In this document: positions 1 through 64,000 of the stretch, piece by piece
How the letters are laid out: each line of letters opens with the position of its first letter
Numbering within the stretch: position 1 is the first letter of the stretch
Assembly: GCA_963787995.1 (NCBI GenBank)
Contig: CAWBEO010000001.1
Location: forward strand, 78,337 to 142,336
Source: an uncultured Acidobacteriaceae bacterium
GTDB taxonomy: Bacteria > Acidobacteriota > Terriglobia > Terriglobales > Acidobacteriaceae
Direction: 5' to 3'
Length of the DNA stretch: 64,000 nucleotides
Position numbers and translations under genes: made by a program
Notes under the pieces: model-generated
The model's input: the letters and a program-made list of their open reading frames with translations, nothing else
The model's database searches: none
What the model was told of the DNA's origin: nothing

Positions 1-66
1 TGTCCGAGCACAACTGCGAAAAGCCTCTGTCTTGCGCGAGGGATCATTGAAGTCTACAGCGGTCTA

Positions 67-588
67 CTACCTGTGCCCGCCTCCGCCGTGACCACCACCG
101 CCGCCGCCATGCGACGCGGAGGAGTGTGGGGCGGCATGAGACGTGCCAGCGCGTGCAGGCGCCGAGCGCGCTGTGCTGGGACGCGCTCCTCCAGCACGGG
201 CAGTTGTTGCGCTTCCACCAGTGCGAGCAGCAGGCCTTGCCGCGGCATGATCTGCACCGCCGCCACGCGCAAAACTGCTGCGATTGGCCACGGCTCCGCC
301 GCCGCCGCGATAACTTCCGCCGCCGCCATCAGTGAAGCGATGCTCGCCCCAGCCGTGGCCATAACCCCAGCCGGCCCACGGGCCCATGCCCAGAAAGACG
401 CCGCTGTAAAAGTATCCTGGCCCATAGAATCCATAGGGAGCGCAGGCGTATGGCGCGTAGTCGTAATAGCCGTAGGAGCAAACGGGTTGAATGCCAATGT
501 CAACGACGACTTGCGTCTGAGCAGCTGGCGTCATGGCCATGCCGATTACCAAAGCAGTAGTTCCGAGTAGTCTTTTGAGTTCGCGCAT
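67..588 (-). CDS. Exported Tyr/Gly-rich hypothetical protein with low-complexity Gly/Ala/Arg tail
   Basis: 173-aa ORF with signal-peptide-like N-terminus (LLGTTALVIGMAMTPAAQ), YGYYDYAPYACAPYGFYGP core and Gly-rich tail. Confidence 0.7.
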   Translation of the reverse strand: MRELKRLLGTTALVIGMAMTPAAQTQVVVDIGIQPVCSYGYYDYAPYACAPYGFYGPGYFYSGVFLGMGPWAGWGYGHGWGEHRFTDGGGGSYRGGGGAVANRSSFARGGGADHAAARPAARTGGSATTARAGGARPSTARSAPARAGTSHAAPHSSASHGGGGGGHGGGGHR

Positions 589-997
589 ACGTGACCCCCT
601 TTTAAGGTGTCTGCGGTTCCTTGTGTTGCGTGAGATGCACTGCTTCCAGCAAGATCAATTCGGACTGCGCAGTCACCATAAGGGGTTCAGTCTGTTCATG
701 AGTGGCAGCAAATTCACTGGGCCATCAAATTACCCTTACGTGATCGACTCTAGCCACAGGTGCGCGGCTGAGTCTGAGCAATACGGAGCATTCCAATTCC
801 GCAACTCGCAATTCATCTGCGAAGGTCAATATTGGTCAGCCACAGATAAAACGATAGGCAATACTGGCATTCAGTACACGCCACGGGATAGCAGGCTGCC
901 GGAATCTCCGGCGTGCGGACTCTTATGAACCCGACAACATAAAGAGAATGCATACCAACCGCCGTGCCAGTGAGTCGGAGAATGAATTGGAGAAACA

Positions 998-1696
998 ATG
1001 ACACTACTCAAAGGATTGGGAACAGGATTGTGCCTTATCGCGCTCTGTGTACTCGTCGCGCCGAAAGCCAAGGCCGACGATTTCGACAGAAAGTCTCTCG
1101 TTACCTTCAGTGCTCCCGTCGAAGTAGGCGGCTCTGGCGCCCAGATACTGCCTGCGGGAACCTATGTTTTCAAGATCATCAATTCCGGCGTGAACAACCA
1201 TATCGTGCAGATTTCGAATAAGGACGAAAGCCATGTCTTTACCGTCATCATGGCGATGCCTAACTATCGCTTGAAGCCCACCAGCAAAACGGTTATGACT
1301 TTCAGCGAGCGGCCCGCCGGCCAGCCTGAAGCGCTGAAGGCATGGTTCTATCCGGGCCGTGAATGGGGCGAGCAATTCGTCTATGCAAGGCCGAGGGCGA
1401 TTCAACTCGCTGCGGAAACCAATGAGGCCGTGCTTTCAACTCCTGCCGTGATTACAGATGCTCCAGTTGAAGTACTGACCGCTGCGCCGGTCGAGGCTGT
1501 CACTCCAAAAGGAGAGACCGTTGAGACAGCGCAGGTGGTTGATGCGCCTCCGGCTCCTGTTGCCGCAGCGCCCGCACCCGTGGAAGTTGCTTCTTTGCCT
1601 AAGACTGCCAGCAATCTTGGATTGATTGGGTTGGCCGGTATGATGCTGTTCAGCGCAGGATTGCTGCTCTCCGGGTTTGCCAAGAAGTCCAGCTAA
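998..1696 (+). CDS. LPXTG-type sortase substrate (LPKTA cell-wall anchor protein)
   Basis: Signal peptide, Pro/Ala-rich stalk, LPKTA at 1595-1609, then hydrophobic helix and basic tail KKSS; sortase two genes downstream. Confidence 0.85.
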   Translation: MTLLKGLGTGLCLIALCVLVAPKAKADDFDRKSLVTFSAPVEVGGSGAQILPAGTYVFKIINSGVNNHIVQISNKDESHVFTVIMAMPNYRLKPTSKTVMTFSERPAGQPEALKAWFYPGREWGEQFVYARPRAIQLAAETNEAVLSTPAVITDAPVEVLTAAPVEAVTPKGETVETAQVVDAPPAPVAAAPAPVEVASLPKTASNLGLIGLAGMMLFSAGLLLSGFAKKSS

Positions 1697-1843
1697 TCCA
1701 GGCACTCCAACGCCAACGTTCCCGGCCATTCTGTTGGCCGGGTGATGCGGGTGGATACGGAGATGGGACAGAGTATCGCCTCGATTGTTTAAGAGCCCAC
1801 AGAGTTCGACCATTTATCGGGGAGCATCAAGCATCGTTCAAGG

Positions 1844-2881
1844 ATGAGCAAGATGACGAATGAAGCAGCGCCAGAAATCAAAGCCACGCCGCGCGACCTT
1901 GTGATTTCTTCTGTTCTTTTTCTGCTGGCTCTTGCAGCTTTGATCTCTCTGTCCACAGTTGCCTCATCCCAGGAAATTCCTCCTGTAAAAAATGAATCAG
2001 GCGACTACACTCTGAGCGTCAATGCCAATTTGGTTATCTTGAGCGCAACCGTCGTTAATCAGCACAATGCTCTTGTTTCCGGACTTGGTAAAGACGATTT
2101 TCAGATCTATGAGGATCACATTCTTCAATCAATCAAGCATTTCAGCCATGAGGATATTCCGGTATCGATTGGGTTAGTGATTGACAACAGCGGGAGCATG
2201 GGGCCGAAGCGTGCGGATATGATCGGCGCAGCGTTGTCTTTTGCCCGTTCAAGCAACCCGCAGGATCAGATGTTTGTCGTCAACTTCAATGAGCAAGTCA
2301 CTTATGGCCTTCCGGAAGGTGTTCTGTTTACAGACCGGCGAGATCAGTTGCAACGCGCTCTATCCGCGATTCATACGATTGGCGAGACCGCACTGTATGA
2401 TGCGATTGCTTCCGCACTCGATCACCTCAAGCAAGGCAAATGCGACAAAAAGGTACTGATTGTGATCAGCGATGGCGGCGACAATGCGAGCAGGCACAGT
2501 CTTGCACAGGTGATCGCAATGGCCAAGGCCTCCGATGCAATCATCTATGCGGTCGGCATTTTCGATGAGCGGGATGGAGACCAGAACCCAGGCGTGTTGA
2601 AACGATTTGCGAAAGAGACCGGCGGAGAGGCATTCTTCCCGGAATCCTCGAAAGAGATCGCATCCATCTGCGAAGCGATTGCGCGGGATATTCGCAACCA
2701 GTACACGCTGGCTTATGTTCCTACGAATTCAAAGCTGAGTGAAGGGTACCGGAGTATCGAAGTAAAGGTTAGCGCGCCGGGACATGAACACTTATCGGTT
2801 CGCACACGAACCGGATACTCGGTGACATTGCCGCTTCCAACTCCGGTAAATCGAACGGCTGGCCATGATGCTCATGAATGA
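1844..2881 (+). CDS. VWA-domain protein (Acidobacterial VWFA-related)
   Basis: MIDAS motifs DNSGSM, TALYDA, ISDGGDN; typical C-terminal QYTLAY...RTGY. Confidence 0.9.
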   Translation: MSKMTNEAAPEIKATPRDLVISSVLFLLALAALISLSTVASSQEIPPVKNESGDYTLSVNANLVILSATVVNQHNALVSGLGKDDFQIYEDHILQSIKHFSHEDIPVSIGLVIDNSGSMGPKRADMIGAALSFARSSNPQDQMFVVNFNEQVTYGLPEGVLFTDRRDQLQRALSAIHTIGETALYDAIASALDHLKQGKCDKKVLIVISDGGDNASRHSLAQVIAMAKASDAIIYAVGIFDERDGDQNPGVLKRFAKETGGEAFFPESSKEIASICEAIARDIRNQYTLAYVPTNSKLSEGYRSIEVKVSAPGHEHLSVRTRTGYSVTLPLPTPVNRTAGHDAHE

Positions 2882-3476
2882 ACAAGAAACATTCGCACTG
2901 CAGGGCGAACGGTTTATCTGTTGGACGCGGCGCATTCTGATGCTCTCCGGCGTTCTTGCGATAACTTTTGTCGCACTCACAGTGTTGAATGCGAAACAGT
3001 TTCAAAACGATGCGAGCCATAAACTGGATATTCAAATTCAAGCAGCAGGACTACAAACGCCGATTCAAACCAGGAATGTGGTCAAAGAAGGGGATGTTCT
3101 GGGCCGCATCGAGGTTCCAAGAATTGGAATCTCGGTGATTGTTCTGCAAGGAACGACATCGAAAACTCTGCGGCTGGGAGTGGGGCATATCGATGGAACG
3201 GCACTCCCCGGCGAGTCGGGAAATATTGGAATCGCCGGCCACCGGGATACATTCTTCCGTGGCCTGAAAGACATACACAGAGAGGATGAGATTCTTCTGC
3301 AAACCGCGACTGGGATTGCCCGGTACGAGGTAGATTGGATTCAGATTACGAATCCAAGCGATCACGGCATCGTTTCCCTTACGTCGGAATCCGGTCTGAC
3401 TCTCGTGACTTGCTATCCCTTTCATTTTATCGGTGCTGCTCCAGAGCGATTCGTAGTCCATGCTCACAGGCGATAG
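2865..3476 (+). CDS. Class D sortase
   Basis: N-terminal TM; catalytic motifs IAGHRDT (His), TLVTCYPF (Cys), PERF (Arg); overlaps VWA stop. Confidence 0.92.
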   Translation: MMLMNEQETFALQGERFICWTRRILMLSGVLAITFVALTVLNAKQFQNDASHKLDIQIQAAGLQTPIQTRNVVKEGDVLGRIEVPRIGISVIVLQGTTSKTLRLGVGHIDGTALPGESGNIGIAGHRDTFFRGLKDIHREDEILLQTATGIARYEVDWIQITNPSDHGIVSLTSESGLTLVTCYPFHFIGAAPERFVVHAHRR

Positions 3477-3792
3477 AAAACCGTACTCAAGCACTTTCAT
3501 GATGCGCGCATTTTCCAAAACTTATGTCTGTTCTTTTTTGCTCAGTTTTGAAAACATTTTGCGGGCCCAAGCCTAAAAAACCGTGATTGCTCCGAGCTAC
3601 TGTGACCATTCTTGCAGGACTCGACTCTGCCAATATCTGTATGAAGGCGGTCTACGCTGACATTTATTACTGGTAACACTCTGTGCTCTGACTGCGCTGA
3701 TGCTGGCCGAAGGAGGGATCTTGACGACATCGACATGGAACCGAAATTCGCAGTCAGTGCTCGCTTGCTACCGAGAGATAAAGAACAAACTG

Positions 3793-4536
3793 ATGCGCCA
3801 ATCGAGTGACGAGCCATTCGATTTGAAACTCAGCCGTGTAGCCTTCCTGCTGATTGCAGCTGCTGTCTTGGCGTGTTTGAGCTTGACGGCCAATCCGCAA
3901 TCAGCGCCTATGGCGGGAGATTCCTCTTCAATTTTGGAAAATGAACCTTCTGCAAAAATGGACCTGGCCTATGTGCGCCCGACGCAGAGAACCATGGTGA
4001 GCAATTACCTCTTTGACGCGTATGGGCCATACCCCATTGTTGGCGCTGGACTTGTTGCTGCGTTTCATCAGGAAAGTAATGCCCCTCCGGAGTGGAAGCA
4101 AGGCGCTGCAGGATACGGCAAGCGATTCGGTTCGGACTTTGCCATTGCTACGGTTAGAACAACCACTCGCTACAGCCTGTCAGAAGCCTTCAAGGAAGAT
4201 GCGCTGTATTACCGGTGTGAGTGCGAAGGATTTCTCCCTCGGTTAAGCCATGCCGCGCTTTCGACATTGACCGCACGCCGCGGCGAAGACGGGCATCGTG
4301 TCTTCTCAATCCCGGCTTTGGTCGCGCCCTATGCGGGTTCGATGACCGTGGTTTATGGATGGTACCCGGATCGCTTTGGCGCAAAGGATGCGTTCCGCAT
4401 TGGCAACTATAGTCTTCTGCTTTATATGGCGGGAAATATCTCGCTCGAGTTTTTCTATAGCGGACCCCACTCCCTGCTGCATCGTATGCACTTGAACGAT
4501 TCGCACGGCTCTCCCGTTGAAGGACCAAACAAATGA
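3793..4536 (+). CDS. Exported/membrane hypothetical protein, first gene of mla operon
   Basis: ORF 3700-4536, probable start ATG 3793; hydrophobic N-terminal segment; stop overlaps mlaE start. Confidence 0.65.
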   Translation: MRQSSDEPFDLKLSRVAFLLIAAAVLACLSLTANPQSAPMAGDSSSILENEPSAKMDLAYVRPTQRTMVSNYLFDAYGPYPIVGAGLVAAFHQESNAPPEWKQGAAGYGKRFGSDFAIATVRTTTRYSLSEAFKEDALYYRCECEGFLPRLSHAALSTLTARRGEDGHRVFSIPALVAPYAGSMTVVYGWYPDRFGAKDAFRIGNYSLLLYMAGNISLEFFYSGPHSLLHRMHLNDSHGSPVEGPNK

Positions 4537-5378
4537 GCGATCATGGATTCATTGCCGTTGAAGGATTGCCACTTCTGGAGCGGCGAGCCGAAGCCATGTC
4601 TTCTATCGCTTATTCAACCGCTAAGCTGATTAATGGCCTCTTCGAATGGTTTGGTAACTTAGGCATATTTGGCTGGAATGTCCTCCGGGCAGCGGTGACG
4701 CCGCCTTATGAATGGCGGGAACTGATTCGGCAACTCGACGAAGTAGGGTCCAAATCATTCCCGCTGATCGCGCTGGCAGGCGCTGCAATCGGCGTGGTGA
4801 TCTCGATGGAAGCGCGTTATAGCCTTACTCGATTCGGCGCGAAATCGATGTTCCCCGCAACTCTTGTCTACTCGGTAGTTCAGGTCATGGGCCCCATTCT
4901 TACCGGGTTGATTGTGAGCGGCCGCGTAGGCGCAGGCATGGGCGCGGAGCTGGCGTCCATGAAAGTTAGCGAGCAGATCGACGCCATAGAAGCATCGGCT
5001 ATCAATCCCTACAGATTTTTGGCGGCGACACGAATCCTCGCTTGTATTCTGATGCTTCCGTTGCTTACTCTTTCCGCCGATGCATCCGGCTTGTTGACAG
5101 GCTGGTTTGCGCAGACACTGGTTGAGCCGCTCTCTTTTCATCAGTTCATCGAAAGCGGCTTTCACGGTGCGACCTTCAGTGCTTTCCTGCCGCAGACCTT
5201 CAAGACCGCAGTATATGGCCTGATTATTGGGACAATCGCGTGCTTTCAGGGAATGCGCACACGCGGAGGCGCCGAGGGCGTGGGCCGCGCCGCCACTAAC
5301 TCAGTTGTCATCGCATCGCTCTTGGTGATTCTGGCCGATGTCGTGCTGGTGAAATTCATTTTGGTTGTCTTCCCTTAA
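4533..5378 (+). CDS. mlaE: MlaE-family ABC transporter permease
   Basis: GPILTGLIVSGRVGAGMGAELASMKVSEQIDAIE and GGAEGVGRAATNSVV signatures. Confidence 0.95.
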   Translation: MSDHGFIAVEGLPLLERRAEAMSSIAYSTAKLINGLFEWFGNLGIFGWNVLRAAVTPPYEWRELIRQLDEVGSKSFPLIALAGAAIGVVISMEARYSLTRFGAKSMFPATLVYSVVQVMGPILTGLIVSGRVGAGMGAELASMKVSEQIDAIEASAINPYRFLAATRILACILMLPLLTLSADASGLLTGWFAQTLVEPLSFHQFIESGFHGATFSAFLPQTFKTAVYGLIIGTIACFQGMRTRGGAEGVGRAATNSVVIASLLVILADVVLVKFILVVFP

Positions 5379-5406
5379 CTCTTGACAGGAGCCTCGAGGT
5401 TCGTTC

Positions 5407-6195
5407 ATGGCCACTGCGTATGACATTGCGATGAAGCAGGCGGAACCGGAGCAAGACGGCCGCGGGCCAATGATCGCCGTCAATGACTTACGAATGTCCT
5501 TCGGATGCCATCAGGTTCTCAACGGGATCAATTTAAGTGTGGATCGCGGCGAAACTCTGGCTGTACTGGGCCGAAGCGGAACGGGAAAGAGTGTATTGCT
5601 GCGGCTTATCATCGGCCTAGAAAGGCCCGACTCCGGTTCGATTTGCATCTGCGATCAGAACATCGCAGGCCTGGCGATGGATCGAATGGGTGAGATCAGA
5701 AAAAAGATGGGCTTCCTGTTTCAACATGCGGCGCTTTACGATTCGCTCACTGTTGCGGGGAATGTTGCCTTTCCTCTTGAACATCACCGGAGAGAAATGT
5801 CCCGTTCCGAGCGCAACAACCGAGTCAAGCAGTTGCTCGCTGAAGTGGGCATGGAAGGCAGCTTTGAAAAGATGCCCTCCGATATCTCCGGTGGAATGCA
5901 GAAGCGGGTTGGCCTGGCGCGCGCGCTCGCTCTTGAACCGGAGATTCTGCTTCTCGATGAACCAACGGCCGGCCTTGACCCGATTAGTTCGGGAGAAATT
6001 GACGATCTGATACTTAAGCTCCAGCATGAACGGCAGATGGCATCTATCGTCGTAACGCATGATCTGCACAGCGCCAAGACGATTTCCAATCGTCTGGCAA
6101 TTCTGGATCAAGGAAATGTTGTGATTGAAGGCGCGTTTGAAGACCTTCAGAAAAGCGATATCAAATTTGTCAAGGAATTTTTGAAGCAGTCGTAG
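5407..6195 (+). CDS. mlaF: MlaF-family ABC transporter ATP-binding protein
   Basis: Walker A GRSGTGKS, ISGGMQKR signature, LLLDEP, FQHAALYDSLTV. Confidence 0.95.
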   Translation: MATAYDIAMKQAEPEQDGRGPMIAVNDLRMSFGCHQVLNGINLSVDRGETLAVLGRSGTGKSVLLRLIIGLERPDSGSICICDQNIAGLAMDRMGEIRKKMGFLFQHAALYDSLTVAGNVAFPLEHHRREMSRSERNNRVKQLLAEVGMEGSFEKMPSDISGGMQKRVGLARALALEPEILLLDEPTAGLDPISSGEIDDLILKLQHERQMASIVVTHDLHSAKTISNRLAILDQGNVVIEGAFEDLQKSDIKFVKEFLKQS

Positions 6196-6203
6196 GAGGA
6201 ATC

Positions 6204-7394
6204 ATGTCGAGAGTGGCGAGGCTGGGAGCATTTATAGTTGTAACACTGGCGGTTCTTGCCGTTGGTGTCTTCATCATCGGGAGCAAGGAATATCTGTTTC
6301 GCTCGACTTACCAACTAAAGGCGCAATTCGACAATGTTGCGGGCCTTGCAGCAGGAGCCGACGTGCAGGTGGGTGGAGTTCACAGCGGAACGGTGGAAAG
6401 CATCACTCTTCCCCACAAGCCGGGCGATCAAGTTACTGTGCTCATGGACCTCGATCAATCAACGCACGAGATCATCAAGCAGGACTCAGTGGCGGCGATC
6501 GAAACCGAGGGGGTGCTGGGCAACCAGTTCGTGTCGATTTCATTCGGTTCCGCGGGGCAAGGCGAAGTTAAAGATGGCGAGATCATTCCGAGCGAACCGC
6601 CGTTGCAGATTTCGGATTTGTTCAAGAAGACGAGCGGTATCCTGGACAGCAGCCAGCAGGCCATCAATAATGCGACTTTGGCGACGGCTCATTTAAACTC
6701 GGTAACCGCCAAAATCGATTCAGGACAGGGCACTGTGGGCGCGTTGGTAAACGACAAGCAACTCTACTCTCATCTGGCTGATTCGACAGCGACGCTCCAG
6801 TCCACGATGGTGCAAGCGCAGGCGGGGGTAACAGATTTTCAAGAGAATATGGAAGCGTTAAAACATAACTTTCTCTTGAAAGGATATTTCAAGAAGCGCG
6901 GCTACGAAGACTCAAGCGATCTTACAGCCAATCAAATTAGCGGCCTTCCGCAAAGCGCGCCGCTCAAGGCCTTTACCTACGCTGCCAATCAACTCTTCGA
7001 TGGCCGCGATTCGGCAAAGCTGAAAAGCCAGAAGGCACTGAATACAAGCGGTGAATTTCTGGCACAGAATCCATTCGGCTTTGCAGTCATTGTTGCTTCA
7101 ACTGGAATGGAAGGCGATACACAAAAAGATTTGGTACTCTCCCAGGCAAGAGCCATGATCGTGCGCGAATACCTGGTTGAAAATTTTGGATTCGATGACA
7201 GCCAACTGAAGACACTGGGCATGGGGAAGCAGGCCAATGCAAGCCTGAACGCAGATTGGGGGTCAATCCAGATTCTCATCTTTCCCGTTGGAACCGAGAT
7301 CCCGGCAGACAAACTTCCACCAGCAAGCAGTTCATCCCTGACTGTTGCGGACCGGCCAACTCAAGTCACCGCAACCGCAACTCATATGCACTAG
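6204..7394 (+). CDS. mlaD: MlaD/MCE protein with C-terminal OmpA-like segment
   Basis: TM anchor plus MCE motif FDNVAGL...GADVQVGGVHSGTV; C-terminal LSQARAMIVREYLV...LKTLGMG. Confidence 0.9.
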   Translation: MSRVARLGAFIVVTLAVLAVGVFIIGSKEYLFRSTYQLKAQFDNVAGLAAGADVQVGGVHSGTVESITLPHKPGDQVTVLMDLDQSTHEIIKQDSVAAIETEGVLGNQFVSISFGSAGQGEVKDGEIIPSEPPLQISDLFKKTSGILDSSQQAINNATLATAHLNSVTAKIDSGQGTVGALVNDKQLYSHLADSTATLQSTMVQAQAGVTDFQENMEALKHNFLLKGYFKKRGYEDSSDLTANQISGLPQSAPLKAFTYAANQLFDGRDSAKLKSQKALNTSGEFLAQNPFGFAVIVASTGMEGDTQKDLVLSQARAMIVREYLVENFGFDDSQLKTLGMGKQANASLNADWGSIQILIFPVGTEIPADKLPPASSSSLTVADRPTQVTATATHMH

Positions 7395-7416
7395 CGCGCA
7401 ATGACTTAAGCACACT

Positions 7417-7641
7417 TTGATGAGACGAATACGAAATGAGAATGGAGAAGAGATGACCGGAAGCAAGTACAACCACGAAGGAAACAGCAGTGAAAGCGGC
7501 GAACCTGATCCTGGCCCATACTGGAGGCGCATGCATCGCGACTGGCGCTTTTGGGTGGGCGCGCTCTTCATGGCTGCCGCGCTTGCAATTTACGTTCTAA
7601 GCGGCGATCTGGCGTGGGTTCCGCGTGGCCGGATGCAATAA
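7417..7641 (+). CDS. Small membrane hypothetical protein
   Basis: 74-aa ORF with one hydrophobic helix, in operon orientation. Confidence 0.5.
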   Translation: MMRRIRNENGEEMTGSKYNHEGNSSESGEPDPGPYWRRMHRDWRFWVGALFMAAALAIYVLSGDLAWVPRGRMQ

Positions 7642-7747
7642 GCCCCCCATCGCCAACGCGAAAATTACGCGTTCACGCCATGAGCACTGTTGCTCAGCAA
7701 TTCTTCTCTTGCCTTGAAAGAATACTGATGGAGAATGGAGAAATACA

Positions 7748-8131
7748 ATGCCTCTAGTCACAGTAGTAATTGCTCTGGCGGTAGTCGGCCTCTTGCTGTA
7801 TCTGGTAAACCGCTACATACCCATGCAGGGTCAAATCAAGGGTATCCTGAATGGCGTTGTGGTTATCGCCGTGATTCTGTGGCTTATGAAGATTGTAGGC
7901 CTCTTCGACAATCTGACGCAGTTCCGTATCGGCATTGATATGCCACTGGTCCCCGTTGTTATCACACTCTGCGTCGTCGGTCTGTTGTTGTATCTTGTCA
8001 ACCGCTATATTCCGATGCAGGGACAGATCAAAGGCATCTTGAATGGCGTAGTGGTCATTGTCGTTGTTCTTTGGCTTCTCAAAATCTTCGGACTCTTCGA
8101 CTATCTTTACCAGTTCCGCGTCGGACGTTGA
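7748..8131 (+). CDS. Thivi_2564-like membrane protein, internal tandem duplication (64+63 aa)
   Basis: Two near-identical halves (GLLLYLVNRYIPMQGQIKGILNGVVVI), second half starting at ATG 7940. Confidence 0.8.
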   Translation: MPLVTVVIALAVVGLLLYLVNRYIPMQGQIKGILNGVVVIAVILWLMKIVGLFDNLTQFRIGIDMPLVPVVITLCVVGLLLYLVNRYIPMQGQIKGILNGVVVIVVVLWLLKIFGLFDYLYQFRVGR

Positions 8132-8220
8132 AGGACCGCGCCGAAGCTGCCTTGTCGTTCATCTCCCAATGTAACGAACGTCCAACCCAGCAAGGCAGAG
8201 ATCTGCCTGTAGGAGGAATC

Positions 8221-9825
8221 TTGAAGCGCATGAATTTGTTTGCAATCGGAAGCATCCTCAGTTTGAGCGTATTTGCTCAAGCCAGTCAGCCAGTAACCAT
8301 GGTCGTGGAATCCACTAGACCAACATCTACCTATCGAGTGGTCGTGATCAGCCGCTCGGTTCAGGCGGTCAACTATCAGCATCAGGGCGGAGCCTCGGAT
8401 GTGGATTTCGCAGGTACCGCGTTGCTGCCCGCGGCGGACGGTAAAGCAAAGGTGCGCAGCAAGCGCGGCACCATGGAAGTTGAGGCGGCATTTGGCAACC
8501 TGCAAAATCCAACAACCTTTGGCTCTGAGTATCTAACTTATGTTCTTTGGGCAATCTCGCCAGAGGGCCGGGCCGTGAATCTTGGAGAAGTACTTATCGG
8601 CGATAACAGCCGAAGTAAATTGACTGCGACCACGGAGCTGCAATCCTTTGCTCTGATCGTTACCGCGGAGCCTTACTATGCGGTCCGGCAGCCGAGCAAT
8701 GTTGTCGTTCTTGAGAATGTTGTTCGTCCGGATACCAAAGGAACCACTGAGACAGTCAACGCAAAGTATGAGTTGATGGAGCGCGGCGGCTACATTCCCA
8801 CCGGCTACAAATTTGATCCTGTTGTTCTGAACGCCAGCCTTCCGCTGGAGTTTTACGAGGCAAGAAACGCGCTGCGGATCGCTCAATCTGAAGGCGCCGA
8901 GAACTATGCAAGCGCAAGCTATCAGCACGCTGTACAATTGATGAACACGGCCGATGCGAATGCGACCAGCAAGCACATTGACAAAAAACCTTTGATTGCG
9001 GTTTCCCGCGAGACGGTGCAAACCGCTGAAGACGCTCGTGAGATTTCGGTCAAGAAGATCGACGAGGAGCGCATTGCGGCTGACCGTCAGGCGTCAACCG
9101 ACGCACAGGCAAAATCGCAGGCGCAAGCTGACAATGCGACTCGTTTGAAGGAAGAGGCACAGGCCGACACTGCTAACGCGCGCGCCGATACGGCAAATGC
9201 GCAAGCAAGCGCTGCAAATGCACAGGCCAATGCATCCAAGGCTCAGGCCGACATGGCGGCAAATCAGGCGGCGTCAACAGCAGCGATTACAGCGGCGCAA
9301 ACCGATGCTGCGCAAGCTCGCACAGATGCACAGATTGCTCAACAGGGTCAGCAACAGGCAATTTCAGACAAGGCCGCAATGCGCGCGCAATTATCAGAGC
9401 AGCTCAATAAGGTTCTTGAGACTCGTGATAGCGCGCGCGGACTGATTGTCAGCATGTCCGATGTGTTGTTTGACACTGGGAAGTATTCGTTGAAGCCGGG
9501 AGCGCGGGAGAAACTGGCGAAGGTTGCCGGGATACTGATTGCTCATCCTGGCCTGAACATCGAAGTCGGCGGCTATACCGACAATGTCGGCGGCGATGCG
9601 ATGAACCAGACGCTGTCGGAAAATCGGGCTGGAACCGTCCGTAGCTATCTTGTTGAAGAAGGCGTGACGACAAACTCGGTGAGCGCCAAGGGCTTCGGGA
9701 ACACATTGCCTGTAGCCTCCAATGACAATGCGGCAGGCAGGCAAGAGAATCGCAGAGTGGAACTGGTCGTCTCCGGCGATGCAATTGGCACAACCGTCAG
9801 CGTGACGGCGGGGAGTTCGCTTTAA
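8221..9825 (+). CDS. OmpA-family protein with Ala/Gln coiled coil
   Basis: RBS AGGAGG before TTG 8221; coiled coil; OmpA domain DVLFDTGK...GYTD...LSENRA...NRRVE. Confidence 0.9.
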   Translation: MKRMNLFAIGSILSLSVFAQASQPVTMVVESTRPTSTYRVVVISRSVQAVNYQHQGGASDVDFAGTALLPAADGKAKVRSKRGTMEVEAAFGNLQNPTTFGSEYLTYVLWAISPEGRAVNLGEVLIGDNSRSKLTATTELQSFALIVTAEPYYAVRQPSNVVVLENVVRPDTKGTTETVNAKYELMERGGYIPTGYKFDPVVLNASLPLEFYEARNALRIAQSEGAENYASASYQHAVQLMNTADANATSKHIDKKPLIAVSRETVQTAEDAREISVKKIDEERIAADRQASTDAQAKSQAQADNATRLKEEAQADTANARADTANAQASAANAQANASKAQADMAANQAASTAAITAAQTDAAQARTDAQIAQQGQQQAISDKAAMRAQLSEQLNKVLETRDSARGLIVSMSDVLFDTGKYSLKPGAREKLAKVAGILIAHPGLNIEVGGYTDNVGGDAMNQTLSENRAGTVRSYLVEEGVTTNSVSAKGFGNTLPVASNDNAAGRQENRRVELVVSGDAIGTTVSVTAGSSL

Positions 9826-9914
9826 CCAGAGTGACGAATCTCTGCGGTCTTGAAACAAGGCCGCGGAGATTCGGCTGGTATGACTGCATTTGTATCAGGC
9901 AGAAAGGAACAGAA

Positions 9915-10070
9915 ATGCTTGGAACGATTCTAGTCGTGATCTTAATCTTGGCGCTGTTGGGCGTTTTGCCGCGATGGCCGCATAGCAGGAATTGGGGATA
10001 CTACCCGAGCGGAGCGGTTGGACTAGTCCTCCTGATTATTGTCATTCTGCTGCTACTTGGACAAATTTGA
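9915..10070 (+). CDS. DUF3309-family small membrane protein
   Basis: MLGTILVVILILALLGVLPRWPHSRNWGYYPSG signature. Confidence 0.85.
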   Translation: MLGTILVVILILALLGVLPRWPHSRNWGYYPSGAVGLVLLIIVILLLLGQI

Positions 10071-10088
10071 GAGTGAAAGAGGAATGCA

Positions 10089-12470
10089 ATGCCGTTTCCT
10101 GAGTTGATCAATTACGAGCAGTCTGTCAAAGATTCCGATCAGGACGCATCGTTGCCCGCTGCCGCAAAAGCGTGCAAGCTGCCTCTGCCCACGCGCATTG
10201 CATTCATTGGGAATTATCTCCCGCGCGAGTGTGGCATAGCCACATTCACAACGGATCTGTCGACAGCGCTCGCGGTGGAGTATGGAGAGGAGCGGCTGTT
10301 TGCGATTCCCGTCAATGATCCTGAATCGAGTTATGACTATCCCAAGCGGGTTCGCCTGGAAATCACTCAGGAGGATATATCTTCTTATGAGCGTGCCGCC
10401 GATTTTCTGAATTTCAACGGAAATGATCTCGTCTGCCTGCAGCATGAATATGGAATCTACGGCGGAGATGCGGGAGGCCATATTCTCGCGCTTCTGCGCA
10501 AACTCAAGATGCCCATCGTCACCACACTGCATACTGTACTTCGTGATCCGGATTTTAATCAGAGGATGGTGCTCGAAGAGATCGCTCAGATTTCAGATCG
10601 CATGGTGGTCATGAGCGATCTGGCAGCGGAACTACTGCGCGAAGTCTATGCGGTTCCAGGCGAAAAGATCGATGTGATTCCTCACGGCGTTCCTGATCTT
10701 CCCTTCATGGACCCTAATTATTTCAAGGATAAATTCAGCACAGAAGGCAAGTCCGTTTTGCTAACGTTTGGGTTGCTCTCTCCAAACAAAGGTATCGAAA
10801 ACGTGATTCAGGCACTGCCAGCAATCATCGCGCGGCAGCCCCACGTTGTGTATATCGTCACCGGCGTAACTCATCCGCAACTCCGCCGGCACGAGGGAGA
10901 ATGTTACCGCGAGGGGTTGCAAGCGTTGGCTGAGGAGCTGGGTGTGGCGGATCACTTGATCCTCAACAATCGCTTTGTAAGCGCGGAAGAACTTATTGAG
11001 CATGTGGGCGCGGCCGATATTTACATCACACCGTATCGGCATGAGGCACAGGCTGTTTCCGGCACGCTTGCGATTGCGCTCGGCGCGGGAAAGGCGATTG
11101 TCTCCACTCCCTACTGGCACGCCAAGGAGTTGCTCGCGGAGAGACGTGGTGTCATTGTTCCATTCCAAAATCCAAATGCGATTGCCGAAGCAGTTCTTGC
11201 TTTGCTGGAAAACGATGCCGAGCGTCATGCCATGCGCAAGCGCGCTTATCTTTACTCTCGCGGAACAACGTGGGCGAATACTGCGCGAGCTTACATGGCG
11301 AGTTTTCAGCGGGCACGCTTCGAGCGTTCGCTGCATCCAAGAGCAGCTCAAGCAGATGTGATTGTGATAGAAATGATTGACGATCTTCCATTGTTGAACA
11401 CCGGTCAACTGTTGAAGATGACCGATGGCACGGGAATCTTGCAGCACGCCATCTTTTCAGTGCCGAACACACGTGAGGGCTACACAACGGACGACAATGC
11501 GCGGGCTCTGATCGTGTCCGTTCTTTTGGAGGAAAGCCCCGAATGTTTAGATCGAGAACAATACTCAAACCTTTCTAATCGCTACCTTTCCTTTTTGTGG
11601 CTTGCTATTCATTCAGAGTCCGGAAGGTTTAGAAACTTTCTCGATTACGACCGCAAATGGCTTGAGAAATACGGGTCGGACGATAGTCACGGGCGCGCAT
11701 TGTGGTCGCTTGGAAAGGTGCTTGGGGTTTCACGGAATCCTGGCTTGAGGGGCGCAGCTGGGAGGCTTTTTGAAGCGGCTGTTCCCGCGACTCTCACATT
11801 CACCAGCCCGCGCGCTTGGGCTTATAGCATCCTGGGATTACAGGCTTATCTGGACTGGTTTCCAGGAGACAGAGCCATTCAGGGAGTTCGCAACGAGCTT
11901 GCGAATCGACTTCTGGACATTTACGAGCGCACTCATTCCGAAACATGGAGATGGTATGAGAAAAGTCTTTCTTACTCGAACGCAAGGCTCTCGCAGGCGC
12001 TCATCCTGGCAGGATGGAGAAGCAACAACCATCGGATGATTGGAGCAGGAATGGACTCATTGAAGTGGCTGGTTACTGAGCAGCACCGCGATGACAAGGA
12101 TATTTTTGTTCCAATCGGTTCCAATGGATTCTTTATCGAGGGAAGCGAGAAGGCGCGTTTCGATCAGCAGCCGGTTGAGGCTTGCGCAACGGTTTCTGCT
12201 TGCCTTGAGGTGTACAGGCTGACGGAAGAGAGCCAGTGGCTTAAAGAAGCGCGCAAGGCATTCAGTTGGTTTCTGGGAAGAAACGACTTGCAGGTTCCCC
12301 TGTATGATTCAGTCACAGGCGGATGCAGGGATGGCCTTCATCCTGACCGCGTAAACGAGAACCAGGGCGCTGAGTCCACGCTCTCCTTTCTTATGGCGCT
12401 GCTGGAGATGCAGTCGGCCAAAGTTACAAGTGTTGACGAACTGCATCATGGAATGAGCTTCTCTCTTTGA
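10089..12470 (+). CDS. GT4 glycosyltransferase fused to C-terminal helical (alpha/alpha-barrel-like) domain
   Basis: GNYLPRECGIATFT, LQHEYGIYGG, FGLLSPNKGIE, YTTDDNARAL, NQGAESTL motifs. Confidence 0.9.
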   Translation: MPFPELINYEQSVKDSDQDASLPAAAKACKLPLPTRIAFIGNYLPRECGIATFTTDLSTALAVEYGEERLFAIPVNDPESSYDYPKRVRLEITQEDISSYERAADFLNFNGNDLVCLQHEYGIYGGDAGGHILALLRKLKMPIVTTLHTVLRDPDFNQRMVLEEIAQISDRMVVMSDLAAELLREVYAVPGEKIDVIPHGVPDLPFMDPNYFKDKFSTEGKSVLLTFGLLSPNKGIENVIQALPAIIARQPHVVYIVTGVTHPQLRRHEGECYREGLQALAEELGVADHLILNNRFVSAEELIEHVGAADIYITPYRHEAQAVSGTLAIALGAGKAIVSTPYWHAKELLAERRGVIVPFQNPNAIAEAVLALLENDAERHAMRKRAYLYSRGTTWANTARAYMASFQRARFERSLHPRAAQADVIVIEMIDDLPLLNTGQLLKMTDGTGILQHAIFSVPNTREGYTTDDNARALIVSVLLEESPECLDREQYSNLSNRYLSFLWLAIHSESGRFRNFLDYDRKWLEKYGSDDSHGRALWSLGKVLGVSRNPGLRGAAGRLFEAAVPATLTFTSPRAWAYSILGLQAYLDWFPGDRAIQGVRNELANRLLDIYERTHSETWRWYEKSLSYSNARLSQALILAGWRSNNHRMIGAGMDSLKWLVTEQHRDDKDIFVPIGSNGFFIEGSEKARFDQQPVEACATVSACLEVYRLTEESQWLKEARKAFSWFLGRNDLQVPLYDSVTGGCRDGLHPDRVNENQGAESTLSFLMALLEMQSAKVTSVDELHHGMSFSL

Positions 12471-13495
12471 ATCCCATCAACTCTATAGCCGCAGTGATTG
12501 AGCCCGTCGCTGAGAAAGAACCGAAGCCAGGGGCGTGCACGGAGCATCCCCTCTTTATCCGCCATGCTGGAAATCCGCTCCTCACGCGTGAACACTGGCC
12601 GTATCCCATCAATAGTGTATTGAATGCAGGCGCAGTTCAATTGCCGGATGGAGATACTTTGCTGCTGTGCCGCGTTGAAGACAGAAGCGGATTATCGCAT
12701 CTGTGCGCCGCGCGTTCCGCCAACGGCGTCGACCATTGGCGCATTGATTCCAAGCCAACATTGCTGGCGAATCCACAAGAGTATCCGGAAGAGATTTGGG
12801 GCATCGAAGATCCGCGCATCACGTATGTTCCGGAACTCGCGCAATACGCGGTAGCGTACACATCCTTTGCGCGAGGCGGGCCTGGAGTTTCGCTCGCGCT
12901 GACCAAGGATTTTCGAGGCTTTGAGCGCTTCGGCGTAATCATGCCGCCGGAGGACAAAGACGCTGCATTGCTGCCTCGCAGGATCGGCGGGCGCTGGGCG
13001 CTCATTCATCGCCCGATGACGGCACTGGGCGCTCATATGTGGATCTCCTACTCGCCGGACCTGCGGCATTGGGGAAGCCACAAGATTATTCTTGAGGCGC
13101 GTCGTGGCGGGTGGTGGGATGCAAACAAGATAGGGCTCTGCTCTCCTCCAATTGAAACTGCCAAGGGATGGTTGATGATCTATCACGGCGTGCGGCAAAC
13201 AGCATCGGGGAGTATTTATCGGCTCGGCGTTGCCCTCTTCGATTTGGAAAAGCCGGAGATCTGTCTGCAACGCGGAAACTCATGGATCTTCGGACCTGAA
13301 GCTCCTTATGAACGGAACGGCGATGTAAATGATGTTGTTTTCCCTTGCGGACAAACCATCGGAGCCGATGGAGACACGATCAACTTGTATTATGGCGCGG
13401 CAGATTCCTGCATCGCTTTGGCCACGGGCAGTATCCTCCGCCTTCTCTCCTGGCTGGACGCGAATGGAAGTCACATGGAGAAGCGCGCATTTTAG
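12467..13495 (+). CDS. GH130-family glycosidase/mannoside phosphorylase
   Basis: NPLL, NAGA, WGIEDPRIT, EDKDAAL, HRP, VVFPCG, YYGAAD; start overlaps upstream stop. Confidence 0.9.
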   Translation: MNPINSIAAVIEPVAEKEPKPGACTEHPLFIRHAGNPLLTREHWPYPINSVLNAGAVQLPDGDTLLLCRVEDRSGLSHLCAARSANGVDHWRIDSKPTLLANPQEYPEEIWGIEDPRITYVPELAQYAVAYTSFARGGPGVSLALTKDFRGFERFGVIMPPEDKDAALLPRRIGGRWALIHRPMTALGAHMWISYSPDLRHWGSHKIILEARRGGWWDANKIGLCSPPIETAKGWLMIYHGVRQTASGSIYRLGVALFDLEKPEICLQRGNSWIFGPEAPYERNGDVNDVVFPCGQTIGADGDTINLYYGAADSCIALATGSILRLLSWLDANGSHMEKRAF

Positions 13496-13529
13496 TGAAC
13501 GCAACAGGATGTTCGAAAGGGTCGATCCC

Positions 13530-13739
13530 ATGAGTCATTCAAACACGAGCTGGCCCGATTGGCTGCCGCATCCATTGTGTATTCGGACGTGTCCCCGGTG
13601 CGATTCGATGAAATTCAAGCCGGCGGAATTGCGTTTCTTCGATGGATTGTTGGCGTTCTTCGCAATGCGCCCCGTTCGCTGCATGTTTTGTTGGCGAAGA
13701 TACTATTGGTTTACGTTGCGCGCCGTGAATGCGGACTAA
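13530..13739 (+). CDS. Small Cys-rich (CPRC/CMFC) zinc-ribbon-like protein
   Basis: 69 aa from ATG 13530 with purine-rich RBS; two CxxC motifs. Confidence 0.55.
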   Translation: MSHSNTSWPDWLPHPLCIRTCPRCDSMKFKPAELRFFDGLLAFFAMRPVRCMFCWRRYYWFTLRAVNAD

Positions 13740-13769
13740 ATCAATTACTGAACCGATGGGCAGACTTGC

Positions 13770-14465
13770 ATGAGTATCTTCGTTCAATCACCGGCTCAAA
13801 CTTCCGCGCCAGCTCCGCATACGGGATTGGCGCCACACTGGCTTACGCACCTGGGAGCGCTGGGACTCTTCTCTGTTGCGGTGATCGATTCGTCAGTCAT
13901 TCCTTTGCCTCTGCCCGGCAGCACTGACCTGCTGTTATTGTGGCTGGTGGCGCATGGCGGCGATCCTTGGCTGCTGGCACCCTGCGCCATTGCAGGCAGC
14001 CTTTTGGGTGGATACACCACCTGGCAGATTGGCCGCAGAGGCGGCGAAGAGGCGCTGCGTCAGTACGTGCCTGCGCGCCTTCTTGGGCGCATCGTCGGAT
14101 GGGTTGAACGTCACCCTGTTCTAGCGGTCTTTGTTCCCGCTTTGCTTCCACCGCCGATTCCGCTTTTGCCGTTTGCGCTCGCATCCGGCGCGCTAGGTGT
14201 CTCGCGCAGGCGTTTTCTTGCGGTCTTCGGCACAGCTCGCAGCCTGCGTTACTCCTTCATTGCGTGGCTCGGCGTTGCTTATGGGCGCAGCATTGTCCGC
14301 CTGTGGTCCGGGAGCCTTCAAAAGTGGTCCACTCCGCTGCTATGCGTGTTTATCTTTTTTCTGACTGCCGGCCTGTGTTTCGGGATGTGGAAGATTCACG
14401 GGCTGCGCAAGATCGATGCAGCGGAGAAACTAACGCGGCCTAACAGGTATACCTGCGCCAAATGA
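13770..14465 (+). CDS. YqaA/DedA (VTT-domain) membrane protein
   Basis: VIDSSVIPLPLPGSTD, GSLLGG, ALLPPPIP, RSLRY pattern. Confidence 0.85.
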   Translation: MSIFVQSPAQTSAPAPHTGLAPHWLTHLGALGLFSVAVIDSSVIPLPLPGSTDLLLLWLVAHGGDPWLLAPCAIAGSLLGGYTTWQIGRRGGEEALRQYVPARLLGRIVGWVERHPVLAVFVPALLPPPIPLLPFALASGALGVSRRRFLAVFGTARSLRYSFIAWLGVAYGRSIVRLWSGSLQKWSTPLLCVFIFFLTAGLCFGMWKIHGLRKIDAAEKLTRPNRYTCAK

Positions 14466-14713
14466 TCGCGCCCGATTCGATCCGCACAAATCTGTTTGGT
14501 ATTGTCATCATGCATAACGAGGACAAAATGATGGCCGGGAAGATGATCCCCAGCCATTCACATTTCACGGAAGAATCAAGACGGTGGGAAGATGATCCCG
14601 CTATCTCCGTCCGGTGCCCGATGAGCGAGCCTGAGGCTGGCGCGATTGCAACGACTGCTGCTGCGCCGCATGCCGTTGCGGCACCATGCGTGAATGTTGC
14701 AAGAAGGTGCGTT

Positions 14714-16033
14714 CTACACAACAAACATCGCAACGCCTGCCGCAAACATGGCTGCTGTGGTGAGCGCGACGACAATCCAACCAAGGCAGGAACTTGGCTG
14801 CCCCTGCATCAGTCTCTTGTCGGCAGCAACAATAAGGATTGCAACGAGAAGGAAAGGCGCCAGCAACCCATTGATGACTGCTGTCCAATAGAGAGCCTTT
14901 ACCGGGTTGATGCCGGTAAAGTCCAGGCCCACGCCGACTCCGGTTGAAACTAGAATGAGAGCGTAAAACCAGCGCGCCTGCCTCAGTTTCTTATTCAGTC
15001 CTTGGCGCCAGCCCAAGGTTTCAGCAAAAGCATATGCAGTCGATCCGGCTAAAGTGGGGATAGCGAGTAAGCCTACGCCGACAATCCCCAGCGTAAACAA
15101 GGTGGCAGCGAAATTACCGGCCAGAGGGCGCAGGGCATCGGCTGCCTGACGAGAGGTTTCAATCTGCGTAATGCCGTGCCGGTTCAGGGTAACGGCCGTG
15201 GTCAGAATGATGAAGAACATGACCATATTGGAGAAGAATGCGCCGACGCCTACATCGATATTTCTCAGTTCAAGCTCTTGGGGCGTCGCGCCACGGCGCT
15301 TTGTAAGCGTACTCTGACCGGCTGACTTCTCTTCTTCAACTTCCTCACTCGCCTGCCAGAAGAACAAGTACGGGCTGATGGTAGTGCCAAGAATCGCCAC
15401 CAGCATCGACCATTCCTCTCGGCTGTGCGGCAATGAGGGAACGAGTGTGGCGCGCAGCACGTGGCCCCAATCGGCTCCCACAACGAACGCGGTAATGGGA
15501 TAGGCGAAGAGTACAAGGACCAGCCACTTGAGAACGCTCGCAATCTGGTTATAGTGGAACCAGACCGTTGCCCAGCATATAGAAATCGCAAAGACAATGA
15601 CGAACCAATGTGAGTTGATCCCCGACAGCATGGCTGCCGCATCTGCCATGCCGGCCAGATCTGCGCCAATGTTGATCGTGTTTGCGGCCAGAAGAGCAAC
15701 CACAAAGGAGAGCAGAAGCCACCGTGGAAATCGCTGCTTGAAGTTACCGGCCAGGCCCTGCCCGGTCACCTTGCCGATGCGGGCGCACATCATTTGCACA
15801 GCGGCCATCAGAGGCCAGGTAATGAGTGCGGTCCACAGGAGCCTGGTTCCGAACTGCGCGCCGGCAACGGAATAGGTGGCAATGCCCGATGGGTCATCGT
15901 CCGCGGCCCCGGTGATGACGCCGGGGCCGAGCGATCTCAACAGTCTTCGAAACCATTCAGATAGTGACGAAGCAACTAACGGTCTTTGTTCCCGCTTGTC
16001 GAGGCTGTGGCGCTTCAAAGTTCCTACTAACAA
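14714..16033 (-). CDS. NRAMP-family divalent metal transporter
   Basis: LGPGVITGAADDDPSGIATYS, ILGTTISPYLFFWQ motifs; many TM helices; exact start uncertain. Confidence 0.92.
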   Translation of the reverse strand: MLVGTLKRHSLDKREQRPLVASSLSEWFRRLLRSLGPGVITGAADDDPSGIATYSVAGAQFGTRLLWTALITWPLMAAVQMMCARIGKVTGQGLAGNFKQRFPRWLLLSFVVALLAANTINIGADLAGMADAAAMLSGINSHWFVIVFAISICWATVWFHYNQIASVLKWLVLVLFAYPITAFVVGADWGHVLRATLVPSLPHSREEWSMLVAILGTTISPYLFFWQASEEVEEEKSAGQSTLTKRRGATPQELELRNIDVGVGAFFSNMVMFFIILTTAVTLNRHGITQIETSRQAADALRPLAGNFAATLFTLGIVGVGLLAIPTLAGSTAYAFAETLGWRQGLNKKLRQARWFYALILVSTGVGVGLDFTGINPVKALYWTAVINGLLAPFLLVAILIVAADKRLMQGQPSSCLGWIVVALTTAAMFAAGVAMFVV

Positions 16034-16284
16034 TTCTTGCTATCAACATTCGCGGTTGAATCCTTCATGCCCAATTTCACGTGAGCGTCTAGATGCACTT
16101 CAGTGTTTTCAAGGGCCTCCTGAACCGCCTCTTTAGCCTTGCCCCAGGCGCCTTCGGCCTTGCCCTTTACCTGCTGAAGCGCGCCTTCAGCCTGGAGCCT
16201 TTGATTGCCGGTCAACTCGCCCGCCTTGCGCTTGGCGCTTCCGGCCACTTCGTCGATGATGCCTTTCACACGATCTTGATTCAC
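16027..16284 (-). CDS. csbD: CsbD-family general stress protein
   Basis: MNQDRVKG...GSAKRKAGELTGNQRLQAEG...QVKGKA. Confidence 0.85.
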   Translation of the reverse strand: MNQDRVKGIIDEVAGSAKRKAGELTGNQRLQAEGALQQVKGKAEGAWGKAKEAVQEALENTEVHLDAHVKLGMKDSTANVDSKNC

Positions 16285-16494
16285 GGGTCCACCTCCATGG
16301 ATTGAATGCTTGCTTGTTCATTAGTGTGAGGCGCTGAAATGTTGTTCAAGCGCCTCAACCAAATGGAAAGCCGCGGTTGGCTCTGATGATTTGCCCCAAC
16401 GTGATTCATAGTAACGAGTCATTTCCTCATGGTCTGAGCTATTGAGACCACGAGCAAGTGTTTGAAAGACGGGACAATTTTATTGCAGGCTGGC

Positions 16495-17004
16495 CTAATC
16501 GGTATTACGCGCAGTCAGCATTTGCTTGATCATGGGCATACTACTGCCGAAATCCGGATACAGCGCATTGGCATCAAGCGAATATCGCCTCTTCCGGGGA
16601 GTAATGGAAGAAGGCGCAAATTCATCGGAGACGGCAAGAACGGCACCCTGCTGGATGCGATACTGACAGACTCTCAGTCGCGCCAGAAAGAACCATGGAT
16701 ACTGGGACAACTCGATGTATACAACTTCGACCGCATTGAAGTACGCGCTCATGCGGAGTAGAGCCAATCTAAGCGCGCTGGAAATAGCATCCTGCGAAGT
16801 CTCCCCCACGCCGCTTGCCTGCACACCTTCCGCAATCTTGATGAAGTTCCACTCTCGCGCGCAGATCTTTTTCTCCAACTGCCGTGCATTGTCAGCTGGT
16901 GCAAAGTTCCATCCCTCGCGAAATGCGTCGGTGGCAATTCTGAGGCTGGCGGGAAGCTCAACGCGCTCGCGTAATAACATATTCTGTGTCGTGATGGCTT
17001 GCAT
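16495..17004 (-). CDS. Hypothetical protein
   Basis: 169-aa ORF with GAGAGA RBS, co-directional with neighbours. Confidence 0.6.
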   Translation of the reverse strand: MQAITTQNMLLRERVELPASLRIATDAFREGWNFAPADNARQLEKKICAREWNFIKIAEGVQASGVGETSQDAISSALRLALLRMSAYFNAVEVVYIELSQYPWFFLARLRVCQYRIQQGAVLAVSDEFAPSSITPRKRRYSLDANALYPDFGSSMPMIKQMLTARNTD

Positions 17005-17028
17005 GATTCTCTCTTTCTCTGGAAGATT

Positions 17029-17303
17029 TCAGTTACCGCAATTAGACGCGCTCAGCTGAAAAGGCATTGCCGGCGCAACCCTTCGCTGAAATGCCTGCAT
17101 AGGCGCCTGGCCCGCAACTGGCACGATTGCGTAGTGAATCGTACTGTAACAATAGATGCAATCTGTCTTGCGCAGCCGGTAGCCGGTATCGAGGGTGCAG
17201 CCGACCGCACGCTGTAGCCCATTTCGGCGAGTGATTGTGAAAGCGCAAGCCTGATGGAAGGCTCATCATCGGCAATCAGTAATGTTGCTTTCGTATTTGG
17301 CAT
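17029..17303 (-). pseudogene. Response regulator pseudogene (internal deletion plus frameshift)
   Basis: N-terminus LLIADDEPSIRLALSQSLAEMGYSVRSA breaks off before the phospho-Asp; a shifted frame gives TDCIYCYSTIHYAIV...stop 17029. Confidence 0.7.
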
Positions 17304-17363
17304 TCTTGCCCCTCCAATTGACTGTTTGGGAGAATTGGAGCCAGTATTTCAATGATGGAATGG

Positions 17364-18128
17364 TTAATCTGTCCTATTTAGGACAGTGCGTGATTGGAAA
17401 CGTCGGACCCGCTTTTCGCGTTCCGCGACCAATTCCGCGATCTCCGGCTTTTCGGCGTTATCACCCGGCATCTGATCGTGCAGGATCACATTCAGCAGGG
17501 ATTTATGCACGCGAATGCGGTCTTTGTAATCAATAAACCCCATATCCCGAAAGCGATTCATGAAGAAGCTCACCCGCGACCGCGTAGTCCCAATCATCTC
17601 CGCCAAAGTCTCCTGCGTGATAGGGGGAATCAAGGTCTCCGGTTCTCCCGGCTGGCCAAACTCCGCCATCAGCAGCAGAATTCGAGCCAGACGTTTTTCG
17701 CTGGAGTTGAAGAGTTGGTCGACCAGATCGGCCTGCGTGCGCATGCTGCGCATCAGCAGAAATTTCATGAACATGTCAGAAAACTCCGGTTCCGCATGCA
17801 TCACGCGGGCCATCTCTTCCCGCGTTATTTTCAGCGCGCTGCATGCAGTGAGAGCCGTGGCCGTGGATAAACGCATCCCTGGCACGGCCGCAAGCGCTCC
17901 CTCGCCTACAAACTCGCCCGCATTGACCAGCGTGATGGTGGCTTCCTTGCCGGCCGCCGAAACGACCGTAACCCGGGCGCGGCCTCTTTGGAGATAGAAG
18001 ACAGAGTCAGCTGGATCGCCCTGGCAAAAGAAGGAATCACGAGCTTCTAGTTGAACGATTCTGCGCCCCAGGCCCGCGTTAGCCAGAAAAGCAGCGGCAT
18101 CGAAGGGGATTGGGGTTGAATGAATCAT
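17364..18128 (-). CDS. Crp/Fnr-family transcriptional regulator
   Basis: cNMP domain (GEFVGE), HTH TQETLAEMIGTTRSRVSFFMNRF. Confidence 0.95.
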   Translation of the reverse strand: MIHSTPIPFDAAAFLANAGLGRRIVQLEARDSFFCQGDPADSVFYLQRGRARVTVVSAAGKEATITLVNAGEFVGEGALAAVPGMRLSTATALTACSALKITREEMARVMHAEPEFSDMFMKFLLMRSMRTQADLVDQLFNSSEKRLARILLLMAEFGQPGEPETLIPPITQETLAEMIGTTRSRVSFFMNRFRDMGFIDYKDRIRVHKSLLNVILHDQMPGDNAEKPEIAELVAEREKRVRRFQSRTVLNRTD

Positions 18129-18544
18129 GGCATGGTCTCATTTCGGAAGCGGTTATGAAGCGCGAACTGCTGCTGGATGCGCAACTGAGCAACTTTGCGA
18201 TCAGATGCAGTTGCGCCGGCGAAGGCAGATTCGCTGGCAAACATCAGGACCCTTGAGAACCGAGCAGGTAGATCCGAGGTAGGGACAAAACATAACAACA
18301 GCAGCGTTCGCCCCATCGACACTTATAGAAATCATAGCTGGAGGCGGAGTTGGGCGGTCTGTTCAATTTTGCTCACACCCGCCGAATAGTTTTTTGCGTT
18401 TGCAATCGGATTCGGGGTGCTCTTCCTCCCTGAGCGTTCTTGCTCAGACGGAGTTCTGTGTTGCCGCTAGTGTGGGAGCTACCTAGTGCGCCTCAGTGCG
18501 CGGAAAGAAAGTGACGCTGCGCATGGGTAGAAAAGGTGGTATTC

Positions 18545-19234
18545 ATGAAGAAACTGATGACGATTGCGGCAGTACTCAGCATAACAAGTGTTTGCTGGGC
18601 GGGAACCGGTCGTGAAGCAACAGTTGACCGGTTGGATCATGCGGGCGCGGTGCTGCGCGAGATCATGGCGGCGCCGGATCGCGGCATTCCGGAAGAAGTT
18701 CTGGAACACGCGAAGTGCATCGCTGTCGTGCCTCATATGATCAAGGGCGGCTTTGTCTTTGGCGCGGAGAATGGCCGCGGTGTAGCTACTTGCCGCACGG
18801 AGAACGGCTGGAGCGCGCCGTCCTTCTTTACCATCACCGGCGGTAGCTGGGGATTGCAGATCGGCGTCGAAGGCGTTGACCTGGTTATGATTATTCAGGG
18901 CGACAAAGGATTTCAGCGCTTGATCGATAGCAAATTCCAGATTGGCGGGGACGCCTCCGCGGCCGCCGGACCGGTGGGACGCCATGCTACAGCCGACACC
19001 GACTGGAAGCTGAATACTGAGATTCTCACTTACTCGCGGGCCAGAGGCTTGTTCGCCGGACTGACTTTGACCGGCGCGGATGTTCGCCGCGACGACGATT
19101 CCACCGAAGCTATTTACGGCCATGAAATCTCCACGCGCCGCATTCTGCGCGGAGACATTGCTGTGCCAGCCGCGGCTCATGCGTTCCTTGATGCTGTCAG
19201 GGATGCGAGGGCGCAAGCCATCGCCTCCAAGTAA
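18545..19234 (+). CDS. SYLF/YSC84-like lipid-binding protein
   Basis: Signal peptide; GIPEEVLEHAKCIAVVP, KGGFVFG, GGSWGLQIG, YSRARGLFAG. Confidence 0.9.
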   Translation: MKKLMTIAAVLSITSVCWAGTGREATVDRLDHAGAVLREIMAAPDRGIPEEVLEHAKCIAVVPHMIKGGFVFGAENGRGVATCRTENGWSAPSFFTITGGSWGLQIGVEGVDLVMIIQGDKGFQRLIDSKFQIGGDASAAAGPVGRHATADTDWKLNTEILTYSRARGLFAGLTLTGADVRRDDDSTEAIYGHEISTRRILRGDIAVPAAAHAFLDAVRDARAQAIASK

Positions 19235-19314
19235 CATTCAACGGTAAGATGCGTTTGGGAAGCCGGAGAATGATCGCAGTTCTCCGGCTTCCGCAACGCG
19301 AAGAAGGAGCTATC

Positions 19315-19464
19315 ATGCTTTGGACAATCTTTGTCATCATTCTCGTGTTGTGGCTTTTGGGTTTCAGCTTCCATATCGCCGGCGGCCTGATTCACCTTCT
19401 GCTGGTTGTAGCCCTCATTGTCCTGGTCATCAACCTGATCTCCGGGCGGCGCAGTAGTCTCTAA
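19315..19464 (+). CDS. lmo0937-family small membrane protein
   Basis: MLWTIFVIILVLWLLGFSFHIAGGLIHLLLVVALIV; AAGGAG RBS. Confidence 0.85.
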   Translation: MLWTIFVIILVLWLLGFSFHIAGGLIHLLLVVALIVLVINLISGRRSSL

Positions 19465-19689
19465 GGAAACAGAACTGAAAAGTTAACCAGAACCTCAGAC
19501 CGTGGCGATACAATCACTGCATTTTGCTGGGCTTTGCAAGAGTGCAGGTGTGTTGCTTTTCGCCACGGACTCGCTGGTTCCACCTTCAGTGTGCGCATCA
19601 GCCGAAGGGTCCGATAGAACTTGATCTCTACTGACTTCTGTTGGAATCTGGCAAGTTGTTCAAACACGTTTATTATGAGATCAATGCGC

Positions 19690-19846
19690 TCATCCAGCGA
19701 TGCTGCAACCACAGATCGAACCCGTTGATCCTTCACATCCATCGTTTTCCATGGCATCGCCTCTATCCCTCCGCGCAAGCTTGCGCTTGCGCGGAAGTGT
19801 AAAGCATCTCAGAGACAATGTGTAAAGGATGTCATGGAACTGAACA
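19690..19846 (-). mobile_element. IS481-family remnant: left end plus first ~20 transposase codons
   Basis: Minus strand from 19846 reads TGTTCAGTTCCATGACATCCTTTACAC with a second TTTACAC, then ATG 19757 MPWKTMDVKDQRVR; no integrase core; 3' limit approximate. Confidence 0.7.
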
Positions 19847-19878
19847 AATCGAGATGTGGGCCACCCGCCGTCAAACTA

Positions 19879-20268
19879 TCAATAAATACCGTTAAGCTGC
19901 CGATGGTACGTTGGCATATATGACATCGGCGGCTGCATCGCTTTTTCATAACTTACAATAAAAAAAGTGGATGCAAGCAAAGCGGATATGAGAACGAGTC
20001 GCATCCTGGGGGACATTTTCGGCAGCTTCCAGCCGAGGAGAAACATAGCCGCCGAAACGGCAATTGGCCAAACAAACACTCCAACAATGGACAGGTGCGG
20101 GTACTTAAAAATGCCAACTGTTTCGTCGATCATCCATATGCCAAAACCGCATACGATGTCCCAAAAAAGGTTCAGGATATGACCGCCTGGAAATGGAACA
20201 TACGGTAGAATCACGCCCAGAAAAAGTGGCGAGAGACAAAACCACAGAGATACAAGAGTCCTTCGCAT
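19879..20268 (-). CDS. Orphan putative immunity protein (membrane, 129 aa)
   Basis: GAGGAGG RBS before ATG 20268; AT-rich; several hydrophobic helices; occupies the immunity slot of a cassette. Confidence 0.7.
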   Translation of the reverse strand: MRRTLVSLWFCLSPLFLGVILPYVPFPGGHILNLFWDIVCGFGIWMIDETVGIFKYPHLSIVGVFVWPIAVSAAMFLLGWKLPKMSPRMRLVLISALLASTFFIVSYEKAMQPPMSYMPTYHRQLNGIY

Positions 20269-20287
20269 TCCATCCTCCTCTGAAAAA

Positions 20288-20371
20288 TCATTTGCAGCCC
20301 ATGTAGGCCCGCGGGGCAAGGCAAAGCGCCATCCCCAGCAGCACAATCAGTTTGCCAGTCACGCCGTTCAT
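20288..20371 (-). pseudogene. Signal-peptide-only remnant of a fourth Rhs toxin gene
   Basis: MNGVTGKLIVLLGMALCLAPRAYMGCK*, homologous to the Rhs N-terminus MNGVSRKLIVLLGMGLCLAPRVLA, with the same upstream leader. Confidence 0.85.
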
Positions 20372-20812
20372 TCCGTTCCTTGGGGCGCTGCGTCAGTGGT
20401 CAGTGATCAGAAAAAGACTGCGGGTTGAGGTTCGTGGACTTCTGAACAAGGGCGAAGAAAGGGGGAACGCACCCCGGGGGGGGGGGTAGTTTTTTGGTGA
20501 GTCGAACCTTCACCGAGGATGCGGCTTTCTCCCTTTTCCTTTCTGTTCATCTCTCTCCTTCACTTCCCTAGTCTGCGCGAACGAGTCATAATTCTCTGCA
20601 AAGTTCTTGAAGAAAAAACCTGCGGGTTGAGGTTCTTGGTCTCCCACTCATCCACGATAAAACTGTGGATGAATGGGGCACAAAGGTTCTTGGTTATTTC
20701 ATGACCGGGCAACCTGCCATTAGTGGTGTTTCTCACTTTTTATTCCCGGCACCCGGGCCACCCGCCCACCTGCCACAAAGGTTCTTGGTTATCTTATGAC
20801 CGGGCCACCTGC
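20372..20812. repeat. Inter-cassette spacer, expanded copy (REP-like hairpin 20643-20681, duplicated GGTTCTTGGTTAT..ATGACCGGG segments, ~200-bp insert)
   Basis: Shares blocks with 24417-24565 and 28129-28275. Confidence 0.85.
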
Positions 20813-21231
20813 CCAGCCGTCAACCGGCGTTCGGCCAATCTACACAAGAACCACCCAAGCCAAGCAAATATTCCGAGCACTAAGCCGCCAAATACCCTAG
20901 AGAAGCTCTCATTCCACCACGGCGGATAAAAGCTATCTGAAGCGACGCCCAATAGCACAACATATACTATTGGATTTACTAGCATCATCCATGCGCTCGA
21001 CAATTCCCTGCGTAGCGAGACACCTATCAGGCCACCTGCTATGAATGGCGCTAGTATCGTTCTTACCATAGTATCGTAAGCCGCTGGAGGACTCCAGCCG
21101 CTATGGCGAAAGTCTGTAATGATCGGCCATATGCCATCCACAATACCTGAATCCAGCAGCACAAACACTACGAAGACTAGGAGCCAGAGTGAGAATCCCA
21201 ACAGCAAACGTATCGCACTATTTCTGGTCAT
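20794..21231 (-). CDS. Putative immunity protein of Rhs toxin 1 (about 4 TM)
   Basis: Start overlaps toxin stop (21228-21231); AT-rich; last codons and stop lie within the repeat element. Confidence 0.8.
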   Translation of the reverse strand: MTRNSAIRLLLGFSLWLLVFVVFVLLDSGIVDGIWPIITDFRHSGWSPPAAYDTMVRTILAPFIAGGLIGVSLRRELSSAWMMLVNPIVYVVLLGVASDSFYPPWWNESFSRVFGGLVLGIFAWLGWFLCRLAERRLTAGQVARS

Positions 21232-24200
21232 TTCGTCACCGTAAGGTAGTTTTTCCCATCCTCTTTTTTCAAGAGATCGAGCACTTTACCAAATTGCTGC
21301 ATCGCATGTGGACTATCCTCGCTCACGTTGATACACCCATCACTGACGTGCCCATGGTGCAGTTGTGCGCCGAGCCCATCAAATCTGAAATGATGCGCAT
21401 ATCTAAAGATACGAGACATGCGGTCATTTGGCCATGGTTCGAGCCTGAAACGATCATGCGAGTCTATAAAATACTCATTCATTTTGTAACGTCCTTCAGG
21501 AATTGGGCCGTTTCTGTCAAATTCAAACCGGAGCTGATTCTGCTTCTCGCCCAGGCCCGAAAACACTCCTTCGGGACCAACTGTGTCAACTTCATGTTGA
21601 TTACCAGACAATTTTGCCGATGGTTTGTTTGACGTACAAACCAACGTGTGACCAGATATTGAGTACGAACATTCTGCCATTCCCGTCGGATCAGTTCTAG
21701 TCAGCGGATTGTTCCGCACGTAAGCATACATATTCAGGTGTTGAGGATCCTCAATCCATTCATTGAATTTTTTACGCTCGGAATCTTTCCCCGTGGAGTC
21801 TCCCCCGGAATTCTGCCACTTTAGCCAAGGCAACGGATCGGGCGACATAAAGCGACCCATTGAACTTGCGTAGTACCTTGCCCCGAAGTAGTCGTTGCCT
21901 GATTCGGCGTCTCTTTCTTTGCCGGTGAAGTGGTGTTCGGTGGGGTATTGGGTGCTGGGGAAGTAGGGCGAGCCGGAGGGGTTTTCGCAGCTCAGGCCGT
22001 CGCCGTAGGGAAGGCTGACGCAGGTCTGCTCTAAGACGCCGGCTGCGTCGGTTTGGGCGCGGCGGGTGCCGAGCGGGTCATCGAGATAGAAGTGCAGGCC
22101 GTCGGCGTCGTAGGTGCCGAGCAGCTTGCCGCCGGCCCAGACGTTGGTGTGCTGCCAGGTGAGCCCCATGGTGACCGCATTGGTTCCACCGGTCATGGCC
22201 GCGCCGGAAGAGGAAATCGACAGTCCTGTGGTGGGATTTGATTGAGAGCAGTTGCAGCCGGCGAGGGAGGCGCTGAATGTATAGTTGGCCGCCGATCCCA
22301 CCGTCGTCGAGGTAAATGTCACCACGGGTCCATTGGCCGCGGCGGTGATCAAGCCCCCGCAACTGGCCTGCGAGGCTATTGCAGCCGCGATGGAGGCCGA
22401 CGTCGTTCCGCCCGTTTCTCCGGCTCCGAAATTTACATCGATTACGCAAGACTCACCGTTCGGGAGCGTGCCGATGAGAACAATAAATGCGCCGTTCATC
22501 CCCGATAGCAACGTGCCGGAGATGGTGGCCGAGGCGGTGGAGGCGCTACCTGCGCTTGGAGTACCGACGTTGACGCCGATCTCCGAGAGCTGCTCGCCGC
22601 CCAGGCCGAGGGTGAAGTCGGTGGTGGTTTGGAAGCCGTTTTGGCTGGGGTCGCAGGACCAGGCGGTGAGGAGGCCTTTGGCGACGCGGATGCCGTCGGC
22701 GTCGTAGAGGTAGCCGGTCATGGTGAAGCCGCCCAGGCCGGGGAGGGCGCTGACGGCGCAGATGCGGCCCTCGGCATCGTAGAGGTACTGGTTGCCGGTG
22801 GTGGCGTCGCCGACAACATCGCCCGCCTGATCGTAGTTCAGAGGCGAGGGCGAGGGCTGACTGCCACCCGGCGCGATGACGCCCGTGACTTGGTTATTGG
22901 CGCCAAAGACCCATTGGGAGGCCGACTGAATCGGGCATGGAGTGGATTGCGGACTTTGCACCGTGCGGTTGCCGAAGTCGTCGTAGGCCCAGCAGTAGTA
23001 GGGGGTGACGCCGGGGGGCGTGAGGCTGAGGCCGGAGACAGAGTCGGCGGCGGAGGCGAGGCGGTTGAGCGTGTCGTAGGCGAAGTTCCAGGAGCCCATG
23101 ACGGTGTCGGCATAGGCGAGCAGATTGCCGGCGGGGTCGTAGCCGCCCGCGGGAACGGTGTAGGTGTAGACCGGGAGGCCGGTGGTGGTGGTGCTGGCGG
23201 AGCCGCCTTCGAGGTTGCCGGTGACCGGTGTGGGAACGAAGGACGGCTCGGCGAAGAGCGTGGAGTTCCAACTGGTGGCCTGGAGGCTGTAGCTCAAGTC
23301 GATGGCCGTGGTCTTGGCTTCGATGTAGAGCGCGTCGTCAACGGCGGTAACGGCGACCTGGGTGGTGGAGGCGGTGAGCTTTTCAGCGACCGTGGAGGGG
23401 GTGTCTCCTTGGCCGTAACTGGCTGTGGAGACTGTGGTTCCGCCCACGGTGAGGGTGACCGTGCCGGTGTCGTAGGCGGCCCCGGTGACGGTGATGGGGA
23501 CGGAGAGGTTGAGGCTGGCGTAATCGGCGGCGTCGGAGGGGATGAAGGCGGCGAAGAGCATCTGCTCGCCGGCGGTCAACTGCGGGCTGCCGACGATGGT
23601 AAGGCTGGGCGCGCCCGATCCCGTGGTGGTGGAGTTGGCCAGCACCTTGCCGGCCTCGTTGGTGTAGGTGAAGGCGCCGGCGACGTTGGCGTTGGCGTTG
23701 AACTGCGCGACGCCGAGGAGCGTGGTGTCGGGGATGGCGGCCGGCGCCGGCCAGGTGATTACCGGCGTGGTCTTGAGGACGTTAAGGGTGACGGAGGTGG
23801 TGAGGGGGGCGAATCCTGATCCGGTGGGCGGGGTGTAGACGACCGTGAGCGTCTGCGGGCCGGCGGGCAGAACGGCGCCCGATTGAGGCGTGTAATAGCA
23901 TGTGCCCGGCTGCGCGGGCGCGGTTGAAATCGGGCAGGCGGTCAGCACACCTGCCACGCTGACCTGAGCGTCCAACTGCGCCGCACTCAGCGCCGCCGGA
24001 CGGGTGATGGGCGCGGGAGGAACCCAGGCGAGGGCGGGCGGAGGCGGGTTAAATGTTACCGTGAAGGGCCCTGTGGAGCTGCTGAGGGTGAGCGGCAAAT
24101 TGAAGGTATCCGCACCCTTCAGATGGAGGTACAGCACCGCGCCGACAGCGTGGGCGCAGAGGCCGGAGGCGATATAGTCTTTGGAGAACTTGGCGCCGAA

Positions 24201-24416
24201 GGCCGAGGCCAGCGAGGCGGGGGTGGAGTACGGGCCGTAGGGGACGGTCTCGGTGAAGGCGTTGCCGGGGGTGTCTTGGAAGGCGATGGTCAGCGAGCCG
24301 GAGGAACTGCCCGACGCGCCCGTCAGGGTCACCGCCGCATCCGCCGCAAGAACCCGCGGGGCAAGGCAAAGCCCCATCCCCAGCAGCACAATCAGTTTGC
24401 GTGACACGCCGTTCAT
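21228..24416 (-). CDS. Rhs C-half toxin 1 with Sec signal; C-terminal Tlde1/DUF2778-like L,D-transpeptidase-fold toxin
   Basis: Core HFTGKERDAESGNDYFGARYY..MGRFMSPD, NNPLTRTDPTG cleavage motif; CT has GPIPEGRY and LHHGHVSDGCINV. Confidence 0.88.
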   Translation of the reverse strand: MNGVSRKLIVLLGMGLCLAPRVLAADAAVTLTGASGSSSGSLTIAFQDTPGNAFTETVPYGPYSTPASLASAFGAKFSKDYIASGLCAHAVGAVLYLHLKGADTFNLPLTLSSSTGPFTVTFNPPPPALAWVPPAPITRPAALSAAQLDAQVSVAGVLTACPISTAPAQPGTCYYTPQSGAVLPAGPQTLTVVYTPPTGSGFAPLTTSVTLNVLKTTPVITWPAPAAIPDTTLLGVAQFNANANVAGAFTYTNEAGKVLANSTTTGSGAPSLTIVGSPQLTAGEQMLFAAFIPSDAADYASLNLSVPITVTGAAYDTGTVTLTVGGTTVSTASYGQGDTPSTVAEKLTASTTQVAVTAVDDALYIEAKTTAIDLSYSLQATSWNSTLFAEPSFVPTPVTGNLEGGSASTTTTGLPVYTYTVPAGGYDPAGNLLAYADTVMGSWNFAYDTLNRLASAADSVSGLSLTPPGVTPYYCWAYDDFGNRTVQSPQSTPCPIQSASQWVFGANNQVTGVIAPGGSQPSPSPLNYDQAGDVVGDATTGNQYLYDAEGRICAVSALPGLGGFTMTGYLYDADGIRVAKGLLTAWSCDPSQNGFQTTTDFTLGLGGEQLSEIGVNVGTPSAGSASTASATISGTLLSGMNGAFIVLIGTLPNGESCVIDVNFGAGETGGTTSASIAAAIASQASCGGLITAAANGPVVTFTSTTVGSAANYTFSASLAGCNCSQSNPTTGLSISSSGAAMTGGTNAVTMGLTWQHTNVWAGGKLLGTYDADGLHFYLDDPLGTRRAQTDAAGVLEQTCVSLPYGDGLSCENPSGSPYFPSTQYPTEHHFTGKERDAESGNDYFGARYYASSMGRFMSPDPLPWLKWQNSGGDSTGKDSERKKFNEWIEDPQHLNMYAYVRNNPLTRTDPTGMAECSYSISGHTLVCTSNKPSAKLSGNQHEVDTVGPEGVFSGLGEKQNQLRFEFDRNGPIPEGRYKMNEYFIDSHDRFRLEPWPNDRMSRIFRYAHHFRFDGLGAQLHHGHVSDGCINVSEDSPHAMQQFGKVLDLLKKEDGKNYLTVTK

Positions 24417-24565
24417 TCCGTTCCTTGGGGCAATGCGTCAGTGGTCAGTGGACAGAAAAGACTGCTGGTTGAGGTTTGTGGTCTCCCACTCATCCACGAT
24501 AAAACTGTGGATGAATGGGGCACAGCGGTTTGTGGTTATTTTTTGACCGGGCCACCTGCCCACCT
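24417..24565. repeat. Inter-cassette spacer with REP-like hairpin (CCCACTCATCCAC-loop-GTGGATGAATGGGG, 24485-24523)
   Basis: Near-identical to 28129-28275. Confidence 0.9.
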
Positions 24566-24574
24566 GCCCCGAAC

Positions 24575-25207
24575 TCATTTCTCGCAATATTGCATCAAAT
24601 CCCTTAATTGGGAACTCAACCCTGCGCCTGAAAAGTGTATATGTAATTTGTGCGGTAAGATTGTGCCGCCTATAGTGATGCCAGCATCCATAAACCCCCC
24701 ACTCATATCCGTAACGATCTTTTTCCATCTTTCTCTCGTACCTTTCAAATATGCTAATGCGAAATATCCATCACACTCAAATCCTGGATCATACCACTTT
24801 GAATCTCCATAAAGAGGGTACGTTACGATTTTTTCGATTTGTGACTTCAGATTTACTGACATTTCAAATGTACTCCCATTTTGCACATTATTAGGGATGT
24901 CCGGCCCAATAAACATAGACAACTCTTTATCTGGAATAATATCGTGAACATTTTCGATATATATTCCTAATACTGGGACTCCTGACTTTCCTGATTCAAT
25001 ATGTTCAAAAATAAATACACTTGCCTTCATCTTCTTGCCGCCATATTCTGCCTCAGCAGGAATGGAGATTGCAACTATATTTTTATCTACTTTACCATCA
25101 TCAGACATAACTGTTTTATGCCATGCAGCTTGAGCATGAGCAAGACTCGATATCGCAGAAAAAACGGTAATCAACACTACAATGAGAGAATTAAATCGAT
25201 TGTTCAT
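24575..25207 (-). CDS. Putative periplasmic immunity protein of Rhs toxin 2
   Basis: Overlaps toxin stop; signal peptide ending AHA-Q; AT-rich. Confidence 0.8.
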   Translation of the reverse strand: MNNRFNSLIVVLITVFSAISSLAHAQAAWHKTVMSDDGKVDKNIVAISIPAEAEYGGKKMKASVFIFEHIESGKSGVPVLGIYIENVHDIIPDKELSMFIGPDIPNNVQNGSTFEMSVNLKSQIEKIVTYPLYGDSKWYDPGFECDGYFALAYLKGTRERWKKIVTDMSGGFMDAGITIGGTILPHKLHIHFSGAGLSSQLRDLMQYCEK

Positions 25208-28128
25208 TTTTTCCCTTTCTTCTGTTCTTTCACTTTAGGTTTGTCATCTGGAAAGAATATTATCCGATAGTTATTAGCATCTTCTTCATAATGTCCGGTG
25301 CTGTTACCTCCAAAATTACGGTCCGACTCTCGAATGCTGGGCACACCATTCCATTGATCAACCATTTTCTCACCAGCAACCACCTTATCGCCAGTCTTTG
25401 TCTTGATTGTATGACTAAAAAATCCAAAATGGAACGCTGCGTGCCCGGTATGTGGCTTACTCCATGAATAAGTATTATTTGGCCCTGCAGCTGTTGCAAT
25501 AGCCGTTCCTATCGGCGTATTTGCATCAGGCTGAGGTCCAAATCTCCACCCTTTTGTAGAACCTGGCGCGTACTTTTGTATCAAAGCTACACATTCGGAT
25601 TTGCCATCAGAACTACTTATTACAGGTTCGCCACCACGCAGCGAACCAACGTCTGAAACGATTAACATATGATACCCTTTAGGTACATTTATTCCGCCAT
25701 TACCTGATGTACTAATTGCAGTTGGGTGCGATGCCTCATTAAATTTATTCCAAAGCTGCCAAATAAGATGACTCAATGGGTCAAAATATGAACCATGGCC
25801 ATCTGAGTCTATTCTATCCATTGGATTATTTTCAACATACGCATACAGATTCAAGGTCTGCGGATCATCCAGCTTCACATACGGAACCGGCTCTGCTTTG
25901 GCGCTCCAGTCGGGCGACATAAAGCGGCCCATGGCGCTGGAGTAGTAGCGGGCTTCGAAGTAGTCGTTGCCGGATTCGGCGTCGCGTTCTTTGCCGGTGA
26001 AGTGGTGTTCGGTGGGGTATTGGGTGCTGGGGAAGTAGGGCGAGCCGTTGGGATTTTCGCAGCTCAGATCGTCGCCGTAGGGAAGGCTGACGCAGGTCTG
26101 CTCCAGGACGCCGGCCGAGTCGGTTTGGGCGCGGCGGGTGCCAAGCGGGTCATCGAGATAGAAGTGCAGGCCGTCGGCGTCGTAGGTGCCGAGCAGCTTG
26201 CCGCCGGCCCAGACGTTGGTGTGCTGCCAGGTGAGCGTGGCGGTGACCGTGACGCTGGAGCCGGAGCCGGTGAGGGTCTGGTTGACGCCGATCTCCGAGA
26301 GCTGCTCGCCGCCCAGGCCGAGGGTGAAGTCGGTGGTGGTTTGGAAGCCGTTTTGGCTGGGGTCGCAGGACCAGGCGGTGAGGAGGCCTTTGGCGACGCG
26401 GATGCCGTCGGCGTCGTAGAGGTAGCCGGTCATGGTGAAGCCGCCCAGGCCGGAGAGGGCGCTGACGGCGCAGATGCGGCCCTCGGCATCGTAGAGGTAC
26501 TGGTTGCCGGTGGTGGCGTCGCCGACAACATCGCCCGACTGGTCGTAGTTCAGAGGCGAGGGCGAGGGCTGACTGCCACCCGGCGCGATGACGCCCGTGA
26601 CTTGGTTATTGGCGCCAAAGACCCATTGGGAGGCCGACTGAATCGGGCATGGAGTGGATTGCGGACTTTGCACCGTGCGGTTGCCGAAGTCGTCGTAGGC
26701 CCAGCAGTAGTAGGGGGTGACGCCGGGGGGCGTGAGGCTGAGGCCGGAGACAGAGTCGGCGGCGGAGGCGAGGCGGTTGAGCGTGTCGTAGGCGAAGTTC
26801 CAGGAGCCCATGACGGTGTCGGCATAGGCGAGCAGATTGCCGGCGGGGTCGTAGCCGCCCGCGGGAACGGTGTAGGTGTAGACCGGGAGGCCGGTGGTGG
26901 TGGTGCTGGCGGAGCCGCCTTCGAGGTTGCCGGTGACCGGTGTGGGAACGAAGGACGGCTCGGCGAAGAGCGTGGAGTTCCAACTGGTGGCCTGGAGGCT
27001 GTAGCTCAAGTCGATGGCCGTGGTCTTGGCTTCGATGTAGAGCGCGTCGTCAACGGCGGTAACGGCGACCTGGGTGGTGGAGGCGGTGAGCTTTTCAGCG
27101 ACCGTGGAGGGGGTGTCTCCTTGGCCGTAACTGGCTGTGGAGACTGTGGTTCCGCCCACGGTGAGGGTGACCGTGCCGGTGTCGTAGGCGGCCCCGGTGA
27201 CGGTGATGGGGACGGAGAGGTTGAGGCTGGCGTAATCGGCGGCGTCGGAGGGGATGAAGGCGGCGAAGAGCATCTGCTCGCCGGCGGTCAACTGCGGGCT
27301 GCCGACGATGGTAAGGCTGGGCGCGCCCGATCCCGTGGTGGTGGAGTTGGCCAGCACCTTGCCGGCCTCGTTGGTGTAGGTGAAGGCGCCGGCGACGTTG
27401 GCGTTGGCGTTGAACTGCGCGACGCCGAGGAGCGTGGTGTCGGGGATGGCGGCCGGCGCCGGCCAGGTGATTACCGGCGTGGTCTTGAGGACGTTAAGGG
27501 TGACGGAGGTGGTGAGGGGGGCGAATCCTGATCCGGTGGGCGGGGTGTAGACGACCGTGAGCGTCTGCGGGCCGGCGGGCAGAACGGCGCCCGATTGAGG
27601 CGTGTAATAGCATGTGCCCGGCTGCGCGGGCGCGGTTGAAATCGGGCAGGCGGTCAGCACACCTGCCACGCTGACCTGAGCGTCCAACTGCGCCGCACTC
27701 AGCGCCGCCGGACGGGTGATGGGCGCGGGAGGAACCCAGGCGAGGGCGGGCGGAGGCGGGTTAAATGTTACCGTGAAGGGCCCTGTGGAGCTGCTGAGGG
27801 TGAGCGGCAAATTGAAGGTATCCGCACCCTTCAGATGGAGGTACAGCACCGCGCCGACAGCGTGGGCGCAGAGGCCGGAGGCGATATAGTCTTTGGAGAA
27901 CTTGGCGCCGAAGGCCGAGGCCAGCGAGGCGGGGGTGGAGTACGGGCCGTAGGGGACGGTCTCGGTGAAGGCGTTGCCGGGGGTGTCTTGGAAGGCGATG
28001 GTCAGCGAGCCGGAGGAACTGCCCGACGCGCCCGTCAGGGTCACCGCCGCATCCGCCGCAAGAACCCGCGGGGCAAGGCAAAGCCCCATCCCCAGCAGCA
28101 CAATCAGTTTGCGTGACACGCCGTTCAT
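25204..28128 (-). CDS. Rhs C-half toxin 2 with Sec signal; C-terminal BPSL0067/Tae2-like peptidoglycan amidase
   Basis: Rhs core, NNPMDRIDSDG; CT has ECVALIQ (Cys), PIGTAIAT, GHAAF (His), DQW. Confidence 0.88.
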   Translation of the reverse strand: MNGVSRKLIVLLGMGLCLAPRVLAADAAVTLTGASGSSSGSLTIAFQDTPGNAFTETVPYGPYSTPASLASAFGAKFSKDYIASGLCAHAVGAVLYLHLKGADTFNLPLTLSSSTGPFTVTFNPPPPALAWVPPAPITRPAALSAAQLDAQVSVAGVLTACPISTAPAQPGTCYYTPQSGAVLPAGPQTLTVVYTPPTGSGFAPLTTSVTLNVLKTTPVITWPAPAAIPDTTLLGVAQFNANANVAGAFTYTNEAGKVLANSTTTGSGAPSLTIVGSPQLTAGEQMLFAAFIPSDAADYASLNLSVPITVTGAAYDTGTVTLTVGGTTVSTASYGQGDTPSTVAEKLTASTTQVAVTAVDDALYIEAKTTAIDLSYSLQATSWNSTLFAEPSFVPTPVTGNLEGGSASTTTTGLPVYTYTVPAGGYDPAGNLLAYADTVMGSWNFAYDTLNRLASAADSVSGLSLTPPGVTPYYCWAYDDFGNRTVQSPQSTPCPIQSASQWVFGANNQVTGVIAPGGSQPSPSPLNYDQSGDVVGDATTGNQYLYDAEGRICAVSALSGLGGFTMTGYLYDADGIRVAKGLLTAWSCDPSQNGFQTTTDFTLGLGGEQLSEIGVNQTLTGSGSSVTVTATLTWQHTNVWAGGKLLGTYDADGLHFYLDDPLGTRRAQTDSAGVLEQTCVSLPYGDDLSCENPNGSPYFPSTQYPTEHHFTGKERDAESGNDYFEARYYSSAMGRFMSPDWSAKAEPVPYVKLDDPQTLNLYAYVENNPMDRIDSDGHGSYFDPLSHLIWQLWNKFNEASHPTAISTSGNGGINVPKGYHMLIVSDVGSLRGGEPVISSSDGKSECVALIQKYAPGSTKGWRFGPQPDANTPIGTAIATAAGPNNTYSWSKPHTGHAAFHFGFFSHTIKTKTGDKVVAGEKMVDQWNGVPSIRESDRNFGGNSTGHYEEDANNYRIIFFPDDKPKVKEQKKGKK

Positions 28129-28275
28129 TCCGTTCCTTGGGGCAATGCGTCAGTGGTCAGTGGACAGAAAAGACTGCTGGTTGAGGTTTGTGGTCTCCCA
28201 CTCATCCACGATAAAACTGTGGATGAATGGGGCACAGAGGTTCTTGGTTATTTTATGACCGGGCCACCTGCCCCA
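28129..28275. repeat. Inter-cassette spacer with REP-like hairpin (28197-28235)
   Basis: Near-identical to 24417-24565. Confidence 0.9.
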
Positions 28276-28285
28276 CAGTTCTATA

Positions 28286-28822
28286 TCAACTTTCACATAG
28301 ATCATAGTCTGACGAGGTATCGGCTGCGTGTGTTAGGCGCCAGCCATCGTGGAACGCAAGCAGTGCATCGGGACCTAACCAATAGCGCTTGACTTTCGTG
28401 AAATCCTTTCGAACTGCTGATCGAACCGCGCGAAACAATTTCACAGATAGCTCTCTATCTGAAATCGTTGAAAAATCTCCCATGATAATCGTTCGTTCCC
28501 CCAACACTCCTCCAGGAGAAAAAAGTATCGATTCCGGATTGAAAATCTGTGTAACATCGAAACGGAGATTGCCATCAATCATTTTCATCGTCTCAACGCG
28601 AATATCATAGTTCTTCTCAACGATCAAATAGGAACCGCTATCGTGTGATCGTTTACCCATCGCGCGCCCCAAACTGGGAATCGCACTGTAGCTTTCATAT
28701 TTTTCAATAGTTGGTCCACTAATTCTCCCCGCTCTGACGTATTTGATCTCGTGAAAATTCTCAATCCTAGTCAAAAGTGCAATCAGATCTTTTTCGCAGG
28801 TGTAAACGTATATTGCACTCAT
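28286..28822 (-). CDS. Putative cytoplasmic immunity protein of Rhs toxin 3
   Basis: Probable start MSAIYVY overlapping the toxin stop, preceded by GGAGGG; no signal peptide; AT-rich. Confidence 0.75.
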   Translation of the reverse strand: MSAIYVYTCEKDLIALLTRIENFHEIKYVRAGRISGPTIEKYESYSAIPSLGRAMGKRSHDSGSYLIVEKNYDIRVETMKMIDGNLRFDVTQIFNPESILFSPGGVLGERTIIMGDFSTISDRELSVKLFRAVRSAVRKDFTKVKRYWLGPDALLAFHDGWRLTHAADTSSDYDLCES

Positions 28823-31800
28823 CTCGCCCTCCAGGTATCCGGTGGTCGTTGAGGCATCGGCGGTAATGGTTTGACTTGTCCCCACTTCGGTACCCAAAGG
28901 AGAATATCATTAGGGTATGCCTTGCGAATTCTACCAAGTGCTGCATCCTCTCTGGGCGTCGGAGCACCATTCGCATCTGTATCCACAGTCTGAATTCTTA
29001 CTCTAACTCCTGTATTTTCATCTTTCATCGTGGTATCCACCCAAGTGGATCCCATCGGTCCGCCTCCAATACCGGGAATGTATTCTTCACTTTGTTCACC
29101 ACCTCCATGTTCTACAACAAGCCCGAGGCGCTTCCAGCTTTGAGCAATATAATAATTTTGACGTCTCGTCATATTGCTGCCCCACCGTCCCCCTCCACCG
29201 CTGAGATATCTGAAGGCAAATCCTTCTAAATGACCGAATTGCTCGGCCAACCCAGCTTCTTGCTCAGGAGTGAGACTCGGGGCTTTTCGTGCAGCTGCCT
29301 CAGCTTTTTTATAGCTTTCAAGCTCATCTTTATAATCTTCCCATTTCTGTATTTCACGTAAATCTTCCGCATCTTCTTTGAGATTCTCCGGCTTTGCTTC
29401 AGTCTTAGGATCCTGTGTCTCCTGATGGCCATCTACATCAACACCTTCAAGTGGGTTATTGCCGACATAGGCATAGAGATTAAGCGTCTGCGGAGTGTCC
29501 AGCTTCGCATACGGCACCGGCTCTTCTTTGGCGCTCCAGTCGGGCGACATAAAGCGGCCCATGGCGCTGGAGTAGTAGCGGGCCCCGAAGTAGTCGTTGC
29601 CGGATTCGGCGTCGCGTTCCTTGCCGGTGAAGTGGTGTTCGGTGGGGTATTGGGTGCTGGGGAAGTAGGGCGAGCCGTTGGGATTTTCGCAGCTCAGGCC
29701 GTCGCCGTAGGGCAGGCTGACGCAGGTCTGCTCCAGGACGCCGGCCGAGTCGGTTTGGGCGCGGCGGGTGCCGAGCGGGTCGTCGAGATAGAAGTGCAGG
29801 CCGTCGGCGTCGTAGGTGCCGAGCAGCTTGCCGCCGGCCCAGACGTTGGTGTGCTGCCAGGTGAGCCCCATGGTGACCGCATTGGTTCCACCGGTCATGG
29901 CCGCGCCGGAAGAGGAAATCGACAGTCCTGTGGTGGGATTTGATTGAGAGCAGTTGCAGCCGGCGAGGGAGGCGCTGAATGTATAGTTGGCCGCCGATCC
30001 CACCGTCGTCGAGGTAAATGTCACCACGGGTCCATTGGCCGCGGCGGTGATCAAGCCCCCGCAACTGGCCTGCGAGGCTATTGCAGCCGCGATGGAGGCC
30101 GGCGTCGTTCCGCCCGTTTCTCCGGCTCCGAAATTTACATCGATTACGCAAGGCTCACCGTTCGGAAGCGTGCCGATGAGAACAATAAATGCGCCGTTCA
30201 TCCCCGATAGCAACGTGCCGGAGACGGTGGCCGAGGCGGTGGAGGCGCTACCTGCGCTTGGAGTACCGACGTTGACGCCGATCTCCGAGAGCTGCTCGCC
30301 GCCCAGGCCGAGGGTGAAGTCGGTGGTGGTTTGGAAGCCGTTTTGGCTGGGGTCGCAGGACCAGGCGGTGAGGAGGCCTTTGGCGACGCGGATGCCGTCG
30401 GCGTCGTAGAGGTAGCCGGTCATGGTGAAGCCGCCCAGGCCGGAGAGGGCGCTGACGGCGCAGATGCGGCCCTCGGCATCGTAGAGGTACTGGTTGCCGG
30501 TGGTGGCGTCGCCGACAACATCGCCCGACTGGTCGTAGTTCAGAGGCGAGGGCGAGGGCTGACTGCCACCCGGCGCGATGACGCCCGTGACTTGGTTATT
30601 GGCGCCAAAGACCCATTGGGAGGCCGACTGAATCGGGCATGGAGTGGATTGCGGACTTTGCACCGTGCGGTTGCCGAAGTCGTCGTAGGCCCAGCAGTAG
30701 TAGGGGGTGACGCCGGGGGGCGTGAGGCTGAGGCCGGAGACAGAGTCGGCGGCGGAGGCGAGGCGGTTGAGCGTGTCGTAGGCGAAGTTCCAGGAGCCCA
30801 TGACGGTGTCGGCATAGGCGAGCAGATTGCCGGCGGGGTCGTAGCCGCCCGCGGGAACGGTGTAGGTGTAGACCGGGAGGCCGGTGGTGGTGGTGCTGGC
30901 GGAGCCGCCTTCGAGGTTGCCGGTGACCGGTGTGGGAACGAAGGACGGCTCGGCGAAGAGCGTGGAGTTCCAACTGGTGGCCTGGAGGCTGTAGCTCAAG
31001 TCGATGGCCGTGGTCTTGGCTTCGATGTAGAGCGCGTCGTCAACGGCGGTAACGGCGACCTGGGTGGTGGAGGCGGTGAGCTTTTCAGCGACCGTGGAGG
31101 GGGTGTCTCCTTGGCCGTAACTGGCTGTGGAGACTGTGGTTCCGCCCACGGTGAGGGTGACCGTGCCGGTGTCGTAGGCGGCCCCGGTGACGGTGATGGG
31201 GACGGAGAGGTTGAGGCTGGCGTAATCGGCGGCGTCGGAGGGGATGAAGGCGGCGAAGAGCATCTGCTCGCCGGCGGTCAACTGCGGGCTGCCGACGATG
31301 GTAAGGCTGGGCGCGCCCGATCCCGTGGTGGTGGAGTTGGCCAGCACCTTGCCGGCCTCGTTGGTGTAGGTGAAGGCGCCGGCGACGTTGGCGTTGGCGT
31401 TGAACTGCGCGACGCCGAGGAGCGTGGTGTCGGGGATGGCGGCCGGCGCCGGCCAGGTGATTACCGGCGTGGTCTTGAGGACGTTAAGGGTGACGGAGGT
31501 GGTGAGGGGGGCGAATCCTGATCCGGTGGGCGGGGTGTAGACGACCGTGAGCGTCTGCGGGCCGGCGGGCAGAACGGCGCCCGATTGAGGCGTGTAATAG
31601 CATGTGCCCGGCTGCGCGGGCGCGGTTGAAATCGGGCAGGCGGTCAGCACACCTGCCACGCTGACCTGAGCGTCCAACTGCGCCGCACTCAGCGCCGCCG
31701 GACGGGTGATGGGCGCGGGAGGAACCCAGGCGAGGGCGGGCGGAGGCGGGTTAAATGTTACCGTGAAGGGCCCTGTGGAGCTGCTGAGGGTGAGCGGCAA

Positions 31801-32118
31801 ATTGAAGGTATCCGCACCCTTCAGATGGAGGTACAGCACCGCGCCGACAGCGTGGGCGCAGAGGCCGGAGGCGATATAGTCTTTGGAGAACTTGGCGCCG
31901 AAGGCCGAGGCCAGCGAGGCGGGGGTGGAGTACGGGCCGTAGGGGACGGTCTCGGTGAAGGCGTTGCCGGGGGTGTCTTGGAAGGCGATGGTCAGCGAGC
32001 CGGAGGAACTGCCCGACGCGCCCGTCAGGGTCACCGCCGCATCCGCCGCAAGAACCCGCGGGGCAAGGCAAAGCCCCATCCCCAGCAGCACAATCAGTTT
32101 GCGTGACACGCCGTTCAT
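28819..32118 (-). CDS. Rhs C-half toxin 3 with Sec signal; C-terminal putative nuclease (PD-(D/E)XK-like)
   Basis: Rhs core, NNPLEGVDVDG; CT has EEYIP...TWVDTTM...RIQTVDT; toxin class is inferred. Confidence 0.85.
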   Translation of the reverse strand: MNGVSRKLIVLLGMGLCLAPRVLAADAAVTLTGASGSSSGSLTIAFQDTPGNAFTETVPYGPYSTPASLASAFGAKFSKDYIASGLCAHAVGAVLYLHLKGADTFNLPLTLSSSTGPFTVTFNPPPPALAWVPPAPITRPAALSAAQLDAQVSVAGVLTACPISTAPAQPGTCYYTPQSGAVLPAGPQTLTVVYTPPTGSGFAPLTTSVTLNVLKTTPVITWPAPAAIPDTTLLGVAQFNANANVAGAFTYTNEAGKVLANSTTTGSGAPSLTIVGSPQLTAGEQMLFAAFIPSDAADYASLNLSVPITVTGAAYDTGTVTLTVGGTTVSTASYGQGDTPSTVAEKLTASTTQVAVTAVDDALYIEAKTTAIDLSYSLQATSWNSTLFAEPSFVPTPVTGNLEGGSASTTTTGLPVYTYTVPAGGYDPAGNLLAYADTVMGSWNFAYDTLNRLASAADSVSGLSLTPPGVTPYYCWAYDDFGNRTVQSPQSTPCPIQSASQWVFGANNQVTGVIAPGGSQPSPSPLNYDQSGDVVGDATTGNQYLYDAEGRICAVSALSGLGGFTMTGYLYDADGIRVAKGLLTAWSCDPSQNGFQTTTDFTLGLGGEQLSEIGVNVGTPSAGSASTASATVSGTLLSGMNGAFIVLIGTLPNGEPCVIDVNFGAGETGGTTPASIAAAIASQASCGGLITAAANGPVVTFTSTTVGSAANYTFSASLAGCNCSQSNPTTGLSISSSGAAMTGGTNAVTMGLTWQHTNVWAGGKLLGTYDADGLHFYLDDPLGTRRAQTDSAGVLEQTCVSLPYGDGLSCENPNGSPYFPSTQYPTEHHFTGKERDAESGNDYFGARYYSSAMGRFMSPDWSAKEEPVPYAKLDTPQTLNLYAYVGNNPLEGVDVDGHQETQDPKTEAKPENLKEDAEDLREIQKWEDYKDELESYKKAEAAARKAPSLTPEQEAGLAEQFGHLEGFAFRYLSGGGGRWGSNMTRRQNYYIAQSWKRLGLVVEHGGGEQSEEYIPGIGGGPMGSTWVDTTMKDENTGVRVRIQTVDTDANGAPTPREDAALGRIRKAYPNDILLWVPKWGQVKPLPPMPQRPPDTWRAR

Positions 32119-32147
32119 TCCGTTCCCTCTCGGTGACGCCGTGGTAC

Positions 32148-35100
32148 TTACTGCAGTGTGACAACCGCTTCAATGACGCCCTTGCCGGAGTCGAGCGAGC
32201 CGAGGGCCTTGCCGATGACCGCGCCCAACATGCGGCTGCGGTCGGTGCCCTTCATGGCATAACCGGTGGTGGAGGATGCGACCAGCAGATCGCCGATTTT
32301 GATGGGGCCGTTTTCCGCGCTCACCTTGACGGGGACAATGCCCACCAAGGCCATAGGCACCTCATCGGGAGATTTCGGGGTGGTCTGGCGGCGGCCTACG
32401 GTGCCGGGCTTGGTGGAATAGATGCCGGTGACCAGCGTCGAATAGGCCTCGTTGGACTTGAGGAACTTGCCGGGCGCGCTGGGATCAATGACCAGCACGT
32501 CGCCCGGCGTGAAGTTCTTGCGGTCGCCGGAGACATTGACCGACTCGGCATAGTCGCCGCCGCAGGTGACGCCGGTGTAGGCGGTGGACTGGGTGGTGCC
32601 GTCAGAGAAGGTGAGGGCGCCGCCGCTGCCGCTGGTCAACGTGATACCGCCGTTGACTTCGAGCTTCGCGCCGGGGGTGGTTGTGCCGATGCCGAGTGAA
32701 CCGGCTCCGGTCAAAAACATCAGAGTCGTTCGCGGGGTTCCGCTGATAGGAGCGTTCATGAACGCAAATCCACCCGATCCGCCGCCCTGATTATTGATGA
32801 AGTCCGTTTCTCCTGTGCCCTTGGTTAGCGCATTCCAGCCCAAATACGCACCCTGTGCTGCTGTTGTGGGGTTCGTATTTCCTGACACATGCAAGTAACC
32901 GTTGACATCAAGAGGCACCGCGGGAATCGTCGTTCCTATTCCCACGTTTCCACTTGGTATAACGACGTTCGTCCACCCGCCCTGGTTGATTGTCAAGGTT
33001 CCAGTTTGTGCCTGAATGACGCTCCAGGCTGACCCTGCGCCGCCTATTGATAGAGCACCTGAAGTTCCGCCAGGATATCCGCTTCCTGAAGTGCCAGTGA
33101 TCACTATGTTCCCCGCCACGTCTAAGGCTGAAGCCGGTGTCGTCGTCCCGATCCCGACGCTGCCGGAAGTATTCCAAATTCCGTTTCCGGGAAAATTCGT
33201 GTTTGCGGTGAATGTCTGCGGCGCGCTCCATGTCGTGGCGCTGACCGTCGGCCAGGATGTGATGCAGTTTGTGCCATTGATGCAGTAGCCGCCCGATGAA
33301 TTGATCTGGCCAGAAACGTCGAGCTTAAAAGCTGGTGTCGTCGTGCCGATGCCGACGCTGCCGAGGCCTAAATAATATTGCGACGCATAAAATCCCATTG
33401 GGGTATAAGCAGTATTGGCATCGTTAATCGAAAGAATGCCTGGCGTTCCGCTGAAAGCGCTATTTACATTGGAAATAAAATTTATGTGCTGATTGGTTCC
33501 CAATTTAATATCAACATTGCCGATCGGTGACGTCGTTCCAAACCCGACACTTCCGCCTCCATTGACCACCAACGCCTGCGGAGTGATTTTTGTTCCTGTT
33601 GGATTAAACACTTGCAGGGCCAGATAATCCGATCCCTGAGTTGTGCTTCCCGTATGAGTGAACTGATAAGCGTAAGCGGACGGGTTGAAGATGGCTCCAG
33701 TAGTAATCTCCTGATTGAATGCAAGCGAGCCAAAAGTGGTTCCCCCATCGCCTGGATCAATGCTTACGCCTGTTCCATTACTGTTGATATCGAGCTTGCT
33801 GCTTGGAGTAGTCGTGCCAATACCGACGTTTTCAGAGGGCAACTGAGTGATCACGGAGTTGGTAAGCGTAGAAGTAGTGGGAGAGGAAGGAGTGGTCAGC
33901 AAGGGCACGTTGCCTACAATGGGAGTCACTGACTTGGCGACCACGATGCTCTGCGTCACAGTAGGGGCCGCAGAATAAGTGCTGTTGCCGGCCTGCGTCG
34001 CCTGAATGGTGCAAGTACCTGTGGCAAGGAAGGTTGCCGTTGTGCCGGAGACGGTGCAAACACTGGTCGTAGTCGAGGCAAAGCTGACGGCCAAACCAGA
34101 ACTGGCCGTAGCTGTTAGAGTCAGCGGCGTACCTACTGTCTGCAAAGCAATATATGGGAAACTAATGGTCTGCGCAGTGCCATTGACAGTAAAGCTCTGT
34201 GTCACGGTAGGGGCCGCAGCGTAAGCGCTGTTGCCGGCCTGCGTCGCCTGAATGGTGCAAGTGCCAGCGGCAATGAAGGTTGCCGTCGTTCCAGAGACGG
34301 TGCAAACGCTCGTCGTCGTCGAGGCGAAGCTGACAGTCAAACCAGAACTGGCTGTAGCTGTAAGCGTTAGTGGCGTTCCTATGCTCTGTGTGCTGGGAGC
34401 GGCAAAGGTGATAGTCTGCGACTTCGAATTAACACTAAAGCTCTGTGTCACGGCAGGGGCCGCAGTGAAGGAGCTGTTGCCGGCCTGCGTCGCCTGAATG
34501 GTGCATGTGCCTGTGGCGATGAAAGTTGCTGTCGTGCCGGAAACTGTGCAAACGCTGGTCGTTGTCGAGGCAAAGCTGACGGCCAAACCAGAGCTAGCCG
34601 TAGCCGAAAGCGTCAGCGGTGTCCCCACCGTCTGGGTGCTGGGAGCGGCAAAGGTGATGGTCTGCGATCCTATGCTGGCAGTAAAGCTCTGTGTCACCGC
34701 CGGGGCCGCAGCGTAAGTGCTGTTGCCGGCCTGCGTCGCCTGAATGGTGCATGTGCCCGTGGCAATAAAGTTTGCCGTCGTGCCAGAGACTGTGCAAACG
34801 CTGGTCGTTGTCGAGGCAAAGCTGACGGCCAAACCAGAGCTAGCCGTAGCCGAAAGCGTCAGCGGTGTTCCCACCGTCTGGGGGCTGGGAGCGGCAAAGG
34901 TAATGGTCTGCGCCTTGCCATTGACAGTAAAGCTTTGTGTCACCACAGGAGCGGCAGCGTAAGTGCTGTTGCCTGCCTGCGTTGCCTGAATGGTGCAAGT
35001 GCCGGCGGCGAGGAATGTGGCAGTTGTGCTGGAGACAGTGCAAATGCTAGTCGTCGTCGAGGCAAAGCTGACTGCCAAACCAGAACTCGCCGTGGCCGAA

Positions 35101-37091
35101 AGCGCCAGAGGTGTTCCTACCGTCTGGGGTCCGGGATTAGAGAAGGTGATGGTCTGCGGATCGCCATTAACAGCAAAGCTCTGTGTCACAGTAGGGGCCG
35201 CAGAGTAAGTGCTATTGCCGGCCTGCGTCGCCTGAACGGTGCAAGTACCAGAGGCAATGAAGGTTGCCGTAGTGCCGGAGACAGTGCAAACGCTGGTCGT
35301 AGTCGAGGCGAAGCTGACCACCAATCCAGAGCTGGCCGTGGCCGAAAGCGCCAAGGTAGTTCCCACCGCCTGCGTGCTGGGGGCGGCAAAGCTGATGGTC
35401 TGCGCCATAGGATTGACGCTAAAGCTTTGCGTCACCGCAGTAGCCGCAGCGTAAACACTGTTGCCAGCCTGCGTCGCCTGAATGGTGCATGTGCCTGTGG
35501 CAAAGAAGCTCGCCGTCGTGCCAGAGACGGTGCAAACGCTGGTCGTGGTCGAGGCGAAGCTGACTGCCAAACCAGAACTCGCCGTGGCCGAAAGCGCCAG
35601 AGGCGTTCCTATGGTCTGGGTACTGGGAGCGGCAAAGGTAATGGTCTGAGCCTCGCCATTGACCGGGAAGCTCTGCGCGACCTGTGGGGCTGCCGCATAG
35701 GTAGAGTTGCCAGGCTGGTTTGCGTCAATGGTGCAGGTACCAGCCGCGAGGAATGTGGTAGTCGTGCCGGAGACGGTGCAGATGGAAGTGGTAGCAGATG
35801 TGAAGCTAACTGCCAATCCAGAACTGGCTGCGGCCACTAGCGTCATCGGCGTCCCTACCGTTTGGGTTACAGGAGTCAGGAAGTTAATTGTCTGCGATTT
35901 GCCGTTGACCGTGAAGCTCTGAGGAACCATCGAAGCTGCCGCATAGGTGGAGTTGCCCGACTGGTTCGCGTCAATGGTGCAGGTGCCAGTGGCAATAAAC
36001 GTGGCCGTGGTGCCGGAGACAGAGCAGACGGATGTGGTGGCCGATGTGTAGCTGACTGCCAAGCTGGAACTGGCAGTGGCTGTAAGTGCCAGAGGCGATC
36101 CCACCGTTTGGGTTCCGGGATTTGGGAAGCTGATAGTCTGCGATTCGCCGTTGACCGTGAAGCTCTGCGAGACCTGTGGGGCCGCCGCATAGGTGCTGTT
36201 GCCCGACTGGTTCGCAACGATGGTGCAAGTGCCGGCGGCAATAAACGTGGCTGCGCTGCCGGAGAGGGTGCAAATGGAGGTGGTGGCCGATGTGAAGCTG
36301 ACTGCCAGGCTGGAACTCGCCGTGGCAGAGAGCGTAAGAGGTGTTCCCACTGTCTGGGTTCCTGGATTTGGGAAGCTGATGGTTTGAGCGCTGAGGACCG
36401 TGAAGCTCTGCGCGACCTGTGGGGCCGCCGTATAGCTGCTATTGCCCGCCTGGTTCGCGTCGATGGTGCACGTGCCAGCGGCAATAAACGTGGCTGTGGC
36501 GCCGGAGACAGTGCAGACGGATGTGGTGGCCGATGTGAAGCTGACAGCCAATCCGGAGCTGGCCGAAGCTGAGAGCGTCAGAGGCGTTCCTACCGTCTGA
36601 GTTGCAGGAGTCGAGAAATTAATGGTCTGTGCCCAGACAATAGAAGCACTACCGCCACCTCCATTCCCAGGATAGAAAGTAATTGTGAAACCAGTACCAT
36701 TTAGAGGAAGACCAGAGGGAGGTTCTGCGCCCTGCGGCACGCCAGTCGCACAAGTGCCGTTCCACACTAGGTAGCTCGCCGTTCCAGAAAGAGATGTTAC
36801 TACGCCAGTGGCGCTGGTAAAGGTAAAGCCACTGAAGTTGTACTGCATCATAGTTTCATTATTTGGACCACAAGACTCGTTCGTTACTGTAGAGACAGTC
36901 CAACTGAGTGTTCCGCCGCCCACGCTGAGACTTTGAGCGCGCGCTACTTGTAGGGCCATAGTTCCCATCAAGATGAGCAATACTGTCACGGTCGAGCAGA
37001 GTTTCACGAAGACTCTTGCGACAGCCGCTCCGCTGCAGTTACATACAGATCCCCAACCGATTTTGCGCTTGCCATCTACACGAGGTTGCAT
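32148..37091 (-). CDS. Fibre/adhesin protein: signal peptide, 11 Ig-like repeats, GIGTTTP fibre repeats, C-terminal peptidase G2-like intramolecular chaperone
   Basis: AGGAG RBS before ATG 37091; repeats as listed; GGDYAE...GDVLVI...GIYSTKPG...LVGIVPVKV...GDLLV...GAVIGKAL C-terminus. Confidence 0.88.
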   Translation of the reverse strand: MQPRVDGKRKIGWGSVCNCSGAAVARVFVKLCSTVTVLLILMGTMALQVARAQSLSVGGGTLSWTVSTVTNESCGPNNETMMQYNFSGFTFTSATGVVTSLSGTASYLVWNGTCATGVPQGAEPPSGLPLNGTGFTITFYPGNGGGGSASIVWAQTINFSTPATQTVGTPLTLSASASSGLAVSFTSATTSVCTVSGATATFIAAGTCTIDANQAGNSSYTAAPQVAQSFTVLSAQTISFPNPGTQTVGTPLTLSATASSSLAVSFTSATTSICTLSGSAATFIAAGTCTIVANQSGNSTYAAAPQVSQSFTVNGESQTISFPNPGTQTVGSPLALTATASSSLAVSYTSATTSVCSVSGTTATFIATGTCTIDANQSGNSTYAAASMVPQSFTVNGKSQTINFLTPVTQTVGTPMTLVAAASSGLAVSFTSATTSICTVSGTTTTFLAAGTCTIDANQPGNSTYAAAPQVAQSFPVNGEAQTITFAAPSTQTIGTPLALSATASSGLAVSFASTTTSVCTVSGTTASFFATGTCTIQATQAGNSVYAAATAVTQSFSVNPMAQTISFAAPSTQAVGTTLALSATASSGLVVSFASTTTSVCTVSGTTATFIASGTCTVQATQAGNSTYSAAPTVTQSFAVNGDPQTITFSNPGPQTVGTPLALSATASSGLAVSFASTTTSICTVSSTTATFLAAGTCTIQATQAGNSTYAAAPVVTQSFTVNGKAQTITFAAPSPQTVGTPLTLSATASSGLAVSFASTTTSVCTVSGTTANFIATGTCTIQATQAGNSTYAAAPAVTQSFTASIGSQTITFAAPSTQTVGTPLTLSATASSGLAVSFASTTTSVCTVSGTTATFIATGTCTIQATQAGNSSFTAAPAVTQSFSVNSKSQTITFAAPSTQSIGTPLTLTATASSGLTVSFASTTTSVCTVSGTTATFIAAGTCTIQATQAGNSAYAAAPTVTQSFTVNGTAQTISFPYIALQTVGTPLTLTATASSGLAVSFASTTTSVCTVSGTTATFLATGTCTIQATQAGNSTYSAAPTVTQSIVVAKSVTPIVGNVPLLTTPSSPTTSTLTNSVITQLPSENVGIGTTTPSSKLDINSNGTGVSIDPGDGGTTFGSLAFNQEITTGAIFNPSAYAYQFTHTGSTTQGSDYLALQVFNPTGTKITPQALVVNGGGSVGFGTTSPIGNVDIKLGTNQHINFISNVNSAFSGTPGILSINDANTAYTPMGFYASQYYLGLGSVGIGTTTPAFKLDVSGQINSSGGYCINGTNCITSWPTVSATTWSAPQTFTANTNFPGNGIWNTSGSVGIGTTTPASALDVAGNIVITGTSGSGYPGGTSGALSIGGAGSAWSVIQAQTGTLTINQGGWTNVVIPSGNVGIGTTIPAVPLDVNGYLHVSGNTNPTTAAQGAYLGWNALTKGTGETDFINNQGGGSGGFAFMNAPISGTPRTTLMFLTGAGSLGIGTTTPGAKLEVNGGITLTSGSGGALTFSDGTTQSTAYTGVTCGGDYAESVNVSGDRKNFTPGDVLVIDPSAPGKFLKSNEAYSTLVTGIYSTKPGTVGRRQTTPKSPDEVPMALVGIVPVKVSAENGPIKIGDLLVASSTTGYAMKGTDRSRMLGAVIGKALGSLDSGKGVIEAVVTLQ
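33930..36632 (-). repeat. Coding tandem repeat: 11 x ~246 bp (82-aa Ig-like unit QTITF..QTVGTPLTLSATASSGLAVSF..VCTVSG..GTCTI)
   Basis: Counted 11 units in the translation; shadow ORFs recur at 246-bp spacing (34006, 34252, 34498, 34744, 34990). Confidence 0.95.
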
Positions 37092-37138
37092 GGTTTCTCC
37101 TAAGTCGATCTTCTGGGTGTGCATTCCGTGCGCGAAAT

Positions 37139-37378
37139 TCATTCGCTCAGTTCCGAAAGTGTGCGATTATTACCTGTGTCCCCGACAGAAAGATTGCTGA
37201 ATGAATCGAATGCAGCCCCGTCAGGCACAAAGAAATCATTTGTTCTAGCCGAGCTATTGAGAACCGCAGATCGATGAGCATTCGCAACGCCGACTATCCG
37301 ATTCGCGCCAGCGTAGCCTGTTTGATAGATTGCAGATAACCCGCTGCCCGGATCGCCGGCTCCATGCTCTTTACTCAT
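37139..37378 (-). pseudogene. Degenerate NHL-repeat fragment
   Basis: PDGAAFDSFSNLSVGDTGNNR resembles NHL PxGVAFDxxGNLYVADTGNNR; start overlaps upstream stop (ATGA). Confidence 0.5.
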
Positions 37379-46447: not shown

Positions 46448-49400
46448 ATGCGAAGGACGCGAACTCTTTATACTCTGGCATTTGCCTGTATGCCGCTGTG
46501 CGGGGCTGTGGCTTTGGCCCAGGCGGTTGCGCCGTCTGTACGGATTGTGCGCCCTATCGAAGAGAGCGCGCGGGTGACGCTTAAGGGGAACACGCATCCG
46601 CTTGCCAATGCCAGGAATGACCGGGGCCGGGTGAGTCCGGATCTGCCGATGACGGATCTGATTCTGGTATTGAGCCGTTCGCCAGAGCAGCAGGCGGCCT
46701 TCGACAAGTTTGTGGCCGGTCAATACGACCCGGGTTCGCCTGATTTTCATCACTGGCTTGCTCCGGAGCAGGTGGGCGCGGAGTTCGGCCCTTCCGCGAG
46801 CGATATTGCGACGATCTCCAATTGGCTGACCGGACACGGATTCACAGTCGATAAAGTGTCCAAGGATCGCATGTCGATCCGGTTCAGCGGGACGGCCGGG
46901 CAGGTGGAGAGCGCCTTCCATACCGAGATTCATCACTTGGAGGCCAGGGGCGTTCAGCATATCGGCAATTTCAGCGACCCGCAGATTCCGGCGGCGCTGG
47001 CGCAAGTCGTGGTGGGACCCAAGTCGCTGCATAACTTCTTTGCACGGCCCAGATCCCGGTTAGGCAGCAAGGTTATCAGGGATACTGCTACGGGAAAGTG
47101 GCGGCGCGTGAGCGAGGATTCAACCGGTTCCGGCGCAAGCGGAGCAGCTAAGCCAGGAAAGGCTCGGCCTGAGTTCGGCATCAGCGTGCCCGCCAGCGGC
47201 AATACCCTCCCTTACTTGGTTGAAGATGTGACGCCGTATGATTTTGCCACGATCTACAACATTCTTCCCCTTTGGACGGCGAGCACGCCGGTCGACGGAA
47301 CCGGCCAGACTATCGCCATCGCCGGCACCAGCGCTATTAATTTTGGCACAAGCGTTGCCGGTGGCAATGGCGTAAATGATTTGGCCACATTTCGCAGCAC
47401 CTTTGGCCTGCCTGCATACACCACTGGCCAGTTCACGATGTTTTCCGGCAACAGCCAACCGCTCACCGTCTGCACAGACACGGCCGCAAGCGCGCTTTGC
47501 GGCATCAACGACTTACTGGAAAACACGCTGGATGTGGAGTGGTCCGGAGCAATCGCCAAGGGTGCCAATGTCGTGCTAGTGGCATCCTATCCAGCCTCCA
47601 GTACGGACGACAATCTATTCGACTCAGAGAGTTATATTGTTGACAATAAAACAGCCAATATCATGAATGTGAGCTATGGCCAGTGCGAACTGTTTTATGG
47701 AACTGCCGGCAATGTCGAAAACTATAATCTCTGGCAAACGGCGGCATCCGAGGGGATCGCAGTATTTGTTTCTGCGGGAGACGGCGGCTCAGCGGAATGC
47801 GATGATGGCGGAGACACAATCGGGAATCCTTATTCCGCGCAATATGGCCTATCCGTGAGCGGATTGGCGTCTACGCCTTATAACACTGCGGTTGGCGGAA
47901 CTGACTTCAACTGGTGTTCCCCAGCTTCAACTACCGAGTGTACAGCCGCGCCCTATTGGAGCTCGACCAACGCTGCCAATGGCTCCAGCGCCCTTGGATA
48001 TGTGCCTGAAGTTCCATGGAACGACACCTGCGCGGGTCCGCTGGCTGTAAGTTTTCTAGAGGGACAGGCCAGCCAATATAACATTACAGGCGTCAGCGAT
48101 GCTGAGACAGCATGCAATTTTGTCTACAATCAATGGTCGACTATCTATCAAGATACCGGCGGCGCCCCAAACGGCGTCAATCTATCCTACTATGTCGATA
48201 CAGTGGGCGGAGGAGGAGGCGCAAGCGGGTGCATAGTCAGCAGTTCTACTTCTTCAGTTAACGGAAATTGCACTGCCGGGGCCACCAGTACGGGCGCCAC
48301 AACCAACCCTGATACCGGCGCCGCACAGGGATCAATTTCACTTACCAATAACGGATGGCCCAAACCTAGCTGGCAGACCGGCGTTGCCGGTATTCCCAGC
48401 GACGGTGTGCGCGACATTCCAGATATTTCTTTTTTTGGATCGGACGGGTTTCTTTCAAGCAGTTCCTATCTGGTCTGCGTTTCTGCTTTAGACACAAGCA
48501 ATGCAACTTGCAGTTATTCGCCTACCAGCGAGCCAACTGCTCAGGAGGTTGGCGGAACCTCCGCTGCAACCGCGACCATGTCGGGCGTGATGGCGCTAAT
48601 CAACCAAAAGGCAGGAGAAGCGCAGGGGAATCCCAATGCCGAATTTTACAGTCTTGCCGCGAAGCAAACCTATTCAAATTGCAGCGCGGAGAAAGCTACA
48701 ACAGCGAATGTATGCTACTTCAACGATATCGACACCTATACCAACGCGATGCCGTGCGATTACGGCGCGACAGAGGGCGATCCTTCGCAGGCTGGCATTC
48801 AATCACCGAATTGCTCAATACTGAACTCAGGAGATCTGATCGGCATTCTGCCCAGTTATAGCGCTGGAGTTGGATATGACCAGGCGACAGGTTTGGGATC
48901 ATTGAATGTGGCCAACGTTGTCAATGGATGGGCGAATCCATCTACATCAACATTTACGTTAACAGCTACCACGCCGGCTGCTGTTGCTCCTGGAACATCC
49001 GCATCTTCGACCGTGACTGTAGCCACAACAGACGGTTATTCAGGAACTGTCACACTTTCCTGCGCGCTCACTTCATCTAACCCCTCCACGGCGACAGACG
49101 CGCCCAGCTGTTCCATTGCAACCCCAACAGTAACATTAAATTCCAGCGCCACCAGCGGGACTGCCAATGTAACGATAACCACAACCGCAGCCACCACCAG
49201 CCAACTGATCGCTCCGCATCCGCGCGGCGAGGGCCAGAGATGGATGAGCGAAGGCGCGGTACTGGCGCTCTTGATGTTTTTCGGGGTGCCCATCCGGCGG
49301 CGCTATTGGAGATCAGTTTTGAGTGCCGTTCTTGCGATTGCAGCGCTGAGCGGATTGACCGGATGCGGCAACTTCTGGGAAGCACCGGTAACTTCGACTG

Positions 49401-49501
49401 CTACGGGAACGACCGCCGGCACATACACGTTTACCGTGACCGGCACCGGGAACCCCGTGGTTACTCCTGTTACAACCACGTTCAGTATCACTGTTAATTG
49501 A
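46448..49501 (+). CDS. S53 (sedolisin/kumamolisin) serine peptidase with pro-domain, Ig-like domain and C-terminal TM/lipobox-like tail
   Basis: Pro-kumamolisin domain; ENTLDVEW (Glu/Asp), SAGDGG, RDIPDIS, GGTSAA (Ser), YDQATGLGS. Confidence 0.93.
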   Translation: MRRTRTLYTLAFACMPLCGAVALAQAVAPSVRIVRPIEESARVTLKGNTHPLANARNDRGRVSPDLPMTDLILVLSRSPEQQAAFDKFVAGQYDPGSPDFHHWLAPEQVGAEFGPSASDIATISNWLTGHGFTVDKVSKDRMSIRFSGTAGQVESAFHTEIHHLEARGVQHIGNFSDPQIPAALAQVVVGPKSLHNFFARPRSRLGSKVIRDTATGKWRRVSEDSTGSGASGAAKPGKARPEFGISVPASGNTLPYLVEDVTPYDFATIYNILPLWTASTPVDGTGQTIAIAGTSAINFGTSVAGGNGVNDLATFRSTFGLPAYTTGQFTMFSGNSQPLTVCTDTAASALCGINDLLENTLDVEWSGAIAKGANVVLVASYPASSTDDNLFDSESYIVDNKTANIMNVSYGQCELFYGTAGNVENYNLWQTAASEGIAVFVSAGDGGSAECDDGGDTIGNPYSAQYGLSVSGLASTPYNTAVGGTDFNWCSPASTTECTAAPYWSSTNAANGSSALGYVPEVPWNDTCAGPLAVSFLEGQASQYNITGVSDAETACNFVYNQWSTIYQDTGGAPNGVNLSYYVDTVGGGGGASGCIVSSSTSSVNGNCTAGATSTGATTNPDTGAAQGSISLTNNGWPKPSWQTGVAGIPSDGVRDIPDISFFGSDGFLSSSSYLVCVSALDTSNATCSYSPTSEPTAQEVGGTSAATATMSGVMALINQKAGEAQGNPNAEFYSLAAKQTYSNCSAEKATTANVCYFNDIDTYTNAMPCDYGATEGDPSQAGIQSPNCSILNSGDLIGILPSYSAGVGYDQATGLGSLNVANVVNGWANPSTSTFTLTATTPAAVAPGTSASSTVTVATTDGYSGTVTLSCALTSSNPSTATDAPSCSIATPTVTLNSSATSGTANVTITTTAATTSQLIAPHPRGEGQRWMSEGAVLALLMFFGVPIRRRYWRSVLSAVLAIAALSGLTGCGNFWEAPVTSTATGTTAGTYTFTVTGTGNPVVTPVTTTFSITVN

Positions 49502-49739
49502 CCCATGACTCACGAATCTTCATTGCTAATTGGAAGGAATTCCTGCTTTATCAATATGTTTCTGATTGAAGTGTTTACACATCCTCACGAGGCGATATTG
49601 TTCTCGCGTTCGCTTTGGATGTAATTTCTTCGCGTGCTGCAAGGCCGTTTGTTCCCCATGTTGGAAAAGCAGTTAGGTTTGTTGACCCGTAATCGTCTAG
49701 GTCTCTGACAGAATAAAGTTGTTCCTCTTTTAGCCGAAA

Positions 49740-49880
49740 TACGCGTTACTCGGCCATCGCGGGGACATACGCTGCGGTCATGAACGCGGCGACGATCGAT
49801 GCGGCTACCTTCACGCTGACTGCGCCGGACGCAGTTGGCCACCGCAACACTTGCACCGAGTTCCTATACGTTGAATTGCG
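49740..49880 (+). pseudogene. Decayed Big_5/SbsA-type Ig-domain fragment
   Basis: MNAATIDAATFTLTAP and, after a frameshift, ATATLAPSSYT; no intact ORF. Confidence 0.4.
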
Positions 49881-50251
49881 GCGTAAAGGAAGGCAGACCC
49901 GTTAAGGAAGGCTTGAAGCCGTGGGAGTCTGCCGCCGCAACGGCGTTCTTTACAGTGAGGGCGTTTGAGCCGCCGCCAATCAGATGCTCAGCAAGCCCCA
50001 GCGAGATGAAGCTCGGAAAAACGAGCACCGTAACCGCTAGCGGAGTGAGTACGCAAAACTGCCCGGCCGTATCATCCATCGACAGCACTCAAGATGTTTT
50101 TCAGTCTGGAACGGTCTTCGCTGAGCGAAGAAGCAAGGGATGACACTGCGCGAGCTGGACGACTTTTTCAGCAATCGAGCCAAAAACCATCGAATGCCCG
50201 CCGGAAAAATGACTCGGCGGGCCCGGAAAGTTTGCAAAATCCACTCATCAA

Positions 50252-51886
50252 TCAGGCTTGCGGCGCCGCCACGCTGGCCTTGCGCCACAATTTTTCCATC
50301 TGCTCCAGCGAACGGCCTTTGGTCTCCGGCACAAATCTCCACATGAACAAGGCGGCCAGAATGCTCATCCCGCCGTAGATCCAATAGGCGAAGCCGTGCT
50401 TGAAATGCTCCACCAGATAAGGGTTCTCATCCAGAATGGGGAAGGTCCAGCTCACCAGATAATTGGCGATCCACTGCGCCGCCACCGCGATAGCCATGGC
50501 CTTGCCGCGAATCTGATTGGGGAAGATCTCGCTCAGCAGCACCCAGGTCACCGGGCCCCAGGAGACGGCAAAGCCGGCGGTGTAGACCAGCATGGCCACC
50601 AGAGCAACCATGCCCTTGCCGCCCAGCCAGAAGTCCGCGCCCAACGTAATCATGGCCGCCGCCATCACCAGCGCGCCGATAATCTGCAGCGGCTTGCGCC
50701 CGAAGTGATCCACGCTCAGAACGGCAACCACGGTGAAAGCCAGGTTGACCGCGCCCACAATGATGGTTTGCATCAGCGAGGCGTTGGTGCTCATGCCCAT
50801 GCCCTTGAAGATGTCCGTCGCATAATAAAGCACGACATTGATGCCCACGAATTGCTGAAAGACCGAGAGCGTGATGCCGATGAAAATTAGCATCCCGCCG
50901 TAGGAAAGAAGACTTTTGAAAAAATTCTTATTCAAAACAGCAATGATAGATATCCCAAAAATGGCAACACCCATGACAACTGTTTGCATTAACGAGATTT
51001 TGCTGCCAACGATTTGTCTTGAAATTAGAATTAAGGCCGTAAGTCCTATTAAATAGAGTAATGTTCTGAAGGTAAGTTTTGTGTCGGAATATTGCTCAGT
51101 ATGCTCGCTGAGCGAGGCGCGAATCTCCGAGAGTTCCTGTTCCTGCTCTTCCGGCGTAACCAGCTTGGCCAGCACGGCGCGAGCGCCGGACTCGTCGCCC
51201 TTCAGCATCAAGAAGCGCGGCGTCTCCGGCACCAAAAACAGCAGCAGCAGAAAGAGCGCCGCCGGAATCACGCCGGACAGAAACATATAACGCCAGCCGA
51301 TGGTATTCAGCCACGCGTCGCCGCTGCCCGTCTTGGAGATTCCGAAGTTGACAAAGTAGATCACCAGCATCCCGAAGATGATGGCGAACTGGTTCCACGC
51401 CACCAGATTGCCCCGCACCTTGGGCGGCGCAATCTCCGCGATATACATCGGCGAAAGCATCGAAGCCAGTCCCACGCCAATCCCGCCCAGAATGCGGTAA
51501 AAGACGAAGAAATACATATAACCGTACCCGCCGTGGCCGATGGGGGCGAAAGGAAACTCCGGCGCGGCCGCGCCCAGCGCAGAGAGCAGGAAGAGCACGG
51601 CGGCAATCACCAACCCCCGCTTGCGGCCGATGCGGGTGCTCACCCAGCCGCCCGCCAGGCCGCCGATAATGCAGCCGATCAGAGCACTCGAAACCACAAA
51701 GCCGAGCAGCGAATTGGCGGCGTTGGCCTGGGCGGCGTTGTGCAGATCGGTAAAGCGCGGATCAATGAAATAGGCCTTCAGACTGCTCACCGCACCGTTG
51801 ATGACGGCTGTGTCATAGCCAAAAAGCAATCCCCCCAGCGTGGCGATGAGGGTCAGTAAAACGACGTATGGATTCAATTTCGACAT
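50252..51886 (-). CDS. xylE: D-xylose:H+ symporter-like sugar porter (MFS) with central insertion
   Basis: GGLLFGYDTAVING, PMYIAEIAP, PETPR, QQFVGINVVLYY, GPVTWVLLSEIFP, PETKGRSLE; start ATG 51886. Confidence 0.9.
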   Translation of the reverse strand: MSKLNPYVVLLTLIATLGGLLFGYDTAVINGAVSSLKAYFIDPRFTDLHNAAQANAANSLLGFVVSSALIGCIIGGLAGGWVSTRIGRKRGLVIAAVLFLLSALGAAAPEFPFAPIGHGGYGYMYFFVFYRILGGIGVGLASMLSPMYIAEIAPPKVRGNLVAWNQFAIIFGMLVIYFVNFGISKTGSGDAWLNTIGWRYMFLSGVIPAALFLLLLFLVPETPRFLMLKGDESGARAVLAKLVTPEEQEQELSEIRASLSEHTEQYSDTKLTFRTLLYLIGLTALILISRQIVGSKISLMQTVVMGVAIFGISIIAVLNKNFFKSLLSYGGMLIFIGITLSVFQQFVGINVVLYYATDIFKGMGMSTNASLMQTIIVGAVNLAFTVVAVLSVDHFGRKPLQIIGALVMAAAMITLGADFWLGGKGMVALVAMLVYTAGFAVSWGPVTWVLLSEIFPNQIRGKAMAIAVAAQWIANYLVSWTFPILDENPYLVEHFKHGFAYWIYGGMSILAALFMWRFVPETKGRSLEQMEKLWRKASVAAPQA

Positions 51887-52083
51887 GTTGTTCCTAATAT
51901 CACGGTTGGTTTCCGGGTGGATTTTACACAAATACGAACCCCTGAAATCATACCCTATTCGATCAATGGCCGGACACTGCACGCTCGCTCCCGCCAAAAA
52001 ATCGCCGCGCCGGGAAGATTTAGAATGGAGAGTGACAGAATCTTGCGCCGGCTTGTCCGGCCGGAAGGCACGTTCTCATCCCT

Positions 52084-53949
52084 ATGCATCGCTGGTCAAA
52101 ACTCTTCATTCCCACCCTTCGCGAGGCCCCGGCAGACGCCGAAGTAGCCAGCCACCGTTTTCTCATCCGCTCCGGCTACATCCGCCAGATGGGCGCGGGG
52201 CTGTATAACTACCTCTTCCTGGCGCAGCGCTCCATTAACAAGATCATCGCCATTGTGCGCGAAGAGATGGACCAGATCGGCCAGGAGTTCTTTCTGCCCG
52301 CGCTGCTTCCCAAAGAGCCATGGGTGGAGAGCGGCCGCTGGACGGGCATGGGCGACAATATGTTCCGCCTCAAGGACCGCAAAGGCGCGGAGATGTGCCT
52401 GGGCATGACCCACGAAGAGATCATGACCGTGATCGCCCGCGGCGAGTTGCGCAGCTATAAACAACTTCCTCAAATCTGGTATCAGATTCAGACCAAATTC
52501 CGCGACGAGCCTCGTCCGAAGTCGGGCCTGTTGCGCGTGCGCCAATTCACGATGAAGGATGCGTACTCCTTCGACATCGACAAGGCTGGCCTGGACAAGA
52601 GCTTTGAACTGCACGACGCGGTTTACCGCAAAATTTTCTCGCGCTGCGGGCTGAAGTTTGTCGCCGTCGAGGCGGATTCGGGATCGATGGGCGGATCGCA
52701 GTCGCAGGAGTTCATGAGCTACACCGACGCGGGCGAGGATCTGATTGCAAGCTGCCCGGTCTGCGGCTATGCGGCGAATACCGAGAAGGCGACGTCGAAG
52801 CTGGCGCCTGTGGTTGAGTTAGAGGCTACGGGAGATGGGACTCCGGAGGAGATTCATACGCCGGGGATGGGCGCGATTGCCGACATTGCGGCCTTCCTCA
52901 AGATGAGCGAGGCTAACGACATCAAGTGCGTGGCGTATATGGCGAATGTGCCGGGTAAAGACGAGGAGACAGCCCTAAAAGTACTGCAAGACAACAAGTC
53001 ACTGGACAAAGTCTCCTTGGCCCAGAAGTACTTGGCCGCGCTGCCTTCGCAACCCGTCGCCGTTTTTCTCCGTGGCGATCACTTCGTCAACGAAACGAAG
53101 CTGCTTAAGGTTCTGGGCGCCACCGAGCTTCGTCCCATGGTGGCCGAGGAGTTGAAAGACTGGTTCGATGGTCCTGCAGGTTACCTGGGACCCATGGGCC
53201 TCGACCCCGCAAAGATAATTAATGACGGCAGTCTGAACGTCATCTTCGACACAGCCCTGGAAGGCCGGAAGAATATGGTCTGCGGCGCGAACAAACTGGA
53301 TTATCATCTACGCAACGTCACGCCGGGCCGCGATTTTTCCTGGACTTTGCTGGCCGACATTCGCACGGTGAATGAAGGCGAAGGCTGCCCCAAAGATGGC
53401 TGCACGGGCAAGCTGGTCGTCGGCAAGGCCGTCGAGATCGGACACATCTTCAAGCTGGGCTACAAGTATTCCGAGTCGATGGGTGCGCGTGTGCTGGACC
53501 CCAACGGCAAGGAAGTCACGCCGATCATGGGCTCGTACGGCATCGGCATCGAGCGCATCCTTACAGCCGCTGTTGAGCAATCCAACGACAAAAACGGCTT
53601 TTGGCTGCCGGCTTCGATTGCGCCTTTCACGGTGGTCGTCACGGTGACGAATATGACCGATGCGCTGCTCAAGGAGACGGGCGAAAAGCTGGCTGCTGAG
53701 CTGGAAGCAGCGGGCCTCGATGTGTTGCTGGATGACCGAGACGAACGCGCAGGCGTCAAATTCAAGGATGCGGATTTGATCGGCATTCCCTATCGCGTCA
53801 ACGTCGGCAAAAAGGCCGTTGAGGGCAAGGTGGAACTGGTGACGCGTGCGACTTCAACCAGCGTGGATGTGGCGTTGAAGGAAGTTGTGGCTCTCGTGAA
53901 AGAGCGCGTGGCGGAAGAACAGCTTTTGCTGTTAGCTCTTAGCTTTTAG
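52084..53949 (+). CDS. proS: Prolyl-tRNA synthetase
   Basis: [17 protein letters not shown] motif 2, editing domain, [16 protein letters not shown], anticodon domain. Confidence 0.97.
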
Positions 53950-54072
53950 CTTGATTATCAAAAATGCAAACACCTTGGGCATCAAGGAAAGTTTCCAAGT
54001 AAAGCACACAGAGTTTTTAGCTTAGAGCTAACAGCTAGAAGCTAAAAGCTAGAAGCTGAAAGCAGAAAGCTG
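53920..54072. repeat. Inverted pair of AGCT-centred heptamer tandem arrays
   Basis: TAGCTCT/TAGCTTT units at 53920-53952 and AGCTAGA/AGCTAAA units at 54025-54072 are mutually complementary. Confidence 0.7.
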
Positions 54073-54089
54073 TACAGCAAGGAGAATAG

Positions 54090-56498
54090 ATGGCACTGAA
54101 GATCAGGTTTCTCAAACCCACGGGAAATCATCCCATCGCGACGCTGCTTTTACGCGTGGGGCTGCTCGGGTTTTCAGTCTGCGCTCTGATCTTCATTGCC
54201 ACCTTCACCTATTTCTACATCACCTATGGGCGTATTCTGGACGAGCGGCTCAAGTCGCCCGTCTTCGCCAACACAGCCAAAATCTATGCCGCGCCGCGCG
54301 AGGTGCGTCCTGGCCAGAAGTTCTCCGTCAAGCTGCTCGCCGATGAGCTGCGTCAGGCCGGCTACTCCGCCGACGGCGCATCTGAGACCTCCCAGCTCGG
54401 CACCTACAAAGAGGGCGTGCAGACCATCACCGTGCGCCCCGGCCCGCAATCCTATCACGCGCCGGACGCGGCCACCATCCGCGTCAGTTCCGGCGTCGTC
54501 CAATCCATCGCCGACGACCACGGGCAAGCGCTTTCCAGCTATGAATTGGAGCCGCTGCTGATCACCGGCCTGAGCGACGACGCCAACCGCACCAAGCGCC
54601 GCCTGCTGGCCTATAACGAGATTCCAATCAACGCGGTCAATGCCGTTCTGGCCATTGAGGACCGGCGCTTCTTCGAGCACGGCGGCGTCAACTATTTTTC
54701 GATGCTCGGCTGGGCATGGCACGATCTGATCGGCGACCGCAAGCACAAAGGCGGCGCTTCGACGCTGACCATGCAATTGGCCAAGCTGCTCATCGTCGCG
54801 GACACCGGCACAATCAAGTACAAGATATCCCAGATCGTCGTTGCCTTCCAGCTTGAACACCGCTTCAACAAGCAGCAGATCTTCGAGATGTACGCCAACG
54901 AGATTCCCCTCGGCCAGCGCGGCAGCTTCTCCATCAACGGCTTTGGCGAGGCGGCGCCGGTCTACTTCGGCAAGGATGTGAGCAAGCTGGATCTGGCCGA
55001 GTGCGCGTTCCTGGCCGGCATCATCCAGCGGCCCAGCTACTTCAATCCCTTTCACCATCCGGAGCGCACCATCGAGCGGCGCAACCTGGTGCTGGATTCG
55101 ATGGTGGAGACGGGTGCCATCACCAAGGAACAATCCGAGGCCGCCAAGGCTGAGCCGCTGAAGCTGACGCCGCAGAGCGTGGACGCCAGCGAAGCGCCGT
55201 ACTTTGTGGACTTGGTGCACGATCAGTTGATACAAAAGCTGGGCGAGCGCGACTTCAACCACGAAGGGCTGCGCATCTACACCTCACTCGATCCCGACCT
55301 GCAGCGCGAGGCCTCGGCCGCCGTTGATTCCACCATGCACGTGGTCGATGAGCAGGTGGACAAACTGCATGCACGCGAGAAGAAGAAGGGCGAGAAGTAC
55401 GACTATCCGCAGGTGGCGCTGATCGCGCTTGATCCGCACACCGGCCAGGTGCTGGCGCTGGTGGGCGGGCGCAGCTACGGCGGCTCGCAGTTGAATCATG
55501 CCGTCGCCAAGCGCCCCACCGGCTCCATCTTCAAGCCCTTCGTCTACGCCGCGGCCTTTGCCACGGCCACTGAAGGCACCGTGCTGCCGGGGCAGACGAA
55601 GCTGTTTTCGCCGCTGACCATGCTGAAGGATGAGCAGACCACCTACGGCGAAGGCACGCCCTACCAGTACACGCCGAAGAACTTTGAAGATGAGTACTGC
55701 GGCACGTGCACGGCGCGCCACGCGCTGATGCGCTCGCTGAATAATGCGACGATTGGATTGGCTTCACTGGTCGGCTTCGAGCGCGTCGCCCAGCTCGCCC
55801 GCGAGGCCGGCATCAAAGGCGTTGCGGCAACGCCGTCGATGGCCATCGGCTCTTACGACGCCACGCCGCTCGACATGGCCGGCGCCTACACTGTCTTCGC
55901 GAACGGCGGACTGCGCATCAATCCCTGGATGCTGGCCAGTATCCGCAACTCCACAGGCGACGTCATCACCGACTACTCACCGGACTCCAAGCAGGTTCTT
56001 GACCCGCGCGCCGCTTACCTTACTGTCAGCATGATGGAGAATGTTCTGCGCTCGGACGTGACCGGCAGCGGCACCGGAGCGGGCGTGCGCAATATGGGCT
56101 TTCATGCTCCCGCCGCGGGCAAGACCGGCACGGACCACGACGCCTGGTTCGCCGGCTTCACCACCAATCTGCTCTGCATTGTCTGGGTGGGCAACGACGA
56201 CTACACCGACATCAAGATTCAAGGCGCGCACGCCGCCGCGCCCATCTGGGCCGAGTTCATGAAGCGCGCCGTCGCGCTGCCGCAGTATTCCGACACCAAC
56301 GAATTCACCGTCCCCAGCGGCGTGGAAGAGGTCTCCATCGACAGCGCAACCAACCTGCGCAGCGATGAGAGCTGCCCATCGGCTACCATCGAAGCCGCCT
56401 TCCTGGCTGGCACCGCGCCCACGGAAACCTGCGACCACCCTGCCGAGCATCGCAACCTGCTGCAAAAGATCTTCGGCATAGGCAAGAACAACAATTAG
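54090..56498 (+). CDS. mrcB: Penicillin-binding protein 1B (class A PBP with UB2H)
   Basis: GT51 motifs EDRRF, GASTLTMQL; transpeptidase SIFK, SLN, KTG. Confidence 0.93.
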   Translation: MALKIRFLKPTGNHPIATLLLRVGLLGFSVCALIFIATFTYFYITYGRILDERLKSPVFANTAKIYAAPREVRPGQKFSVKLLADELRQAGYSADGASETSQLGTYKEGVQTITVRPGPQSYHAPDAATIRVSSGVVQSIADDHGQALSSYELEPLLITGLSDDANRTKRRLLAYNEIPINAVNAVLAIEDRRFFEHGGVNYFSMLGWAWHDLIGDRKHKGGASTLTMQLAKLLIVADTGTIKYKISQIVVAFQLEHRFNKQQIFEMYANEIPLGQRGSFSINGFGEAAPVYFGKDVSKLDLAECAFLAGIIQRPSYFNPFHHPERTIERRNLVLDSMVETGAITKEQSEAAKAEPLKLTPQSVDASEAPYFVDLVHDQLIQKLGERDFNHEGLRIYTSLDPDLQREASAAVDSTMHVVDEQVDKLHAREKKKGEKYDYPQVALIALDPHTGQVLALVGGRSYGGSQLNHAVAKRPTGSIFKPFVYAAAFATATEGTVLPGQTKLFSPLTMLKDEQTTYGEGTPYQYTPKNFEDEYCGTCTARHALMRSLNNATIGLASLVGFERVAQLAREAGIKGVAATPSMAIGSYDATPLDMAGAYTVFANGGLRINPWMLASIRNSTGDVITDYSPDSKQVLDPRAAYLTVSMMENVLRSDVTGSGTGAGVRNMGFHAPAAGKTGTDHDAWFAGFTTNLLCIVWVGNDDYTDIKIQGAHAAAPIWAEFMKRAVALPQYSDTNEFTVPSGVEEVSIDSATNLRSDESCPSATIEAAFLAGTAPTETCDHPAEHRNLLQKIFGIGKNNN

Positions 56499-56538
56499 CG
56501 TGGAAGAGTCAAAATTACAGAACGAAATTATTTGCCGG

Positions 56539-58290
56539 TTATTGCCTTTCAGTCTCCGTCACGCCATACGATTCCAGAACATCCTGGAGCGTCACCACGC
56601 CTTCCAGCTTGTGAATATCGGCACGATGAATGACCGGCAACTGATCCAGGTGGTATGCGCTCATCCGTTCCAGCGCCAGATGCAGGGCCTGATCCAGATG
56701 CACATGCGGCACAGCTTGCGTTTCCACAATCTCCCTCAGCGGTCGTTCCTTTCTTCCATCAACCAATGCGCATTCCAGCCTCTCTCTGGTCAGCATTCCC
56801 AGAAAATAATCGTTGTCCACCACGGGCCAACTGCGGCTTTGCGCACAGCGAGTCTGTTCGATGACATTCTCGACGAGCATTTGCCCAGAGAGAATCTCTG
56901 GCGAGCGCCGTATAACCTGAGCGACCGTACGCCGGTTGCCTTCGTGCAACGTGCCGTGAGCAGGCAGATGAATCCCATCCTGCTGCGCCAGCGCTTCATA
57001 AATAGGTTGCTTCTGAAAGCGCCTGGAGATGGCCAGACTGGTCAGGTTGGCGATCATCAGTGGAACAATCACGGCATAATCGCGCGTCATTTCAAAGATC
57101 ATCAGCACCGAGGTCATCGGCACGCGCACGATTCCGGCGAAGACCGCGCCCATGCCTACCAGCGCGTATGCGCCCGGCGTGGCCGTGTATCCGGGCAGCA
57201 GATGATGCGCCACGGTGCCGACTGCGCCTCCCAGCATGGCGCCGAGAAAGAGCGACGGGCCAAAGATTCCGCCCGCGTTGCCGGAGGCGTAGCTGACCGT
57301 GACGCCAATCAACTTGAGCGCCAGCAGCATCAGCATCAGCTTGAGCGCCATCGATCCATTCAGCGCATTGCCTACATAAAAATATCCGACACCCAGAAGC
57401 TGCGGCACAAACCAGCCCATCAAGCCTACCGTCAATCCGCCCACCACCGGATGCCACCACTGCGTATTCCTGGGCAAACTCTGAAAGAATTTGCGCATGG
57501 CCAGCAGGAGCTTGGTGAAAGCCACCGAAAGAAAGCCGCCGGCAATGCCCAGAAGCGCGTAGATGCCGAACTCCAGCGGATGAACCAGGGTATAATCCGG
57601 CACTTGAAAGAGGGGATTATTGCCCAGCAACAAGCGCATCATCGCCCACGAAGTGGCCGAGGCCAACACGACCGAGCCAAGAATCGGCGCGTTCATATCG
57701 CCCATGACCTCTTCCAGGGCAAAGAGCACTGCGGCCATCGGCGTATTGAAGGCAGCGGCGATGGCCGCAGCGGCTCCAACGGGGATCAGAGCCTTCACTT
57801 TTTCTGGACGCAGTCCCAGCCAGCGGCCCAGGACCGAGGCGATTCCCGCGCCCACCTGGACCGAGGGGCCCTCGCGGCCTAGCGGGATGCCGCAAGCCAG
57901 CGTGGTCGCCGTGCAAAAGAACTTGCCCAGTACGGTGCGCAGCGAGATGAATCCATCGCGCGCAAACAGAGCAGCCTTGGTCTGTGGAACGCCGCTGCCT
58001 CGCGCATTGGGAAAGTACCGGTAGAGCAGGTAACCCATCGCCAATGAGCCGCCCACCGGCATGGCGATGCGCCTCCACGCGGCGCTGCCTACCGGAAAAA
58101 AGCGTATGCCCACACGCTCCGTAAGGACAATGAATGCCACCACAGCCAGCCCGGTGAGCGCGCCGATCAGCAGCGAGAGAAGAAGAAAGATCTGCTCTTC
58201 GCGCTCATGCAGTTGCGCGCTCCAGCCCGATTCAAAAAACGCGCGCCAGCTTCTTTTTGGCGGGTCTTCAGCATGAGTGGCAAAGCCCAT
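56539..58290 (-). CDS. ClC chloride channel/transporter with CBS domains
   Basis: GSGVP, GREGP, GGIFGP signatures; C-terminal CBS pair. Confidence 0.95.
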   Translation of the reverse strand: MGFATHAEDPPKRSWRAFFESGWSAQLHEREEQIFLLLSLLIGALTGLAVVAFIVLTERVGIRFFPVGSAAWRRIAMPVGGSLAMGYLLYRYFPNARGSGVPQTKAALFARDGFISLRTVLGKFFCTATTLACGIPLGREGPSVQVGAGIASVLGRWLGLRPEKVKALIPVGAAAAIAAAFNTPMAAVLFALEEVMGDMNAPILGSVVLASATSWAMMRLLLGNNPLFQVPDYTLVHPLEFGIYALLGIAGGFLSVAFTKLLLAMRKFFQSLPRNTQWWHPVVGGLTVGLMGWFVPQLLGVGYFYVGNALNGSMALKLMLMLLALKLIGVTVSYASGNAGGIFGPSLFLGAMLGGAVGTVAHHLLPGYTATPGAYALVGMGAVFAGIVRVPMTSVLMIFEMTRDYAVIVPLMIANLTSLAISRRFQKQPIYEALAQQDGIHLPAHGTLHEGNRRTVAQVIRRSPEILSGQMLVENVIEQTRCAQSRSWPVVDNDYFLGMLTRERLECALVDGRKERPLREIVETQAVPHVHLDQALHLALERMSAYHLDQLPVIHRADIHKLEGVVTLQDVLESYGVTETERQ

Positions 58291-58413
58291 GCCTATAGTT
58301 TACTCGGATGCTCTTCCGCGCCTGATAACCATCATTCTGATATTAAAGATCAACAATTCCTGAATTAGGCCACCTTTCCTCAACCGCGGCAAATGTTCTA
58401 TAGTTCCCTTGCT

Positions 58414-60258
58414 ATGAATTTCAAATTTCGCAACACACTTCCGCTCCTCGCCGCTTTGCTCCAGCTCATCCCTACCGCTCCGGCCCAAACCGCTCCCGCC
58501 AAGCCCACCGTCGCCGACGCCCTGGCCTTCATCGTCAGCGCGGAAAATGAGCTGGCAAAGATGAGCATTGAAATCAACCGCGCCGAATGGGTCGAAGAGA
58601 CCTACATCACCGACGACACCGTCGCGCTGAATGCCGCGGCCAACGACCGGCAGATCGCCCGCCAGACCGCGCTGATCTATGAGGCGCGCAAATTCGACGG
58701 CCTCCCGCTGCCGCCCGACGCTGCCCGCAAGTTGCTGCTGCTCAAGCTGGGCATCGGCCTGCCCGCCCCGCAAGACCCCGCCCTGCGCGCGGAAACCACG
58801 CAATTGGCCGCCCAGCTCGACGCCGCCTATGGCCGCGGAAAGTATTGCCCAGACAGCAAGCCCGACAACTGTTTGGGCATCGACGACATCAACATCAAAA
58901 TGGCCGCAAGCCGCGACCCCAAGGAGTTGGCAACCCTCTGGGCCGGCTGGCACCAGGTCGGCCCGCCAATGCGCAACGACTACGCCCGCCTTGCCGAGTT
59001 GAGCAACCAAGGTGCCCGCGAGCTGGGCTTTGCCGACACCGGCGCGCTCTGGCGCTCGCAGTACGACATGACGCCCGAAGAGTTTCAAGCCGAGATCGAG
59101 CGCCTCTGGACCCAAGTCGAGCCGCTCTACCGCGAGTTGCACACCTACGTCCGCCGCAAGCTGATTGAGAAATACGGAGACGCCGCTCGCCGCCCAGACG
59201 GCATGATCCCTGGCCACCTCCTCGGCAATATGTGGGCGCAGGAGTGGGGCAACATCTACGACGTGGTCGCCCCACCCGCCAGTCCCTTGCCATACGACCT
59301 GGGCGCAATCCTCAAGGCCCGCAACACGTCGCCTGAGCAACTGGTCCGCTACGGTGAGGGATTCTACAAGTCGCTCGGCTTTGACGCGCTCCCTGACACC
59401 TTCTGGCAGCGCTCCATGCTCTCTCACCCACGCGACCGCGACGTGGTCTGCCATCCCAGCGCATGGGATGTGGACAACGACCGCGACGTGCGCATCAAGG
59501 CCTGCTTCCAGCCCACCGCCGACGACTTCGTTACCGTCCATCACGAACTGGGCCACAACTATTATCAGATGGCCTATCGCAACCAGCCCTACTTCTTCCA
59601 GGGCGGCGCCAACGACGGCTTCCACGAGGCGATCGGCGACTCCATCGCCCTCAACGTCACCCCGGTTTACCTCAAGAAGCTCGGCCTCATCGACACCGTC
59701 CCGCCGGAGAGCGCCGACATTCCGCTGCTGCTGCACACCGCGCTCGACAAGATCGCCTTCCTGCCCTTCGGCCTGCTCATCGACAAATGGCGCTGGCAGG
59801 TTTACAGCGGCGAAATCATTCCCAAGCACTACAACATCGCCTGGTGGGCCTTGCGCGAGAAGTATCAGGGCATCGCCCCGCCCGTCGCCCGCACCGAGGC
59901 TGACTTCGATCCCGGCGCAAAGTACCACATCCCCGGCAACGTGCCGTATATGCGCTACTTCCTCGCCCGCGTCTATCAGTTCCAGTTCTATCGCGCCATG
60001 TGCCAGGCCGCAGGCTACAAAGGCCCGCTTAATCGCTGCTCGGTCTACGGCTCCAAGGAAGCCGGCGCGCGCCTGAATGCCATGCTCGCGATGGGCCAAT
60101 CCAAGCCCTGGCCCGAGGCCCTGAAAGAAATGACCGGGAGCGACAAAGCCGACGCCAGCGCCATCGTCGAATACTTCCAGCCGCTACTGGATTGGCTCAA
60201 GGAGCAGAACAAAGGCGAAAAAGAAGGCTGGACGCTGCCCGCCGATCCGCTGAAGTAA
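58414..60258 (+). CDS. M2-family metallopeptidase (ACE-like peptidyl-dipeptidase)
   Basis: Signal peptide; HLLGNMWAQ, CHPSAWD, HHELGH, GFHEAIGD, FDPGAKYH. Confidence 0.95.
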   Translation: MNFKFRNTLPLLAALLQLIPTAPAQTAPAKPTVADALAFIVSAENELAKMSIEINRAEWVEETYITDDTVALNAAANDRQIARQTALIYEARKFDGLPLPPDAARKLLLLKLGIGLPAPQDPALRAETTQLAAQLDAAYGRGKYCPDSKPDNCLGIDDINIKMAASRDPKELATLWAGWHQVGPPMRNDYARLAELSNQGARELGFADTGALWRSQYDMTPEEFQAEIERLWTQVEPLYRELHTYVRRKLIEKYGDAARRPDGMIPGHLLGNMWAQEWGNIYDVVAPPASPLPYDLGAILKARNTSPEQLVRYGEGFYKSLGFDALPDTFWQRSMLSHPRDRDVVCHPSAWDVDNDRDVRIKACFQPTADDFVTVHHELGHNYYQMAYRNQPYFFQGGANDGFHEAIGDSIALNVTPVYLKKLGLIDTVPPESADIPLLLHTALDKIAFLPFGLLIDKWRWQVYSGEIIPKHYNIAWWALREKYQGIAPPVARTEADFDPGAKYHIPGNVPYMRYFLARVYQFQFYRAMCQAAGYKGPLNRCSVYGSKEAGARLNAMLAMGQSKPWPEALKEMTGSDKADASAIVEYFQPLLDWLKEQNKGEKEGWTLPADPLK

Positions 60259-60267
60259 CGCATTCAA

Positions 60268-60295
60268 TCCCAGGTCCGAAACTCCGGACCTGGGA
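60268..60295. terminator. REP-like hairpin/bidirectional terminator between convergent genes
   Basis: TCCCAGGTCCG-loop-CGGACCTGGGA, 11-bp stem. Confidence 0.6.
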
Positions 60296-60357
60296 ATCCA
60301 CGAACCCCATGCGAGCGAATAGCGAGCGGCTGGCTCCACCGCAGGTGGCGCAGGTGC

Positions 60358-61440
<1,083 letters not shown>

Positions 61441-61665
61441 TCAGAGCCTATTGTAAGGCCCAGGGCCGGAAACTGCACTGCAACCGCGACAAAGGTCGCG
61501 AATGGCTGTCCCAAGGCGGTAAACGGCTGGGCGCTGCCAAGGCCGTAGTTGAGGTTGACGCATAACGTCTTGCGCCCCGAGCTTTTCTGTTGACAAGGCC
61601 GGCTCTGGGCGTTAGCTTGGTTGCACCGTATATACCATTCAAGATTCCTTTTAAGGGGGCGCTCA

Positions 61666-61860
61666 TTGACACCGCAATGTCCGTTTTGTGGCCACGAGGC
61701 GATGCCGTTTATGCAGAAAAAGGGGTTGTCGACCGGCGGGTGGATCTTCTTTGCTGTTATGCTGCTCTGCTGCTTCCCGCTGTGCTGGCTTCCGTTTGTC
61801 ATTGACGGATGTAAAGAAGAAGTGTGGACATGCCCCAGTTGCGGCATCCGGAGAGCTTGA
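61666..61860 (+). CDS. LITAF-like zinc-ribbon membrane protein
   Basis: TTG 61666 after AAGGGGG; CPFC - hydrophobic stretch - CPSC. Confidence 0.7.
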   Translation: MTPQCPFCGHEAMPFMQKKGLSTGGWIFFAVMLLCCFPLCWLPFVIDGCKEEVWTCPSCGIRRA

Positions 61861-62228
61861 CGGGGCGGGCGGTTCGCGCCTGCGCCTTGGGACTCTTCGG
61901 CTTTTATCTGGCCTGGAACGCTGTCTGGATCGCCAAAGGGCGGATTCCACCCTCGATCCTGAGAGCTTGCACTGGTATTCCCAGTCCCACTACGGGAGGA
62001 TACCGGAGCTTTATGGCGCTCTCTTCCGGCCATTTTGCTCAGTCCTTCCTCTTCAATCCGTTGATGCCTGTTTATCTTTTGCTTTTCGGCTATTCCATGG
62101 CCGTCCTGCTGCGCCAGGCAATCCGCCGAGAACGGCTTGTCCTGCGGCCACTGGTTGCCTGGATGTGGTGTGTGGCGCTTATCCTCGGATGGGTGGCAAA
62201 GTTTGCTCTGGGCAGGCAGTACTGGTAA
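61857..62228 (+). CDS. DUF2752-like membrane protein
   Basis: ACTGIPSPTTGGYRS...FNPL pattern; TTG start overlaps upstream TGA (start uncertain). Confidence 0.7.
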   Translation: MTGRAVRACALGLFGFYLAWNAVWIAKGRIPPSILRACTGIPSPTTGGYRSFMALSSGHFAQSFLFNPLMPVYLLLFGYSMAVLLRQAIRRERLVLRPLVAWMWCVALILGWVAKFALGRQYW

Positions 62229-62396
62229 GCGAACCGGCTTGAGCTGGAGCATTGACGCGTGGTTTTACGCTCGTTTTCGCGCTTCAATCATTCCATGCAG
62301 CACACCTTCGAGGAAATTCGACAGTGGCCGCGAAAGAGTTCGGCAGCGATCCTAAGTTGATACCTCTCTTGATCGCCCATTTATTCGGCCATCGCA

Positions 62397-63584
62397 CTAG
62401 ACGGCAATCCGCGGCACGCGCTGGCTGATGCGCGTGAATACTTCCCAGGGGATTGTTCCTGAGGCTTCGGCGTGGTCGAAGGCGGTGATGCTTTCGCCGC
62501 CCTGCGCACCCAGAATGACCACATCATCGCCCGGCTCAACGCCGGGAATATCGGTCACATCCAGAACCGCCTGATCCATGCTGACGCGGCCCACCAGCGG
62601 CGCACGCTCCCCGCGAACCAGCAGGCTAAAACGATTGCCGAGCCGCCGGTCGAGGCCGTCAGCGTAACCGGCTGCCACCAGCGCCAAGCGCATTGGCTCG
62701 GTGGCGACAAAGGTTCCGTTATAGCCGACAACGGCGCCGGCCTGGACCGAGCGGAGGCTAACTACACGTGTCTTCCATTCCAGCACCGGACGTAGCCGCG
62801 CGCGGGCCGCGGAGATGGATGGAGGCTCTTGCTGCTCAAACTCCGGATCGAAGCGCGGGATCAGGCCGTAGAGCGCCAGACCGGGGCGCAGCAGCGCCTT
62901 CATCCCGTGGCGGGCGGCAAGGTTGGCCATCTGCGCTGCGCGGCCGGCCAGCAGCGAAGCGGAGTTGCCGATATTGAGCCACTCCGGGAAGATTCCCGCG
63001 TCGGTGACCACGGCCAGCGCCGCGTCCATGCGGACCAGTTGCGCTTCGGTAACCGCGCCGTCGGCCTCGTCGGCGGCAAAGAAATGGGTCATCACGCCAT
63101 CCAGGCGCAGCGGCGACGCCGGATGAAAACGGACCAGCAGCGGCGCAAGCTCCTTCAGGCCAACCCCCTGGCGGCTCATGCCGGTGTCGATCTCCAGATG
63201 AACAGGGAGCGAACCGGCTGCTGCGCCCGCTGCAAGAGCAGCGCCCTCCAACTCGTCCAACTGCGACGGCTCCCATGCAACGGCGGTCAAGTGATGGCGC
63301 GCCATAGCCGCACCTTGGCCGGGAAATACGCCGCCAATCACCAGTATTTGCGGTTCGGGGCAGAGAGAGCGCGCGGCCACGCCCTCTTCCACGCTGGCCA
63401 CACCCAGCCAGCGCGCACCGGCGTGCGCCACGGCGGGCGCGCAAAGATCAAGCGAGTGGCCGTAGGCATTGGCCTTGACGATGGCCAGCAGTTCGGCGTG
63501 GGGCGCGGCCAACTCAGAGAGAAAGCGGCAGTTGTCTTCCAGGGAGCGGGTGTCGAGTTCCACCCAACAGGGGCGCATTGGCAT
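62397..63584 (-). CDS. alr: Alanine racemase
   Basis: AIVKANAYGH (PLP Lys), HLEIDTGMSRQG, GYADG, GRVSMD. Confidence 0.95.
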   Translation of the reverse strand: MPMRPCWVELDTRSLEDNCRFLSELAAPHAELLAIVKANAYGHSLDLCAPAVAHAGARWLGVASVEEGVAARSLCPEPQILVIGGVFPGQGAAMARHHLTAVAWEPSQLDELEGAALAAGAAAGSLPVHLEIDTGMSRQGVGLKELAPLLVRFHPASPLRLDGVMTHFFAADEADGAVTEAQLVRMDAALAVVTDAGIFPEWLNIGNSASLLAGRAAQMANLAARHGMKALLRPGLALYGLIPRFDPEFEQQEPPSISAARARLRPVLEWKTRVVSLRSVQAGAVVGYNGTFVATEPMRLALVAAGYADGLDRRLGNRFSLLVRGERAPLVGRVSMDQAVLDVTDIPGVEPGDDVVILGAQGGESITAFDHAEASGTIPWEVFTRISQRVPRIAV

Positions 63585-63701
63585 CGAGAGGTCCAAAGAT
63601 CAGTTTAGCGCGAACGGGGGGCGCGGATTCCGGATTGAACGCGCATGATTTCCGGTCGAAAGCATTTTCGGAAGGAACTTCCTCCTGCGAAAAAGCGATT
63701 C

Positions 63702-64000
63702 TCATCCTTTTTCCTTCAACTCCTGTTGCAGTTCTTCCAGCAGATTCAGCGCTTGCAGCGGTGTGAGCTGGTTCACGTCCGTTGCTTCAATGCGGTCCAC
63801 GATGCGCTGCGAGAGCGGCGTGAAGATGGTCATCTGCATTGGCTCCGGCTGCGTTTCCACCTGCACGCTCTGGCGCTCCTGCTTCTCGTGCTGGCGGAGC
63901 ACGTGGCGGGCGCGCTCGATGACAGCGGAGGGAAGGCCGGCGAGGCGGGCCACTTCAATGCCATAACTTTTGCTGGCCGCGCCGGGTTCGATGTTATGCA
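63702..64000 (-). CDS. mutS: DNA mismatch repair protein MutS, C-terminal part (truncated by window edge)
   Basis: [19 protein letters not shown]...[10 protein letters not shown]. Confidence 0.92.

Follow-up and report, generated by a model that had tools for sequence, protein, structure and literature searches.

The window, a stretch of 64,000 nt from an uncultured Acidobacteriaceae bacterium, contains a tandem array of Rhs and immunity genes, all on the minus strand. RhsA (28819–32118; 1099 aa), with a Sec-type leader and an Rhs-associated core, is followed by immA (28286–28897), an ORF taken from its position as the putative immunity gene of cassette A and without a family match in profile searches. 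RhsB (25204–28128; 974 aa), whose CT matches the BPSL0067 family, is followed by the ORF immB (24575–25207), and RhsC (21228–24416; 1062 aa) by immC (20794–21231). Sequence reading places the remnant of a fourth unit (19879–20371, minus strand; repeat family D6) at the end of the array, with a 27-codon leader mini-ORF (20288–20371) and immD (19879–20268), a 129-aa membrane ORF. The TIGR03696 profile matches RhsA, RhsB and RhsC with 60–63 bits (cut-off 32.5), and it was NCBIfam that detected the core domain; the Pfam library, which gave matches elsewhere, gave none for the Rhs or immunity proteins. The three Rhs genes share an identical 1.9-kb 5' part together with the start codon, and their CTs diverge after the core. 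A homologue of immB (57% identical) is present on an ENA contig, where it adjoins a toxin CT truncated by compound elements; none was found in 200 genomes of the family, and the metagenome search returned no close relatives (>55% identity) of this Rhs. The flank of the array is conserved only to ~19462, beyond which the relatives are not syntenic.

What the earlier note had described as a conserved spacer is nearly entirely one copy of a dispersed repeat, here termed element E, plus ~25 nt of Rhs leader. The array contains three copies of E, all antisense to the Rhs genes (plus strand), each between an immunity gene and the next full-length Rhs gene. S_AB (28155–28272; full-length nhmmer match, E=2.5e-24) lies between the immA stop and the RhsB start, with a hairpin at 28196–28232 and a terminal motif at 28261–28272. 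S_BC (24443–24560; nhmmer E=2.1e-23) lies between the immB stop and the RhsC start (hairpin 24484–24520, motif 24549–24560). S_CD (20613–20718; nhmmer E=8e-20; hairpin 20642–20678) ends in a degenerate motif, GGGCAACCTGCC, at 20707–20718, and is accompanied by an extra motif and a second E 3' tail (20755–20813, plus strand; repeat family D8), comprising a motif at 20755–20766 and a tail copy at 20774–20813 that ends immC and closes with a motif at 20802–20813. An isolated 5' fragment of E (20398–20442, plus strand; nhmmer model positions 2–45) is located upstream of the remnant Rhs leader. RhsA has no E upstream, its homology to RhsB and RhsC beginning ~10 nt before the ATG. The hairpins that the earlier note saw in the spacers fold at all three sites as a 13-bp stem, and an Rfam search of 19500–32500 at E<=1 found nothing.

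The motif that the note had placed near the immunity stops is GGGCCACCYGCC (12 nt), the outer (3') terminus of E, which is a hairpin repeat of ~118–120 nt. The window scan found it exactly at the four proposed sites (19858, 20802, 24549 and 28261), with two more matches, exact at 20755 and with one mismatch at 20707; these 6 matches compare with 1.1 expected, and none of 100 shuffles reached 6. The distance from the end of the motif to the stop is 13 nt for immA (28286), 14 nt for immB (24575) and 9 nt for immD (19879). immC runs through the motif, and E encodes its last 7 codons and stop, just as had been proposed. The switch from unique sequence into a conserved spacer, claimed for all four sites, is seen at 20802, 24549 and 28261 and fails at 19858: there the feature (19846–19869, plus strand; motif proper 19858–19869), 9 nt past the last immunity stop, is a bare motif with no spacer homology to its left and no match to the nhmmer model of E. 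It is possibly a relic, the decayed 3' half of a short-form E. Chance origin was rejected, as only ~4 random copies are expected genome-wide and the estimated probability that a random one falls, correctly oriented, only 9 nt away from the stop of the last cassette is ~1e-5.

Across this Terracidiphilus genome, the motif occurs in 28 exact copies (~4 expected) and nhmmer identifies 237–247 copies of E, i.e. about 240–250, of which 64% are intergenic vs 9% of random sites, gene-position statistics of this kind resting on a crude ORF map. The element is built of a 5' arm, a 12–14-bp imperfect hairpin with an A-rich loop, a 25–35-nt tail and the motif. Of 247 copies, 230 have a hairpin with 8 bp or more (183 distinct left arms), and the stem exhibits covariation (outer pairs 83–96% paired, with AT, TA and GC alternating at one pair) as well as a C.A mismatch conserved at a fixed position in 64% of copies, both read from an alignment that is not structure-aware. 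Proximity to stop codons is a general property of E (137 E-stop adjacencies genome-wide), and long-form copies outside the window are antisense to the upstream gene in 24 cases vs 8 sense. E is not specific to Rhs: most copies follow ordinary genes, e.g. fabD-like and ppk genes, and low-GC flanks show an ~2-fold excess of E sites. Most copies in this genome stand singly or as direct dimers, and inverted-motif doublets are present on contig L085.

Four genes of the genome pass the RAYT profile NF047646. One of them (C1:1148460–1148975; 90 bits, cut-off 80) is bracketed by inverted E copies, motif outward, in 63 of 74 Terracidiphilus genomes, with E located upstream of the orthologues in 61/74 (antisense, ~38 nt off) and overlapping their 3' end in 68/74. 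It follows from this bracketing that E is a family of the REP type and has a cognate RAYT, and it is most likely this class of Y1 transposase that maintains the family. Both the REP-like nature of the element and the existence of a RAYT/Y1 transposase with matching repeats, which the earlier note had suggested looking for, are thus borne out, the latter across the genus.

E is genuinely associated with Rhs cassettes. Of the five Rhs loci in this genome, four have cassettes flanked by E. Two dispersed orphan cassettes, C1:349.5–350.3 kb and C1:938.1–940.0 kb, represent modules without the N-terminal delivery part and are bracketed by direct E copies (the dimers at L079 are 95–97% identical); the Rhs fragment in such orphans breaks at, or within ~15 nt of, an E copy, and the immunity ORF of locus 3 ends inside E. 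At the C1:940 kb locus one flank only is conserved, and genome G009 carries an E of a different subtype at the same place. Six other species have E at the joint between an immunity gene and an Rhs fragment, with different Rhs breakpoints. Among 78 independent metagenome Rhs loci, the 3 kb following an Rhs core end contain 11.9 motifs per 100 kb vs 1.2 elsewhere, an enrichment of ~10-fold (p=7e-8, overstated since some contigs are near-duplicates), and 24 of 26 motif copies are antisense. The enrichment 3' of Rhs immunity genes, a test of which the earlier note had suggested, is found in this genome and in independent metagenome loci. In the relatives, E lies downstream of only 5 of 74 Rhs core ends and most cassettes are without it.

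Comparison of the units revealed traces of recombination. A tract of 100% identity extends from Rhs into E as far as the hairpin, and S_AB is a hybrid, its 5' part identical to S_BC and its 3' tail of the S_CD type. The motif end of E is always precise, while the Rhs-side end is ragged. The array copies are 89–96% alike, and since S_CD is as close to a copy on another contig (92%) as to its array neighbours, origin by a single duplication is not proven. The homology downstream of each array cassette is mostly the 1.9 kb of 100% identical Rhs, not the 118-nt E. The recombination anchor postulated by the earlier note holds in so far as tracts end inside E; it is neither fixed nor dedicated, given how seldom E follows core ends in the relatives and how commonly it follows ordinary genes.

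On balance we favour the reading that E is a dispersed repeat situated at joints of homologous or illegitimate recombination, where it probably marks the duplication, movement and trimming of cassettes. E typically lies just past stop codons, with long-form copies usually antisense to the upstream gene. In Terracidiphilus Rhs loci it is strongly over-represented directly behind the immunity gene, and its other side abuts the next Rhs copy or fragment. Its role would be a passive one, a source of portable homology and a fragile hairpin where RecA-type recombination, gene-conversion tracts, tandem duplications and deletions may start or end. In the window, an E after an immunity gene may have become the join of a tandem duplication of [E + whole Rhs gene]; exchange would then have made the CT-immunity modules that stand between the Rhs core and E different, and conversion would keep the 1.9-kb Rhs 5' part identical up to the E hairpin. 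Both this order of events and homologous recombination, rather than the RAYT, as the maker of the joints are what we infer from the sequence comparison. Passive homology does not by itself explain the enrichment of E after immunity genes.

Another, somewhat unlikely reading is that E merely piles up where insertions are tolerated, e.g. in short intergenic gaps after small accessory genes of silent or foreign DNA, and that one duplication of an Rhs unit carried the three array copies, E having no part in cassette dynamics. The ordinary genes preceding most copies, the preference for low-GC flanks, the relatives' cassettes mostly devoid of E and the identical 1.9 kb of Rhs, ample homology without E, all agree with it; however, the excess of E right after cassettes is 10- to 24-fold, more than the 2-fold effect of low GC, a dispersed orphan is bracketed by direct E dimers and one E copy is a hybrid. 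Moreover, truncated immunity ORFs face truncated Rhs across E, and because these flanks are not contiguous parts of one interrupted sequence, E stands at rearrangement joints rather than at simple insertions. A bolder idea, which we regard as unlikely, is that the CT-immunity modules of Terracidiphilus travel as E-capped units in a REP-based cassette exchange, E, as a genus-wide REP element, supplying the universal downstream (sometimes also the upstream) homology or a RAYT cleavage site. If true, the Rhs array and each of the ~250 E copies could serve as an integration site for a cassette, which would account for the dispersed E-bracketed orphans and for the enrichment.

Perhaps E could act at the RNA level instead, its antisense hairpin in the cassette mRNA stabilising or insulating the immunity transcript and being kept by selection? 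On the gene-sense strand the stem is fully paired, the C.A mismatch of the E strand becoming a G.U pair, E lies within ~20 nt of stops, and the antisense bias is 3:1 genome-wide for the long form and 24:2 in Rhs loci; REP elements are known to stabilise upstream mRNA in E. coli, as Newbury and Higgins reportedly described in 1987. We consider this reading improbable, since the ragged joints, the truncated Rhs fragments and the E-truncated immunity ORFs are left unexplained, the fold z-scores are modest (-2.2 to -2.8), and a scan of the spacers for sigma-70 promoters and intrinsic terminators found nothing resembling either.

Very improbable, in our view, is an attC-like system in which the RAYT or another HUH enzyme cuts folded E at the motif end and joins DNA there. 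The motif end is precise and the adjoining DNA arbitrary, sometimes with a cut into an ORF, the RAYT is conserved and the copies flanking it have the motif as their outer terminus, and the hairpin would be recognisable as single-stranded DNA; yet any transposed element should have a precise terminus, the other end of E is ragged, the array copies are direct repeats and not inverted as around the RAYT, the units hold up to 3 kb of Rhs, and the majority of cassettes are without E. Nor is any recombinase found near the array: the genome has 33 matches to the tyrosine recombinase family PF00589, none in the window and the nearest ~66 kb from the array. As cassettes in the relatives mostly lack E, the Rhs-side joints are ragged and no integrase is nearby, we read E as a dispersed repeat and not as the attC-like site of the earlier note, nothing pointing to site-specific recombination. 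A composite transposon was rejected, the cassette E copies being direct vs the inverted termini of the RAYT unit and their Rhs-side ends ragged.

REP/REPIN elements with RAYT (TnpA_REP) transposases have been described (Bertels and Rainey 2011, PMC3116915), and TIR-flanked 'TIRYT' have been reported in Acidobacteria (Di Nocera et al. 2013, PMC3733652). E resembles them in its high copy number, extragenic location and imperfect palindrome, in the Y1 HUH gene between inverted copies, in genus-wide inheritance and in that one genome harbours several REP families, each paired with a RAYT of its own. Unlike them, it is longer (~118 nt), with a conserved 5' arm, tail and 12-nt terminal motif, occurs in this genome mostly as singlets rather than doublets and has a marked link to Rhs cassette ends. 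The GTAG or CGTC tag beside the stem, absent from the E consensus, defines two REP superfamilies (Di Nocera 2013, PMC3733652) and is not a trait of REPs in general.

Integron attC sites are likewise hairpin elements at the 3' ends of co-oriented cassettes; in contrast to them, the array has no IntI, attI, Pc or GTTRRRY core, E occurs genome-wide after ordinary genes and has one ragged end, and each unit contains a large gene common to all. Perhaps comparable are the neisserial intergenic mosaic elements (dRS3/RS repeats) around maf toxin and silent pilS cassettes, short dispersed repeats that cluster at variable or silent cassettes and probably promote recombination there; their sequence family and recombinase context are unrelated to E. 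In Salmonella, Shyamala et al. reportedly found in 1990 that tandem duplications were joined at a REP. For Neisseria, a porA deletion via REP-cluster recombination is cited in PMC10210955 (ref. 108, van der Ende 1999). As there, dispersed palindromic repeats end duplications and deletions, E being found at the joint of the Rhs duplication and around orphans; unlike there, where both partners are REPs, E joints often have truncated Rhs on one side, and E is systematically tied to a single gene class. Orphan CT-immunity arrays of Rhs/CDI systems (Poole et al. 2011, PMC3150448; Koskiniemi et al. 2014, PMC3967940) similarly have a conserved core followed by variable tandem CT and immunity genes, reshuffled by recombination between core repeats. 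They differ in that the window has three full-length Rhs genes with starts and leaders instead of short-core orphans, that each downstream unit opens with a REP-type element, and that the other orphans of this genome are dispersed, E-bracketed and away from the main gene.

To our knowledge, the gain, loss and scatter of CT-immunity modules by polymorphic-toxin arrays are understood only on the upstream side, through Rhs core homology, and no explanation of the downstream junction is generally accepted. Since a repeat of the REP type, with a conserved RAYT, recurs at this junction across a genus of soil acidobacteria, it is a concrete, testable candidate for the downstream recombination partner. 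The function of REP elements is still debated, and such a role would be one relevant to the host. Should the association be passive only, E would still be a useful marker of cassette boundaries and recombination tracts. Finally, the interval between the isolated 5' fragment of E and S_CD is occupied by a 170-nt module (20443–20612, plus strand), a dispersed repeat with ~40 copies according to blastn against the genome, which elsewhere in the genome usually lies directly 5' of an E copy.

The Rhs array of the window lies in a region in which all genes are carried by the minus strand. In gene order it follows a fibre-like ORF of 1664 aa (32148–37142), to which RhsA is coupled, and it comprises RhsA (28819–32118) paired with immA (28286–28897), RhsB (25204–28128) with immB (24575–25207) and RhsC (21228–24416) with immC (20794–21231), the imm genes being putative immunity genes; the last unit is a remnant, with a 27-codon leader mini-ORF followed by immD (129 aa, 19879–20268). 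All three Rhs proteins match the NCBIfam model of the Rhs-associated core domain (TIGR03696, 60–63 bits), and searches of Pfam-A with these proteins (window 21228–32118) returned no match at E≤0.01; their YD-repeat part is very divergent. The initial 1.9 kb of the three genes is 100% identical, and divergence sets in past the core. Two genes to the left of the array (17440–19462) are kept across the genus with 71–82% DNA identity. Homology ends near 19462, beyond which none of the window genes is shared by the four best relatives; the Rhs array thus lies at a synteny break.

The 12-base motif reported in the earlier note occurs exactly at 19858, 20755, 20802, 24549 and 28261 and with one mismatch at 20707 (6 matches in the window vs 1.1 expected). 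It is the 3' outer terminus of E, a REP-type hairpin element of about 118 nt, so the proposed label "REP-like" was right. As had been claimed, the motif lies close to immunity stops (9–14 nt past those of immD, immB and immA), immC obtains its last 7 codons and its stop from the motif-bearing element, and the spacer hairpin is real, with a stem of 13 bp when folded as the gene-sense strand. The conserved spacer postulated at the fourth site is missing, 19858 having the bare motif. Within the 64-kb window E is confined to the Rhs array, where each copy (S_AB, S_BC and S_CD, named after the units they separate) occupies nearly the entire gap from the immunity stop to the next Rhs start; RhsA has no upstream E. 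The tract of 100% identity common to the units extends from Rhs across the boundary with E as far as the hairpin, and the final 30 nt ahead of the motif vary from cassette to cassette. The array copies are 89–96% alike, and a copy on the other contig matches S_CD just as well (92%). S_AB is a hybrid, with the 5' arm of S_BC and the tail type of S_CD. S_CD itself bears a partial tail duplication, and its region holds a 170-nt module (20443–20612) with a G-run and a polypyrimidine stretch; this module is a dispersed repeat (~40 copies, 75–90% identity), which elsewhere is usually found directly 5' of E, suggesting that the two form a longer composite element of ~290 nt.

Exact copies of the motif number 28 in the source genome (5.59 Mb, two contigs) vs ~4 expected, and most of them are preceded by a hairpin at a fixed distance. 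Iterated nhmmer searches seeded with the three window spacers yielded 237 copies of E at convergence and 247 when the rounds are pooled. In E a heptamer-rich 5' tail and a conserved 5' arm are followed by the hairpin, a further tail and the motif; the heptamers of the 5' tails are GGTCAGR/GATCAGG, in variable runs (window 28140–28175 and 24428–24463; also L079:3141–3190, a locus of contig C1). A good hairpin is present in 230 copies with 183 different left arms, its stem exhibits covariation and has a fixed site of C.A mismatch, which on the other strand turns into a G.U pair. According to a crude ORF map, on which the genome-wide statistics rest, 64% of E copies vs 9% of random sites are intergenic, and about half of the copies lie ≤80 nt past a stop codon. 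Antisense orientation to the upstream gene prevails among the long-form copies outside the window (24 antisense, 8 sense), and the upstream genes include ordinary ones, e.g. a fabD-like gene and ppk; stop proximity and antisense bias are thus general habits of the E family. E sites are only ~2-fold enriched beside low-GC DNA.

The earlier note suggested looking for a RAYT with matching repeats, and one was found. Four of the 6 Y1_Tnp genes of the source genome score as REP-associated tyrosine transposases with the NCBIfam model. The RAYT gene C1:1148460–1148975 is preceded by an antisense E at ~40 nt; its 3' end is overlapped by a sense E, and on both sides the motif points outward. Orthologues of this gene were found in MAGs with the label Terracidiphilus or Acidobacteriaceae; among the 74 with both flanks available, E is present upstream in 61/74, downstream in 68/74 and on both sides in 63/74. 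Other RAYT genes of the source genome are flanked by different hairpins. E and this RAYT are a standard REP-RAYT arrangement and closely resemble the tyrosine transposases with flanking TIRs that have been described in Acidobacteria (PMC3733652).

Antisense E is found at four of the five Rhs loci of the source genome, the window array included. Downstream of ppk, an orphan composed of a 251-aa Rhs fragment, broken exactly at the E 5' arm, and a 372-aa ORF lies between direct E dimers 95–97% identical. A second orphan (C1:937.5–940.1 kb) has E on both sides and an immunity ORF that terminates inside E, and at the fourth E-bearing locus an ORF lies 3.5 kb beyond a core, with an E beginning 1 nt past its stop. 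Among 52 Rhs loci of relatives (74 core ends) most cassettes are without E; the exact motifs present there are all antisense to Rhs (7/7) and all at joints between an immunity gene and an Rhs fragment (7/7). They come from six species, with differing Rhs breakpoints, and the genomes carrying them have only 5–26 motifs each. As an independent sample, 78 metagenome loci (652 kb) selected by Rhs homology alone contained 30 E copies (26 antisense) and 26 motifs (24 antisense). Here the enrichment of the motif after Rhs cassettes proposed earlier is borne out, with 11.9 per 100 kb ≤3 kb after the core end vs 1.2 elsewhere (binomial p=7e-8; some contigs are near-duplicates, which overstates the significance but leaves the direction of the effect as it is); the genome-wide density in the source genome is 0.5 per 100 kb. 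These motifs lie 0.9–1.9 kb past the core end, i.e. one toxin C-terminus (CT) plus one immunity gene. An immB homologue (57% identical) was identified on an ENA contig behind a toxin CT reduced to its last 30 codons, cut down by REPIN-like doublets with inverted motif termini.

In the Rhs loci E is flanked by unrelated pieces, an immunity gene (sometimes truncated) on one side and, on the other, an Rhs gene whose truncation point varies. Since these are not halves of one interrupted sequence, E marks rearrangement joints rather than simple insertions; the direct repeats around dispersed orphans, the hybrid copy and a conversion tract that stops inside E lead to the same reading. The simplest account is that the joints were made by recombination, both homologous and illegitimate, at a repeat that is dispersed and forms a hairpin. 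The enrichment of E after immunity genes may possibly reflect co-travel with the cassettes, or an RNA role of the antisense hairpin, or perhaps tolerated insertion. A dedicated or site-specific anchor, as envisaged earlier, finds no support: there is no integrase near, the Rhs-side ends of E are ragged, most cassettes lack E, and in the window array the 1.9 kb of identical Rhs offers far more homology than E. In the literature searched, no paper connects REP/REPIN elements with Rhs or other toxin cassettes.

Several further sites deserve mention. In L085:9000–9915 (ENA contig k141_522639) two near-identical compound REPIN-like elements with inverted motif termini lie between toxin C-terminus remnants and small immunity ORFs; here the toxins are destroyed and the immunity genes persist. 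In L026:6925–7062 (G003 C108) and L246:1606–1815, E follows the Rhs core end either immediately or within 124 nt, and neither a CT nor an immunity gene intervenes. Such joints lack a cassette; in L026 the ORF continues into E. In L024:5985–6050 (G035 C8) the interval that separates E copies from the start of a 474-aa Rhs fragment contains three tandem copies of a 26-nt unit. A second REP family has the hairpin GGCACGAC...GTCGTGCC; it brackets the RAYT gene C2:453868–454359 (L034 flanks) and was also seen next to the E cluster that lies downstream of ppk (L079:5618–5640), and at least 3 further RAYT genes have their own flanking hairpins. Finally, a 134-aa ORF with no Pfam match (L079:2631–3032, i.e. 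C1:347630–348031 of the source genome G000; paralogues at C1:197224, C1:1085820 and C1:240135) is present in four genome copies, each adjoining an E and one beside a RAYT-like gene, and in 12/100 genus genomes searched.

Follow-up and report, generated by a model that had tools for sequence, protein, structure and literature searches.

The locus analysed here holds three complete Rhs-core toxin genes in tandem, with different toxic tips and with 5' halves that are identical or almost identical. It is probably an array of whole toxin units which were duplicated long ago, whose 3' cassettes have since diversified and whose 5' halves have been homogenised by gene conversion or unequal exchange; as we infer, the short Rhs-core proteins would be made from one operon transcript and would work together with an upstream shell protein, P0125.

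Organisation of the locus

All coordinates are positions in the window, the whole stretch of 64,000 nt that was analysed, from an uncultured Acidobacteriaceae bacterium (GCA_963787995.1, contig CAWBEO010000001.1, 78,337-142,336). The host is a soil acidobacterium with a genome assembly of 2 contigs, 100% complete and with a mean GC of 0.572. The ORF list and its translations gave three intact head-to-tail toxin ORFs on the minus strand, A (21228-24416), B (25204-28128) and C (28819-32118), the tandem period of complete toxin copies being 3.7-4.0 kb. The parts of the locus were as follows.

37375..41595, minus strand: P0125, core-less YD-repeat 'shell' gene, up to 1406 aa, upstream of the array
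32148..37142, minus strand: secreted protein of 1664 aa; an 82-aa unit is repeated 11 times in tandem, and the C-terminus is fibre-like
28819..32118, minus strand: toxin gene C, 1099 aa (TIGR03696, 62.3 bits); shared 5' block 30271-32126, 405-nt insert 29866-30270, Rhs core 29425-29865, tip 28822-29424
28286..28822, minus strand: immunity candidate I_C, 178 aa; its ATG overlaps the toxin C stop (ATGA)
28129..28285, minus strand: spacer ('tail') 1, between I_C and gene B; REP-like dispersed repeat with a 13-bp hairpin
25204..28128, minus strand: toxin gene B, 974 aa (TIGR03696, 62.8 bits; AF2 model); shared 5' block 26281-28136, 45-nt B-specific segment 26236-26280, core 25795-26235, tip 25207-25794
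24575..25207, minus strand: immunity candidate I_B, 210 aa; ATGA overlap with the toxin B stop
24417..24574, minus strand: spacer ('tail') 2; equals tail 1 from -109 to -1, distal part orthologous to metagenome contigs L110/L111
21228..24416, minus strand: toxin gene A, 1062 aa (TIGR03696, 60.1 bits); shared 5' block 22569-24424 (3 substitutions), insert 22164-22568, core 21678-22163, tip 21231-21677
20794..21231, minus strand: immunity candidate I_A, 145 aa, four hydrophobic segments; ATGA overlap with the toxin A stop
20288..20793, minus strand: tail 3 and relic of a fourth copy; a second dispersed repeat is inserted at 20438-20610
19879..20268, minus strand: I_D, orphan immunity-like membrane protein, 129 aa, downstream of the relic

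The immunity ORF was ATGA-coupled to its toxin gene in all three units, and the 45-nt segment of gene B occupies the place of the 405-nt insert found in A and C. The relic of the fourth copy (D, 20288-20371) has an ATG at 20371 followed by 27 codons and a stop, and the same spacer-ATG junction as A, B and C, from which it has diverged by 8.5% (91.5% identity over 130 nt). The true start of P0125 is probably an internal ATG. An Rfam search of the region from 19 to 33 kb returned no match.

Toxins and immunity candidates

All three toxins matched the Rhs-associated core family TIGR03696 well above its cut-off of 32.5 bits, while Pfam RHS_repeat reached 19.8 bits, below its cut-off of 22. The core motif GKERDAESGNDYF.ARYY...GRFMSPD was present in A, B and C, and the cores end in ..NNPLTRTDPTG (A), ..IDSDG (B) and ..VDVDG (C), the family consensus being DPDGH. 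By its sequence, each gene has an Rhs core with a predicted cleavage site of the DPxG type, a polymorphic tip and an adjacent immunity gene. An AF2 model of toxin B had a pLDDT of 80-90 over residues 425-690, and the top Foldseek matches of its YD sheet were teneurin, Rhs and TcB-TcC shells with E ~1e-10 (PDB 4igl, 5kis and 6suq among them); as modelled, the toxin does contain a YD-repeat beta-sheet shell. Shell and core together occupy only residues ~425-778 of B, and not the about 900-1000 aa of shell found in a complete one-polypeptide cocoon. The toxins are short Rhs-core proteins, with about 350 aa of YD shell plus core and tip, and they look like the C-terminal partner of a two-gene (split) Rhs rather than like a classical full-length Rhs.

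The N-terminus consists of a Sec-type signal peptide followed by Ig-like domains. Ribosome-binding site and signal peptide had been described by the first-pass annotation as kept in each copy, and this was borne out: all three proteins start with MNGVSRKLIVLLGMGLCLAPRVLA and then AD, which is signal-peptide-like, and AGGA/GGGA lies 7-10 nt 5' of the start in all three toxin genes. No T6SS trafficking domain (PAAR/VgrG-linked N-terminus) was matched in the toxins by Pfam or NCBIfam. T6SS delivery was rejected on account of the signal peptides and the absence of a PAAR/VgrG domain. In Pfam, neither the whole toxins nor the immunity proteins nor P0126 and P0127 had a significant match.

The tip of B belongs to the BPSL0067 family (NF033857, 32.6 bits against a cut-off of 27, residues 842-953). 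The tip of A matched PF10908 with 22.1 bits (E=2e-4), below the cut-off of 30.1, and YkuD with E = 0.03; it contains HHGHVSDGCINV, matching the catalytic motif H..S.GC, and may be Tlde1/YkuD L,D-transpeptidase-like. PDB sequence searches with all three tips (E <= 10) found no match. I_B has a Sec-type signal peptide and is therefore predicted to be periplasmic, and I_C has neither a signal peptide nor a TM segment and is therefore predicted to be cytoplasmic. In a Logan contig, too, the I_B protein adjoins the tip of B. The tips look antibacterial.

Identity and divergence along the genes

The shared 5' half comprises 1,848 nt in all three toxin genes. B and C are 100% identical over 1,856 nt (26281-28136 = 30271-32126) both in an ungapped comparison and by BLAST; the identity runs from 8 nt upstream of the ATG to codon 616 (..EIGVN) and ends exactly where the flanks become non-homologous on both sides. 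A and B are 99.65% identical over 1,993 nt, and within the 5' block they differ at nt 1587, 1591 and 1675 alone, one change being synonymous and the others A531S and P559S. All three differences are specific to A and fall within a stretch of 89 nt at the block's 3' end. Three complete genes with near-identical 1.85-kb 5' halves were what the first-pass annotation had reported, and the few substitutions that it saw by eye (DQ[A/S]GD, AL[P/S]G) are A531S and P559S. A and C align over 2,587 nt at 98.9%, because both carry the 405-nt insert that is missing from B. The end points of identity vary by pair, from -109 to +1586 for A-B and from -8 to +1848 for B-C, and for A-C through the insert. Difference-free runs of 1,594 nt and 1,695 nt gave permutation p values of <= 1e-5 and 3e-5, respectively, given the pairs' own differences. 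The contrast in composition that had been noticed was also there, with a GC of 0.674 in the shared block against 0.42-0.49 in the tips and 0.38-0.50 in the immunity genes.

Pairwise alignment and dS of the three copies, proposed as a check in the same annotation, gave a divergence that is stratified along the gene. In the 5' block dS was 0 (B-C) and 0.002 (A-B, A-C), in the A-C insert 0.009, and in the Rhs core 0.085 (B-C) and 0.25 (A-B, A-C); the tips of A, B and C could not be aligned with one another. The core dN/dS of 0.09-0.14 indicates, at the level of sequence, constraint on every copy. The divergence of the cores may also reflect imported cassettes instead of the age of the array.

It is highly improbable that the array is an artefact of assembly or polishing, with fewer complete copies or a lower true identity than the sequence has. 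Repeats of 1.9-2.6 kb at 99% identity or more are error-prone, and a short-read draft (GCA_049279215.1) did collapse the block into a single 1,856-nt contig, which equals the exact B=C block. This contig, however, stops exactly at the forks, that is at both homology breaks, and forks at both of its ends call for two or more complete copies whose flanks differ both upstream and downstream. The completeness of the genome in 2 contigs speaks against an artefact as well, as do the distinct contexts of the copies (C after the fibre gene, B without the insert, A with 3 + 4 private substitutions) and the fact that each of the three unique tip-immunity cassettes is found, 100% identical, in independent assemblies, the Logan assemblies of ERR10755936. 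In general, polishing of long-read assemblies can inflate repeat-to-repeat identity.

Gene conversion and the age of the array

A search for a close ortholog of the 5' block in the same genus found none, with at most one copy per genome at 39-57% identity, so the ortholog test rests on metagenome contigs. Two short ones, L110 and L111, from an environmental strain that is 2-3% diverged, carry I_B, the spacer and the toxin start, orthologous to the I_B-to-A junction; the part of the gene that the test covers is its first ~330 nt. In the distal spacer, A has the sequence of L110 and departs from that of B at 7 positions. From -109 on, A has the sequence of B (and of C), and L110 is the one that stands apart, with 10 differences in the first 332 coding nt. 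Relic D has states in common with L110 against A, B and C. These sequence comparisons support gene conversion as the process by which the 5' halves are kept alike.

A rival reading has the 5' half or the whole unit duplicated or triplicated in tandem very recently, with no conversion and with tips replaced later by cassette. This would also leave 0-3 differences in 1.85 kb, and the Salmonella rhs-main/rhs-orphan model gives two complete genes with the same 5' part (PMC3967940). We consider it quite unlikely. The junction of I_B, spacer and toxin start was already there in the 2-3% diverged strain, and therefore the copy downstream of cassette B predates the identity; relic D has the same spacer-ATG junction and yet is 8.5% diverged; the end points of identity differ among A-B, B-C and A-C; and the orphan remnants that the Salmonella model predicts between copies do not lie between A, B and C. 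Of the two processes that the first-pass annotation had offered, recent amplification or gene conversion, conversion is thus upheld by the ortholog comparison and the divergence strata, while recent amplification finds no support, since the array was there before the strains split; it also holds the diverged relic of a fourth copy.

The idea that orphans were 'completed' by conversion from a main gene was rejected. Copy C has no spacer homology upstream of -8, so conversion cannot place a 5' half before an orphan and duplication of the whole unit is required. The matching spacer-ATG junction of relic D was also counted against this reading.

According to the preferred explanation, a unit would begin 8 nt before the ATG, take in the toxin gene and the translationally coupled immunity gene and end with a REP-like spacer of ~157 nt, and the whole unit would have been duplicated at least three times, long ago. 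The 3' cassettes (core end, tip and immunity gene) would since have been exchanged or have diverged, and therefore the three genes would bear different warheads: Tlde1/L,D-transpeptidase-like with membrane immunity in A, BPSL0067-family with periplasmic immunity in B, and the C tip with cytoplasmic immunity. One unit would have decayed to a signal-peptide stub and an orphan immunity gene. The surviving three 5' halves would be held identical by repeated gene conversion or unequal exchange, with tracts that begin in the spacer or at the edge of homology and proceed 3'-wards until homology is lost. The protein would be composed of a signal peptide for Sec export, an Ig-like stalk, about 8 YD repeats, a predicted autoproteolytic Rhs core and the tip.

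Expression of the three copies

One long operon transcript may yield all three toxins. The consensus scan called no sigma-70-like promoter or terminator in the spacers, the scan as a whole finding no more than chance, so that B and A may be either transcribed by read-through or silent. It is conceivable, though unlikely, that C alone is expressed, coupled to the upstream operon, and that B and A form a silent reserve equivalent to orphan modules and activated by recombination. This would fit with the start of gene C 29 nt after the end of the upstream fibre-like gene, and with the position of B and A behind 157-nt spacers that have a stable hairpin (MFE -51.4 kcal/mol, z = -2.4) and no promoter consensus. 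The hairpin, however, has no U-tract, and all genes are co-directional with short gaps. In each copy the start codon, the SD-like motif and the signal peptide are 100% identical and the cores are constrained, none of which a reserve needs, and relatives retain truncated orphans instead.

Split Rhs context

P0125 has no Rhs core. It aligns to residues 18-1150 of one contiguous 1666-aa Rhs, to which toxin B aligns with its residues 425-777 at 1181-1460. Shell gene and toxin gene were separate ORFs in 25 of 31 related loci, and also in another genus; no shell gene was found within the flank examined in 44 of the 77 loci with related short toxins. All 25 related loci with two or more tandem cores had one full gene followed by start-less truncated orphans. 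A main gene with 5'-truncated orphans is not the layout here, B and A being complete from 8 nt before the ATG, and complete copies in place of silent orphan modules, as the locus had first been read, are atypical even within the related family.

Colinearity and conserved adjacency would be consistent with two polypeptides jointly forming one cocoon, and the toxins may be alternative warhead-bearing partners of the single shell protein P0125; selection for compatibility with this one partner would explain the homogenised 5' halves. A search for TcB-type SpvB/TcdB_mid families in P0125, P0126 and P0127 (Pfam, E <= 1) found none, and the locus does not have the TcB-type large subunit with beta-propeller and TcA partner of an ABC (Tc) toxin. 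A literature search for split or two-component Rhs outside Tc toxins found no case. Tentatively, the three genes might encode interchangeable exported 'cap-plus-warhead' subunits of a bipartite Rhs container, in which the P0125 shell is completed by any of them, in the periplasm or on the surface, and gene conversion keeps the docking half fitting; it would be an antibacterial, TcA-less counterpart of TcB/TcC, widespread in Acidobacteriaceae. If this were true, three differently loaded containers would come from one shell protein.

Comparison with known systems

Rhs loci are the classic example of toxins being replaced one after another, a single gene being expressed while its spare tips stay silent. 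The present locus is instead fixed with several complete genes, which could be used side by side, and it permits a direct ortholog test, rarely possible, by which conversion and not recent duplication keeps the delivery halves identical. It belongs to a form of Rhs that is split over two genes, recurs across Acidobacteriaceae and has been little described, and is thus a natural system for asking whether a YD cocoon can form from two exported polypeptides outside Tc toxins and whether concerted evolution preserves the compatibility of subunits. With perfect direct repeats of 1.85 kb spaced 4 kb apart, deletion and expansion variants are expected to be frequent, which would make the toxin repertoire heterogeneous at the population level.

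The cores of rhsA-C in E. coli K-12 are ~99% identical. Rhs loci of Enterobacteriaceae have a GC-rich core, an AT-rich core-extension and dissociated C-terminal tips downstream (Jackson et al. 2009, PMC2935791). The locus shares with them the GC-rich conserved 5' part, the AT-rich polymorphic tip and the downstream immunity gene, and likewise the presence of several complete paralogs per genome with near-identical conserved parts and mutual recombination. It differs in that the complete copies are directly tandem and not dispersed, with no truncated tips after them, and in its YD shell of about 350 aa, its Sec signal peptide and the lack of a PAAR/VgrG/T6SS link.

In the model of duplication and recombination between rhs-main and rhs-orphan of Salmonella Typhimurium, a pair of complete rhs genes arises that share the 5' part but not the tips, and both immunity genes are kept (Koskiniemi et al. 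2014, PMC3967940); that state was transient, arose from laboratory selection and kept orphans between the genes. Complete genes with a common 5' part, differing tips and retained immunity genes are found here as well, but as a fixed state with three copies and a relic, with no interspersed orphans and with homogenisation deduced from ortholog comparison.

The genes yenB-yenC1-yenC2 stand in tandem. ABC (Tc) toxins have a TcB-TcC cocoon and several TcC paralogs with different hypervariable regions (PMC11435725). As in TcB-TcC, the shell would be spread over two polypeptides, the smaller one bears the Rhs core and a variable toxic C-terminus, and there would be several small subunits to one large. 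Unlike Tc toxins, the locus has no TcA and no TcB beta-propeller or SpvB/TcdB_mid Pfam domains, the split point is much closer to the C-terminus, both partners have signal peptides and the tips come with immunity genes.

MafB-N, Microscilla-N and Amoebophilus APD1/2 are constant N-terminal domains, each specific to a lineage, that several full-length polymorphic toxins have in common (Zhang et al. 2012, PMC3482391), for which parallel deployment and docking on a constant partner were proposed in the same work. The toxins described here resemble them: in one genome several complete toxins, whose C-termini are polymorphic, have a signal peptide and an N-terminal region that is highly conserved and restricted to the lineage. 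The paralogs of those systems belong to other protein families and are for the most part dispersed or have orphans beside them, and DNA-level identity and gene conversion were not the subject there. The usual layout of Rhs loci is 'one gene plus spare tips', and three homogenised complete genes in tandem depart from it in a way that is unusual but can be understood.

Three complete toxin genes with a common 5' half

The array consists of three Rhs toxin genes, of which C is the first (5'-most) and A the last:

21228-24416, minus strand, toxin gene A, intact ORF, 1062 aa
25204-28128, minus strand, toxin gene B, intact ORF, 974 aa
28819-32118, minus strand, toxin gene C, intact ORF, 1099 aa

B and C were 100% identical over 1,856 nt (26281-28136 = 30271-32126), from -8 relative to the ATG to codon 616 (..EIGVN). 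A was 99.65% identical to B over 1,993 nt, with 145 nt of the upstream spacer counted in, and within the gene the two differed only at nt 1587, 1591 and 1675. A and C aligned over 2,587 nt (98.9%), a length due to the 405-nt insert that both carry after EIGVN; at this site B has 45 nt unrelated to the insert. Beyond the block or insert, the Rhs cores were 85-95% identical among the three genes, and the toxic C-termini (tips) were unalignable. The first-pass annotation had described three complete genes with near-identical 5' halves and a GC-rich conserved part; both observations held, with intact ORFs, zero (B-C) or three (A) in-gene differences, and a GC content of 0.674 in the shared block versus 0.42-0.49 for tips and 0.38-0.50 for immunity genes (genome mean, 0.572). 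Across the entire genome (5.59 Mb in 2 contigs; 100% complete) the block occurs only in these three copies. Plus-strand antisense ORFs of 396-509 aa opposite it (22629-23819, 26002-27531 and 30331-31521) recur with every copy of it and most likely arise as a by-product of its high GC content.

A 1,856-nt contig of a draft NCBI assembly (GCA_049279215.1) corresponds exactly to the B=C block and ends at both homology breaks, as expected of short-read output for a repeat with at least two different contexts per side. Logan contigs of run ERR10755936 contained all three unique tip-immunity segments (20655-21903, 24496-25925 and 28246-29555) at 100% identity, and two more runs contained one segment apiece. 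As far as sequence comparison goes, the array structure agrees with independent assemblies.

Predicted features of the toxins

Against the NCBIfam model for the Rhs-associated core (cut-off 32.5), all three proteins scored 60-63 bits, with only ~8 YD repeats per toxin and a Pfam RHS_repeat score slightly under threshold. AlphaFold2 modelled B with a mean pLDDT of 65 (80-90 for residues 120-690), predicting a signal peptide, Ig-like domains, a small alpha/beta domain and a YD sheet; the best Foldseek matches of this model were teneurin, T6SS Rhs and TcB-TcC/YenB-YenC shells (E ~1e-10). The tip of A appears Tlde1/YkuD-like (PF10908, E = 2e-4, under cut-off; motif HHGHVSDGC), and that of B matched the BPSL0067 family (32.6 bits, cut-off 27). 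The tip of C was assigned to no family. Toxin stop and immunity start overlap as ATGA in all three pairs; the immunity candidates are predicted to have four hydrophobic segments (I_A, behind A), to carry a signal peptide (I_B) and to be cytoplasmic (I_C). Toxin homologs were found in Acidobacteriaceae (Terracidiphilus, Edaphobacter, Granulicella, Paracidobacterium). Toxin residues 126-260 are also homologous to units of the kind that make up the 82-aa repeats of the upstream 1664-aa gene, which occur in several further large proteins encoded by this genome.

The duplicated unit and its spacer

The spacer-ATG junction occurs again downstream of I_A (20308-20437, 91.5% identical to the other copies), at a relic of a fourth unit:

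ATG at 20371, minus strand, relic D, stop after 27 codons
19879-20268, minus strand, orphan immunity candidate behind the relic, 129-aa membrane ORF

This repeated junction defines the duplicated unit as starting at -8, comprising the toxin gene and its immunity gene, and ending with a spacer of ~157 nt. Being the first unit, C has no spacer in front of it; the stop of the upstream 1664-aa gene is 29 nt ahead of its ATG.

Each immunity gene is followed by a spacer that is a copy of a dispersed REP-like repeat (~40 BLAST matches genome-wide). Copies include:

24417-24574, 28129-28285 and 20611-20814, in the window
C1:348171-348348, 350504-350601, 353333-353397, 937468-937523, 940016-940056 and ~30 more, in the genome

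At other genomic sites, two ordinary orphan Rhs core-tip-immunity cassettes (C1:349569-350324 and C1:938131-940002) have spacer copies on either side, so the spacer may be a 3' recombination handle for toxin cassettes. A second, MITE-like dispersed repeat (20438-20610) is inserted into the spacer upstream of the relic; it measures ~170-290 nt, is 75-90% identical to >15 copies on both contigs, and contains a C10/G4 homopolymer run (20471-20487).

From 45997 down to 20794 all genes are co-directional with short gaps. The spacers contain a hairpin of 13 bp that has no U-tract (MFE -51.4 kcal/mol, z = -2.4); a consensus scan found no promoter or terminator consensus in them, and no Rfam family was matched. 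Co-transcription of the array genes is plausible from this layout.

Probable gene conversion of the 5' halves

The identical 5' halves had been attributed to either recent tandem amplification or gene conversion. Pairwise alignment showed that dS was near zero in the block and rose towards the end of the core.

dS between toxin gene copies
5' block (616 codons), B-C: 0
5' block (616 codons), A-B and A-C: 0.002
405-nt insert, A-C: 0.009
core, B-C: 0.085
core, A-B and A-C: 0.25
end of core: saturated

Core dN/dS was 0.09-0.14, indicating that each copy's core evolved under constraint. The three A-specific changes are confined to an 89-nt stretch at the block's 3' end, and the difference-free runs were 1,594 nt for A-C and 1,695 nt for A-B (-109 to +1586), with permutation p <= 1e-5 and 3e-5, respectively. 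The end points of identity vary by pair; for B-C they coincide with homology loss on both sides.

Two independent metagenome contigs, L110 (JGI 3300042090) and L111 (ENA ERZ27249857), each carry the I_B 3' end, the spacer and a toxin start, a gene order that makes them orthologous to the I_B-to-A junction. Across the distal spacer, A is identical to L110 and distinct from B at 7 positions; starting at -109, A matches B (and C) at all sites and it is L110 that differs, including at 10 sites among the first 332 coding nt (3%). Relic D has states in common with L110, against A, B and C. It follows from the ortholog comparison that the copy downstream of cassette B (end of core, tip and immunity gene) predates a 2-3% strain split and that its 5' part was later overwritten by B/C sequence. 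Of the two explanations, gene conversion is thus supported by the ortholog test and the dS strata, and the age of this copy speaks against recent amplification. These comparisons argue that the 5' halves are kept alike by gene conversion or equivalent unequal exchange.

On L110 and L111, which come from environmental relatives, the toxin copy after I_B and the spacer is truncated past codon 108 (117-aa ORF) and followed by another spacer repeat. The array therefore decays by deletion too, with units gained and lost from strain to strain.

A split Rhs context

Upstream of the array, P0125 (37375-41595, 1406 aa) contains RHS repeats and DUF6443, and a domain search found no Rhs core in it. Residues 18-1150 of P0106, a contiguous 1666-aa metagenomic Rhs, align to P0125 and residues 1181-1460 to toxin B residues 425-777, so an ordinary Rhs is colinear with this core-less shell and a toxin gene combined. 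Adjacent genes in another genus (G146) encode a fibre-like protein, a core-less shell (1273 aa) and a toxin of 759 aa with a signal peptide, together with its immunity protein. Of 31 related loci where a shell homolog precedes the core, 25 had the two in separate ORFs and 6 in a single ORF; the gap at split loci was mostly -250 to +100 nt, and two of the 25, with stops inside the shell match, may be damaged.

This arrangement suggests that A, B and C may be alternative partners of one shell, much as several TcC proteins go with one TcB (PMC11435725). The homogenised 5' halves would then be explained by selection to stay compatible with that one shell. If true, such a bipartite container would make the finding of higher interest.

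The closest syntenic locus, in an uncultured Terracidiphilus MAG (L033; CAYOYX010000009.1, 1-13210), has a shell gene 53-70% identical, followed by an Ig-repeat region and a toxin in one 3,043-aa open frame; it has a stop within the shell match, a single core and no tandem copies. The 1664-aa fibre-like gene between P0125 and C contains eleven tandem 246-nt (82-aa) repeats of 61-89% identity (33913-36700). By eye, a ~65-aa module (GTVTLTV..YG.G.T...VA..LA..IN....VTA...G..V.LTS) seemed to recur, twice in the upstream 1483-aa protein (41546-45997; P0127 C-terminal ~250 aa), at toxin residues ~28-100 and ~314-375 and in the inserts (22164-22568, 29866-30270), and the end of P0125 (37375-37430) resembles its first strand. 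Judged from this recurrence by eye, the module could be a shared docking domain.

Comparison with related loci and known systems

Scanning one genome per species gave 77 related loci, 25 of them with at least two tandem cores. At all 25, a single long gene is followed by ORFs of 120-750 aa that lack a start, begin within the YD or Ig region and are classical orphans; the layout of one full gene plus 5'-truncated orphans, cited as typical in the first-pass annotation, held throughout this set. Main-orphan repeats at these loci span 300-1,644 nt with 86-99.8% identity. None of the 25 multi-core loci (one genome per species) carried two complete copies, which is weak evidence because complete copies that are nearly identical tend to be collapsed in short-read MAGs. 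In no same-genus genome did the 5' half have more than one homolog (39-57% identity).

In the Salmonella model, duplication followed by main-orphan recombination likewise produces complete genes whose 5' parts are the same (PMC3967940), and in MafB and Microscilla, as here, several full-length toxins carry a constant N-terminal region (PMC3482391). Unlike these systems, the present locus is a fixed array with three complete genes in direct tandem; its concerted evolution is demonstrable, and it encodes short Rhs-core proteins, predicted to be Sec-exported, in a two-gene split context.

Follow-up and report, generated by a model that had tools for sequence, protein, structure and literature searches.

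The 64,000-nt stretch of DNA analysed here (hereafter, the window), which originates from an uncultured soil member of the Acidobacteriaceae, contains a gene for a predicted exported fibre protein that is located next to genes of an Rhs toxin locus. The linkage of fibre and Rhs genes is the main new result of this work; it is strong and was found in each of two deep clades of fibre relatives. We propose, at a probability of roughly 0.55, that the gene product is an exported, phage-derived trimeric fibre which is folded, and afterwards trimmed, by a chaperone of the phi29 gp12 type and acts as target-cell recognition or adhesion component for T6SS-independent Rhs toxins. Delivery and entry of Rhs toxins that carry signal peptides is an unsolved problem in bacteria devoid of a T6SS, and a conserved fibre partner makes the question testable. 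No description of a fibre-Rhs module turned up in a literature search.

Linkage of fibre genes to Rhs genes in related bacteria

In a first sample of 16 loci, Rhs homologues adjoined the closest fibre genes. A wider survey, for which one genome per species was used, yielded 79 loci. Rhs linkage was scored by the shell and core segments only, because the toxin protein contains an Ig-like stretch of a commonly repeated type, copies of which occur throughout the genome the window belongs to. Thirty-one loci, with C-terminal fibre domains at least 62% identical to that of the window, make up the clade of the window, and the other 48 form a sister clade. In the window's clade, Rhs N-half and/or C-half shell genes were found downstream of the fibre gene, on the same strand and at a distance of up to 10 kb, in 20 of the 31 loci (these counts include related genomes, which are not independent samples). 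One further locus combines a partial match to the fibre domain with Rhs genes on the opposite strand, three possess only a small secreted protein with the N-domain of the toxin, and seven are without any Rhs-related match, five of them on contigs ending within 2.3 kb. All four of the closest metagenomic homologues immediately precede a split Rhs pair. In a clade with only about 35% identity, three of the four members reside beside unsplit Rhs genes (products of 1778–2194 aa), and the contig of the fourth ends early. A tree of the C-terminal domain places the Rhs-linked state in two separated clades. The initial annotation had expected homologues of the fibre to be linked to Rhs loci, which is borne out by the 20 loci and by the distant clade.

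Gaps between fibre and Rhs genes on the same strand range from 15 to 120 nt in the window, the metagenomic homologues and two loci of the distant clade. The usual gene order in the relatives is fibre gene or genes, N-half, C-half. The arrangement of a fibre gene between the two Rhs halves, as described in the initial annotation, does apply to this genome; however, it occurs only in the window and is not a conserved layout. Fibre genes are also present as tandem copies, up to five of them full-length, with additional fragments in one locus. In Terriglobus albidus, the five fibre paralogues are 76% identical in the C-terminal domain and 47% in the remainder, and among Rhs-linked fibres no part other than the C-terminal domain is conserved. 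By analogy, a variable body combined with a conserved C-terminal domain is typical of receptor-binding cassettes. A conserved strand motif at the end of the Rhs N-half is found again at the beginning of small proteins encoded just after the fibre genes. Since many, indeed most, Rhs genes of the family have no adjacent fibre gene, only a single Rhs subgroup has the fibre as an accessory.

A different origin of the linkage is conceivable if the protein is an independent surface adhesin, similar to the MAT (mosaic adhesive trimer) fibres of Bdellovibrio, which shares a mobile island with the Rhs genes, never touches the toxins, and promotes cell-cell contact or aggregation, aiding a secreted toxin only indirectly. 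MAT fibres are stand-alone surface adhesins (PMC10769870). Moreover, Rhs genes are nearby in only 1 of the 48 loci of the sister clade (GADFAES type), the six fibre genes of the S74 type in the genome are not near Rhs genes, and three metagenomic fibre-Rhs modules adjoin integrase, relaxase and DUF87 genes, so that co-transfer could explain part of the linkage. However, a tight adjacency (15–120 nt) on the same strand, which is observed in two deep clades and for split as well as unsplit Rhs genes, would be difficult to preserve if the genes had no function in common, and we consider an adhesin with no direct part in toxin action to be rather unlikely.

The fibre gene and its neighbours

The coding sequence of the fibre comprises positions 32148..37091 on the minus strand, including the stop codon, and codes for 1647 aa from the ATG at 37091. 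The open reading frame extends further upstream (32148..37142, minus strand) and corresponds to 1664 aa when counted from its first in-frame ATG at 37142; residue numbers used throughout refer to this 1664-aa frame. The ATG at 37091, which is preceded by AGGAGAAACC, is the likely start, and the in-frame ATG at 37142 is less favoured. Residues 18–69 (36936..37091, minus strand) are predicted to form a Sec-type signal peptide, which, as judged by eye from the translation, consists of a long basic N-region and a hydrophobic core and is cut between VARA and Q, after residue 69. Such a long N-region is unusual, and the leader would be shorter if translation began at a GTG at 37007. Inspection by eye indicated signal peptides in all four proteins of the cluster that were inspected, namely protein A, the Rhs N-half, the fibre, and toxin 3. 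The architecture assigned in the initial annotation (a signal peptide, 11 units with two Cys each, six G(I/F)GTT repeats, and a GGDYAE domain) was confirmed in every element.

Toxin gene 3 (28819..32118, minus strand), the downstream partner, is an Rhs C-half gene whose product comprises a signal peptide, a small N-domain, Ig-like repeats, a shell, an Rhs core, and a toxin. As the initial annotation had noted, the fibre gene ends close before it, the stop codon being 29 nt upstream of the ATG of the toxin gene. The spacer (32119..32147, minus strand) contains the ribosome-binding site GAGAGGGAA and is too short to accommodate a terminator plus a promoter, from which we infer that the two genes are co-transcribed. 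The upstream partner is the Rhs N-half gene (37375..41595, minus strand), which codes for a protein with a signal peptide, an N-region of about 900 aa, DUF6443, and RHS repeats; 283 nt separate its end from the start of the fibre gene.

The Ig-like array and the stalk

The mature protein is predicted to begin with a 102-aa domain (residues 70–171; 36630..36935, minus strand) that shows a weak match to the repeat unit described below and is probably a twelfth, degenerate Ig-like unit. Searches for homologues of this domain were negative for the fetched proteins and related loci as well as for the genome and the PDB, and the domain is not significantly similar to the N-domain of the toxin proteins. 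Residues 172–1072 (33927..36629, minus strand) form 11 tandem Ig-like units. The motif QTI(S/T/N)F marks the unit starts at residues 172, 253, 335 and so forth up to 991; the first unit is 81 aa long, all others have 82 aa, and every unit contains two Cys. Tandem Repeats Finder detected a 246-bp period with 10.8 copies and 79% matches in the DNA of the array. Pairwise DNA identity among the units is 65–88%, and two sub-groups can be distinguished, units 1–4 and 5–11. Modelling of a single unit, based on an alignment that comprised this unit, the remaining ones, and paralogous arrays from other places in the genome, predicted an Ig-like beta-sandwich (pLDDT 95.6). Its best PDB matches are Ig-like domains of phages and bacteria (TM 0.63–0.74), and the Pfam family Big_3_5 (PF16640) matches the units weakly, with 21–23 bits versus a cut-off of 35.5.

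An HMM of the unit matched no other protein among approximately 120 fetched fibre homologues, hence the label "chimeric" that the initial annotation gave to the protein is a fair one. The Rhs-linked fibres of relatives are mostly 340–720 aa in length, and in these the signal peptide is immediately followed by the shaft. Greater lengths (954–1178 aa) are found in the closest metagenomic homologues, and the homologue P0002 has two Big_3_5 domains. Because the homologues do not contain the unit and are mostly shorter, the 11-unit array is, as far as sequence comparison can tell, a local addition peculiar to this genome.

A linker rich in Pro, Ser and Thr (residues 1073–1100; 33843..33926, minus strand) connects the array to a stalk of the phage-tail-fibre or MAT type (residues 1101–1527; 32562..33842, minus strand), which was identified by its motifs and by PHROG and PDB matches. 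The stalk comprises 427 aa with six modules of the type G(I/F)GTT.P..L.V, the G(I/F)GTT motifs being located at residues 1107, 1200, 1264, 1330, 1401, and 1484. Residues 1070–1527 match PHROG families of tail fibres with E-values down to 8e-12, and the stalk matches the crystallised Bdellovibrio MAT fibre Bd2133 (PDB 8OND; E 8e-8). The latter match includes the last stalk module, which directly precedes the C-terminal domain.

With regard to the trimeric stalk suggested in the initial annotation, a trimeric shaft would be in line with the matches to tail fibres and MAT shafts, but it would probably not include the Ig array. Single Ig domains are not known to trimerise; the arrays are therefore expected to form three flexible arms outside the trimeric shaft rather than a continuation of it.

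The C-terminal domain

The motif GGDYAE at residue 1528 opens a C-terminal domain of 137 aa (residues 1528–1664; 32151..32561, minus strand), which is predicted to be all-beta and to have a fold like that of domain D4 of phi29 gp12. D1530-Y-A-E1533 (32544..32555, minus strand), located where the stalk meets the C-terminal domain, is a candidate autoproteolytic site. D1530 and E1533 may be the counterparts of the Asp/Glu pair of MEROPS family G2.

The initial annotation had suggested a Pfam search with PF11962 (Peptidase_G2) as a check of its assignment to the IMC domains. This model matched neither the whole protein (even at E ≤10), nor the isolated domain, nor 21 relatives, and it retrieved nothing from the whole genome at E ≤10. 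Likewise, searches of Pfam, PHROGs and NCBIfam with the isolated domain and the 21 relatives returned no IMC family. The Peptidase_S74 model (PF13884) does not match the fibre, while it matches six other genes in the same genome. PDB sequence and profile searches with the C-terminal domain did not retrieve gp12, but only Bdellovibrio fibres, via the GIGTT module, and tblastn of the domain against 50,697 phage records gave no match.

More distant relatives provide a connection to the family. In phmmer searches, the C-terminal domain matched the C-termini of the proteins P0095 and P0103 (E 3e-16 and 1e-15, respectively), which reach the PF11962 cut-off of 25 bits with scores of 26.8 and 26.1, and the PF11962 match in both proteins spans the junction stretch that holds the D-x-A-E motif. 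D1530, A1532 and E1533 belong to the first strand of the domain and are invariant in an alignment of 21 sequences; D-x-A-E is present at the domain start in all 69 non-redundant relatives (69/69), including the clade that is only about 35% identical.

An AF2 model of the domain, built on the alignment of the 21 relatives, is all-beta, and most blocks of ten residues have a mean pLDDT >90. Foldseek searches of the PDB with this model retrieved the C-terminal fragment of gp12 (3GQH_A; probability 1.0, E 4e-3, TM 0.46/0.53) and premature gp12 (3SUC; E 3.5e-3, probability 1.0). In the BFVD, many C-termini of phage fibres were matched, with E-values to 3e-12, among them proteins named "preneck appendage protein barrel" (E 5e-10). 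D4 of phi29 gp12 is a tandem beta-tulip autochaperone (bioRxiv 10.1101/216911). Because the gp12 fold match, the PF11962-matching homologues and the conserved D-x-A-E motif agree, the C-terminal domain is likely an autochaperone of the phi29 gp12 type, as judged from the model and from sequence. Hence the IMC assignment fails at the level of the family model, but is supported by the fold, by the relatives that match PF11962, and by the D-x-A-E motif. We propose that self-cleavage occurs at D-x-A-E, with a catalytic role of its acidic residues.

Non-cleaving decoration proteins of phages (the phi29 gp8.5 base, Pam3, TW1) rank equal to gp12 in the Foldseek searches, and therefore a retained docking role of the domain is possible. 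It would then stay on the fibre as a trimeric base that docks it on the Rhs complex by beta-strand complementation, in the manner in which phage decoration proteins and the gp8.5 fibre base attach to capsids, with the free N-terminal end of the fibre pointing outward. The N-terminal base of gp8.5 and cement proteins are in fact the top PDB matches in Foldseek, and there is a precedent for the mechanism in the gp8.5 base, which binds by taking up a strand of its partner (PMC6542822). Conservation of the C-terminal domain alone among Rhs-linked fibres, and the strand motif common to the end of the Rhs N-half and the start of the small post-fibre proteins, would also fit such a base. However, D-x-A-E is kept in the sister clade as well, which has no Rhs partner, and fits catalysis better; in addition, relatives reach the Peptidase_G2 model. 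These observations make a retained docking base improbable, and we favour an autochaperone that is cleaved off.

A profile of the domain retrieved 26,973 clusters at 50% identity (E ≤1e-3), and in 149 of the 150 best of these clusters the match reaches the C-terminus of the protein or ends within one residue of it. The domain thus represents a very large family (about 27,000 clusters), which in this branch is unrecognised by current Pfam models.

Genomic context

The Rhs locus is the sole one in the genome, and the C-terminal domain of the fibre is single-copy. Nine other genomes of the genus lack this domain, with the exception of one marginal fragment. Because of this distribution and the single copy, the fibre-Rhs locus looks like an acquired island. 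Its flanks consist of housekeeping genes, and neither phage genes nor secretion genes were found nearby. TssC (the T6SS sheath protein) and Hcp are absent from the genome, which is 100% complete. That the gene is a remnant of a prophage tail-fibre gene without a role in the toxin locus, as its stalk matches to phage tail-fibre families and the occurrence of the C-terminal fold in phage fibres might suggest, is very improbable and effectively refuted by gene context, given the Sec signal peptide, the intact frame of 1647 codons, the conserved synteny with Rhs genes, and the absence of phage structural genes nearby and of matches in the phage records.

Proposed role of the fibre

In the reading that we favour, the protein would be built from phage tail-fibre modules and exported by the Sec pathway. 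Its last approximately 560 residues, i.e. the six GIGTT modules and the C-terminal domain, would assemble into a homotrimeric beta-helical shaft, with the C-terminal domain (Peptidase_G2-type, beta-tulip) setting folding and register. This domain would then cleave itself off at D-x-A-E, which would leave the distal shaft end exposed, while the 12 upstream Ig-like domains would provide each chain with a long flexible arm. The fibre would work together with the neighbouring Rhs toxins, which are likewise predicted to be Sec-exported and independent of a T6SS, and would most likely recognise or hold the target cell. That the fibre trimerises, cleaves itself, binds a receptor and physically contacts the Rhs cage is inferred; gene linkage is not equivalent to proof of a physical fibre-Rhs complex.

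In the phi29 protein gp12, release of the cleaved domain reportedly requires ATP, a compound that is not present outside the cytoplasm. Since the fibre is predicted to be exported, an ATP-dependent release cannot apply as such here. A route across the outer membrane is not evident from the genes near the locus, which do not include secretion genes, and no N-terminal docking domain is apparent in the short fibres of relatives.

A more far-reaching possibility, which we put forward as a speculation and consider doubtful, is that the fibre and the two-piece Rhs cage constitute a single extracellular, self-targeting toxin particle, with the trimeric fibre docked on the cage. Docking might involve the small N-domain of the toxin halves and of the small post-fibre proteins, and the fibre would be exchangeable through its tandem variant copies. 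It would provide the receptor recognition that is accomplished elsewhere by TcA, a T6SS, or CdiA. If true, such a particle would represent a new, contact-mediated class of Rhs delivery that depends on Sec and is widespread in soil Acidobacteriota.

Comparison with known systems

Among the closest counterparts of the fibre are the MAT fibres of Bdellovibrio bacteriovorus, trimeric beta-helices on the surface of the predator, with one subfamily ending in a self-cleaving S74 chaperone (PMC10769870). As with the MAT fibres Bd2133 (PDB 8OND) and Bd3182, a bacterial gene codes for a protein with a signal peptide and a shaft of G.GT..P..L.V modules (E 8e-8), which is trimeric in the MATs and proposed to be so here. 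The C-terminal self-cleaving chaperone of the MAT subfamily has a putative counterpart in our fibre, and the recognition of other bacteria, for which MATs are used, resembles the function we propose for it. However, the predicted fold of the chaperone is that of gp12/Peptidase_G2 (beta-tulip), unlike the S74 chaperone with its SDxxxK motif. [quoted passage not shown] The N-terminal 266 residues of the fibre have an Ig-like look and no relative in the PDB. Linkage to Rhs toxins is a further difference, as it is not known to have been reported for the MATs (PMC10769870). The Acidobacteriota, and a second chaperone type, would be additions to the phage-derived fibres of bacteria, which so far are represented by the Bdellovibrio MAT family.

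Similarity to D4 of phi29 gp12 (PF11962; 3GQH, 3SUC) comprises a C-terminal all-beta domain with a matching fold (probability 1.0, TM about 0.5), located behind a beta-helical shaft which is trimeric in gp12 and proposed to be so here, and possibly an acidic D-x-x-E motif at the junction; in addition, relatives of the fibre reach the Pfam cut-off. The fibre differs from gp12 in that PF11962 misses it, in the low identity in the structural alignment (about 15%), and in its predicted export.

Like the Tc (ABC) toxins, the locus combines a predicted two-protein cocoon (as formed by TcB and TcC) with a separate targeting component, and it resembles the tail fibres of tailocins and eCIS in having cassettes that are variable except for an assembly domain. 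In contrast to these systems, genes for a TcA-like pentamer, a sheath, a tube or a baseplate are absent here, which leaves the fibre without a known particle to attach to. In polymorphic toxins, including Sec-exported and RHS-containing ones, phage tail-fibre modules are likewise part of toxin systems (PMC3482391). Zhang et al. (2012) reported tail-fibre repeats only within the toxin polypeptides themselves (PMC3482391), whereas the fibre described here is encoded by a separate gene, often present as tandem variants, and possesses a chaperone-like domain of its own.

Fibre genes and associated genes in relatives and on metagenomic contigs

In Terriglobus albidus and an Acidobacteriaceae MAG, the split Rhs pair is located directly downstream of a tandem array of fibre genes, which comprises five full copies (comparison locus L061:7488–13231) and four full copies plus fragments (L064:5737–10865), respectively. 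Several relatives encode a small secreted protein immediately 3' of the fibre gene (L034:9327–9995, L031:8997–9791, L036:9869–10861, and also L035:9329–9997). Its N-terminus, after which come TIG/Big_3 Ig domains, shows similarity to the N-domain of the Rhs toxin proteins of the window (32–36% identity, E about 1e-6); the protein could be an adaptor linking toxin and fibre.

Fibre-plus-split-Rhs modules also occur on metagenomic contigs (L134:1–9512, L135:1–7484, L136:1–9910), with genes coding for an integrase, a relaxase (Replic_Relax), a DUF87/TrwB-like ATPase and a D12 methyltransferase just upstream. This arrangement suggests that these modules are carried by integrative or conjugative elements.

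Other genes in the genome that holds the window

Outside the window, six further fibre-like genes end C-terminally in an S74 (PF13884) chaperone (L126–L131; C1:1696392–1698863, C2:829144–831150 and C2:1152241–1152405), three of them being tandem ORFs of 343–382 aa. Rhs shell matches were detected near none of the six.

At L145, seven almost letter-identical 86-aa Ig-like repeats (L145:1919–3739, corresponding to C2:773918–775738) lie within an ORF of about 1868 aa. They belong to the same repeat type as the units of the fibre, with which they share about 46% identity, and are homogenised to a far greater degree. Residues 116–325 of toxin 3 (28819–32118, minus strand) likewise constitute an Ig-like repeat, of which the genome holds more than ten further occurrences (35–43% identity), and because of this recurrence naive searches for "Rhs" homologues are inflated.

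The gene that opens the toxin cluster has a divergently oriented neighbour at 46388–49501 (plus strand), which codes for a 1037-aa sedolisin/subtilase-type protease with a Pro-kumamolisin activation domain and a Peptidase_S8 domain; this enzyme might process exported proteins of the cluster as candidate substrates.
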